A stretch of 33,251 nt of DNA, from IMG/VR virus record IMGVR_UViG_3300028591_000016; one strand, written 5' to 3'. The notes beneath the pieces are model-generated. The model was not told the DNA's origin, ran no database searches, and saw nothing but the letters and a program-made list of their open reading frames with translations. Position numbers and translations under genes: made by a program. Positions 1 to 33,251 of the stretch are shown piece after piece (within the stretch, counting starts at the first letter, position 1; each line of letters opens with the position of its first letter). This DNA comes from an uncultured virus (IMG/VR IMGVR_UViG_3300028591_000016) (Duplodnaviria > Heunggongvirae > Uroviricota > Caudoviricetes).

Positions 1-5
1 CCCCG

Positions 6-2966
6 ATGCAGGGAATGTTCCAGATAGGCCCTGCCGCATTGCCTATGGCAACGGTGGAGGTAGATGATTGGCAGAGGTCCCATACGACATCGGACAAGTC
101 CGACGACATCTCCCCTTATTCACCGATTATCCCAGAACAATCCGTGGAGGTCTCTTCGGCCACGCTCGGGACTATCACCGGTAATCGCATATGGTATAGA
201 CCACGCACCCACCTGCTGACCGTGGATGAGGACCAGGATGCGATTCTTATCTTCAACAATGGCGGAGGAAGATTCCTCTCGACCCAGAGGGCTGTCTCCC
301 CCTCCGCACATCCATCCAGGGATGCAGACACGGAGATAGGGAACTTCTATTACGATTGGAAGGAGGATAGCTGGTATTGGTTCTCTGGAAGAGGGACCCT
401 GCCAGTCAATGAGGAGATGAAGGTCTACTTCAGGTCGCTGCCATTCACCGAATCTATGGACAACCCGAATGGATCGACATATTCTCTCATACCTCCTGAT
501 GGCATGGGCGGGATGACAGCCTGGGAAACAGAGAAGCCTTATTTCAAGGGTGTTGACGATTCCACATACATCGGAAACCGCATCTCCTTTGAATATACCT
601 TCACCGCCCGCAAATCACAGGACAGGATGATCAGAAGGACATTCTACCCTGCATGGACTCCATTATTGAATGACGGAGATGTGCAAAGGGCCATACTGAT
701 AACTCCTGGACACAAGGCGATAGAGATTCACAACATCCAGACGGTTACCGAGACATATAACGTATCTTTAGATGTGAAACCCATTGTGGTCTATGGATAC
801 AAGCGTTCCTTCTGCATGGATTTGGGGGTATCTAAACAGATATCGATACAGTATACGCGCCCCGGTCTGCCCTACCCTCAGAACACCATCGCTCCGACCC
901 CGCACGAGTGTGACAATAGCAGCGGGGACAGCCGCAGATGGTCCAATGCAAAATGGATAGAGGGGATGCAGGAGCTCCTCAACAGATGGCAGATGAGGAC
1001 GAATGGGTCAGAACTGTTCCTCCTCCGCCCGGGATTGGGTCGTCTCTCTGGCACGGAGACAGACGCAGATCCGATGAGGAGTTACATCACGAGAATCATA
1101 GGCGACAATTGTTACATCTCCGAGTTCTCGGTGCCATATGCAGACAGCCCATACTCCATATCTGGCACAGTGGGGCTCACTATCGGTACGCTGTATCCCA
1201 AGGTCTCCTCCCGTCCGTTGGTCACCGTGAACTTCTACCAGCCCATATACAATCCTGGAGATTATCCTCCTGGAACAATGAACAATCCTTATACGGAATA
1301 CAATGTGACACTCTATTCCCCCACATCCGTCCCTTCGGACATATACATAACAGAGGGGGCCCATATTTCAATAAATGGGGTCATAGGTAACCAGGTTTCA
1401 TATTTCTCCTATGGAATCAGATTTTCAAATGAATTTGCAGATACTCATGGCCTTACCTGCGAAAGAACTGAACGGAGCGAGGGATTCTTCGTATCTACTA
1501 CTTACTACTACACATATTCTATATCGGGTACCTTATCTGCTGGGACATATACAATATCTGCAAACATAGAATCCTACGCCCCCGTCCAGTCACCCAACGC
1601 CACATCTGTCGCCTCATCAAGGCCCTTCACGATACATGTGGTCCCTGCAATAAATGATCCTGAAATAGAAGGGGATACCAGTTATAGGACCACATCCCGC
1701 AGATACCCTGCGGCCACACTTTTGATGTTGCCGGAACCTGCATCCATCTTCGGATCCAGCGGTATTCAAATTACGACCGAACCAAGCTCCGGAGGAGGGT
1801 ATGATTACCGCGTCAGCGGTACTGCCGTATCTGGATGGAGTCTGTATGGAGATGAAACGCCATTCCCTCCTAAAAAGGTGATAGATGTAAGGGATCTATA
1901 TGTGCCAGCATTCCAGGATTATCGTCTTTATGGTATCGGTGCAGACATCAGCGGTTCCTCGGCTCACTTCTTCTTCCCGCCTACTGATGAAAATAACATG
2001 CCAGATACTAAACAGGGTCAGAGGTTTGTATATGAGGTCACTATCACCCCTAACCCGAATAAGACAATGACAGTCATGTGGGGCATTGCAGGCGGAGGCG
2101 GCGGAGGTGGCGGAGCTGCCTGTATGGACTCGGCCTACTCTCATGATAGCGGGAGAAATACATCCGCTTATTTCCACAGTGGCGGAGGCGGCGGAAGCGG
2201 AAGCCTAAGCACCTCTTATATCAAGGAGACCAACGCTCCGGCCACATTCAAGGTATGCTGCGGATGTGGAGGTAGAGGAGGCAATTCTCCAGAGGCCCAA
2301 GACGGGTCCGAAGGAGCGGATGGTACGGATGGACTCATGGGGCAAACGACCCAACTCTATCTACTGGAGGGGGGCGCATATGTCCTCAAGAATACTGTCA
2401 ATCCGGGTTATGGTGGTTATGGAGCCAAGGTAGCGGATAAGAATACTACCAACAAAGCAAAAGGCGGAGGTGGGTATAGAAAGGGCGGAGACGGGTCATA
2501 TGACTATGAGATTTCCGGTTCACCCGGAATTTCTGGCCCCACATCATCTGTCGACGATTCCGGAAAGGGCGGCGCAGGTGGCGCGGGCCAGATCGGCGTT
2601 GTATCCGTGAGGTATGGTTCGAAAACTCACACCAAATCCGTTCACCTCCCGGGAGGCGGCGGAGGCGGCGGAGGTGTCTACGAGTCAGGCATGGCTCATT
2701 TCGCAAATGCGGGAGATGGTGGGTCGAAGAACATGTCCACCCCATTGGAGAACGTTCATCCCCGTCTTCCGATGGCAGGATACAGCGCAGGCGGCGGAGG
2801 CGGCGGCGGATACTTTGGATATACTACCCAACCAATAGTTGTAGGTGTCAATAAGGTGTTCACCATCATGCCCTGCGATGGAGGCCACGGCGGCCATGGG
2901 TGGGCATATGTGACCGTTCTGAATGGAACCATCACATCGACCAGTAATGGGGAGTGGCAATCATGA
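6..2966 (+). CDS. Large tail/baseplate-associated protein with a tail-module domain (aa ~236-395), beta-rich middle and C-terminal glycine-rich domain; may be 5'-truncated
   Basis: 986-aa ORF; poly-Gly tracts (GIAGGGGGGGG, PGGGGGGGG, SAGGGGGGG) typical of viral tail Gly-rich domains; aa 236-395 resemble the next gene; the frame is open to the window edge. Confidence 0.65.
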   Translation: MQGMFQIGPAALPMATVEVDDWQRSHTTSDKSDDISPYSPIIPEQSVEVSSATLGTITGNRIWYRPRTHLLTVDEDQDAILIFNNGGGRFLSTQRAVSPSAHPSRDADTEIGNFYYDWKEDSWYWFSGRGTLPVNEEMKVYFRSLPFTESMDNPNGSTYSLIPPDGMGGMTAWETEKPYFKGVDDSTYIGNRISFEYTFTARKSQDRMIRRTFYPAWTPLLNDGDVQRAILITPGHKAIEIHNIQTVTETYNVSLDVKPIVVYGYKRSFCMDLGVSKQISIQYTRPGLPYPQNTIAPTPHECDNSSGDSRRWSNAKWIEGMQELLNRWQMRTNGSELFLLRPGLGRLSGTETDADPMRSYITRIIGDNCYISEFSVPYADSPYSISGTVGLTIGTLYPKVSSRPLVTVNFYQPIYNPGDYPPGTMNNPYTEYNVTLYSPTSVPSDIYITEGAHISINGVIGNQVSYFSYGIRFSNEFADTHGLTCERTERSEGFFVSTTYYYTYSISGTLSAGTYTISANIESYAPVQSPNATSVASSRPFTIHVVPAINDPEIEGDTSYRTTSRRYPAATLLMLPEPASIFGSSGIQITTEPSSGGGYDYRVSGTAVSGWSLYGDETPFPPKKVIDVRDLYVPAFQDYRLYGIGADISGSSAHFFFPPTDENNMPDTKQGQRFVYEVTITPNPNKTMTVMWGIAGGGGGGGGAACMDSAYSHDSGRNTSAYFHSGGGGGSGSLSTSYIKETNAPATFKVCCGCGGRGGNSPEAQDGSEGADGTDGLMGQTTQLYLLEGGAYVLKNTVNPGYGGYGAKVADKNTTNKAKGGGGYRKGGDGSYDYEISGSPGISGPTSSVDDSGKGGAGGAGQIGVVSVRYGSKTHTKSVHLPGGGGGGGGVYESGMAHFANAGDGGSKNMSTPLENVHPRLPMAGYSAGGGGGGGYFGYTTQPIVVGVNKVFTIMPCDGGHGGHGWAYVTVLNGTITSTSNGEWQS

Positions 2967-3550
2967 AGAGCAACGGGCATCTGTATATCGGAATGGACAT
3001 AGACAAGGTTCTGGATATGGGTGTTCAGAAACTGGAGGATTCACTCATCGTCAACATGGTATCCGGTCCGATTGTAACATATTCCGCCGAGAACGCATAC
3101 GCTTTCGATATCGGCACACAGAATGAGCTGTCGATTCACATCACCCGCAGAAATCCGCAGAATGCATATGATCCTCTGGATGATACAGATCTGGAATACA
3201 CCCTTGGGGATGATGAAGATGTTGAAGATGCAGCGGACAGGACGCTGCTTGAGGGTAGCTGGGAACATTCTGGCACATGGTGCAACCGTCTCTGGAAGAA
3301 GGCTCTCACCTCACTCATAAACAGATGGCAGGCGCGTACCGATGGTAATAGGCTGACATTCATACCCGTTGTCACCATAGATGGAACCGCGGATACAGAT
3401 GGCGTGTTTCAACGTAAGATCGTGGATGCGAACGTCTATATGAAGACCTTATCTATCTCTTATTCCATCAATTCTCCTGAGGTGCTCGAAGTGTCGATAA
3501 ATCTCGTAAGGGGTTCGATGTGCGGTCAAAGGATTGGGAGGAGTAGCTGA
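2963..3550 (+). CDS. Putative tail (distal-tail/tube-like) protein
   Basis: ATG 2963 overlaps the upstream stop (ATGA), preceded by GGGGAGTG; shares DxGxxxxxSIxxTR and LxNRWQxRTxG motifs with ORF 6..2966; tail-gene context. Confidence 0.6.
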   Translation: MKSNGHLYIGMDIDKVLDMGVQKLEDSLIVNMVSGPIVTYSAENAYAFDIGTQNELSIHITRRNPQNAYDPLDDTDLEYTLGDDEDVEDAADRTLLEGSWEHSGTWCNRLWKKALTSLINRWQARTDGNRLTFIPVVTIDGTADTDGVFQRKIVDANVYMKTLSISYSINSPEVLEVSINLVRGSMCGQRIGRSS

Positions 3551-5631
3551 TGTCATCTCCCTCGAACCCTGCAACCGAGATCAATACCACTTTCGAAGCA
3601 CTAGGCAACGACTTCCCCTCCGGAGTGTGCTACATCGCTAACGGATCCCCTGTATATATCGCGGATTATGAGGTGGATGGGCTCATGTGGGAGATGGGGT
3701 CGACAATACCCACCATCTCTATCGGCGGTACCACTCCGGTATTAGGTCTTGTATATAACAATGATACCACGGCACGGGAATGGGCCCTGCATGGAAACAT
3801 CACCGGGAACGATGGCGACACCCTTTCATTCGATGTGACATATTCAGAAGACCCCGTCGGGACATATACATTCATCATCGTCGCGACACCTACTCCATTC
3901 CCGGACGCAGGCACGCCTGAAGACCCTATCGAGTCACTGACCATCACCGGGGCAGACCTGGCGAAAGGAGTCGTGGCAAGAACCTTCTATCTGACCCAGG
4001 GTGCAACACTGGATATAACCGGATGGTTCAACGATGGCTCGGAGTACTGGTTCGACCGCAATGATCCGGAACCGGGACACAATATAGTTAGGACCAACAT
4101 CCTCAACGACAATGACCAATGGGAAGGGTACAGGTTCACAAGCAGCGGGGTGACAAATGTCAACCCTGCCATGACCGAGACGTTCTATCTGACCTATCAT
4201 ATGAGGGATTTGACCGCAGGGACGACCACAACATATACCTGGTCCTTCTCGATAATGGCCGATCCCGATGCGGATGATGAGTCGTCCACTCCCACTGTGA
4301 ATAGGGGAGAGGGCGTGGACATCCAGAGAGAAGAGCAAATCTTCATGTCCGATATCGATAACCTCTCACAATACCTCATCTATCAATCCGAGTCGGATTA
4401 CAACTGTGTGGAATCCTATACGATATACGGCGGCAGCGAGCAGCCATTCGAATATGTGAAGCTTAAGATCAACAGGAAGCAATTGAGCGTACTTGCGCCG
4501 GAACTGATTGATTACATCATCCCCGGACGGAACATTATCACATTATTCGGTCCAGGCAGAGGGGAGTATGTCGTGACCAAGTGTTCAAAATCCAATGATA
4601 CATGGACAGTCGTGGCATATGCGACCATGGAACAGATCAGAGGATTGGTCATTACAGAGAGCAGATCATTCACTGAACTTGCGCCAGCTGATATGATAAC
4701 GAATCTCGTCCGCAGCACCCCGGATATGCTTGCCGTCTCCGGATCCAACCCGCTCAACCTCATTCATGAGATTGCCTTCCTGGTGAGAGCCAGCAACAAC
4801 TCGTGGGCAAACCCCGTAGGTTGTGCCTTCGAGGCGGGCACTAACGTGTGGTACGCCATCCAGGTGTGCGCTCTGAAGCTCAACGCCAAGGTTTGGCTTA
4901 CGGATGGTGTGCTATACGTCATAGACACATCGCTCACGGCCCAAGAGGCTCTGAACCCAAGTACCACATTCAGCTCCCTCGGCCAATCAAAATCCCCATT
5001 CAACGATATCGGTACGATATATCTCAATTCAGAAGGGGGATTCCCTATCAACCCAACGGAGTATCAGCAGGATATAATCTCTAATGTGGTGGATACTCCT
5101 GAACTAGGGGAGGATGGCAGTGAGGTGCTCCGTAATACCGTTACCATCACGTATAAAGGGAATATGACGACCATGTCCGATAACAATGGCAACCCCGCGA
5201 ATTCCCGTTCGATCTACAATATGAAAATGCACTCCCTGACCATACCTCAGATATCCGAGGGTGATGCCAAGGCGATCGCGAACCTGATGGCAAACAAGTA
5301 TTGCGACTCCGAGACATCCATCTCCTTCTCTATGGCAGAGATCGTCGAATCAACGGAAACAGAGGACGGCGTGACAACCACGCACTTCCGTTGGTACCCC
5401 TTCTTCACGCCATTGACACGTGCGGAGAAGATCGTGGATTACGTCAACGAGTCGACCACATCCATCACGAGCAACCTCGACCTTACCTCAAAATTCTATA
5501 ATAAGGGCATGCTGTCCCTGTACGAGTCGTCGTTCCCGCAGCATATCACCAAGTACACATTCGGTATCTCAATGCCGACCGATGTCTCGCAGAACAACTC
5601 CATCATACTGAGTGCAATCAACAACGGCTGA
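3550..5631 (+). CDS. Putative baseplate hub/tail-tip protein with N-terminal Ig-like/adhesin domains
   Basis: 693-aa ORF coupled to the upstream stop (TGATG); lies between tail and fibre genes; function inferred from synteny. Confidence 0.55.
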   Translation: MSSPSNPATEINTTFEALGNDFPSGVCYIANGSPVYIADYEVDGLMWEMGSTIPTISIGGTTPVLGLVYNNDTTAREWALHGNITGNDGDTLSFDVTYSEDPVGTYTFIIVATPTPFPDAGTPEDPIESLTITGADLAKGVVARTFYLTQGATLDITGWFNDGSEYWFDRNDPEPGHNIVRTNILNDNDQWEGYRFTSSGVTNVNPAMTETFYLTYHMRDLTAGTTTTYTWSFSIMADPDADDESSTPTVNRGEGVDIQREEQIFMSDIDNLSQYLIYQSESDYNCVESYTIYGGSEQPFEYVKLKINRKQLSVLAPELIDYIIPGRNIITLFGPGRGEYVVTKCSKSNDTWTVVAYATMEQIRGLVITESRSFTELAPADMITNLVRSTPDMLAVSGSNPLNLIHEIAFLVRASNNSWANPVGCAFEAGTNVWYAIQVCALKLNAKVWLTDGVLYVIDTSLTAQEALNPSTTFSSLGQSKSPFNDIGTIYLNSEGGFPINPTEYQQDIISNVVDTPELGEDGSEVLRNTVTITYKGNMTTMSDNNGNPANSRSIYNMKMHSLTIPQISEGDAKAIANLMANKYCDSETSISFSMAEIVESTETEDGVTTTHFRWYPFFTPLTRAEKIVDYVNESTTSITSNLDLTSKFYNKGMLSLYESSFPQHITKYTFGISMPTDVSQNNSIILSAINNG

Positions 5632-5635
5632 TGCC

Positions 5636-5643
5636 TTTATAAA
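5636..5643 (+). promoter_or_regulatory. Archaeal-type TATA box (TTTATAAA), probably driving a leaderless fibre/baseplate transcript
   Basis: CTTTATAAATCC ~29 bp upstream of ATG 5672; no SD in front of that ATG. Confidence 0.55.
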
Positions 5644-5671
5644 TCCATGATGCGATAGTGCAACGATCACG

Positions 5672-7156
5672 ATGAGTATGCACACCATCGAAGTGGTGTA
5701 CGATCCTACCACCAGGCGTATATCACTGACGCAGAACACTGATAAGTATGGTGGTGCAACATCGGATAACAATTCTGTCGCTATCAGAGTCTATGGCATA
5801 GAGCCAGAAGGGGACAACTTCAGGGCACGCGTGGACTTCAACGTGCAGGTGATGACCAACGCCCACACCTATCAGCACCCTTATGTGGAACTGGAGCCGG
5901 AATTTGCGGAGGAACAGACTCTCAGGGGCCTCTCTCCCCCTCCGCAGTATTCCGCCCCATGGTCTGGAGTGATTCCGGGCGCGGTGCTCGCTGCCACCGA
6001 GCAAACCCATAACAAGCTTCAGTTCCAGCTTCTCCTTGCAAGCGATGATTACGTCATCAATTCCCGTAATACGATCACTCTTGAGGTCACGCAAGCCATC
6101 TCCGCGCAGTCAGACGATCTGCCGATGCCTGAGCTCCCAGACTGGGAGATCCCTGACGGTCAGATCCCGGAGTATGTCGACCTCCACACGGTGGAGCTAG
6201 AATATGACCCAGATACCAGAAATCTCTCATTCGTAGATGAAAAGTCCAAGTATGGCGGGTCGACGATAGACACCAACTCGGTAGCCATCATAGTCACATC
6301 GGCGAGTGCTCAGCAGACTACCAGAGGCGGTAATTCGCTGTTCAAAGCAAGGATCGACTTCGCTGTGCCGGTGATCGTTGAGAACGGCATAGCGGTCAAG
6401 CCGTTCATTTCGCTGAGACCCATAGGCAATGCACTTATTGCCATGGTCCCGCAGCCCGTGCTGATGGCCGCCAGAGAGTTGAAGAAGCTCCCGCTTCAAC
6501 TGGTCATCAGAGAGGGTGACGCGATCATCAACTCCCGCAACACCATCACTCTCGATATCACCAGGGCCATCAACGCTCTGCAGACCATCAACAACGTGTA
6601 TGCCCCGGACCTGATGTTCCGCGATGATACGTGGGAATGGATGGAGGACTACACCTACTCGATAGGGTCTGTGGTCGTATATGATGGAGCGATCTACATC
6701 TCTCTAGCCGATGATAATCTGGGCAACAATCCTGCGGAAACGGAGGGGATGTATTGGACCATCCCCGCATCCGCAACCATTCAGCTCAATGGACAAGCTA
6801 CTGCTTTATCCAACGATGTATCGATATATGCCCCCTCCTCCGCGGGGACCAACGGGCAGATTCTCATATCAAACGGTTCAGGTGAACCTGCTTGGCAGGA
6901 TAGTATCGAGAATTACGCGAAAAAAGTTTCCGAGGAGAGAGTCATATATAGTGAGGGGGAATCTTCCATTACCTTATCTCATGACCTCGGGGATTACCCG
7001 TCTTCTGTACTAGTCTTTGAAAGGTCAGGTGCTCCCGGGGCATATAAATGGAATAGGGTAGACGTGGCATATGAGGCTACAGAGGACGAAATCATCTTAA
7101 AATTCGCAGTGCCAGTCCCGTATGGGGTGGCATTTAAAATCAAGGCGTTGATATAA
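5672..7156 (+). CDS. Baseplate-upper (BppU-like) protein: two tandem ~140-aa repeats, CBM5/12-like carbohydrate-binding module, C-terminal fibre-type beta domain
   Basis: Duplicated HTxExxYDPxTR..KYGGxTxDxNSVAI..ARxDF..INSRNTITLxxTxAI; WxxDYTYSIGSVVVYDGAIY..W motif at ~6632-6757. Confidence 0.6.
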   Translation: MSMHTIEVVYDPTTRRISLTQNTDKYGGATSDNNSVAIRVYGIEPEGDNFRARVDFNVQVMTNAHTYQHPYVELEPEFAEEQTLRGLSPPPQYSAPWSGVIPGAVLAATEQTHNKLQFQLLLASDDYVINSRNTITLEVTQAISAQSDDLPMPELPDWEIPDGQIPEYVDLHTVELEYDPDTRNLSFVDEKSKYGGSTIDTNSVAIIVTSASAQQTTRGGNSLFKARIDFAVPVIVENGIAVKPFISLRPIGNALIAMVPQPVLMAARELKKLPLQLVIREGDAIINSRNTITLDITRAINALQTINNVYAPDLMFRDDTWEWMEDYTYSIGSVVVYDGAIYISLADDNLGNNPAETEGMYWTIPASATIQLNGQATALSNDVSIYAPSSAGTNGQILISNGSGEPAWQDSIENYAKKVSEERVIYSEGESSITLSHDLGDYPSSVLVFERSGAPGAYKWNRVDVAYEATEDEIILKFAVPVPYGVAFKIKALI

Positions 7157-9051
7157 TGACAAACGACGAGAATCCTACGTTGAGGCAGTACTCCAACTTG
7201 GAGGTGCACGGAAAAATAACACAGACTGTAGCCCAGGGCACGAATAGTGACGATGTGGTGAAGGTGGGAACATATGCTCCCATCTCTATAACCGCGACCA
7301 CTCCTGCAGGCGGAACGATACCTGGACAGGTAATCATCTGCGGGGATGGATCGACAGCAGGAGCGGGCGCGGCTTATATAAAGACAGGTGCATCTAATTT
7401 CAAATTGCTTGGTGGGTTGCAAACAGAAGCAATCTCTAATTCGACGACCACGCCATATAAGTTTCCCCTGCTTATAAATTCTATTAAACAGGATGGGGAT
7501 ACTCTTGCAACAGGCCCCATCACTTCTGCAAACCTAAGTGATGATTTATATTATCAAATTTTCACACATCCAACTCAAGGATCTTTCCGTTCACTGCATA
7601 CACCCCAACTCGAAACACGTAGTATCTACCTTAGATCGAATGATAATCCTACAGGCATTTATTCTTGTATTCAACAAACAGGAGGTTCCAGTTTTTCAGG
7701 GCTATCTATAGTATCCACGTATATTGTAGGTAGTACTGTAAAATCCGCAGGCATCTCCATATCCACATTAACTGATGAGATGGTGGGGATAACAGTTAAT
7801 GGCCTAAACAACGCATATACATTTAGCACCACTGGGCTTAAATTATATGCTTCCGGTTCAATTCAGGCAGGAGATGCGTATGCTGTATCAGGCAATGCAG
7901 TCTACGATTATATTCAGGGCCTGCCTGAACCAATGATCTTTAAGGGTACAGTAGGTACCGATGGTACGATAGCATGGGCTGACCTGCCCCAACCTGCTGC
8001 AGGCACAGGTGTATCTTCTGGAAACGAGGGTTGGACCTATAAGGTCATCACAAAGTACACCAACACCGGTTCAAGTGATTACCGTCCGTCCGCAGAGATA
8101 GGCGACACGATCATATCCAATGGTACCGAATGGACAGTCATCCCATCCGGAGACGTCCCTGCAGGTACAGTCACATCCATAGCCACAGGTGCAGGTCTTA
8201 CAGGCGGGCCAATCACCTCCTCAGGTACGATTAAAGCCAACCTCAACAGTGAAACATCTATTGGAACGATCGGATCGAACAAGGTGTATGCCGTAGGTGT
8301 GGACTCCAACAGCAAACTTGCTGTGTCCGTACCGTGGACAGACACACTGGTCACACAGAATTATGTGTCTTCCGGTCAAGGGACCTTCCCACTCCTTCTC
8401 TCTGGGCAGTCCGATATCACGTCCACTAGCACCAGGGGTGCGAAAACGGCGAATCTGACCAATAAGATATATGCGGATATGGCAGCTGACGCATTATGCC
8501 TTAACGGATTCAATCTTTCCGGAGGAGGCAGCTTAGGTTTATTGAGCAAAACTGGAGGCATCACCCAGACAAATATGTCTTATCTATCTCTCGGCTCAGG
8601 GAATCTGATTCTGGAAGCACGTGGCAGTTCATCAACAAATATTGCCTCAATAAGCATGTCCACTGGAGAGGTAGACTTAGTAGTTAAGGGAAACGTACAC
8701 TACCATTTTGGTTCTTCAACCCTGACTGTGCCAGGTAAAGTAGATCTTACAACATCCGGCGATATAGTCTCCTCAAACAGGTATGCGGTTACAGGCGGTA
8801 CGGTATACACCGCTTTACAGTCCTACGCTAAAAAAGCATCATATACCGTTTCCGTGAATGCTGCAGGGGCATACACTGTACCACCTGGAGGTACTGGACT
8901 CGGATTTGCGCCCAAGGTCGTTCAAATCTATGACCCTGATGGCATACAGGTGTTGGTTCGTACAGAACTCACAGATGGTAGTGTAACATTCCGCACCGCC
9001 ACAGCACTCTCTGCGGCTCAGACATGGACAGTGAACATCATCGGCTGGTGA
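7156..9051 (+). CDS. Tail fibre / receptor-binding protein
   Basis: 631 aa, Thr/Ser/Gly-rich; GTVTSIATGAGLTGGPITSSGTI fibre motif; module shared with the next gene. Confidence 0.75.
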   Translation: MTNDENPTLRQYSNLEVHGKITQTVAQGTNSDDVVKVGTYAPISITATTPAGGTIPGQVIICGDGSTAGAGAAYIKTGASNFKLLGGLQTEAISNSTTTPYKFPLLINSIKQDGDTLATGPITSANLSDDLYYQIFTHPTQGSFRSLHTPQLETRSIYLRSNDNPTGIYSCIQQTGGSSFSGLSIVSTYIVGSTVKSAGISISTLTDEMVGITVNGLNNAYTFSTTGLKLYASGSIQAGDAYAVSGNAVYDYIQGLPEPMIFKGTVGTDGTIAWADLPQPAAGTGVSSGNEGWTYKVITKYTNTGSSDYRPSAEIGDTIISNGTEWTVIPSGDVPAGTVTSIATGAGLTGGPITSSGTIKANLNSETSIGTIGSNKVYAVGVDSNSKLAVSVPWTDTLVTQNYVSSGQGTFPLLLSGQSDITSTSTRGAKTANLTNKIYADMAADALCLNGFNLSGGGSLGLLSKTGGITQTNMSYLSLGSGNLILEARGSSSTNIASISMSTGEVDLVVKGNVHYHFGSSTLTVPGKVDLTTSGDIVSSNRYAVTGGTVYTALQSYAKKASYTVSVNAAGAYTVPPGGTGLGFAPKVVQIYDPDGIQVLVRTELTDGSVTFRTATALSAAQTWTVNIIGW

Positions 9052-9056
9052 GATAA

Positions 9057-12000
9057 GTGGTCGACACTGTGACGAACCCCGTTCCGATCCCATCGGACGT
9101 GGAGGTCAATGGCAAGGTCAAGGCGACCAAATTCATCGGCCCGTTGGAGGGCAATGCAGATACTGCAACGACAGCTACGACCGCAAGTAAACTTGGGTCA
9201 AGCAATGTCGGAGCCACGCTGAAGATAATGTATCTCAACGGCGGATCACCGACCAACGGTACACAGCTTTATAATGACAAAGTAAAGGTTGCAGGTACTG
9301 CTTCTACTATCGTCACTACGGGCACGACCGCTTTAGATCTGGCAACCGCAAGCCATACCCATGGGAACATAACTAACGATGGCAAGCTCGGGACCGCAAG
9401 CAGAGTCGTAATTACTGATGGCAGTAAGAACATCACGACCGACTCCAATATCGACACCACCGAACTGAGTTACCTAAATGGTGTTTCGTCCAACATCCAG
9501 ACCCAGATTGACGGTAAAATGAAAAGGGGTACATATGAGCGTATAGAAGGTACAACTTCTGCTCATAAGGATCTCAATAATTACTATACGCCTGGATTTT
9601 ACAATGTAAAAGGATTGTATACGGATAATTGTCCTTTAACAACAGATACAGATTACTATCTAATGGTGATGCCATGGAATAAGGATAAATGGACTACTCA
9701 ATTCCTTATTTCCGGAAATGGTACGCCCAATTCCGGAAAAATGTGGTATAGGACTACAACAAATGGTACCGCAACCACATGGGGCGGATGGGTGAGGGCT
9801 GCATCCGCGTCAGAACTTCCCTCCGCATCCTCCACCACACCCTCTGATCTGGGCACCGCCGCCGTGGGAACATCCACAGCATATGCGAGGGCGGACCACG
9901 TCCATAAGAAACCTACTGCATCAGATATTGGTGCTGCGCCGACCTCCCATGCAGTTGACGCCAGTACATATGGATGGGGCTCTAAATCTGTTGCAGGGCA
10001 TCTAAAGGTAGGATCCAACATCACTGTATCAGATGGTACGATCAGCCTTACAAAAACGGATGTTACTAGTGCCCTTGGTTATACGCCCCCTACGTCTAAC
10101 ACGGACACTCTGATGACCCAGAGTGTCAGTACAGCTAATGCAACATACCCTATACTTGCGTGTCCCACTGCAGATGCGACAGCTAACCAGGGTGCGAAGA
10201 CAGGTATCTTTGCCAGTTCTGTTGAACTGAATCCGTCAACCGGAAACATCGTATTCACTAAAGCATCAGGCGGGATCTCATATAAAGGTACAAAATCCAC
10301 ATACAACATGATCCGCTTTGTAGATAATACAGGCGACACCTTTGGTAACGGCATCATAATAGGAGGGGGAGGGCTCGTCTCAATAGGCGGAGGTGAGTCT
10401 GCAACCACTATTGCGGGATCTGAAAGCGGGGGGCTGGAAGAACTAAGGCTCGGGAGTGACGGAGTCATCAGAGTATATACGAATGTTCAAAGTAACTCCA
10501 CCACAGTAAGTACGTTCAACACAGACGGTACATTCACTCCTAAGACCTCTGGGTCTGTTGCATCTAACAACGGGAACGCAGTCACAGGAGGGGTCGTATA
10601 TACCGCGATACAGAACCTCAAGAGCGAAATCGGCACGCCCATGCACTACAAGGGCGCATGGACATCCAATAACTCCTGGCCATCCAATCCCGCCACAGGG
10701 GACACATATAGGGCAACCGTAAATGGGTCGATTGATAATGTACCAACATGGAAAGCGGGAGATACACTCGTCTACGGAGAATCCGCATGGGATATTATCC
10801 CATCGGGTGATGAGCCCACGGGTACAGTCATACCTTCTGGAACTATTACAAACGGTCACATTGCGGTATTCGATGGGACTTCAGGAAACGTCATCAAGGA
10901 TGGAGGTGCAACATCCCAGTTCCAACCTGCTGGTACATATCTCACATTATACAACAACGCATCAAATCTTTCCACCATTGCTGGTTGGGGAACACTCACA
11001 TCTACTAACGGATATACACATCTTGCAGGTGTGGCTCAAGCAGCAGGAGGATCCAATGGTGAATTAAGGATTGCAACCAAGAGCGGACAAGTATCTGTAC
11101 AAGTCGATGGGTATTATTACCAAAATGAGGGAAAATATCAAGTCATTGATACTACCACCACACAATCACTCACCAATAAAACATACAATGGATACACACT
11201 TGCCGCAGCATGCGCGAAAGGTGTAGATACATCCATAGCTAACGCATCTTCAAGCGCCAGTCTCCCTACAAGTGCGGCGGTCGCGGCGTTCGTAGAAGGA
11301 AAAGGGTATACCACTCTTTCGATAGGCACAACCTCTACCACCGCGGCTGCAGGTGACCACACCCACGCCATATCCTTGGAAAGCGGCGGCGCGACTACTT
11401 TTGTATTGTCTCATGGAGGGACATACACCCTGACTGCGGGAGGATCCAGTGTCATTTTCAAAATGCCGAATGATGATAATACCCACTACACCGCAAATCT
11501 GATCACGGGTGCATCAGCCACAGCTCAGTCCAATGCGGCAAATACTACAACCAACAGCATATTCCTCAACCTGGTTGAGAACAGTACCGTACGCAATTCA
11601 CATAATATAGTGGGTTCGGGAGGAACTACCGTCGCGTGTGATGCAAACGGCAAGATCACGATCACATCTCCTTCACTGGGTACAGGGGCCTCTAATGCCG
11701 CCAAAGGAAATCACACCCACACTGCATCCCTCACGGCCGCAGGATCCAGTGGGACCACTTTGGCACATAACACATGGTATACACTTACTGCGGGCGGGTC
11801 CAGTGTCATATTCAAGACCCCAGCGGATAATAATACTGACATATATGTAAAACAGATTCCTCTCACAACCGATAACACTTACACATATCCTCTTCTCGCA
11901 AGTGCTACAGCTAGTGCTACGACTGAAACTACGACCACAAGTGTGTTCTGTCCAAACATTCAATTAAGACCCTTGTCTACCGCAATTACATTATCGTTAT

Positions 12001-13475
12001 CTGGGACTATTGGTTGGGTTAGTCCTTATGGTTTGTCCCATTCATATAATATCGACTCCACCTCACATAATATAGAGTTTGTTAGAAACAATACAATCCC
12101 CGGGTATATTATATCCGCCAATTCAAACGGAGGGTCATACTCTAAAATTTCCAGTGCTACGCTTTATGAGCCAGCAGATGCGGATTGCGGAGTAGGATAT
12201 CTTGCTGCAGGATATGTCAAGGCAGTTCATAGAGGACGTAGGTCAACGTTTACGATGCCCGCCGCGACCACCAGGTGCAAACTCATCACTATTGCCAATG
12301 GGGATTACGTCAATAATAATTACACCGCACATATGAAGTTCAGAATCCGCACCGCAGTGAGCAACCCGTACGAGAACTTCACCGTGGAGATTCACTGGTC
12401 AGGCGCAGTCTCCAATATGCTGATCTACTCTGGTAATGCAACGGTCACGGGATCCGCACCGATCAGGTATGTATCCAGCTATGTAACGAAGACCCTGTCC
12501 TCCTCTGGTCATGGGTGTTTTGTAATGGTCGAGAACGGATCCACCACTGCAAGAAACATGATCATTGAGGTCCTTGAAGCGGATATTCCATATACTGTCG
12601 AGACAGGAACTCTTGCAGCACACGGCCAGACTGATGGCAATTTCAACATCGACCGTTTAGAGGCTGCTAACAATGCAGATAGGACCATCGTTTCCTCGGG
12701 TTCGATGGTCACCAGCATCACGGGTAATTGCAGCGGATCGGCAGGAAGTGCGAACTGGTCTTACTACCTCTATAACGATTATTGGGGCACCACCGGAGAA
12801 GCGATCACCAGCGGGCAGATCATCGCAAAAGGTTCAGACGGAAAGGCATATACCCTAAAGAGCAGAACGGACAAGGTGTTCGCATTGCCGTTGACTGTCG
12901 GGAGGGCGAACAGCGCATTCAATGCGAATGTGAACTGTGCAGTCCAGCATCAGGTCCGTAACTTAGCCTCAAGCGCCCTTACATCAATGGTCGTAGATGC
13001 TTCTTCTGCTATAGGTGCACCGCTATATATCCGTGGATCTCTTGATTCCAATGGCTATTTCATCTGTGACGGCCACTACTCATCTGTAATGACCAATGGA
13101 TACACCTGGGTGCAGATCGGGTCCTTTGCACGTACCGTAAATAACTGGAATCTCGACGCATCACACATTCAGCACGCAATCACACTTAACTCCAGCGGAA
13201 AGGTGACCCATGTTGATGGAAAGGCCGTGTTGGATACGACCTATACGGTCAATAATGGTACGCTTACGATCAAGGGAGGTTCAACGACCGCCACGACATT
13301 CACTGCGAATTCATCCACTTCTCCGACTTTGACAATCTCGGGAAGCAGAGGAACGACCGTGACTGCTGCATCGGGTACGATCACAGTTTCATCCCCACAG
13401 ATATATTCGTCCACATCTGCGCCCACATCCTCCGATGGGTCTAACGGCGACATCTGGATCCAGTACACGGCGTGA
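9057..13475 (+). CDS. Long tail fibre protein with a pyocin-knob-like domain
   Basis: 1472 aa, T/S/G-rich; HTH/HVH metal-binding motifs (SHTH, ARADHVH, GDHTH, GNHTH); DLNNYYTPGFY..MWYRT..WGGWVR knob; C-terminal APTSSDGSNGDIWIQY. Confidence 0.8.
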   Translation: MVDTVTNPVPIPSDVEVNGKVKATKFIGPLEGNADTATTATTASKLGSSNVGATLKIMYLNGGSPTNGTQLYNDKVKVAGTASTIVTTGTTALDLATASHTHGNITNDGKLGTASRVVITDGSKNITTDSNIDTTELSYLNGVSSNIQTQIDGKMKRGTYERIEGTTSAHKDLNNYYTPGFYNVKGLYTDNCPLTTDTDYYLMVMPWNKDKWTTQFLISGNGTPNSGKMWYRTTTNGTATTWGGWVRAASASELPSASSTTPSDLGTAAVGTSTAYARADHVHKKPTASDIGAAPTSHAVDASTYGWGSKSVAGHLKVGSNITVSDGTISLTKTDVTSALGYTPPTSNTDTLMTQSVSTANATYPILACPTADATANQGAKTGIFASSVELNPSTGNIVFTKASGGISYKGTKSTYNMIRFVDNTGDTFGNGIIIGGGGLVSIGGGESATTIAGSESGGLEELRLGSDGVIRVYTNVQSNSTTVSTFNTDGTFTPKTSGSVASNNGNAVTGGVVYTAIQNLKSEIGTPMHYKGAWTSNNSWPSNPATGDTYRATVNGSIDNVPTWKAGDTLVYGESAWDIIPSGDEPTGTVIPSGTITNGHIAVFDGTSGNVIKDGGATSQFQPAGTYLTLYNNASNLSTIAGWGTLTSTNGYTHLAGVAQAAGGSNGELRIATKSGQVSVQVDGYYYQNEGKYQVIDTTTTQSLTNKTYNGYTLAAACAKGVDTSIANASSSASLPTSAAVAAFVEGKGYTTLSIGTTSTTAAAGDHTHAISLESGGATTFVLSHGGTYTLTAGGSSVIFKMPNDDNTHYTANLITGASATAQSNAANTTTNSIFLNLVENSTVRNSHNIVGSGGTTVACDANGKITITSPSLGTGASNAAKGNHTHTASLTAAGSSGTTLAHNTWYTLTAGGSSVIFKTPADNNTDIYVKQIPLTTDNTYTYPLLASATASATTETTTTSVFCPNIQLRPLSTAITLSLSGTIGWVSPYGLSHSYNIDSTSHNIEFVRNNTIPGYIISANSNGGSYSKISSATLYEPADADCGVGYLAAGYVKAVHRGRRSTFTMPAATTRCKLITIANGDYVNNNYTAHMKFRIRTAVSNPYENFTVEIHWSGAVSNMLIYSGNATVTGSAPIRYVSSYVTKTLSSSGHGCFVMVENGSTTARNMIIEVLEADIPYTVETGTLAAHGQTDGNFNIDRLEAANNADRTIVSSGSMVTSITGNCSGSAGSANWSYYLYNDYWGTTGEAITSGQIIAKGSDGKAYTLKSRTDKVFALPLTVGRANSAFNANVNCAVQHQVRNLASSALTSMVVDASSAIGAPLYIRGSLDSNGYFICDGHYSSVMTNGYTWVQIGSFARTVNNWNLDASHIQHAITLNSSGKVTHVDGKAVLDTTYTVNNGTLTIKGGSTTATTFTANSSTSPTLTISGSRGTTVTAASGTITVSSPQIYSSTSAPTSSDGSNGDIWIQYTA

Positions 13476-13480
13476 TAGAC

Positions 13481-14254
13481 ATGGCTGTACAAGGTAGCGG
13501 CACACAGGCAGACCCTTATACAAAAATTACGGGCATGGGGTTCCAATGGCTGGATGTTCAACCCGCTACGACCTATGTGGCTATCGGAACGGATATAGAC
13601 ATACGTGATGACGCATATGAACTCAGCGATTCAGACCCTCGTCTGCCCGCATATGGGCTGGCCTATGACCGCTCTTTGGGTTATTGGTCGTTGCACGGTA
13701 CGGTGTCCGCAAATGCGGGAGACACACTACATATAGAGTTGGATAACGGGGAAGAAGTGTGGCAGTCATGCACTCTCGTCTTCGTATCATCTGGACCTAC
13801 TGTTGAAGGAAGCGGAACACAGGCAGACCCGTGGACGAGATGGGAGGGGACGGCATGGCAATTCTGGGATGCGGTGGTCGATGGAAGGACATATTACGCA
13901 TCCATTGGGGCGTATTTCGATGTGACAGATTACGACCCAAGGGAAAGTGGCGAGGAAGATTATTTTGTTATAAAAGTTCAACCGAATGGCACATTGGGTC
14001 TTTCAATTGTCAAATACGGACTATCTGGCACGGCTACATCATCTGGGAAGGTAACTGTCCGCCTCGTTTGGGGTTTAGAGGGGCATGAAGAATATAAGGA
14101 GATTTACATTCAACTCGGCTCTGGACCTACACTCAACGTAAAGGTCAATGGTGCATGGAAGGAAGGTAAACCGTTCGTCAAGGTGAACGGTGCATGGAAG
14201 GAAGCAACCAAGGTCTTTGTTAAAGTCAATGGTGCGTGGAAGGAGTCTCAATGA
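13481..14254 (+). CDS. Fibre-associated adhesin: two GSGTQADP-headed domains plus three C-terminal VKVNGAWKE repeats
   Basis: Repeats visible in the translation; ATG 13481 chosen (alternative GTG 13472). Confidence 0.65.
   Translation: MAVQGSGTQADPYTKITGMGFQWLDVQPATTYVAIGTDIDIRDDAYELSDSDPRLPAYGLAYDRSLGYWSLHGTVSANAGDTLHIELDNGEEVWQSCTLVFVSSGPTVEGSGTQADPWTRWEGTAWQFWDAVVDGRTYYASIGAYFDVTDYDPRESGEEDYFVIKVQPNGTLGLSIVKYGLSGTATSSGKVTVRLVWGLEGHEEYKEIYIQLGSGPTLNVKVNGAWKEGKPFVKVNGAWKEATKVFVKVNGAWKESQ
14141..14245 (+). repeat. Three coding repeats (KVNGAWKE) starting at 14141, 14180 and 14222
   Basis: aaggtcaatggtgcatggaaggaa / aaggtgaacggtgcatggaaggaa / aaagtcaatggtgcgtggaaggag. Confidence 0.9.
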
Positions 14255-15018
14255 GATGGTACCACCTGCTCGCCACATATCTCATCCTGGCTATACTGTC
14301 CTTCAGCATAGTCATCACCGTCGTGATACCCTACACCCCGCAGGATGCCGCGGGGATCGATCCTCCCGAGACGCATGACGGCATATGGTGGAGGTGCCCC
14401 AATCCAGAAGGCACAGTCTACTCGTCGGTGTACCTCGATCTCACGGTCAGCAAGGATGATTACGAATCCTCTTTATCACGCACCCTCCTGCGCAACGCCA
14501 CCGTCTTCGTGCCGTCGTACGCACAGCTGATCGACCCGAACGATCATTACGTGAGGATCATAGCCGAGCACATCCTCACTAACACTGAGGGCTGCTCCGA
14601 TTACCTCAGGGCCGTGGCGGGGCTGAGGTTCGTGCAGGCCGCCATCGACTATGTATCCGATCCTGACCTGTACGGGTGTGACGATTTCCCGGCCACGCCC
14701 ACGGAGACGCTGTACATGAGGGCGGGGGACTGCGAGGACTCAGCCATCCTCCTAGCATCCATATATCTGGCCATGGACATGGACGCCGTCCTGCTTGATT
14801 ATCCACATCACTACGCTACCGGCGTAAGATGGGAGGGGCAGGACGAATACCTGGCCTGTCAGACCACATCGCGCATCGCCACTCCGAACAACAATCTCAA
14901 GCACGACAACACCCTACCGGAGTTCGTCCATATCGACGATGTGCCCCAGGTGTGCTGTGCGGTTAATGACGGGATAGCATTCATGAGATACGGGATCAAA
15001 CGGACTATCGGGGTATGA
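14251..15018 (+). CDS. Membrane-anchored transglutaminase-like cysteine protease
   Basis: N-terminal hydrophobic helix; FVQxxIxY..D, PTETL..GDCEDSAILLAS catalytic Cys motif, then PHHYATGV; ATGA overlap start. Confidence 0.8.
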   Translation: MRWYHLLATYLILAILSFSIVITVVIPYTPQDAAGIDPPETHDGIWWRCPNPEGTVYSSVYLDLTVSKDDYESSLSRTLLRNATVFVPSYAQLIDPNDHYVRIIAEHILTNTEGCSDYLRAVAGLRFVQAAIDYVSDPDLYGCDDFPATPTETLYMRAGDCEDSAILLASIYLAMDMDAVLLDYPHHYATGVRWEGQDEYLACQTTSRIATPNNNLKHDNTLPEFVHIDDVPQVCCAVNDGIAFMRYGIKRTIGV

Positions 15019-15038
15019 CACACCTTCTCACGCCAATC

Positions 15039-15060
15039 TTATATACCTGATATATCATGT
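15039..15060 (+). promoter_or_regulatory. TATA box (TTATATA) directly followed by the operator-like motif ACCTGATATATCATGT
   Basis: TATA lies ~25-30 bp upstream of the structured RNA region; the motif recurs elsewhere in the window. Confidence 0.6.
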
Positions 15061-15072
15061 ATACCATAGGTC

Positions 15073-15136
15073 CTTGTGACACGCACAGCAAACGACTCCA
15101 CTCGACTGCTAATCGAATAACGGAACGTGTCATGGG
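15073..15136 (+). ncRNA. ACAGCAAAC hairpin RNA 1 carrying a tRNA-Ser(GCU)-like anticodon arm
   Basis: TGACACG(15077-83)/CGTGTCA(15126-32) stem; bulged ACAGCAAAC; TCC/GGA; TCGA-CTGCTAA-TCGA at 15102-15116. Confidence 0.6.
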
Positions 15137-15145
15137 CGGGGCCCG

Positions 15146-15235
15146 ATCACCTGGGACGCATACAGCAAACCAATAAGAAATGGCAGCTTTAGGAGCTTCG
15201 GTTCGATTCCGATTGACCGCGTCCTGGGAGGTGAT
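15146..15235 (+). ncRNA. ACAGCAAAC hairpin RNA 2 carrying a T-arm and D-loop-like module (YrlA/Y-RNA-like)
   Basis: GGGACGC(15153-59)/GCGTCCT(15219-25) stem; ACAGCAAAC 15162-70; AAATGGC; AGCT/AGCT hairpin; TCGG-TTCGATT-CCGA at 15198-15212. Confidence 0.65.
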
Positions 15236-15239
15236 TGCT

Positions 15240-16844
15240 ATGATAGGAAACGACAACGCATTTGTTAACCAGGCAGCTGACGCTGCAGCTAGGACCCACA
15301 CGGAGAATGGCGCGAACGCTTACAGAACGACCCAGTCCGCACTTGTGGACCTCTTCGCCTCCATCGGGGCACTCAGAGAGTCCAACAGGATGCAGTTCGA
15401 CAGATTCACGGACATGCTCGACCTGTCCGCCGCGGAGGATGCCACTATCCTCGCGAAGATGCTCTTCTATGCAAGGGACATCAGGGGAGGACTCGGAGAG
15501 AGGCAGGTCTTCCGCGACGCTCTCGAGCACTGCGCGAAGAACCACCCTGAGGTCATCAGACCCAACATTCGCAGGATCCCCGAATACGGCAGATGGGACG
15601 ACCTGCTCGCTCTCATCGGCACGCCCCTCGAGGACGAGATGTGGGCCTTCATCGACGAGACCATCAAGAACGATATGTGCCAGATCAGGGACGGCAAGCC
15701 CGTGTCCCTTCTCGGCAAGTGGCTCCCCTCCGCGGACACCTCCTCCAGGGAGACCCGCAAGATGGGATGTTACGCAGCCAAGAAGCTCGGGTACACCGTG
15801 CACGACTACAAGCGCGTGGTCAAGCACCTCAGGAAGCACCTCCCCATCACGGAGACCCAGATCTCCTCGAACAAGTGGGACGAGGTCAAGTACCCCGGAG
15901 TGCCCTCCAACGCCATGATGAAGTACAATAAGGCGTTCGCAAGGCACGACGCCGAGAGGTTCGCACAGTACGTCAACGACGTCAAGGCCGGCAAGACCAA
16001 GATCAACGCGTCCACCCTCTACCCCTACGAGATAGTGGAGAAGGTGCGCTGCAACAACGATGCCGTCATCTATAAGGAGATGTGGAAGCACCTGCCCAAC
16101 TACGTGGACGGAGAGAACGACTACCTCATCATCGCCGACACCTCCGGCTCCATGATGGGGCGCCCCATGGACACCGCCATAGGTCTGGCACTGTACTTCG
16201 CAGAGAGGAACCAGGGAGCCTTCAAGGACATGTTCCTGACCTTCAGCTCCACGCCCGAGTTCGTGCAGGTCCCCAGGGCCCTGCCCCTCGACAGAAGGAT
16301 CTACACGGTCATGAACGCACCCTGGGGGGGCTCCACCAACCTGCAGGCCGCGTTCCAGCTGATCCTCGACACCGCCAAGAAGGGCAACGTGCCCGCGAAG
16401 GACATGCCCAAGTCGCTGATCATCATCACCGACATGGAGTTCGACGCTTGCGTGGAGGCCACCCCCGTCGAGCCCGACAAGCCCGTCACGGTCACCAAGA
16501 TCCTCGTCGACCCCATGTCCGGACTGCGCTACAGCGTAGAGGTGCCCGCACCTTACATCCCTCCCCGCAGGATGAGGGCGGACTGCACGTTCTTCGAGTC
16601 CATGCAGAAGATGTACGCCGAGGCCGGCTACGAGATGCCTAACGTGGTCTTCTGGAACGTCAACAGCAGGAACTCCACGGTGCACACCAAGGCCGACACG
16701 CCCAACGTGCAGCTGGTCTCCGGGTCGTCTCCTTCGGTCTTCCGCAGCCTTACGGAGTGCCTGACCATGACCCCCTACGAGGCCATGCTCAAGATCCTGT
16801 CCGTGGACAGATACAAGAACATCGTCGCGGAGACAATAGGATGA
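15240..16844 (+). CDS. DUF2828 family protein (TROVE/Ro60-like helical domain + vWA MIDAS domain)
   Basis: Motifs RDIRGGLGER, YGRWDDL, KWLPS, VPSNAM, INASTLYPYEIV, DTSGSM, WGGSTN, ITDMEFD, VFWNV, VSGSSP; GGAGGTGA SD at 15227-34 supports ATG 15240. Confidence 0.85.
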   Translation: MIGNDNAFVNQAADAAARTHTENGANAYRTTQSALVDLFASIGALRESNRMQFDRFTDMLDLSAAEDATILAKMLFYARDIRGGLGERQVFRDALEHCAKNHPEVIRPNIRRIPEYGRWDDLLALIGTPLEDEMWAFIDETIKNDMCQIRDGKPVSLLGKWLPSADTSSRETRKMGCYAAKKLGYTVHDYKRVVKHLRKHLPITETQISSNKWDEVKYPGVPSNAMMKYNKAFARHDAERFAQYVNDVKAGKTKINASTLYPYEIVEKVRCNNDAVIYKEMWKHLPNYVDGENDYLIIADTSGSMMGRPMDTAIGLALYFAERNQGAFKDMFLTFSSTPEFVQVPRALPLDRRIYTVMNAPWGGSTNLQAAFQLILDTAKKGNVPAKDMPKSLIIITDMEFDACVEATPVEPDKPVTVTKILVDPMSGLRYSVEVPAPYIPPRRMRADCTFFESMQKMYAEAGYEMPNVVFWNVNSRNSTVHTKADTPNVQLVSGSSPSVFRSLTECLTMTPYEAMLKILSVDRYKNIVAETIG

Positions 16845-16854
16845 TATATCATGT
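16841..16854. promoter_or_regulatory. Operator-like palindrome ATGATATATCAT(GT)
   Basis: Perfect 12-bp palindrome overlapping the DUF2828 stop, upstream of the next operon. Confidence 0.55.
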
Positions 16855-16881
16855 CATCGATACACTAGCAGAGGTCGTAAA

Positions 16882-17136
16882 ATGGATACAGAACTCAAAG
16901 CAAAGCTCAAAGCGAAACTGAATGTGACCGTACAGGCCGTGCAGGGAATGATGCAGCCCGACATCGACGATGAGGAGAAGCAGGGCTGGATCGCCATCTA
17001 CAACGGTGCTATGCGCAAGATCATGAACGACTACCTCGCCGACGAAGTCCCTCCTCAGGCTCCCTCGGAGGAGCCTTCCGCAGAGGCCGGAGAAACCGTC
17101 GTGGAAGACGTCGGTGGAATCACAAATGCCGAGTGA
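16882..17136 (+). CDS. Hypothetical protein, acidic C-terminus
   Basis: 84 aa; GAGGT SD; codon style matches neighbours. Confidence 0.7.
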   Translation: MDTELKAKLKAKLNVTVQAVQGMMQPDIDDEEKQGWIAIYNGAMRKIMNDYLADEVPPQAPSEEPSAEAGETVVEDVGGITNAE

Positions 17137-17440
17137 GCTCATGGATTTCGGCGAAGCACTCAAGGCCCTCAAAGAGGGTAAGAAGATCGCCCGCGAGGGC
17201 TGGAATGGGCAAGGAATGTTCCTCTACCTCACGCCCGGACATAAGCTGTCATCTCAGGAGTGGACCGCAAAGGACTCCGCTCATGAGATGACCGACCACG
17301 AGCGTCTAACAGGTGAGGTCGAGATCCTCCCCCACATCGACATGTACACGGTCAACCGTGACGGTCGCAGGGGCAGGCTCTGCGGATGGCTCGCCAGTCA
17401 GACGGACATGCTGTCCGAAGACTGGATCATTGTAGAGTAA
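17126..17440 (+). CDS. tad2: DUF2829 / Thoeris anti-defence 2 (Tad2)-like nucleotide-signal sponge
   Basis: MDFGEALKALKEGKKIAREGWNGQGMFLYL ... PHIDM ... GWLASQTDMLSEDWIIV is the DUF2829 signature; start 17126 or 17141. Confidence 0.8.
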   Translation: MPSELMDFGEALKALKEGKKIAREGWNGQGMFLYLTPGHKLSSQEWTAKDSAHEMTDHERLTGEVEILPHIDMYTVNRDGRRGRLCGWLASQTDMLSEDWIIVE

Positions 17441-17453
17441 ACTAATTAACATC

Positions 17454-17490
17454 ATAGATACTGTCTATACAAAATATAGACAATATCTAT
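17454..17490. promoter_or_regulatory. 16-bp-arm inverted repeat (1 mismatch, 5-bp spacer) abutting a TTTATA box upstream of the NAD operon
   Basis: ATAGATACTGTCTATA-caaaa-TATAGACAATATCTAT; TTTATA at 17490-95. Confidence 0.55.
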
Positions 17491-17543
17491 TTATACTTCT
17501 TTTGCATATCATATCTCGGGTGAAAGCCCGAGGAGAACAAAAC

Positions 17544-18080
17544 ATGAAGAACGTATTGATCGTGATCGACATGCAGAACGACTTCATCACCGGTTCCTTA
17601 GGATCGGAGGATGCTCAAGCGATCGTTCCTGCTATCGTGAAGAGGATCAGGAGCGGGTACTATGACGATATCTTCGCCACCAGGGACACGCACAAGGACA
17701 ACTACATGGATACCCTTGAGGGACAGAAACTGCCGGTGCCGCACTGCATCAAGGATACCGAAGGCTGGCAGATCCAGAAGGACATCAAAAAAGCTCTGGA
17801 TGATATGAACGGAGACTCATACGTTCAGATCATCGACAAGTACACCTTCGGCTCGCTGTTACTGCCGACCAAGATCAGGGACGGCGTCGAGGAGATTGAC
17901 ATCGTCGGGGTCTGCACGGACATCTGTGTCATCAGCAACGCCCTCAGCCTGAGGATGTTCTACCCGAATATGCCCATCCGCGTCATAGCGAATGAGTGTG
18001 CGGGAGTGACCCCCGAGCTGCACGAGGCCGCTCTGAAGGTCATGCAGTCATGCCAGATCGATATCGAGACCACGGAGTGA
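17544..18080 (+). CDS. pncA: Nicotinamidase (isochorismatase/cysteine hydrolase family)
   Basis: IDMQNDF, TRDTH, PHC..GW, KYTFGS, VGVCTDICV motifs; GAGGAG SD before ATG 17544; NAD-gene context. Confidence 0.85.
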   Translation: MKNVLIVIDMQNDFITGSLGSEDAQAIVPAIVKRIRSGYYDDIFATRDTHKDNYMDTLEGQKLPVPHCIKDTEGWQIQKDIKKALDDMNGDSYVQIIDKYTFGSLLLPTKIRDGVEEIDIVGVCTDICVISNALSLRMFYPNMPIRVIANECAGVTPELHEAALKVMQSCQIDIETTE

Positions 18081-18084
18081 GCGG

Positions 18085-18942
18085 ATGCTGACCTTCAAGG
18101 ACATACCCACGGATAAACCGATCACGTATGAGATCAGCATAGGAGAGTTCAACGACCAGACCCCCAAGATCAAGGTGGCCATAGATAAGCTTCTTGAAGG
18201 GAAGCACCTGGTCATCGAGGTCGTGTGGACCTTTGAGGCCAGCAGGTGGGAGCGCGATCTGTTCAACCTCCAGTGCATCATGGACATGCTGCGCAGAGAA
18301 CAGGGGATCAAGGTCTGGCTCTATATCAGATACCTGCCTAACGCAAGGATGGACAGGACTGATGATGAGACGGCGTTCACTCTGTGGTCCTTTGCGAGGA
18401 TAATCAACAAGATGTACTTCGTAGGGGTAAAGATCGACGACCCCCACTCTGATACAGCACTGAATCTGATAGACAGGAGCTATCCCGGGTCCATATCGGA
18501 CCGCTATGCTGCGGTATGTAAGAAGGTCAAGAACCCGCTGATCGTCTTCCCGGACGAAGGAGCCCTATACAGGTATGCCAAGGACATCCCCGAGGATGTG
18601 CCGGTCACACACTGCAAGAAGACCAGGGACTGGAACACGCAGCACGTGACGGACATGAAGCTGATGAACCCCGAGATGGTCAAGGGCAAGGACGTGGTCC
18701 TCATAGACGATATCATCGCCCACGGCTACACCATGTATCTGGCCATCAAGGAGATCGAGGAATACAGCCCCAAGTCTATCACGATCTACGCCACGCACAT
18801 AGAGGAGTCCTTCATAGACGGGATACTGTGCCAGAAGCTGAACGAAGGAGAGATCGAGGCCCAGGTGTACACCACGGGCTCGATCATAAGGAAGTGGGAC
18901 AAGGTCCCGGAATACTTCCACATACTGGAGGGAACTGAATGA
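18085..18942 (+). CDS. Ribose-phosphate pyrophosphokinase-like protein (PRS fold; candidate ADPR-PP synthetase, Adps-like)
   Basis: YLPNARMDR, DPHS, VFPDEGA..RY, KTRDW, VLIDDIIAHGYT motifs; coupled to the NAMPT-fold gene. Confidence 0.8.
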   Translation: MLTFKDIPTDKPITYEISIGEFNDQTPKIKVAIDKLLEGKHLVIEVVWTFEASRWERDLFNLQCIMDMLRREQGIKVWLYIRYLPNARMDRTDDETAFTLWSFARIINKMYFVGVKIDDPHSDTALNLIDRSYPGSISDRYAAVCKKVKNPLIVFPDEGALYRYAKDIPEDVPVTHCKKTRDWNTQHVTDMKLMNPEMVKGKDVVLIDDIIAHGYTMYLAIKEIEEYSPKSITIYATHIEESFIDGILCQKLNEGEIEAQVYTTGSIIRKWDKVPEYFHILEGTE

Positions 18943-20444
18943 AATACAACCCAATGCTAGCATGCGACTACTACAAGACCGTACACACGCAGATGCTCCC
19001 CAAGGGCATCACCAAGTCCGTGAGCTACCTCTTCCCGAGGAGCTCCCGCATCCCCGGATGGGACGAGGCGGTGTTCTTCGGCCTCAGAGGCTTCATCCAG
19101 GAGTATCTCATCGACATGTTCAATGAGAACTTCTTCAAGCAGCCCAAGAGACAGGTGATGGGAGAGATAGAGTATGTGCTCAGGCACACTCTCGGAGAGA
19201 AGGCGAAGTCCAACATCAAGCAGATCGGCGAGCTCTACGATCTGGGCTATCTGCCCATCGCGATCTACGCCCTGCCCGAGGGATCGCATGTCCCTATGGG
19301 AGTGCCGATGCTGGCCATCACCAACACCCTGCCGGAGTTCGCATGGCTCCCGCAGTATCTGGAGTCGCTGCTGTCCTGCGAGATGTGGCACGGCATCGTC
19401 GTGGCCACCGTCGCGGACAAGTACAGGCAGATCGTCGACAGATGGTACGAGAAGACCGTGGTCGGCGGCAAGCCCGAGACCGCACTCTCCTGCTTCGATA
19501 TGAGGGGAGAGGAGTCCTTCGGGGACGCTGTCAAGGCGGGAGCCGCATGGGCCACGTCCTTCGTGCCCTGTGCCACCGTCTCCACGGCCACCTACCTCTA
19601 CGACTGCTACGGCGCAGACGAAGCCTGTATCACCGGCTCGCCGTCGACGGAGCACGCGGTCATGTGCTCCAACTATGCGGTGGACGGGGACGAGGTCACC
19701 TTCCTCAAGAGGATGCTCACGGAGGTCTATCCCGAGCAGAGCTTCTCGGCGGTGCTGGACTCCTACGACTACTGGCGCATGATCAAAGAGGTGCTGCCCA
19801 CGCTCAAGGAGGAGATCCTTGCACACAAGGGCTGCTTCCTGCCGAGAGGGGACTCAGGCGATCCTGTCGAGGTCGTTACGCAGACGGTGTTCGCACTCTG
19901 GGACATCTTCGGCGGCACGGTCAACGACAAGGGCTACAAAGTCCTCGACCCGCACGTCAAGGCAATCTACGGGGACGGCATCACCCTCCAGAGATGCGAG
20001 GAGATCTACTCCATCCTGGAGAAGAACGGCTTCGCGGCAAGCAACGTGGCGCTGGGAGTAGGCTCGTACAGCATGCAGGCGGTCTGCATCGACGATAAGC
20101 ACTATCCCTTCACCAGGGACACCTTCAACATCGCCATCAAGGCCACCTACATCGAGGTCAACGGCAAGGCGTACATGATCCAGAAGTCGCCCAAGGTCAA
20201 CGGGGCGCACGGAGAGACCACCGAGTACTTCAAGAAGTCCAAGAAGGGAGCGATACTCGTGACCGGAGAGGACGGGGAGTACATCGCGGAGGACGGATTC
20301 CTCTTCGATGAGACCCGCAAGAGCAAGCTCAACAGGCTGAGGCTGGTCTTCTACGAGGGACAGATGGGCCGCGACGACTCGCTTGACGAGATCAGGGACA
20401 GGCTCAACAGGTACAGGGAGAAGCAATATGAGGTTCAACGCTGA
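18939..20444 (+). CDS. NAMPT-family (NadV/Namat-like) phosphoribosyltransferase, probably nicotinate-preferring
   Basis: DYYK..H, FFGL, LGYLPI, FDMRG, TEHAVM, DSYD, RGDSGDP, IYGDGIT, GVGS, TRDT..AIKAT motifs. Confidence 0.9.
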   Translation: MKYNPMLACDYYKTVHTQMLPKGITKSVSYLFPRSSRIPGWDEAVFFGLRGFIQEYLIDMFNENFFKQPKRQVMGEIEYVLRHTLGEKAKSNIKQIGELYDLGYLPIAIYALPEGSHVPMGVPMLAITNTLPEFAWLPQYLESLLSCEMWHGIVVATVADKYRQIVDRWYEKTVVGGKPETALSCFDMRGEESFGDAVKAGAAWATSFVPCATVSTATYLYDCYGADEACITGSPSTEHAVMCSNYAVDGDEVTFLKRMLTEVYPEQSFSAVLDSYDYWRMIKEVLPTLKEEILAHKGCFLPRGDSGDPVEVVTQTVFALWDIFGGTVNDKGYKVLDPHVKAIYGDGITLQRCEEIYSILEKNGFAASNVALGVGSYSMQAVCIDDKHYPFTRDTFNIAIKATYIEVNGKAYMIQKSPKVNGAHGETTEYFKKSKKGAILVTGEDGEYIAEDGFLFDETRKSKLNRLRLVFYEGQMGRDDSLDEIRDRLNRYREKQYEVQR

Positions 20445-21159
20445 ACAGGCGAGGGACGACATAATCCTCTTCATCCGGGACTTCTTCAAGTCCTCCGGAG
20501 GAAAAACCGCGGTGATCGGACTCAGCGGTGGCAAGGATTCCACCATAGTCGCGGCACTCTGTGCCGAGGCCATCGGCAAGGAGAACACCGTAGGCGTGAT
20601 CATCCCTAACGGAGAGATGGCCGACATCGGCGAGGCGAAGGAGGCTGCCGAGCTGTACTGCGGCGACAGCTATGTGTTCAACCTGTCATCGATGATGATG
20701 TGCATGAACACGTCCGTGCTGCCGAAGTCCACGGAGCAAGCGAGGATCAACTTCCCCGCAAGGATGAGGATGTGCATCCTCTACTACGTGGCGCAGAGCC
20801 TCAGGCACGGCCGTGTGGCCAACACCTGCAACCTGTCCGAGGACTACGTCGGATGGGCGACCAGGTACGGCGACACCGCAGGGGACTTCGCTCCCCTGCA
20901 CAATTACACCGTGCAGGAGGTCAAGGCCATAGGCCGCGCTCTGGGCGTTCCATCCGAGCTGGTGGAGAAGGCACCGTCCGACGGACTCTGCGGCAAGACC
21001 GACGAGGAGGGGCTGGGCTTCAGCTATGAGGTGCTGGACAGATACATCCGCACGGGGGAGTGCGACGATACCTTGATCAAGGAGAGGATCGATACGCTCC
21101 ACGAGAGGAACCTGTTCAAGCTCATGCCGATCCCGGCCGCTCCCAACAGGTACGCATAA
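20428..21159 (+). CDS. nadE: NH3-dependent NAD+ synthetase
   Basis: GLSGGKDS P-loop, ARMRM, NTCNLSEDYVGWATRYGD, KAPSDGL, TDEEGLG; no glutaminase domain; GGGAG SD before ATG 20428. Confidence 0.9.
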   Translation: MRFNAEQARDDIILFIRDFFKSSGGKTAVIGLSGGKDSTIVAALCAEAIGKENTVGVIIPNGEMADIGEAKEAAELYCGDSYVFNLSSMMMCMNTSVLPKSTEQARINFPARMRMCILYYVAQSLRHGRVANTCNLSEDYVGWATRYGDTAGDFAPLHNYTVQEVKAIGRALGVPSELVEKAPSDGLCGKTDEEGLGFSYEVLDRYIRTGECDDTLIKERIDTLHERNLFKLMPIPAAPNRYA

Positions 21160-21171
21160 ACCCTTTACCAC

Positions 21172-21243
21172 AGTCCCGTGGTGTAATGGAGATCATTCAA
21201 GTCTTTGGAACTTGAGATAAGGGTTCGATCCCCTTCGGGACGA
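21172..21243 (+). tRNA. tRNA-Gln (TTG)
   Basis: AGTCCCG/CGGGACG acceptor (A1-G72 mismatch); CAAGT-CTTTGGA-ACTTG anticodon arm; AAGGG-TTCGATC-CCCTT T arm. Confidence 0.9.
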
Positions 21244-21245
21244 CC

Positions 21246-21322
21246 GGGTCATTGGGCTAGTTTGGCCATGCTCGCTGGTTTGGGACCAGCAGACGGAGGT
21301 TCAAATCCTCCATGACCCACCA
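21246..21322 (+). tRNA. tRNA-Pro (TGG) with encoded CCA
   Basis: GGGTCAT/ATGACCC acceptor; GCTGG-TTTGGGA-CCAGC anticodon arm; GGAGG-TTCAAAT-CCTCC T arm; ACCA end. Confidence 0.93.
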
Positions 21323-21338
21323 ACCTTATATATCATGT
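21323..21338 (+). promoter_or_regulatory. TATA box overlapping an operator copy (ACCTTATATATCATGT)
   Basis: 15/16 match to 15045-15060; heads the small-ORF operon. Confidence 0.6.
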
Positions 21339-21385
21339 CGACGATGTATATCTAGCGTCCTACTGAGTAGGGCAGGAGAGAGACA

Positions 21386-21685
21386 ATGGAAAAATCACTT
21401 GAAGACCAGATCGATGAATATTATGGCAAACAGGCGTCCGAACCCCCAAGATGGACACTTAAGCAGATAGTGGAATCAAGGAGGGCCATGGTCGAGGCCG
21501 TTGAAAGATTTGGGTACCTCCCCATAGCCAATCTGTGGCTGGGACCCCTTGTCACCAAATGGGCATTCGAGTCTCAAACACCCGAGAGCCTGACTCCTGA
21601 GGAGGAGGACGCACTGCTCAAGGAGTTACATGAGCTAAACCTATGGCTTAAGGACTGGATCAATACGCATGATGGCGTGTTGTAA
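21386..21685 (+). CDS. Hypothetical protein
   Basis: 99 aa, AGGAG SD. Confidence 0.7.
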   Translation: MEKSLEDQIDEYYGKQASEPPRWTLKQIVESRRAMVEAVERFGYLPIANLWLGPLVTKWAFESQTPESLTPEEEDALLKELHELNLWLKDWINTHDGVL

Positions 21686-21697
21686 GGAGGAAAAGAT

Positions 21698-21862
21698 ATG
21701 GCAGATAAGGACAACAAGATAAGCATAAGGATGACAGACGAGGACCTGGAGATCATTGAGAGGCTGTCCCACAAATTCGGAGACATCTCTGCCTCCGCCG
21801 TGATCCGCATGGCCCTCAGAGCGTACGACAGACAGGCATTCAGGGGGAGGAAGACGGAATGA
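21698..21862 (+). CDS. Ribbon-helix-helix (CopG/Arc-like) DNA-binding protein
   Basis: 54 aa, below the ORF-track cutoff: MADKDNKISIRMTDEDLEIIERLSHKFGDISASAVIRMALRAYDRQAFRGRKTE; AAGGAGG SD; beta strand ISIR, helix, G-x-S-x-S, VIRxAL. Confidence 0.75.
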   Translation: MADKDNKISIRMTDEDLEIIERLSHKFGDISASAVIRMALRAYDRQAFRGRKTE

Positions 21863-21933
21863 CCGACTTCTTCCTTGCGATGCTCATCATAGCGATATTC
21901 ACATTGACATTGGCCATGATATGGAATATGTGA
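21859..21933 (+). CDS. 24-aa single-helix hydrophobic peptide
   Basis: MTDFFLAMLIIAIFTLTLAMIWNM; ATGA-coupled to the RHH gene and fills the gap to the next ORF. Confidence 0.45.
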   Translation: MTDFFLAMLIIAIFTLTLAMIWNM

Positions 21934-22115
21934 TGATAATGATATTCAAAACAAGGTTTGGCACATTGGAACTGCCCAAGGATGACTGCATCACCTGCAT
22001 CTACGTGGGCAAATACATGTCATGCAGCATGTGCGAGTTCAGATGGGGCCTCATAGAGGACGCCACCGAGCCGTTCTACGCAAGACAGAGGGCAATAGAG
22101 GAGGCGAGCGAATGA
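21933..22115 (+). CDS. Small CxxC...CxxC protein
   Basis: CITC, CSMC; start uncertain (21921/21933/21939). Confidence 0.55.
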   Translation: MIMIFKTRFGTLELPKDDCITCIYVGKYMSCSMCEFRWGLIEDATEPFYARQRAIEEASE

Positions 22116-22312
22116 CCCCTCTCGGGATTCGGGTGCCGCCCATGTGGATGGAGTGCACCGGCGAGGGCTACACATGCATCTGTCCCCAGTGCGGGACGAT
22201 ATGCAGGACTGTCAACCCCACGGGCGACAGCGCGGAGATGTACTGCACCAACTGTTACACTGGATTCAGGATCACATTCCTGAGAGAAGTGGTGGAGAAG
22301 GTGAGCGAATGA
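22112..22312 (+). CDS. Small zinc-ribbon protein
   Basis: CPQC, CTNC; ATGA overlap. Confidence 0.65.
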   Translation: MTPLGIRVPPMWMECTGEGYTCICPQCGTICRTVNPTGDSAEMYCTNCYTGFRITFLREVVEKVSE

Positions 22313-22563
22313 CCTACGATTGGGATGCATGCGAGAAGCTCTCCCTCGATGAGCTTGATGCGCTGGCAAGGATGGTCAATACGATCCTGTGGCACGTGGA
22401 CCACTTGAAAGCAAAGCTGGGTGAGTTGGGGTTTGACACAAGATCCCCCGAGAGCGACTCCTTCATGGTGCCGAGGCTCGTCCAGTACAGCGCAGACCTG
22501 CGCTATGTCAATGACGAGCTCTGCGAGCTCATCAGGAAGAAAGGCGGGGAGGTGGACGAATGA
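22309..22563 (+). CDS. Hypothetical helical protein
   Basis: MTYDWDACEK...; ATGA overlaps at both ends. Confidence 0.65.
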   Translation: MTYDWDACEKLSLDELDALARMVNTILWHVDHLKAKLGELGFDTRSPESDSFMVPRLVQYSADLRYVNDELCELIRKKGGEVDE

Positions 22564-22964
22564 GATGCGAGATCTGTGGAAAGGAGGCTCCGTACTTCAC
22601 GGAGACATACGACCCTATGGAGAAGAAGGCCAGGACGATCTACCTCTGTGAGGAGCATCAGGAGAAGATGTATAGAAGGATCGTCGACACCATGCTCAAT
22701 ATGGGGTCGGAGTATATCATCGAATACAATACAAGGATCCTTAAACTCCCCGAAAGCCTCGATGTCGATAAGGAGGCCATCCGCAAGATGCTAGAGGCGA
22801 ATGACAAGGCAATCCCCATCATCCAGGAACCTCCGATGAATGATAAGATCAGGGACATCGGCAAGGTGCTGGCATGGCTGTATTCCCAGGGCATCCTTAT
22901 AAACGGCAGGGACGACGAGATCGAGGAGCTGCTGAGGAACATCACAAAGGAGGGAGAGGAATGA
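22560..22964 (+). CDS. Hypothetical protein with N-terminal CxxC...CxxH zinc finger
   Basis: CEICG...LCEEH; GGAGGTG SD. Confidence 0.7.
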   Translation: MRCEICGKEAPYFTETYDPMEKKARTIYLCEEHQEKMYRRIVDTMLNMGSEYIIEYNTRILKLPESLDVDKEAIRKMLEANDKAIPIIQEPPMNDKIRDIGKVLAWLYSQGILINGRDDEIEELLRNITKEGEE

Positions 22965-23458
22965 GTCTATTCAAGAAGGATAAGAAGGGAGCAAATGAAT
23001 GCATCCCTTCCGAAGCGGAGAGGCGTGCGAAGTGGCATGCATCCGTCTGTGAAGAGCTGCGCGCCACCGAAGGGCCGCATTCATGTAAGGATTGCATGCA
23101 CACGACTCCCGTATATATCGGAGGCAACCCTGACCTGGACAGGTGCACACCCATCAGACGCTGCTCCCTGCCAGATGCCGCCGACAAGACACTCTTCGTC
23201 CAAGGAAATGAGAACGGGAAGTGGGTCTACCGCAGATGGACCGATTGCAAAGGGTTCTCTCCCGTCCACGAGTGCGAGAATTGTACGCACTACGATAAAG
23301 AGGCACTTCTCATACATATCGCAGATGATGCTGCAATCGCCAAATTGCCTGATTATTGCTGTGCGCATTATGAGTGCAAAGAGATGTTTACCGATCTCGC
23401 CTGCAAGGCCGCACTGAAGTGCAAGAACTACGAATACAAAGAGGGGGCGAGTGAATGA
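22961..23458 (+). CDS. Cysteine-rich hypothetical protein
   Basis: Two CxxCxH repeats; ATGA overlap. Confidence 0.65.
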   Translation: MSLFKKDKKGANECIPSEAERRAKWHASVCEELRATEGPHSCKDCMHTTPVYIGGNPDLDRCTPIRRCSLPDAADKTLFVQGNENGKWVYRRWTDCKGFSPVHECENCTHYDKEALLIHIADDAAIAKLPDYCCAHYECKEMFTDLACKAALKCKNYEYKEGASE

Positions 23459-23799
23459 CTGACGAAACTTCTGATATGGAGTGCATCTCATGTGTCTCTT
23501 ATGTACGCAACGCTACAAAGGAAGAACTGATGTCCACCTTCAGGTACGCCGATCCCGACGAACTCGTGTGGGATGATGAGGAACAGGCATGGAAGGTCAC
23601 ATTCAACGAACTGTCCAATGAGAATGCATGGTATTCCGAGAGCGATGATGCTGTCAGAAGGAGACTCCCGAAGGCGAAATTCAAACAGGTGTATTACGGC
23701 GAAGACGGGTCGATACTGGAAAGCATTGACTACATGGATAATGAAGAGTTTGAGAAATATCTGGACGAAGAAATGAAAAAAATGGGGTTGAAAGAATGA
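23455..23799 (+). CDS. Acidic hypothetical protein
   Basis: 114 aa, D/E-rich; ATGA overlap. Confidence 0.65.
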   Translation: MTDETSDMECISCVSYVRNATKEELMSTFRYADPDELVWDDEEQAWKVTFNELSNENAWYSESDDAVRRRLPKAKFKQVYYGEDGSILESIDYMDNEEFEKYLDEEMKKMGLKE

Positions 23800-24035
23800 T
23801 CTCCGAGACACTTGAGCCATTCCTCGATGCAGGTATGGCAGGGTTGTTGTGGGGCTTCGTCATATGCCTGTGGCTGTTCGCACACGAGCTGATCAAGGAT
23901 TACACGAGATTTGGCAGTAAGTACAACCCCCCTGAACTGGAGGAGTATGCGATCGTCGGACTGGCGATAGTGATGCTCAGCGCACTAACGTTCATCGTGT
24001 TGCTGTGGACACTGACCATCATGGGGGTGATGTAA
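23796..24035 (+). CDS. Small two-transmembrane-helix protein
   Basis: Two hydrophobic segments; ATGA overlap. Confidence 0.65.
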   Translation: MISETLEPFLDAGMAGLLWGFVICLWLFAHELIKDYTRFGSKYNPPELEEYAIVGLAIVMLSALTFIVLLWTLTIMGVM

Positions 24036-24037
24036 GA

Positions 24038-24502
24038 ATGATAGAGTACATCTGCGATAACTGCGGGAAGCGTATAGACGATCTGCCCAAGGAGGTCAGG
24101 GAGCACTCCTTCGAGAAGCATATCTGCAGGGATTGCATCAAGGGGATGATCAGAGAACAGGCCAAGAAGATCGCTGCCGCACACCTGGAGTGTGCACCGT
24201 ACGGTCAGCTCCTGTGCATCTACCAGAACCTCAACGGAGCATACCTCAACGCGATGGACATAAGGACCCCATGGGAGCTTCCGAAGTGTCACGTATGCGG
24301 GAGCGAGATGAAGATACCCAATCCGGCGGTACGTGAGTACTTCTGCGAGACATGCATGGTCATCTATGACAGATTCGGCAACAAGATCAGGGATGTGGTG
24401 GCAGAAGAGCCCGCCCGCCCAAGTGCAGGAATGTACGATACAGCAAGAGAGATAGCCAAAGAAGAGGAAGAAAAATTAAGAAAAGAAGGGAAGTGGTTCT
24501 AA
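24038..24502 (+). CDS. Double zinc-finger hypothetical protein
   Basis: CDNC, CRDC, CHVC, CETC; GGGGTGA SD. Confidence 0.65.
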   Translation: MIEYICDNCGKRIDDLPKEVREHSFEKHICRDCIKGMIREQAKKIAAAHLECAPYGQLLCIYQNLNGAYLNAMDIRTPWELPKCHVCGSEMKIPNPAVREYFCETCMVIYDRFGNKIRDVVAEEPARPSAGMYDTAREIAKEEEEKLRKEGKWF

Positions 24503-24684
24503 TGACTGACCTAAAATCATGTCCGTTCTGCGGAGGGGATCCAAAACTGGAGTCCGACTCGCACAGGAGAGAGTTCGGCAGGGACAGATTCCGCATAGTA
24601 TGCTCGTCATGCTATGCCGGCACCAGATGGTACGACAGCCCCGATGAAGCGTGGCTGATGTGGAATGGGAGAGTGAAAGAATGA
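24502..24684 (+). CDS. Lar-family (restriction-alleviation-like) zinc-finger protein
   Basis: LKSCPFCGG...VCSSC...EA..MWNGR. Confidence 0.7.
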   Translation: MTDLKSCPFCGGDPKLESDSHRREFGRDRFRIVCSSCYAGTRWYDSPDEAWLMWNGRVKE

Positions 24685-24893
24685 CAACAGATAAGAAAGA
24701 AGAAGCATGGGGCTCCGGCTACGTGCCGCACGCCTTCATGGAGAGATTCAAGTGCCCCAGGTGCGGCAGCGTGCACTTCAAGAGCTACCCGCAGGCCGTA
24801 CCTGCCGACAGATCGCAGACGTGGACGTACGAGTATGTCTGCGCCAAGTGCGGTCAGGGCATGGGCCTGACGATGGTAGGGGATGACGAATGA
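24681..24893 (+). CDS. Small zinc-ribbon protein
   Basis: CPRCG, CAKCG; ATGA overlap. Confidence 0.65.
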   Translation: MTTDKKEEAWGSGYVPHAFMERFKCPRCGSVHFKSYPQAVPADRSQTWTYEYVCAKCGQGMGLTMVGDDE

Positions 24894-25285
24894 TCTTCAA
24901 GAAACATAGAAAAACCGAGCAGGCTGAACCGGAGAAACCGCCGTTCCCGCTGGATAAGCCCAACTCCTGCGAATATTGCATGCATAACCTCTGTACAGGT
25001 ACGACGTACATATGTGATGCATATTACTGTATGAACAAGCGCATTGAGACCTGGTGGTGGTCCAAGGAGGGCAGCGCGTTCAGGACATGGGACAGATGCG
25101 ACGACTATAAACCCCATAAGATCTGCGCAACCTGCAAATATGGTCCCGCCAGGGGTATGCTCACAGAGACCCGCATCATCGGCGATGAAGAGATCGAGGT
25201 CAAGGTGCACCCTTCGACAAGATGCCCCTATGGACCCGAGTGCAAGAATGCCGAGAAATGGGAGCCGAAGGAGATGAAGGAATGA
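24890..25285 (+). CDS. Cysteine-rich hypothetical protein
   Basis: CEYCMH, CATCKY; resembles 22961..23458 in layout. Confidence 0.65.
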   Translation: MIFKKHRKTEQAEPEKPPFPLDKPNSCEYCMHNLCTGTTYICDAYYCMNKRIETWWWSKEGSAFRTWDRCDDYKPHKICATCKYGPARGMLTETRIIGDEEIEVKVHPSTRCPYGPECKNAEKWEPKEMKE

Positions 25286-25572
25286 CCGTCAAGTATGAGT
25301 GCGACAGATGCCACAGGCAGACGACGGACCGTGATAAGATGATGGAGGTGACCTGGAGGAGGAAGAACGACTTCCTCGGTGTCGACTTCGTCGAGTCCGG
25401 CACGTACCACTACTGCTCGTTCTGCTCGCTGATGATGTGCAACGCCTTCGGCATCGTCAACGACGGGACGTATGCCGGGTCGCTGCGCGGCGAGGACAGG
25501 ATAGGCAACTACAACGAGGATCTGAAGGAGGCCGACCCCTTCTTCAACAAGGACCTGGAGATGAAGGAATGA
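25282..25572 (+). CDS. Zinc-finger hypothetical protein
   Basis: CDRC, CSFC; ATGA overlap. Confidence 0.65.
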   Translation: MTVKYECDRCHRQTTDRDKMMEVTWRRKNDFLGVDFVESGTYHYCSFCSLMMCNAFGIVNDGTYAGSLRGEDRIGNYNEDLKEADPFFNKDLEMKE

Positions 25573-25871
25573 CCGACAAAGAAGAGACTGGTGGGTGTAT
25601 CAAGTGCGGTTCGCCTAAAGGGAGACCGAAGACGATCTGGGGCGATGAATACTATGTGTGTAAATACTGCGAGGACGAAGCGAAAGGGATCGCCAGGGGA
25701 GTGGTACGCATGTATCTGTGCGGTGACGACTGCTTCATCGGGTTCAGAGCGAAGGACATCCCCGAACTCAAGGGACTGTTCGCACAGTCTGAGAACGAGG
25801 ACATCAGAGAGCTGGTAGAGTTCCTCGAGGGCGTGGAAGCGGACATCGGATCGAGGGAGGCGAAGGAATGA
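25569..25871 (+). CDS. Zinc-finger hypothetical protein
   Basis: CIKC, CKYC; ATGA overlap. Confidence 0.65.
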   Translation: MTDKEETGGCIKCGSPKGRPKTIWGDEYYVCKYCEDEAKGIARGVVRMYLCGDDCFIGFRAKDIPELKGLFAQSENEDIRELVEFLEGVEADIGSREAKE

Positions 25872-26104
25872 CTTGGGACTCTAGTCTGACATCGCCCTTG
25901 CCATCAAGAGAGGAAGTCGAGCATAGAATATCTGCACTAGAAGAGAGTCTGAAGCCCTGCCCGTTCTGCGGTAATACCAATCTGTCAATCGAATTTGATG
26001 ATTGGGGGGATATGTACATCTATTGTGCGGTCTGCGATTCGATATATGAGAATTGCCGTATTAGTAAGCTAATTGAAGGTTGGAATAGGAGGGCGAGTGA
26101 ATGA
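25868..26104 (+). CDS. Second Lar-family zinc-finger protein
   Basis: LKPCPFCG...CAVC...WNRR. Confidence 0.7.
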   Translation: MTWDSSLTSPLPSREEVEHRISALEESLKPCPFCGNTNLSIEFDDWGDMYIYCAVCDSIYENCRISKLIEGWNRRASE

Positions 26105-26358
26105 CTGAATTGAATAATATATTCGTACAGAGAGAGGTATCAGATATGCTGAGTGACCTGCTGAATACTGCGCAACACATCTTAGACCACCCTGAAGAAC
26201 ATGGGGGAGCCATAGACCTCTTCAATCTGCACTCCCAAAGTGAGCTTCAGCTACTTGCCATGTTTGGACAGGTGTGCTATGACAGGATGAAAAGATGGGA
26301 GCGCCACTCACCAATGTTTGATGAGACCCCAATAGGAGCACCATTCCATGATGCTTGA
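26101..26358 (+). CDS. Hypothetical protein
   Basis: 85 aa; ATGA overlap. Confidence 0.6.
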   Translation: MTELNNIFVQREVSDMLSDLLNTAQHILDHPEEHGGAIDLFNLHSQSELQLLAMFGQVCYDRMKRWERHSPMFDETPIGAPFHDA

Positions 26359-26389
26359 ATCAGAGAAGGCTCGCCGCAATGAAGGAGGA

Positions 26390-26557
26390 ATGAAGATGCT
26401 GTCTGAAAGGGACAAGAAAGATGTGGAGGAATGGAAGCACACGATCTATGAGATCCGCGATGAGACAGGGTGGACCACGAATGAGATCAACCTATTCCTG
26501 TTATACGTGGAGCTCAAACGCCTTAATAGCACCTTAGAGGTGATGAAATGGAGGTGA
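26390..26557 (+). CDS. Hypothetical protein
   Basis: AAGGAGG SD before ATG 26390/26396. Confidence 0.55.
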   Translation: MKMLSERDKKDVEEWKHTIYEIRDETGWTTNEINLFLLYVELKRLNSTLEVMKWR

Positions 26558-26561
26558 AAGA

Positions 26562-26753
26562 ATGGCCAGAAAGAAGATGACCATCGGCGGCAGACGCGTC
26601 AAGTGCCAATGCTGCGGGAGGACCGCAAAGGTCCTGACCGTCAACAGGACGCCGATCTGCGACCATTGCTTCAAGGCCTACGCGCTCGGCCTTCTGATCG
26701 GGCGCGTGGTCGGAGGCGACAAACACATTAAAGACAAGGACAAGGAGGAATAA
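26562..26753 (+). CDS. Small basic zinc-finger protein
   Basis: CQCC, CDHC; GGAGGTGA SD. Confidence 0.65.
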   Translation: MARKKMTIGGRRVKCQCCGRTAKVLTVNRTPICDHCFKAYALGLLIGRVVGGDKHIKDKDKEE

Positions 26754-26756
26754 GAT

Positions 26757-27038
26757 ATGGATATGACTAAGGAGATGAAAGATATGACCGAGGTCGAAAA
26801 GGGCCTTTTCGTCGGCAAGAGCCAGGCTATCTGCTTGATCGCAGAGGACCAGATGAAGACGAACTGGCACTGGGCCGCGGAGGACCTGTGGAGCACCCTG
26901 TACGGGCTGCTGAAGGAGTACGGCCCGCAGGATAGCTTTGCAGGCATACAGAGCATGAGGCACATCGAGTTCATCGACCATATGTTCAGAGATGCACTCC
27001 GCACCTGGATGAACGTCACGATGGAGGAGAAAGAATGA
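26757..27038 (+). CDS. Hypothetical protein
   Basis: 93 aa; AAGGAGG SD. Confidence 0.65.
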   Translation: MDMTKEMKDMTEVEKGLFVGKSQAICLIAEDQMKTNWHWAAEDLWSTLYGLLKEYGPQDSFAGIQSMRHIEFIDHMFRDALRTWMNVTMEEKE

Positions 27039-27172
27039 CCAAGGCGGAGAGGTTCGTCTGCGGACGCTGTCCCTGGGCCTGCGTCGTGCAAAGCGATAAA
27101 AGGCCCGACGTCCCTCCGCATACATGCCTGAACGGCAAGAGGCCGTTCTGGACGCACATAGGAGGCAGATGA
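27035..27172 (+). CDS. 45-aa cysteine-containing protein
   Basis: MTKAERFVCGRCPWAC...; ATGA-coupled at both ends; not in the ORF track. Confidence 0.55.
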   Translation: MTKAERFVCGRCPWACVVQSDKRPDVPPHTCLNGKRPFWTHIGGR

Positions 27173-27516
27173 TGACCGGAAAGAACATGCTGATATACGC
27201 TGCGGTGTTTGTCGCCGCGGCATCGCTCATAGGGACAGGCGTGTGGCTGCATGCCGCCGCCGTGAACGACGAGAACGACTCGACCGCTGCATCGGGCAGC
27301 GGGGGATCGGGCGGATGGACGGCCCCCAGCGAGGCCATCGCCAACCTGGAGAACCACGGCGGCTATATCTACACGGTAGGCGGCGGCTCGTACAGCATCG
27401 CTGTAAGCGACGTGGTGTCCCATTCGGACGGCACCATCATCGTCAAATCCCCCGGAGCGAACCGTGTCCTCTACTTCGCCGACTCCGAGATAGTCCTTAT
27501 CCAGAGCACATATTGA
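27169..27516 (+). CDS. Membrane-anchored/secreted small protein
   Basis: N-terminal hydrophobic helix, S/G linker, beta-rich C-terminal domain; GGAGG SD. Confidence 0.65.
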   Translation: MMTGKNMLIYAAVFVAAASLIGTGVWLHAAAVNDENDSTAASGSGGSGGWTAPSEAIANLENHGGYIYTVGGGSYSIAVSDVVSHSDGTIIVKSPGANRVLYFADSEIVLIQSTY

Positions 27517-27524
27517 GGACATGT

Positions 27525-27621
27525 CCGTCCCCACCCCCGCCGGTGCAAGACACCCGGAGAAAGAACAATGAGAGCTGAGTGTCGGCGGGGGCGGTCCACG
27601 GGGACGGGGTCCTTTCGGACC
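27525..27621 (-). ncRNA. Candidate ~97-nt structured ncRNA (or bidirectional terminator)
   Basis: Nested GC stems plus a GGTCC-GAAA-GGACC hairpin on the minus strand; TTTATAAA 25 bp upstream on the minus strand. Confidence 0.4.
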
Positions 27622-27666
27622 ATGATTGGTTAATCTATATTATTATTTATAAAGATTTAGGCCGTC

Positions 27667-28044
27667 TCACCAATATTGCTTCCTTCTCTTCTGTGCTATG
27701 AAGTGCTGAAGGTCGTCGTACAGCCGGTCGAGGTACGCGTCGATCTCCTCGTCGGGAAGGTCCTTGGGCATGGGCGGGAGGACGTAGCCCCACTGCACCC
27801 CTATATCGCCTATCTTGCCGCGGCGCTTCTTCTGCGCGGGGTTCAGACGGGACCTGGGCTGACGGTCCGCTATCGCCTGGTCGATGTCCGGCTTGGCAGG
27901 CTCCGGGGCGGGAGCGGGCTCGGGGGCGGGCTCCTGCCCGACCGTGAACGTCCTCTTGGGCGGGGGGACGAACCTCTGGTTCTCCGGGGTGTCCGGGTCC
28001 CCGACCCACATCCTCTCGACAGGTTCGGTGATGCCGGACATCAT
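27667..28044 (-). CDS. Hypothetical protein with PEPA-rich linker
   Basis: 125 aa; ATGA-coupled to the upstream minus-strand ORF. Confidence 0.65.
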   Translation of the reverse strand: MMSGITEPVERMWVGDPDTPENQRFVPPPKRTFTVGQEPAPEPAPAPEPAKPDIDQAIADRQPRSRLNPAQKKRRGKIGDIGVQWGYVLPPMPKDLPDEEIDAYLDRLYDDLQHFIAQKRRKQYW

Positions 28045-28526
28045 TCGCCTTCAAAATCTCCCTCAGAATCCGCGGCTCTCTCCTTGCCCTTCTCGACATC
28101 GGCGCGCAGATTATCCGCCTTCTCCTGCGACTCCTTCTCTGCCGTAGATTCTCCGAGGCGCTTTTCATTCGTCATATGGAACAAGTCCATCTCGTTAAAC
28201 AACTTCTGCTTCTCCATCTCCCTTGCCGCACTGAGCGCACCCATCTCATCCATGGTCCTCTCATTATCCGCAGGATACCATATGCCTGAGGTTCCGAGGT
28301 CCTTGAACTCATTGATATCTTTGAGACTGACGTTATTTTCCTGCATGAACTTGCTGATCAGTGCGAACAATGCGGCCCTGCTCGCGGCATCCCTGCCTTC
28401 GGGCAGCGGCTCCATCTTCTGGAACTTCTCGGTGTCGCTCTTGAGTATGCCTTCAGTCTCCCCGCTGTGCTGGGCTTTGTTGGCTGCGTCCCACTGCTTC
28501 ATGCGTGCGTCGATGTCGAATGTCAT
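28041..28526 (-). CDS. Acidic helical hypothetical protein
   Basis: 161 aa; TTTAAATAA box ~22 bp upstream on the minus strand (leaderless). Confidence 0.7.
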   Translation of the reverse strand: MTFDIDARMKQWDAANKAQHSGETEGILKSDTEKFQKMEPLPEGRDAASRAALFALISKFMQENNVSLKDINEFKDLGTSGIWYPADNERTMDEMGALSAAREMEKQKLFNEMDLFHMTNEKRLGESTAEKESQEKADNLRADVEKGKERAADSEGDFEGE

Positions 28527-28568
28527 GGTAGATAGAGGGGAGTGTGCTTATTTAAAGAGAGGGGATGA

Positions 28569-29231
28569 TCAGTCGAGCATGGCCTCGAGGAAGGACCTGA
28601 AGTACTCCGGCCCCATCCCCGGATGAATCTCCTGGAATCTCCTGTACGCCTCGTCCATGCGTCCCTCGTCCGCCAACTGGAGGATCTTCAGCTCCTCGTT
28701 CTCGACGTGCCCCTTCTCCTTGCGGTCGGAGTATCCCTCCTGACGCGCCTCGATCTCCCTGTCGATGTTGTATTGCACCTTATCCTCGGTGCCGTCGGCT
28801 ATGCGGCCTGCCTCCCTGGCCTCCTCCGCTTCGTCCGAATTGATCCCGGCGGTCCACGGGAACTCGGTGAGGTAGTCGAAACGCTGTCCGACCGGATACC
28901 TGGGGTTGAGAGTCCTCCCGATGATCGTGTTCCCTTTCGCTTCCTCGGGCGTGGGCCTGACCATCAGTCTCTCCGATCCGTCCTCCGTATAGTATCTCGT
29001 AGGAGGCAGGGTCAGCGCGTCCTCTATCTTATCGCCGGGCGCGAGCGTATAATCCTTATACGGCCAACGATTCTGATTGCTGGTGCTCTTCACCCCTTCC
29101 TTCTTTGCACTGACATCCCCAGTCGTGAACCCGTATATCACATCCTCCCTGGAAGGGGTATCCGGGAAGAACATACTCCCTCCTGTCTTTTCGAACCTTT
29201 CGCTCATGACCTTGTCGATGTCGTACGCCAT
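28569..29231 (-). CDS. Acidic hypothetical protein
   Basis: Start MAYDIDK at 29231; CTTATAAAT box ~22 bp upstream; N-terminus resembles MTFDID of the next ORF. Confidence 0.7.
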   Translation of the reverse strand: MAYDIDKVMSERFEKTGGSMFFPDTPSREDVIYGFTTGDVSAKKEGVKSTSNQNRWPYKDYTLAPGDKIEDALTLPPTRYYTEDGSERLMVRPTPEEAKGNTIIGRTLNPRYPVGQRFDYLTEFPWTAGINSDEAEEAREAGRIADGTEDKVQYNIDREIEARQEGYSDRKEKGHVENEELKILQLADEGRMDEAYRRFQEIHPGMGPEYFRSFLEAMLD

Positions 29232-29261
29232 GATGATAGAGGAAGATGCGGATTTATAAGT

Positions 29262-29350
29262 GTTCGGGCTTCGGAGTGTGCTTTGCCAGCACACACCGTC
29301 CCCCTCATATGCGCCTCCTGCTGCGCAGGAGTCGTTCGGGCTTCGGAGTG
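29262..29350. repeat. 17-bp direct repeat GTTCGGGCTTCGGAGTG x2 (29262-78, 29334-50)
   Basis: Exact copies 72 bp apart. Confidence 0.85.
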
Positions 29351-29623
29351 ATTATAGCCAGGCCGGGCTTGCAGGGCCCCGAAGCCCCCGGACCGACTTC
29401 AGAGGGATAACGACACGGAGGACGGCCCGGACATGAGGACTCCCTGCATAGGATGGGATGGCATGGGAAGATAAGAATGTTGGTATTGCGGGACACCGGG
29501 GGAACATGAGGGATACCCAAAACACGCGAAACGAACCCAGGCAGAGGCCCCCGATGCCCCTATGTCACTTACGACCCTCTGCTTGTATGACGGATGGACG
29601 GGAGAGGATATAATGGTTGCGAT

Positions 29624-29699
29624 ATGATATATCAGGTTCGGAGAGGGGACGGGATGGATGGCGGGAAGGGATTCCTTAAGACATGATATATCAGGTTCG
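29624..29699. repeat. 17-bp direct repeat ATGATATATCAGGTTCG x2 (29624-40, 29683-99); operator motif in reverse orientation
   Basis: 29681-96 is the exact reverse complement of 15045-60. Confidence 0.85.
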
Positions 29700-29799
29700 A
29701 AATTTGGGTTAGGGATTTTTGTCAGCCACACCCCGGGGTCCCTCCCCTCCCGGTCCGTGGCGCGGGGGCAAATGGGGGAAGAGCAAGTGAGGTAAACAC

Positions 29800-30054
29800 A
29801 TGGCATACGTCGTAATGAGATACCTGAACAGAGACAACAAGCCCGAGACCGATGCAGACGCGAGATGGGACAGATTCATCCTCATCAACTTCAGCATCAA
29901 AGAAGACGCAATCCTCTTCTGCAAAGCTGCGGCATTGAGAGATGAGGCAGTAGACCTGTACGAGAAGGTCTATGAGAACGGTGACTACTGCTATCACGAG
30001 ATCAGCAAAGAGACCTGGGAGCGCCTTGACGAAGAGGTCTTCGAGAGCGAATGA
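29800..30054 (+). CDS. Acidic hypothetical protein
   Basis: 84 aa; GTGAGGT SD. Confidence 0.7.
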   Translation: MAYVVMRYLNRDNKPETDADARWDRFILINFSIKEDAILFCKAAALRDEAVDLYEKVYENGDYCYHEISKETWERLDEEVFESE

Positions 30055-30134
30055 ATCACATTCAACCTTTTTCCTCAAACCACTTAACAACCCAACCCCG
30101 AGGGAAAGAGGGGAAGAAAAAACGAGGGATACAA

Positions 30135-30692
30135 ATGGCAATAACCATGATTAGACCTAAGCTTGAGAATGCGAACAAAGAACTCGTGTCCATCTACGAC
30201 GCGAACGGACACCTGTCTGCCGAGAACCTGCTCAAGAAGTGCGGATTCAAAGGAGAGGTCAGCGACGAACTTCAATCAGTCGTGGACACACTCAACAAGG
30301 GCACCAAGAACGGGACGATCACCTTCTACACCGATTCGCTCTTCGTAAAGGAGAACGTCGACGTGAAGACGGGACAGAAGACCGAGGTGCTGATTGCGTA
30401 CCCCTGCAAGGACGTAGTCAACGCGAACATCATGGTCGGCGGAATCCAGTGCATGAACGACATCGGGATCGCACTCGGGAACATTCCGTTCAAGGCAGGC
30501 ACGCACACCGCGAAGTTCTACATCGACGAGTTCAAGGCAGGAAGCTTCTTCGTCAAGTTCGACGAGGAGACGCAGGCATACGTAAGCACCGCCAAGACCG
30601 ATCCGCACTTCCTGATCTCGTGCCACACATGGGAGAACGCCAAGGGATACATCAACTTCCAGATCGACCAGATCGGAGCCAAGCTGAGGTAA
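30135..30692 (+). CDS. Hypothetical protein, probably highly expressed
   Basis: MAITMIRPKL start after GAGGGA; strong C-ending codon bias; followed by a terminator. Confidence 0.75.
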   Translation: MAITMIRPKLENANKELVSIYDANGHLSAENLLKKCGFKGEVSDELQSVVDTLNKGTKNGTITFYTDSLFVKENVDVKTGQKTEVLIAYPCKDVVNANIMVGGIQCMNDIGIALGNIPFKAGTHTAKFYIDEFKAGSFFVKFDEETQAYVSTAKTDPHFLISCHTWENAKGYINFQIDQIGAKLR

Positions 30693-30727
30693 ACCCAGAG
30701 CCGCGATCCTCGAGCAACCAAACCCAC

Positions 30728-30768
30728 GGGAAACCCCCTAGTCTCCTCTAGGGAGTTTCCCTTTTTTT
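30728..30768 (+). terminator. Hairpin plus T7 terminator
   Basis: GGGAAAC-C-CCCTAG-tctcct-CTAGGG-A-GTTTCCC-TTTTTTT. Confidence 0.8.
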
Positions 30769-31450
30769 ATGCTGACTATATGGTCTCTTTTCAACGACCC
30801 CCCGGGCGCCTCTTTGCCACGAGCCCCCTGCCCCCTGGCCCCTCCCCCACGCGGTACGTACGCCTTGGGACACACGCGGATCCATGAGCGAGCGAAGGAT
30901 GATGGCATGGTGATGAACGACGGATACGCAATGATCCCGGGTCGTATCGGGATACTGTTTCCTTCTGGAAAATGCGCCTTTTGGAGTCGGTTTGGGCTAA
31001 AATCGAGGTTTTTTGCAATCTCCCCTCCCTCCTCCCTCCCCCTCTCCCTGGTATTTAAAGTTATGGGTAGACACAGGGGGGTCTAAAATGTCTGAGATAA
31101 TACATCTGTGTTATTCGTATATGGTGTCTTTATTTCATACAGTTCTGTCTAAAAAAAAGTTCCTATATCCCCTTATTAAGTACCCCAAAGGTAAGATAGT
31201 ATATACTATAAACTCAACATTAAACATAGAGGTATATTACCATACTGATAGAATATCTAATGGATATGATGATATCTATGAAAATCATAACTAAGCAGTG
31301 TTAATGTGACACATAATAAACCCGGTTTCAGATAGGAAAAGTAGATAACCTTTTGTTCATAACTTCACTCAAGTCTAACCCGAACAAAAGGGAAGCCGGG
31401 TGTGGAAAACCCCTTACGAAACCACTTAGAACAACAACGGAGGCATTGAA

Positions 31451-31660
31451 ATGGTAACTGTACTATGCAGGCTTTGTGATCAGCTCTATGATCGCGATGA
31501 ATTGGTTCTTTGGAAGCACACGGAGATCGACGGCGGAAGCACATTCGACGTCTGTCCCCACTGTGCGGCAAAGGCGATAAGGCTCGGACTGAAGGACGAT
31601 TACAATACCGCAATCAAACTGGGTGAGGCGATCACGATGATTGATGACAAGGAGGACTGA
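31451..31660 (+). CDS. Small zinc-finger protein
   Basis: CRLC, CPHC; GGAGG SD. Confidence 0.65.
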   Translation: MVTVLCRLCDQLYDRDELVLWKHTEIDGGSTFDVCPHCAAKAIRLGLKDDYNTAIKLGEAITMIDDKED

Positions 31661-31662
31661 AC

Positions 31663-31881
31663 ATGGAAAGATATATTGAGATCGATGGAGAGAAGCACGT
31701 ATTCAAGGACTGCCACCACTGCCCCATGTACTACGAGGACAGTGAGAACGGAGGCATGGGCTGCATGCACCCGAAGGGCAGGACGATCTGGGCACTCTTC
31801 TATGAGTACCTTGATGAGAACGGCGACTGGATAGAGGGATGGTTCCCCGAGGGCTGTCCCGCACGTGAGGCAAAGGAGTGA
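31663..31881 (+). CDS. Small cysteine-rich protein
   Basis: CHHCP...C...PEGCP; AGGAGG SD. Confidence 0.65.
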   Translation: MERYIEIDGEKHVFKDCHHCPMYYEDSENGGMGCMHPKGRTIWALFYEYLDENGDWIEGWFPEGCPAREAKE

Positions 31882-31885
31882 TACT

Positions 31886-32086
31886 ATGTACACGGCATAC
31901 TACGACATGCATAAGGATAACTACGAGGTCATTGAGAATGAGTTCGAGATCTCTATGGATAAGAAGGTCAGATGCAGAGAGTGCGGATGGCATGGAGAGA
32001 TCAAGGACACCAAGATAAGGACAGTGAACGGAGAGCTTTCTGGTTTGGTCTGTCCCAGATGTCTTGGAGTGATAGAGGACGAGTGA
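31886..32086 (+). CDS. 66-aa zinc-ribbon protein (paralog A)
   Basis: CRECGWHG...VCPRC; GGAGTGA SD. Confidence 0.7.
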   Translation: MYTAYYDMHKDNYEVIENEFEISMDKKVRCRECGWHGEIKDTKIRTVNGELSGLVCPRCLGVIEDE

Positions 32087-32090
32087 TACC

Positions 32091-32291
32091 ATGGTGATGG
32101 ACATCGTGAAGATGAACGACGGACTGCTGACCGATATCGAGGACGACATGTACGTGCCGCCAGAGAAAGAGGTCTGGTGCACAGAGTGCGGATGGAAAGG
32201 CAAGGCGAAGGAGTGCGACGTGGTGCTCGGTGACGGTGAGTTCCTGGACATCGTGTGCCCATGCTGCCATTCATTCGTAGACTGGGAGTGA
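32091..32291 (+). CDS. 66-aa zinc-ribbon protein (paralog B)
   Basis: CTECGWKG...VCPCC; GAGTGA SD. Confidence 0.7.
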   Translation: MVMDIVKMNDGLLTDIEDDMYVPPEKEVWCTECGWKGKAKECDVVLGDGEFLDIVCPCCHSFVDWE

Positions 32292-32295
32292 TACA

Positions 32296-32991
32296 ATGGA
32301 AAGACTGATAGAAGATTATAAAGCAAAGAATTTCGGGCTGAATATAAAGGGAAACCTATACGCGATAAACCACGGACTGGACTTCAACGTATATCTGGAC
32401 ACCAGGCAGGCGCTCGGGGCGGAGAACCTCGTGAGCATCATCAGGATGCTCGACGAGAAAGGGCTGAACGATTGGGAGATCTACGGATGGTACGGCAACC
32501 AGGAGTTTGGAGAGGACTACAACGGAAGGATGGAGGACGGCACATCATTCTTCAACGAAGCATACTTCACCAACGGGGCGAAGATGGATTATCTCTGGAG
32601 GAACATGCCCTGTCTGAAGATACAGACGCGTTCTTCCGTCTACTATGGCCCTATGAGAGTCTGTCTCAGTGTGTCATCAGCTCCTTACGAGAGGGAGAAC
32701 ATCATGGATCCCATTGATTTTACTGACGTGGTCATAGACAATGAGAACGCATGGCTGTTCCCCGGATCGGGAGCATGCATCGTGGTGAAGAACGAGAAGT
32801 ACAGACACCAGGTGAACGAAACATATTCTGTCCCCCAAGTCCTCACATTCAAAATGCCACAGACATACTGCGTGAAGATAAGATATGCTGATGAGACGAA
32901 GGACAGCTGGGTGTTCATCCTACCTGATGATGTCAAAGACATGTACAAAAGACTTTCCGATATGATACTAAAGGAGATAGACAATGAGTGA
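32296..32991 (+). CDS. Hypothetical protein
   Basis: 231 aa; GGGAGTGA SD. Confidence 0.7.
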   Translation: MERLIEDYKAKNFGLNIKGNLYAINHGLDFNVYLDTRQALGAENLVSIIRMLDEKGLNDWEIYGWYGNQEFGEDYNGRMEDGTSFFNEAYFTNGAKMDYLWRNMPCLKIQTRSSVYYGPMRVCLSVSSAPYERENIMDPIDFTDVVIDNENAWLFPGSGACIVVKNEKYRHQVNETYSVPQVLTFKMPQTYCVKIRYADETKDSWVFILPDDVKDMYKRLSDMILKEIDNE

Positions 32992-33251
32992 CGTAATCGT
33001 AAGAAGAAGAAGGAATGACTCCGGGATCATCTCCGAGTGGGTGGTCATCAAGAAGAGTGACATCCATTCGGACATGGTCAGGATGTATTGGCTGGTGGAC
33101 ATATCAGTGGGCGTGATCATCGAGCCCTGGTTCAACGGGAGCCTCAACATAATCAAGGGAGCATACGAGATGGAAGAGACTGAAGAGACATTGAGAAAAT
33201 GTATCAATGAAGCAATGAGACAGACGATAAAAGAGATATTCGAGGAAGAGT
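32984..33251 (+). CDS. Hypothetical protein, 3'-truncated by the window end
   Basis: MSDVIVRRRRNDSG... open to the end; AAGGAG SD. Confidence 0.6.
   Translation, partial: MSDVIVRRRRNDSGIISEWVVIKKSDIHSDMVRMYWLVDISVGVIIEPWFNGSLNIIKGAYEMEETEETLRKCINEAMRQTIKEIFEEE

Follow-up and report, generated by a model that had tools for sequence, protein, structure and literature searches.

A four-gene cassette of an uncultured tailed virus as a candidate route from ADP-ribose and nicotinate to NAD+

The locus described here raises the question of whether a virus could rebuild NAD+ by way of nicotinate from the ADP-ribose and nicotinamide into which a host NADase would cut it, that is, by a nicotinate-type variant of the NARP1 system. 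It lies in a 33,251-nucleotide stretch of DNA from an uncultured virus, referred to as the window. Four tightly linked genes had been recognized there in a sequence-only reading, and the analysis confirms them: four plus-strand open reading frames (ORFs) form an operon-like NAD+ cassette at positions 17544–21159, with a 4-base gap after the first gene, a 4-base ATGA overlap between the next two and a 17-base overlap before the last (Table 1).

Table 1. The cassette and neighbouring features, in positions of the window
Feature	Position	Strand	Evidence
DUF2828/DUF7788/vWA protein	15180..16844	+	phrog_850
Tad2-like (Thoeris anti-defence 2-like domain) gene, directly upstream of the cassette	17114..17440	+	
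Putative intergenic control region	17456..17532	.	read from sequence; function presumed
Nicotinamidase (PncA-like cysteine hydrolase)	17544..18080	+	PF00857 5.6e-22
Adps-like Prs paralogue	18085..18942	+	PF00156 1.7e-09
Namat-like transferase (NAMPT-fold)	18939..20444	+	PF04095 + PF18127
NH3-dependent NAD+ synthetase NadE	20428..21159	+	PF02540 1.1e-48
tRNA-Gln(TTG)	21172..21245	+	ARAGORN; 12 bases past NadE
tRNA-Pro(TGG)	21246..21322	+	ARAGORN

The Tad2-like gene matches PF11195 (2.7e-25; 89.1 bits, cut-off 25) and phrog_1048 (3.9e-28). Further upstream, the DUF2828/DUF7788/vWA protein (Pfam 5.2e-43 and 1.2e-38; phrog_850 7.7e-136) has homologues that recur near the cassette at five loci of other viruses. 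The presumed control region contains an inverted repeat whose arms, 17456–17469 and 17475–17488, pair at 13 of 14 bases. It also has a TTTATA box at 17490 and a hairpin (17515–17532), and GAGGAG precedes the ATG. In other viruses, NADAR and Macro domain genes are found close to the cassette, a context in favour of a role in NAD+ rebuilding.

The first product has the isochorismatase fold by its PF00857 match, and the PncAs 1ilw/1im5, 3pl1 and 3o90 are among its best relatives of known structure. Asp9, Lys99 and Cys128 align with the DxQxDF, K and C motifs of the solved PncAs, and Asp48, His50 and His67 with their D-x-H...HC motif; we take the former to be the Asp-Lys-Cys triad and the latter to be the Asp/His/His metal site. 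On the equivalog model NF008623 the protein stays below the required level (31.7 bits vs 174). It is predicted to convert nicotinamide to nicotinate. The last product scores 156.2 bits on TIGR00552 (cut-off 63.65), carries an SGGxDS-type motif, SGGKDS, at residue 33 and, with no glutaminase domain in its 243 residues, is an NadE of the NH3-dependent type; its predicted reaction is NaAD to NAD+.

The second gene encodes a protein that scores as a member of the Adps family and not as Prs. It reached 176 bits on an Adps HMM, built solely from 67 Adps adjoining Asp-type Namat, vs 30 bits on a Prs HMM. Across the cassettes, the Prs-like proteins have a median of 249 bits on the Adps HMM and 20–68 bits on the Prs HMM; the cassette-carrying bacteria also have housekeeping Prs, which are different and score 69–109 bits on the Adps HMM. 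On TIGR01251, the window protein remains below the cut-off (71.1 bits vs 113), and the match stops at position 281 of 309; at 285 residues, the protein thus appears to lack the C-terminal alpha11-alpha12 module of Prs, a weak criterion because short archaeal Prs exist too. In an alignment of nine sequences including ICP1 Adps, the positions matching its Arg87, His121, Asp161, Lys185, Asp212 and Asp213, which are substrate and catalytic residues of Adps in ICP1 numbering (PMC13586617), are invariant. The PP loop of the window protein, DDIIAHGYTM, is atypical: the consensus common to canonical and cassette Adps is DD[IL]C[SD]xGGTF, as in the 67 canonical sequences, most cassette Adps read DDICS[RKY]GGT[FM], and ICP1 Adps has DDICDGAASF. 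The enzyme would form ADPR-PP and AMP from ADP-ribose and ATP.

The transferase matches the solved Namat of SPbetaL1 (9W5X/9W5W) with 355.5 bits (4.1e-105 for 9W5X), Xanthomonas Nampt (7YQO) with 161.8 bits (2.2e-46) and human NAMPT with about 136 bits (about 1e-38), and by these scores is far nearer to Namat than to NAMPT. Its base pocket is altered at two positions. Namat recognizes nicotinamide through Asp215, which hydrogen-bonds the base (PMC12774641), together with Ala242; this pair was not found in the window transferase, which has Ala212 and Ser236 at these sites. The nicotinamide-selecting Asp219 equivalent of NAMPT/NadV is likewise replaced by Ala212; in human NAMPT this residue, which corresponds to Asp215, defines substrate specificity (PMC7096376). 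After dereplication at 90% identity, the Asp215 site is Ala in 83 and Ser in one of the 84 enzymes linked to PncA and NadE, vs 54 Asp and one Glu among the remaining 55; the Ala242 site is Ser in 84/84 vs Ala in 55/55.

The rest of the active site is largely that of Namat. Conserved ribose, phosphate and adenine ligands of the Namat-NAD+ complex comprise Asp13, Tyr15, Arg40, Phe189, Arg192, His245, Arg306, Asp308, Gly390, Phe392, Thr398, Arg399 and Asp400. Within the adenine clamp, the window enzyme keeps Arg37, Tyr377 (Tyr or Phe in the group), Thr392, Arg393 and Asp394; Arg37 occupies the adenine-stacking Arg40 site, which is Arg in 79 and Lys in four of the 84 dereplicated Ala-type enzymes. 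According to PMC12774641, the clamp helix of Namat follows the signature GSX-phi-X-phi-X-phi-TRD, in which positions 3 and 7 are aromatic. In the window the helix reads GSYSMQAV, nine extra residues and then FTRD, so that the aromatic at position 3 is kept, position 7 is Ala and the third aromatic is lost, whereas the Phass-1 group has an unaltered motif, GAYTYQYVTRD. Owing to this departure, the use of ADPR-PP is less secure for the window enzyme than for Phass-1. In the pocket, the quality of an AlphaFold2 model of the transferase did not suffice to be informative. With this pocket and clamp, the enzyme may join nicotinate and ADPR-PP to NaAD, releasing PPi.

The pocket state and the partner genes go together. 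In a sample of 244 loci (173 of the Ala/Ser type, 71 of the Asp/Glu type), PncA, Adps and NadE were all present at 156 of the 173 Ala/Ser-type loci; the Asp/Glu-type loci had Adps in 68/71, and PncA and NadE in 0/71 each. Restriction to the 187 loci with 5 kb flanks (134 Ala/Ser-type, 53 Asp/Glu-type) gave all three partners in 130/134, and PncA or NadE in 0/53. The linkage is thus not due to chance, and within the sample the Ala/Ser state tracks PncA and NadE perfectly; the two-gene module of NARP1, devoid of both, is not the arrangement of this type, 130/134 of which carry both. Three different gene orders occur in viruses. The Ala/Ser clade forms a single branch (SH-aLRT 99), for which the fewest changes on the tree are one; the Phass-1 group, a second lineage in which 11/11 loci have Ala, Ser and the four genes, is a long branch of unsure placement. 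The combined trait of pocket and partners arose once, at most twice, and the correlation with PncA and NadE therefore does not amount to many independent replicates.

An adenylyltransferase for NMN or NaMN seems to be missing from the set. As the sequence-only reading had noted for the window, which is part of a genome, a Pfam scan of its 32 ORFs gave no match to the NMNAT family (PF01467); PF01467 was likewise matched in 0/5 related cassette-bearing viral records, four of them at least 90% complete, and the positive control matched in 14/14 genomes. The deamidated pathway proposed in that reading thus agrees with the pocket switch, the Adps-family score, the lack of an NMNAT and the linkage to PncA and NadE, and we consider it probably the best reading of the cassette. 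The analysis shows which genes are present, the families to which they belong, their active-site residues and how they co-occur; the substrates and products of all four enzymes we infer as follows: PncA would deamidate nicotinamide to nicotinate; the Adps-like enzyme would convert ADP-ribose and ATP to ADPR-PP; the Namat-like enzyme, with its adenine clamp largely kept and its amide pocket remodelled by replacement of Asp with Ala and of Ala with Ser, would couple nicotinate with ADPR-PP to NaAD, bypassing NaMN and any adenylyltransferase; and NadE would turn NaAD, ATP and ammonia into NAD+. The coupling of nicotinate with ADPR-PP is the most conjectural of these steps, and a route of this kind was not found in the literature searched.

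The pocket switch would fit nicotinate use equally well in an ordinary Preiss-Handler booster, in which PncA, PRPP made by the Prs-like enzyme, NaMN made by the NAMPT-fold enzyme, host NadD and viral NadE would act in turn, a reading that we hold to be unlikely. It could draw on the NCBIfam model NF006629, named nicotinate phosphoribosyltransferase, which the transferase just clears (409.2 bits vs 405), on the clamp helix with its insertion and missing third aromatic, and on the presence of NadD in every host (5/5 cassette-bearing bacterial genomes). Moreover, Namat itself retains PRPP activity, yielding NMN in vitro (PMC12774641), so that a PRPP-dependent side or main reaction is conceivable for the transferase. 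Against the booster speak the score of the Prs-like protein as Adps, unlike housekeeping Prs, and the SPbetaL1 Adps, which gave no PRPP-type product (bioRxiv 10.1101/2024.02.11.579819). The five bacterial genomes, moreover, already encode Prs above the cut-off (5/5) and classical NAPRT (4/5) in addition to NadD, and the cassette therefore does not replace missing salvage genes. Finally, the clamp residues are conserved, and Phass-1 pairs the full Namat clamp with the identical pocket switch.

If the transferase instead performed the canonical NARP1 reaction, nicotinamide and ADPR-PP to NAD+, with PncA and NadE as independent helpers feeding the host pathway, the strong kinship to Adps and Namat would be accounted for, and accessory genes are indeed known: a phosphatase against aRES (PMC13728456) and RyDEP (bioRxiv 10.64898/2026.05.28.727677). 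We regard this as very improbable in view of the loss of the amide-binding Asp in every PncA/NadE-linked enzyme and its retention as Asp or Glu in all others, of the fact that no Asp-type enzyme occurs with PncA or NadE, and of the competition for nicotinamide that PncA would impose on Namat. In human NAMPT, D219S switches substrate affinity and D219A abolishes activity (PMC4919578); the latter argues against nicotinamide use by an Ala-type enzyme and, being a loss of activity and not a switch, also counts against the nicotinate switch of the preferred deamidated route.

Kinship to NARP1 and the adjoining Tad2-like gene suggest that the cassette serves in counter-defence; that NaAD might escape NADases is speculation. 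A rather doubtful alternative, compatible with any chemistry, is that the virus borrowed from cells a housekeeping or auxiliary operon for recycling ADP-ribose and nicotinamide, which would raise NAD+ in infected cells independently of NADase immunity. Similar clusters in Firmicutes, anticipated in the sequence-only reading, were indeed found: Firmicutes-labelled genomes contain 80 loci, with the complete cassette in 43/44 of those with full flanks. In many gut Clostridia-labelled genomes the cassette is a chromosomal operon, neighboured by genes such as those of DNA polymerase III alpha and phosphofructokinase and usually by NrtR, which follows it in 60/69 bacterial loci; bacterial NARP1 copies of unknown role are also mentioned by the NARP1 authors (PMC12774641; bioRxiv 10.1101/2024.02.11.579819). 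The effector of NrtR in vitro is ADP-ribose, according to PMC2330246, which also describes NrtR on ordinary pncA-pncB-nadD-nadE operons, and its presence is thus weak evidence for ADP-ribose as a substrate. The recycling role is countered by the absence of NrtR from the viral copies (0/86), by the position of the window cassette directly after an anti-Thoeris-like gene and by characterized NARP1, which acts only with ADP-ribose supplied by an NADase (bioRxiv 10.1101/2024.02.11.579819).

NARP1 (Adps and Namat) is known from the phages SPbetaL1, Bas63, FADO and ICP1 and from Paenibacillus foliorum (PMC12774641; PMC13586617; bioRxiv 10.1101/2024.02.11.579819). The cassette resembles it in that an Adps-family Prs paralogue adjoins a Namat-family transferase, that a viral anti-defence gene lies next to it, and that the transferase retains the catalytic His, most of the adenine clamp and the residues binding ribose and phosphate; it differs in the two pocket residues, the nine-residue clamp-helix insert, the linkage to PncA and NadE and the presumed product, NaAD instead of NAD+. 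As in the Preiss-Handler pathway (PncA, PncB, NadD, NadE), nicotinamide would be deamidated first and NaAD amidated last by NadE, but a PncB-family NAPRT and NadD are absent, and Adps and a putative ADPR-PP transferase would take their place. NARP2 (NAMPT and NMNAT, vibriophage KVP40) and NARP3 (PnuC and NadR, PMC13464706) likewise restore NAD+ in viral infection, yet both need an adenylyltransferase, which neither the window ORFs nor the five related records encode. NrtR, a repressor that responds to ADP-ribose, also regulates prs-nadV operons in Shewanella, Acinetobacter and others, where a second Prs paralogue is paired with a NadV-like gene. Most bacterial copies of the cassette have NrtR too, but the prs-nadV operons have neither pncA nor nadE; in the portion available of PMC2330246, the regulon table does not list the four-gene form.

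If the proposed chemistry holds, the transferase would be a nicotinate ADP-ribose transferase, an enzyme activity not described before, and NAD+ would be remade from ADP-ribose by a new way that passes through neither NaMN nor NMN. The annotation of a whole Namat-like clade as nicotinate phosphoribosyltransferase would then be explained, and in many gut Clostridia the recycling of ADP-ribose would be controlled by NrtR. For the rules that predict from sequence which phages overcome the NADase-based defences Thoeris, DSR, SIR2-HerA and pAgo, a second class would be added, and the two-residue pocket switch offers a simple mutational hypothesis. The wider proposal, in which a NAMPT-fold enzyme making NaAD from nicotinate and ADPR-PP defines a fourth, adenylyltransferase-free route, common among gut Clostridia and their phages and present here in an archaeal tailed virus beside a Thoeris sponge homologue, is tentative.

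An archaeal host, as assumed in the sequence-only reading, is plausible though unproven; were it confirmed, NAD+-depletion immunity and its viral reversal would be a live conflict in archaea too, beyond bacteria. The tRNA-Gln(TTG) is of archaeal type by similarity, having no full-length match in 150 Clostridia and full-length matches in 48/151 genomes of the phylum of a Methanobrevibacter-labelled MAG, and a related tailed virus encodes PCNA.

Four genes on the plus strand of the window, encoding a PncA-like protein, an Adps-like paralogue of Prs, a Namat-like transferase and NadE, are packed as in an operon: in gene order, they are joined by a 4-base gap, a 4-base ATGA overlap and a 17-base overlap. 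The sequence-only reading had described these linked genes and the lack of an adenylyltransferase in the window; both points are confirmed by the ORF layout and by a Pfam scan, in which none of the 32 window ORFs matched the NMNAT family. An NMNAT-family gene was also found in none of five related viral records (four of them at least 90% complete); the control matched in 14 of 14 genomes. The deamidated route to NAD+ that the same reading had proposed is the best-supported interpretation, on pocket residues, HMM scores and co-occurrence, and we consider it fairly probable. PncA would convert nicotinamide to nicotinate, the Adps-like protein would convert ADP-ribose to ADPR-PP, a remodelled Namat would join nicotinate and ADPR-PP to form NaAD, and NadE would turn NaAD into NAD+. 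The known phage pathway NARP1 (bioRxiv 10.1101/2024.02.11.579819) consists of Adps and of a Namat that forms NAD+ from ADPR-PP and nicotinamide.

Features of the cassette and of its surroundings in the window
Feature	Position	Strand	Match or remark
ORF with two weak PHROG matches	13472-14254		5.7e-07; 1.1e-05 (minor tail protein family)
ORF just before the DUF2828 gene	14236-15018		weak transglutaminase/peptidase-like matches, below cut-off (20.2, 15.8 bits)
DUF2828/vWA protein gene	next upstream of Tad2-like gene
Tad2-like gene (Thoeris anti-defence 2-like domain)	17114-17440, directly upstream of cassette		PF11195 2.7e-25
Inverted repeat, between Tad2-like gene and pncA	17456-17488		14 bases, 5-base spacer
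Gene 1, isochorismatase family	from 17544	+	PF00857 5.6e-22
Gene 2, Prs-like		+	PF00156; TIGR01251 71.1 bits, under cut-off 113
Gene 3, NAMPT fold		+	PF04095 and PF18127; NF006629 409.2 bits vs cut-off 405
Gene 4, NH3-type NAD+ synthetase	to 21159	+	PF02540 1.1e-48; TIGR00552 156.2 bits vs 63.65
tRNA-Gln	21172-21245, after NadE
tRNA-Pro	after tRNA-Gln
TATATCATGTC copies	15051, 16845, 21329	+	in or beside gaps between long ORFs
TATATCATGTC copies	29621, 29680	-	in or beside gaps between long ORFs

The transferase resembles Namat far more closely than any Nampt, scoring 355 bits (4.1e-105) with SPbetaL1 Namat (entries 9W5X and 9W5W; PMC12774641) versus 162 bits with bacterial Nampt and about 136 bits with human NAMPT. 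In Namat, nicotinamide is contacted by Phe189, Arg192, Asp215, Ala242, Arg306, Asp13' and Tyr15', Asp215 providing a hydrogen bond (PMC12774641). Two of these positions are changed in the window protein, Asp215 to Ala212 and Ala242 to Ser236, and the remaining nicotinamide ligands are all kept. The human counterpart of Asp215, Asp219, is called fundamental in defining NAMPT substrate specificity in a passage of PMC7096376, and a table in PMC4919578, citing Khan et al. 2006, lists a switch of substrate affinity for D219S and a loss of activity for D219A. Transferases with Ala or Ser at this site (A/S-type) include a second lineage, that of the phage Phass-1; the positions at which both the main clade and Phass-1 differ from the other class include those of Asp215 and Ala242, together with a His-to-Gly exchange two residues before Phe189.

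The ribose, phosphate and adenine ligands are conserved in the window transferase (Arg306, Asp308, Gly390, Ser391, Phe392, Thr398, Arg399, Asp400 and the clamp-loop Arg40), the exception among the residues holding NAD+ being the clamp helix. Its signature in Namat is GSX-phi-X-phi-X-phi-TRD (PMC12774641). The window sequence reads GSYSMQAV, nine extra residues and FTRD, so that the third clamp aromatic would be missing unless Phe391 or Tyr389 substitutes for it. Among relatives (viral contigs L097, L134, L135, L137 and L150), the segment inserted between GSFSMQC and P[FY]TRD measures 9 to about 40 residues, as would a surface loop free to vary or a module particular to each lineage. An AlphaFold2 model of the transferase, for which 14 sequences were aligned, was of low quality: its mean pLDDT was 67.8, and residues 183-248 and 374-397 fell below 50. 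All 11 loci of the Phass-1 lineage combine the Ala and Ser pocket and the four genes with an unaltered Namat clamp motif, GAYTYQYVTRD, that is, a predicted nicotinate pocket on an intact ADPR-PP clamp.

Since phrog_619 matches both Adps and Prs (it was found in 14 of 14 control genomes and does not separate the two), an Adps-only HMM, from 67 Adps genes adjoining ordinary Namat, and a Prs-only HMM were built. The Prs-like protein of the window scored 176 bits with the former vs 30 bits with the HMM of housekeeping Prs; for 164 Prs-like proteins from cassettes the medians were 249 and 40 bits, and the housekeeping Prs of cassette-bearing bacteria reached 69-109 bits on the Adps HMM. With the Adps of ICP1, taken from the ICP1 genome record, as reference, the positions matching its Arg87, His121, Asp161, Lys185, Asp212 and Asp213 (PMC13586617) are invariant in the alignment. 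The C-terminal portion of the Prs profile is absent from the window protein, and its best match, in a PDB set that did not include the solved Adps structures, is Sulfolobus Prs, 4TWB. Its PP loop, DDIIAHGYTM, is unusual when compared with the canonical Adps of the sample (DD[IL]C[SD]xGGTF), most cassette Adps (DDICS[RKY]GGT[FM]) and Prs (DDMI[SD]SG[GE]S[MV]). An Adps-like gene was present in all five viral records searched with phrog_619, four of which also belonged to the NMNAT search. The apparent absence of Adps by tblastn from eight loci (L140-L143, L148, L156, L151 and L153) proved to be a sensitivity artefact: phrog_619 detected it in five of the five tried, and Pfam and the HMMs found the rest. 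A 296-aa ORF after NadE in L141 is not Adps.

Solved nicotinamidases of Pyrococcus, Mycobacterium tuberculosis and Streptococcus pneumoniae are among the best structural-database relatives of the PncA-like protein. Its Asp9, Lys99 and Cys128, which we take to be catalytic, and its Asp48, His50 and His67, presumably metal-binding, align with conserved motifs of these enzymes. NadE of the window has the SGGKDS motif and lacks a glutaminase domain. Two other possibilities, an NMN synthetase activity of NadE and a PncA substrate different from nicotinamide, were both discarded by reasoning, because either an adenylyltransferase would still be needed or NadE would be left without a substrate. In one locus, on a contig of a metagenome-assembled genome (MAG) labelled Methanobrevibacter (L034:9493-10788), the cassette NadE carries a NADAR domain fused to its N-terminus.

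The chief alternative, a PRPP-based Preiss-Handler route finished by host NadD, would be favoured by the changes that this window shows in its clamp helix and PP loop and by the residual PRPP activity of Namat (PMC12774641); this explanation we hold to be unlikely. A canonical NARP1, with PncA and NadE as unrelated helpers, is very improbable in view of the switched base pocket. If NAD+ is rebuilt through nicotinate and ADPR-PP, the advantage of the longer route might be, as a speculation, that the base is trapped as an anion or that the reaction is pulled by the ATP of NadE. What the cassette is for is a question separate from its chemistry, and here counter-defence rather than general recycling is favoured by the Tad2-like neighbour in this window and by NADAR and Macro genes that lie close to the cassettes of other viruses. 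Around the cassette on three viral contigs (L141, L151 and L153), genes for NADAR, Macro domain, SPFH/Band_7, DUF2828/vWA, TelA and adenylosuccinate-synthetase-like proteins recur. This recurrence suggests an island that extends beyond the cassette and would serve in ADP-ribose handling or anti-defence.

Relatives of the transferase were collected from an alignment of the window clade (80 loci in species genomes and 80 on viral contigs), via a single protein (2 loci), by a control scan with canonical Namat (79 new loci, including that of ICP1) and from Phass-1 relatives (10), and were annotated with purpose-built HMMs. The A/S-type occurs in 173 of 244 loci (Ala 172, Ser 1), of which 156 have PncA, Adps and NadE and the rest are partial; the D/E-type (Asp 68, Glu 3), found in the other 71, is accompanied by Adps in 68 and by PncA or NadE in none. 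In a later tally, which counts the Phass-1 group and places 49 A/S-type loci on short flanks, all three partners were found in 130 of the 134 A/S-type loci with 5 kb on each side; three of the remaining four have PncA and Adps only, and one PncA and NadE only. With the same flanks, 53 of 53 D/E-type loci have Adps alone. In a tree of 80 representatives, computed with the trait's own columns removed, 32 A/S sequences form one branch (SH-aLRT 99), Phass-1 has a very long branch whose placement is uncertain, and the minimum number of state changes is one. The association is thus perfect in the sample, yet it reflects one origin, perhaps two, and not many independent events.

The most numerous close relatives lie in genomes labelled Lachnospiraceae and other Clostridia, and the similar clusters expected in Firmicutes were indeed found there, in a uniform gene order; three orders occur in viruses (52, 29 and 5 loci). 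Three bacterial loci examined have chromosomal flanks (DNA polymerase III alpha, phosphofructokinase, ornithine carbamoyltransferase) and an NrtR-type regulator after NadE. By HMM, NrtR is present in 60 of 69 bacterial loci with enough flank vs none of 86 viral ones. According to passages of PMC2330246, ADP-ribose releases NrtR from DNA in vitro, and the targets of NrtR also include ordinary NAD operons and pairs of prs and nadV, so that its linkage would lend only mild support to ADP-ribose as the substrate. Five cassette-bearing bacterial genomes contain Prs over the cut-off (5/5), NadD (5/5), classical NAPRT (4/5) and a second, long NadE (3/5); with housekeeping Prs, NadD and mostly NAPRT already present, the cassette is an extra pathway rather than a stand-in for missing salvage genes.

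In the literature searched (subscription papers, the final Nature version and preprint supplements lay outside it), no paper brings NARP1 and a nicotinamidase together, the one apparent co-mention of NARP1 and NadE is the name of an author, and ADPR-PP with nicotinic acid receives only a passing mention. The main texts of the NARP1 preprint and of the Namat paper mention neither nicotinamidase, nicotinic acid nor NadE, and that of the former does not mention PncA. The RyDEP preprint is free of isochorismatase, nicotinamidase, NAD synthetase and nicotinic compounds, and the aRES preprint of isochorismatase, cysteine hydrolase and NAD synthetase. A survey of jumbo phages from the gut records pncA and nadE but not the four-gene module; of the cassette, the Phass-1 paper lists only the nicotinamidase. 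The window contributes a tailed virus that is very divergent and possibly archaeal, with an unusual Adps loop and an unusual Namat clamp.

An archaeal host, as assumed in the sequence-only reading, is likely. Full-length alignments to the tRNA-Gln, with 73-79% identity, were obtained in 48 of the 151 genomes from the phylum to which the Methanobrevibacter-labelled MAG belongs, the one archaeal phylum sampled; in 150 Clostridia genomes there was no full-length match, only pieces of up to 58 bases, mostly part of tRNA-Pro. Among cellular transferases, the closest one in the tree (SH-aLRT 94) comes from a contig of that MAG, where its neighbours are genes for Thi4 and 2-oxoacid:ferredoxin oxidoreductase, although the labelling of a MAG may be mistaken. 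A PCNA-like gene (27.8 bits vs cut-off 20.3) in a distant viral relative, G006 (99.6 kb), points the same way, as does the AT-rich motif TATATCATGTC: allowing one mismatch, five copies were counted vs 0.9 expected, a number reached in none of 100 shuffles, and the motif is possibly a promoter of the virus, its core resembling a TATA box. Against an archaeal host stands the G+C content, 52% in the window and far from the 36% of the MAG contig. The inverted repeat upstream of pncA, which is followed by a TTTATA box and a GC hairpin, could serve as operator or terminator.

A nucleotide search of phage records with the window returned only short matches (66-75% identity). The record closest to this virus, G001, is a fragment of 5.8 kb that lacks the cassette. 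Twenty-five further ORFs (1-14254 and 21386-33251, including products of 986, 693, 631 and 1472 aa) had no Pfam match, and 24 of them no PHROG match; the 693-aa structural protein has nine relatives among 5.8 billion clusters, all without an informative name. G006, tailed to judge from its large terminase, has counterparts of 13 of the 39 window ORFs, the structural block among them, and window positions 6-13475 are collinear with its tail or structural region at 25-64% identity. The G006 record (L285-L289) has direct terminal repeats and nine clustered tRNAs, including tRNA-Ile(TAT), and also encodes RtcB, ThyX, dUTPase, a D5-type primase-helicase, a C5 DNA methylase and a BspA-type LRR protein.

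Follow-up and report, generated by a model that had tools for sequence, protein, structure and literature searches.

An Ala/Ser-type relative of Namat in a phage-like pncA–adps-like–nadE cassette and its predicted role in NAD+ reconstitution through nicotinate

Bacteria commonly defend themselves by depleting NAD+, and the pathways by which phages reconstitute it (NARP1, NARP2, and NARP3) are actively studied. The described system closest to the locus analyzed here is NARP1, which consists of Adps and Namat; Namat of the Bacillus phage SPbetaL1 (bioRxiv 10.1101/2024.02.11.579819; PMC12774641) was the best match of our transferase in both sequence and fold. In the SPbetaL1 Namat crystal structure, Asp215 hydrogen-bonds nicotinamide, and a D215A variant produces 8.1-fold less NAD+ from nicotinamide (PMC12774641). 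In NARP1-AP (bioRxiv 10.64898/2026.01.28.702374), a Macro phosphatase (Adpp) is encoded between Adps and Namat, and NARP1 is known to be supplemented by a Macro ADPR-1''-phosphate phosphatase (aRES preprint). In γ-proteobacteria, prs-nadV-nrtR operons combine a paralogue of Prs with a NadV-like gene under the control of NrtR, an ADP-ribose-sensing repressor; in the available part of the source (PMC2330246), these operons are listed as prs-nadV only, and its Table 1 has no pncA-prs-nadV-nadE arrangement. For the wider NAMPT fold, Asp219 has been described as defining specificity, with D219A losing activity and D219S switching substrate (PMC7096376 and PMC4919578); in human NAPRT, the residue found here is Ser214, and the carboxylate is bound by way of Arg318, which corresponds to NAMPT Arg311 (PMC4442680). 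The Asp does not act as a strict filter, as human NAMPT, which bears it, is bound to nicotinic acid and to NaMN in PDB 6ta0 and 6ta2, according to the titles of these entries.

The window (i.e., the whole stretch of 33,251 nt that was analyzed) contains pncA, an adps-like gene, an Ala-type namat-like gene, and nadE as a translationally coupled four-gene cassette, with a Tad2-like gene directly upstream. The sequence GAGGAG is found 8 nt upstream of the pncA start codon. The features discussed below are as follows:

17114..17440, plus strand: Tad2-like gene (Thoeris anti-defence 2 family; PF11195, E = 2.7e-25, 89.1 bits with a cut-off of 25; phrog_1048 and phrog_872)
17454..17490, no strand assigned: 37-nt inverted repeat between the Tad2-like gene and pncA, overlapping a promoter-like site
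17544..18080, plus strand: PncA-like nicotinamidase, 178 aa (ATG at 17544; Pfam Isochorismatase, 78.7 bits)
18085..18942, plus strand: Adps-like (Prs-like) candidate ADP-ribose pyrophosphokinase, 285 aa (phrog_619; its stop overlaps the transferase start)
18939..20444, plus strand: Ala-type Namat-like transferase with NAMPT fold, 501 aa (PF04095, PF18127, NF006629, phrog_448)
19572..19574, plus strand: Ala212 codon (gcc), corresponding to Namat Asp215 (Asp219 in human NAMPT)
19644..19646, plus strand: Ser236 codon, at the position of Namat Ala242; second switched residue of the nicotinamide pocket
19653..19655, plus strand: His239 codon, corresponding to Namat His245, the catalytic phospho-His
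20082..20108, plus strand: 9-residue insertion in the Namat adenine-clamping helix/loop (HMMER gap; β-hairpin in the model)
20428..21159, plus strand: NadE, NH3-type NAD synthetase, 243 aa (start codon ATG at 20428; shares 17 nt with the end of the transferase gene)

The Tad2-like gene, a match to phrog_850, and a virus record as the nearest database record indicate that the element is phage-like; a PHROGs search of 21 other window ORFs left 19 without a match. The cassette is related to the known phage counter-defence NARP1; the Prs-like gene lies directly upstream of the transferase gene, and the setting, here beside Tad2, is that of phage anti-defence. Unlike in NARP1-AP, no Macro gene is present in the window, and related cassettes add PncA and NadE.

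The transferase matched the NAMPT_N and NAPRTase catalytic domains in Pfam (PF18127, 31.5 bits; PF04095, 68.4 bits), as well as NF006629 (409.2 bits, just above the cut-off of 405) and phrog_448 (497 bits); NAPRTase_N (PF17767) was unmatched in the Pfam search. HMMER aligned it with SPbetaL1 Namat (PDB 9w5x/9w5w) at E = 4e-105 and 355 bits, as compared to 162 bits for Xanthomonas Nampt and about 132 bits for human NAMPT, and these scores place it much nearer Namat (NARP1) than Nampt. A second AlphaFold2 model, built from a 104-row alignment (mean pLDDT 95.9), had Namat 9w5x as its best Foldseek match (TM 0.88–0.92, rmsd 2.0–2.2 Å), followed by H. ducreyi NadV and human NAMPT (TM about 0.84); the first model, from a 12-row alignment, was discarded (mean pLDDT 69.9, with residues 183–249, including the region of residue 212, below 50). 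A reading of this DNA made previously from its sequence alone (hereafter, the sequence-only reading) had described a NAMPT-fold enzyme and proposed a structural comparison with NAMPT and Namat; the fold stands, but the closest relative is Namat, the Prs-like neighbour had been overlooked, and the residue equivalences in the pocket come from sequence alignments.

Ala212 falls on Namat Asp215, since the HMMER alignment has no gap between the stacking Phe (F186 in the window, F189 in Namat) and this site. We take Namat Asp215 to be the equivalent of human NAMPT Asp219, an assumption based in part on the text of PMC12774641. The sequence-only reading had placed Ala212 at the NAMPT Asp site by eye and had given residues 204–216 correctly; HMMER likewise puts Ala, and not Asp, in this column, in which Xanthomonas Nampt (7yqo) has Asp. 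Its statement that the TEH motif and the stacking residues are retained also holds, as His239 (in TEH) aligns to Namat His245, Tyr12 to Tyr15, and Phe186 to Phe189, and the phospho-His, stacking Tyr, and Phe columns are invariant in 244 aligned proteins, except for one gap at the Tyr. Arg189, Arg303, and Asp305 are kept as well, and the transferase shares with Namat the catalytic His together with Arg306, Asp308, Gly-Asp361, and Arg399' (Namat numbering). With NAMPT and NadV proteins (human; Xanthomonas, 7yqo; H. ducreyi, 9ke8) it has in common the fold, the Pfam domains, the stacking Tyr/Phe, and the phospho-His, whereas in Nampt the Asp is present, a Gly-rich loop takes the place of GS plus an aromatic residue, and the first clamp loop is shorter. 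Resemblance to NAPRT/PncB is found in the predicted base (nicotinate), in the small uncharged residue that occupies the place of Asp219 (Ser214 in human NAPRT; PMC4442680), and in the conserved carboxylate-binding Arg; the transferase differs from these enzymes in having PF18127 and not PF17767, in its predicted donor, and in that a separate canonical PncB is present in 5 of 5 searched bacterial carriers.

Ala212 is not explained by chance or by a sequencing slip, as the same column holds Ala in 119 of the 120 nearest database proteins (57–99% identity), with Ser in one and Asp in none. The single Asp-to-Ala change proposed by the sequence-only reading is thus present, but it is not alone: among 160 sampled Ala/Ser-type proteins, the Namat Asp215 column contains Ala in 159 and Ser in one, and the Namat Ala242 column contains Ser in all 160 (Ser236 in the window), whereas it contains Ala in 84/84 Asp/Glu-type proteins, all of which carry the Asp/Glu plus Ala pair. 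When this pair was tallied for 150 representatives at 50% identity together with the window protein, the outcome was D+A (96), A+S (30), S+S (19), and one each of V+S, A+G, A+T, E+A, D+G, and a gap; in the 52 rows that belong to the clade, the Asp site was Ala in 32 and Ser in 19 (about a third). Both switched residues are still conserved down to 46% identity. Without the Asp, the pocket would lack both an amide hydrogen-bond acceptor and a negative charge repulsive to a carboxylate, which could be held by the new Ser together with the conserved Arg189 and Arg303. Other changes specific to the clade were found in the pocket, with Gly or Ser in place of His187, Trp in place of His207, Asn or Pro in place of Gly213, and, in 105/160, Asp in place of Ser190.

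The genes accompanying the two types of transferase differ. In loci sampled by peptide patterns (the best 80 per scan, with many IMG/VR contigs originating from one dataset), PncA, the Adps-like protein, and NadE were all encoded within 6 kb in 142 of 160 Ala/Ser-type loci, while PncA or NadE was found in 0/84 Asp/Glu-type loci, even though 78 of these carried Adps; the co-occurrence of Asp loss with pncA and nadE that the sequence-only reading had proposed to check is therefore present. The Adps-like gene was found in 151/160 Ala/Ser-type loci. Among the 18 loci without the full set, nine were cut by a contig end and nine with ample flanks lacked one or two partners. After thinning to 90% identity, the full set was present in 67/78 Ala/Ser-type and 0/58 Asp/Glu-type loci. 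An alignment scan of viral contigs for Ser-type proteins yielded 78 proteins (47 duplicates and 31 new); all four genes were also found in ten further Ser-type loci, and one Ser-type locus (L302) had only NadE nearby. As the Asp-site switch arose once in the tree, the linkage counts do not represent statistically independent evidence; the association of the switch with the partner genes is a deep property of the clade, not a series of independent events. A Macro-domain gene was found in 36/79 viral loci, and of the 38 loci with such a gene, 35 had it inside the cassette, an arrangement resembling NARP1-AP. NrtR followed the cassette in 61/80 bacterial loci, which is reminiscent of the prs-nadV-nrtR operons (PMC2330246).

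The best PDB matches of the PncA-like protein include nicotinamidases (1ilw/1im5, 3pl1, 3o90, and 2wt9), and, when aligned to P. horikoshii PncA, it keeps D9, K99, and C128, presumably the catalytic triad, as well as D48-x-H50 and H67, presumably the metal site; its score against NF008623 (31.7 bits, far under the cut-off of 174) excludes it as an E. coli PncA equivalog. NadE matched Pfam NAD_synthase (165.7 bits) and TIGR00552 (155.9 bits; cut-off 63.65), has its SGGKDS loop at residue 33, and, with 243 aa, has no glutaminase domain. The Adps-like protein and the tested SPbetaL1 Adps both belong to phrog_619 (153 and 248 bits, respectively) and are 29% identical (BLASTP, E = 6e-23), while TIGR01251 was matched below its cut-off (71 vs. 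113 bits), with the match ending at profile position 281 of 309. In a tree, canonical PRPS were separated from all Adps-like rows with an SH-aLRT of 100; the window row was located on a long branch (2.44 changes per column), and this Adps-like protein is very divergent. A PDB search with the Prs-like protein retrieved canonical PRPS only (best 4twb, 54 bits), with no Adps entry. The Adps-like protein of the window keeps F22, R88, H121, D157, K179, D208, and D209, which match a set described for ICP1 Adps (F18, R87, H121, D161, K185, D212, and D213, i.e., the catalytic Lys and the acceptor site) and are conserved at ≥90% in both locus types; because most of the named ICP1 residues are common to PRPS (PMC13586617), this set indicates an intact enzyme but does not indicate its specificity.

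Recognition of the adenine moiety of the donor is less clear. The selectivity-clamp motif of Namat is GS-X-φ-X-φ-X-φ-TRD, positions 3 and 7 being aromatic (PMC12774641). In the window, GS is followed by Y-S-M-Q, a 9-residue insertion, and then F-TRD, with HMMER opening a 9-residue gap in Namat opposite residues 382–390; the insertion is common to the clade and forms two strands (381–384 and 387–390, a β-hairpin) in the AlphaFold2 model. The aromatic residue at position 3 is kept in 160/160 Ala/Ser-type proteins, while the column of the adenine-stacking Tyr396 (position 7) contains Leu in 132/160 and His in the window (MAFFT), so that Tyr396 has no clear counterpart and, with the motif interrupted, adenine recognition is not assured. 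The clamp residues Arg40', aromatic 392, Thr398', and Asp400' of Namat are kept, Arg40' corresponding to Arg37 in the window and being Arg in 158/160. SPbetaL1 Namat also accepts PRPP in vitro (PMC12774641), and a reaction with PRPP by the Ala-type transferase is therefore conceivable. Still, as Namat is the closest relative and the Adps-like gene overlaps the transferase start, ADPR-PP is the likely donor, and NaAD, not NaMN, is the product to be expected.

From the residue switch observed here, which is conserved throughout the clade and linked to the other genes, we infer a set of enzyme activities that probably constitutes a deamidated version of NARP1. A host NADase would split NAD+ into ADP-ribose and nicotinamide; PncA, as suggested by its family and active-site residues, would deamidate nicotinamide to nicotinate; the Prs-like enzyme, given its family membership, would pyrophosphorylate ADP-ribose to ADPR-PP in the manner of Adps; the transferase with Ala212 and Ser236 would join nicotinate and ADPR-PP directly into NaAD, a new step bypassing NaMN and any adenylyltransferase; and NadE, consistent with the function of its family, would amidate NaAD to NAD+. 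Loss of nicotinamide-holding residues from the key enzyme makes rebuilding of NAD+ via nicotinic acid the most likely outcome, and the explanation that the sequence-only reading had offered for the presence of PncA and NadE (i.e., a switch to nicotinate) is favoured by all comparative evidence gathered here.

The cassette might instead boost the Preiss-Handler pathway, with the transferase acting as a NAMPT-fold nicotinate phosphoribosyltransferase (nicotinate + PRPP to NaMN), the Prs-like protein providing PRPP, host NadD making NaAD, and the NadE of the cassette completing NAD+. We regard this as a credible but rather unlikely alternative. It would fit the interrupted clamp motif and the lack of conservation of Tyr396, and NF006629 is named nicotinate phosphoribosyltransferase, although this concerns the name only. 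NadD, which this route would need, is encoded elsewhere in 5/5 searched cassette-bearing bacterial genomes, but so are canonical PncB and two canonical PRPS (and, in 4/5, a long NadE), so the cassette does not fill a gap in the ordinary nicotinate pathway. Moreover, the Prs-like partner groups with tested Adps and not with canonical PRPS, and both the Macro gene inside related cassettes and the adjoining NrtR point to ADP-ribose. NARP2 carries its own adenylyltransferase, whereas none accompanies the cassette: no NadD/NMNAT-like family was seen among the 30 commonest neighbour clusters (Pfam scan of 22 of clusters 4–29). The nearest record, in which PF01467 was unmatched, is only a 5.8-kb virus fragment and is uninformative on the adenylyltransferases of the whole phage.

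It is considerably less probable that the enzyme is an ordinary nicotinamide-using Namat, in which Ser236 or other residues replace the Asp and PncA and NadE are present for another reason (e.g., nicotinamide removal or general NAD supply). SPbetaL1 D215A does keep about one eighth of its activity (PMC12774641), and the NAMPT complexes mentioned above (6ta0 and 6ta2, by their titles) indicate that the Asp is not an absolute determinant; however, PncA would destroy the substrate of such an enzyme, an amidated route would leave NadE without a substrate, and both the linkage (142/160 vs. 0/84) and the paired, deeply conserved pocket switch speak against it. The further pocket changes at His187, His207, Gly213, and Ser190 could also reflect another pyridine or acceptor, or a Francisella-like order, with NadE amidating NaMN to give NMN, which a host enzyme would then adenylate, but we consider this very improbable, because the residue set of a nicotinamidase is complete in the PncA-like protein, extra host steps would be needed, and the neighbourhood points to no other base.

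If the deamidated form of NARP1 operates as predicted, it would add a new reaction, i.e., formation of NaAD straight from ADPR-PP, it would show how the choice of base in the NAMPT fold is retuned by two residues of the pocket, and it would account for many genes of gut Clostridia that are loosely annotated as nicotinate or nicotinamide phosphoribosyltransferase. More broadly, we lean toward viewing the Ala/Ser-type relatives of Namat as new nicotinate ADP-ribose transferases that form a self-contained fourth route of NAD+ reconstitution, without an adenylyltransferase. This route would be widespread, taking the form of a chromosomal operon controlled by NrtR in Clostridia of the gut and rumen and, in the phages of these bacteria, that of a counter-defence cassette (located beside Tad2 in the window). 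Literature searches, which also covered the NARP1 preprint, the Namat structure paper, a 2026 review, the aRES and RyDEP preprints, and the 2022 NAD-ADPr virus survey, revealed no description of a Namat that is linked to PncA and NadE or of nicotinate type; supplementary tables, which were outside this search, may list such operons. Such a route raises the question of why a costlier path through nicotinate would be used; we speculate that the NadE step, being ATP-driven, is practically irreversible, that hosts quickly turn nicotinamide into nicotinate, or that NADases act poorly on NaAD.

The inverted repeat between the Tad2-like gene and pncA does not match the palindrome TTATCA-N3-TGATAA, which was considered in connection with possible control of the phage copy by host NrtR and the strict form of which is absent from the window; upstream of pncA, this palindrome was found in 0/71 viral regions and in 13/68 bacterial regions.

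The transferase gene (18939-20444, + strand) encodes a protein of 501 aa with an NAMPT N-terminal domain and an NAPRTase catalytic domain. The sequence-only reading had placed an alanine where human NAMPT carries its nicotinamide-selecting Asp219, and this observation is correct; residue 212 is Ala (codon gcc, 19572-19574). HMMER aligned the transferase with Namat of Bacillus phage SPbetaL1, in the sequence of its solved structure (9w5x/9w5w; E 4e-105, 355 bits), and because this alignment is ungapped from the stacking Phe to the site, Ala212 falls on Namat Asp215, so a proper alignment does not restore an Asp here; Xanthomonas Nampt has Asp in the same column. The motifs described as retained are present (stacking Tyr12 and Phe186, phospho-His239), and Arg189, Arg303, and Asp305 are likewise kept.

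Asp215 has been reported to hydrogen-bond nicotinamide in the SPbetaL1 Namat structure, and D215A to lower NAD+ formation 8.1-fold (PMC12774641). NAMPT specificity has been described as defined by Asp219, with D219A listed as inactive and D219S as substrate-switching (PMC7096376, PMC4919578), while human NAPRT is reported to carry Ser214 at the equivalent position and to bind the carboxylate via Arg318 (PMC4442680). Going by their titles, PDB entries 6ta0 and 6ta2 contain human NAMPT with nicotinic acid and PRPP and with nicotinic acid mononucleotide, respectively; human NAMPT thus appears to bind nicotinic acid despite its Asp, suggesting that this residue is a strong but non-absolute determinant.

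By sequence, the transferase is far nearer Namat (355 bits) than Nampt (Xanthomonas Nampt, 162; human, approximately 132), with Haemophilus ducreyi NadV at 272. A first AlphaFold2 model was poor precisely around the site and was replaced by a second, built from 104 sequences (mean pLDDT 95.9), for which the best structural match was Namat 9w5x (TM 0.88-0.92, rmsd 2.0-2.2 Å), followed by NadV and human NAMPT.

The substitution extends across relatives. Among the nearest 120 database proteins, the Asp site was Ala in 119 and Ser in one. We also aligned 244 proteins, comprising 80 from genome contigs and 80 from viral contigs retrieved with an alignment of this clade (best 80 per scan), 80 from viral contigs found with Asp/Glu-type Namats (best 80), three from annotated phages, and the window protein; the Asp-site column contained 159 Ala, 66 Asp, 18 Glu, and one Ser. 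A second nicotinamide-pocket residue, Namat Ala242, changes in step with this site, being Ser in all 160 Ala/Ser-type proteins (Ser236 in the window) and Ala in all 84 Asp/Glu-type proteins. Further clade-specific changes nearby are His187 to Gly/Ser, His207 to Trp, Gly213 to Asn/Pro, and Pro307 to Gly. In a wider sample (the window protein plus the 150 top-ranked representatives at 50% identity out of 1.84 billion proteins searched), the residue pairs at the Asp215 and Ala242 columns were D+A (96), A+S (30), and S+S (19), with single occurrences of V+S, A+G, A+T, E+A, D+G, and a gap. When the two trait columns were removed, an unrooted, single-method FastTree placed the 52 non-Asp/Glu rows on one side of one branch (support 100), suggesting a single change. 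Two other features of the family were observed; in many members of 540-910 aa, the match to the query is divided into at least two stretches, with a break near window residue 314, and one Asp-type homolog of 1114 aa (P0153) carries an insertion of approximately 330 residues, intein-like in look, directly before the catalytic (T/S)EH motif.

In the window, a Tad2-like gene and the four cassette genes (pncA, the Adps-like gene, the transferase gene, and nadE) follow one another in the same orientation on the + strand. The neighbouring features are:

15180-16844: 554-aa protein (phrog_850, 'RNA-binding protein') carrying DUF2828, DUF7788, and VWA domains
17114-17440, + strand: Tad2-like gene (Thoeris anti-defence sponge family; PF11195, 89 bits), directly upstream of the cassette
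17454-17490: near-perfect 37-nt inverted repeat between the Tad2-like gene and pncA, overlapping a promoter-like site and followed by a T-rich stretch
ATG 17544 (start as placed here), + strand: PncA-like gene, isochorismatase family, preceded by GAGGAG
18085-18942, + strand: Prs-like (Adps-like) gene, its stop overlapped by the transferase start
ATG 20428, + strand: NH3-type nadE, above the NCBIfam cut-off, overlapping the transferase gene by 17 nt

The product of the PncA-like gene matches nicotinamidases of solved structure and contains the Asp/Lys/Cys and Asp-x-His/His residues that form the catalytic triad and metal site of PncA enzymes. The Tad2-like gene and the cassette together look like a small anti-Thoeris or anti-NADase island, and the inverted repeat could be a Tad2 terminator or an operator. 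The Tad2-like gene, the phrog_850 protein, and the nearest record found, a virus record (33% of sampled words in common with the window), give the element a phage-like look, although 19 of the 21 other window ORFs searched had no PHROG match, including five large consecutive ORFs (986, 693, 494, 631, and 1472 aa) and a 198-aa ORF at 6-13475. The family of the phrog_850 protein was also seen near the cassette in nine viral loci and one bacterial locus.

The expectation that loss of the Asp accompanies pncA and nadE across homologs held; PncA, the Prs-like protein, and NadE were all encoded within 6 kb in 142 of 160 Ala/Ser-type loci, while PncA or NadE was found in 0 of 84 Asp/Glu-type loci, 78 of which contained Adps. 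The full set was present in 67/78 Ala/Ser-type vs. 0/58 Asp/Glu-type loci after thinning to 90% identity, and in 8/11 vs. 0/43 at 70% identity. Nine of the 18 incomplete Ala/Ser-type loci end at a contig edge; the nine with flanks lacked NadE (five), PncA and NadE (one), or the Prs-like gene (three) nearby. Ten further Ser-type loci contained all four genes. Of the 161 loci in the initial set (window included), 113 had the order PncA-Adps-transferase-NadE, and two other orders were also seen. Given a single origin of the switch, this linkage represents a clade property, conserved in members sharing as little as 46% identity with the window, rather than independent events. PncA, NadE, or nicotinate was never mentioned with Namat in the main texts of the NARP papers and the 2026 review that were searched, and full-text literature searches found no description of a PncA/NadE-linked or nicotinate-type Namat.

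From these sequence features and the gene linkage, we infer four reactions. PncA would convert nicotinamide to nicotinate, the Adps-like enzyme would convert ADP-ribose to ADPR-PP, the Ala-type transferase would join nicotinate and ADPR-PP to form NaAD, and NadE would convert NaAD to NAD+. The chief alternative would be an NAPRT-like reaction that uses PRPP and depends on host NadD. Several lines favour the ADP-ribose route over PRPP. All five cassette-carrying bacterial genomes searched encode NadD, canonical PncB, and two canonical PRPS elsewhere (four also encode a long NadE), and no adenylyltransferase family was found among the 30 commonest neighbour clusters. The Prs-like protein shares a PHROG with the tested SPbetaL1 Adps, and both score below the PRPS family cut-off of 113 (71 and 106, respectively). 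Residues named for ICP1 Adps (PMC13586617) are kept, most of them being common to PRPS too. An IQ-TREE quick tree separated seven canonical PRPS from all 61 Adps-like rows (SH-aLRT 100), with the window row long-branched; this protein is very divergent (best identity to other Adps-like rows, 34%; end branch, 2.44 changes per column). The transferase encoded next to it is 59% identical to bacterial ones. Of the residues in the Namat adenine clamp, the transferase keeps Arg40', the 392 aromatic, Thr398', and Asp400'. A 9-residue insertion occupies the place of clamp residue Tyr396.

Neighbouring genes also point to ADP-ribose. A Macro-domain gene occurs in 36 of 79 viral loci and, in 35 of 38 Macro-bearing loci, is internal to the cassette, with the transferase gene on one side and nadE on the other; a Macro ADPR-1''-phosphate phosphatase has been described as a NARP1 add-on (aRES preprint). 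NrtR, whose effector is reported to be ADP-ribose (PMC2330246), is encoded beside the cassette in 61 of 80 bacterial vs. 0 of 79 viral loci. A palindrome, TTATCA-N3-TGATAA, at times in tandem, was observed upstream of pncA in 13 of 68 bacterial loci (including L018, L037, L038, and L051) and 0 of 71 viral loci, and is a candidate NrtR operator. As a separate observation, in three of the five bacterial genomes (G004:C9, G005:C3, and G006:C4), canonical PncB is encoded within approximately 4 kb of one canonical PRPS paralogue.
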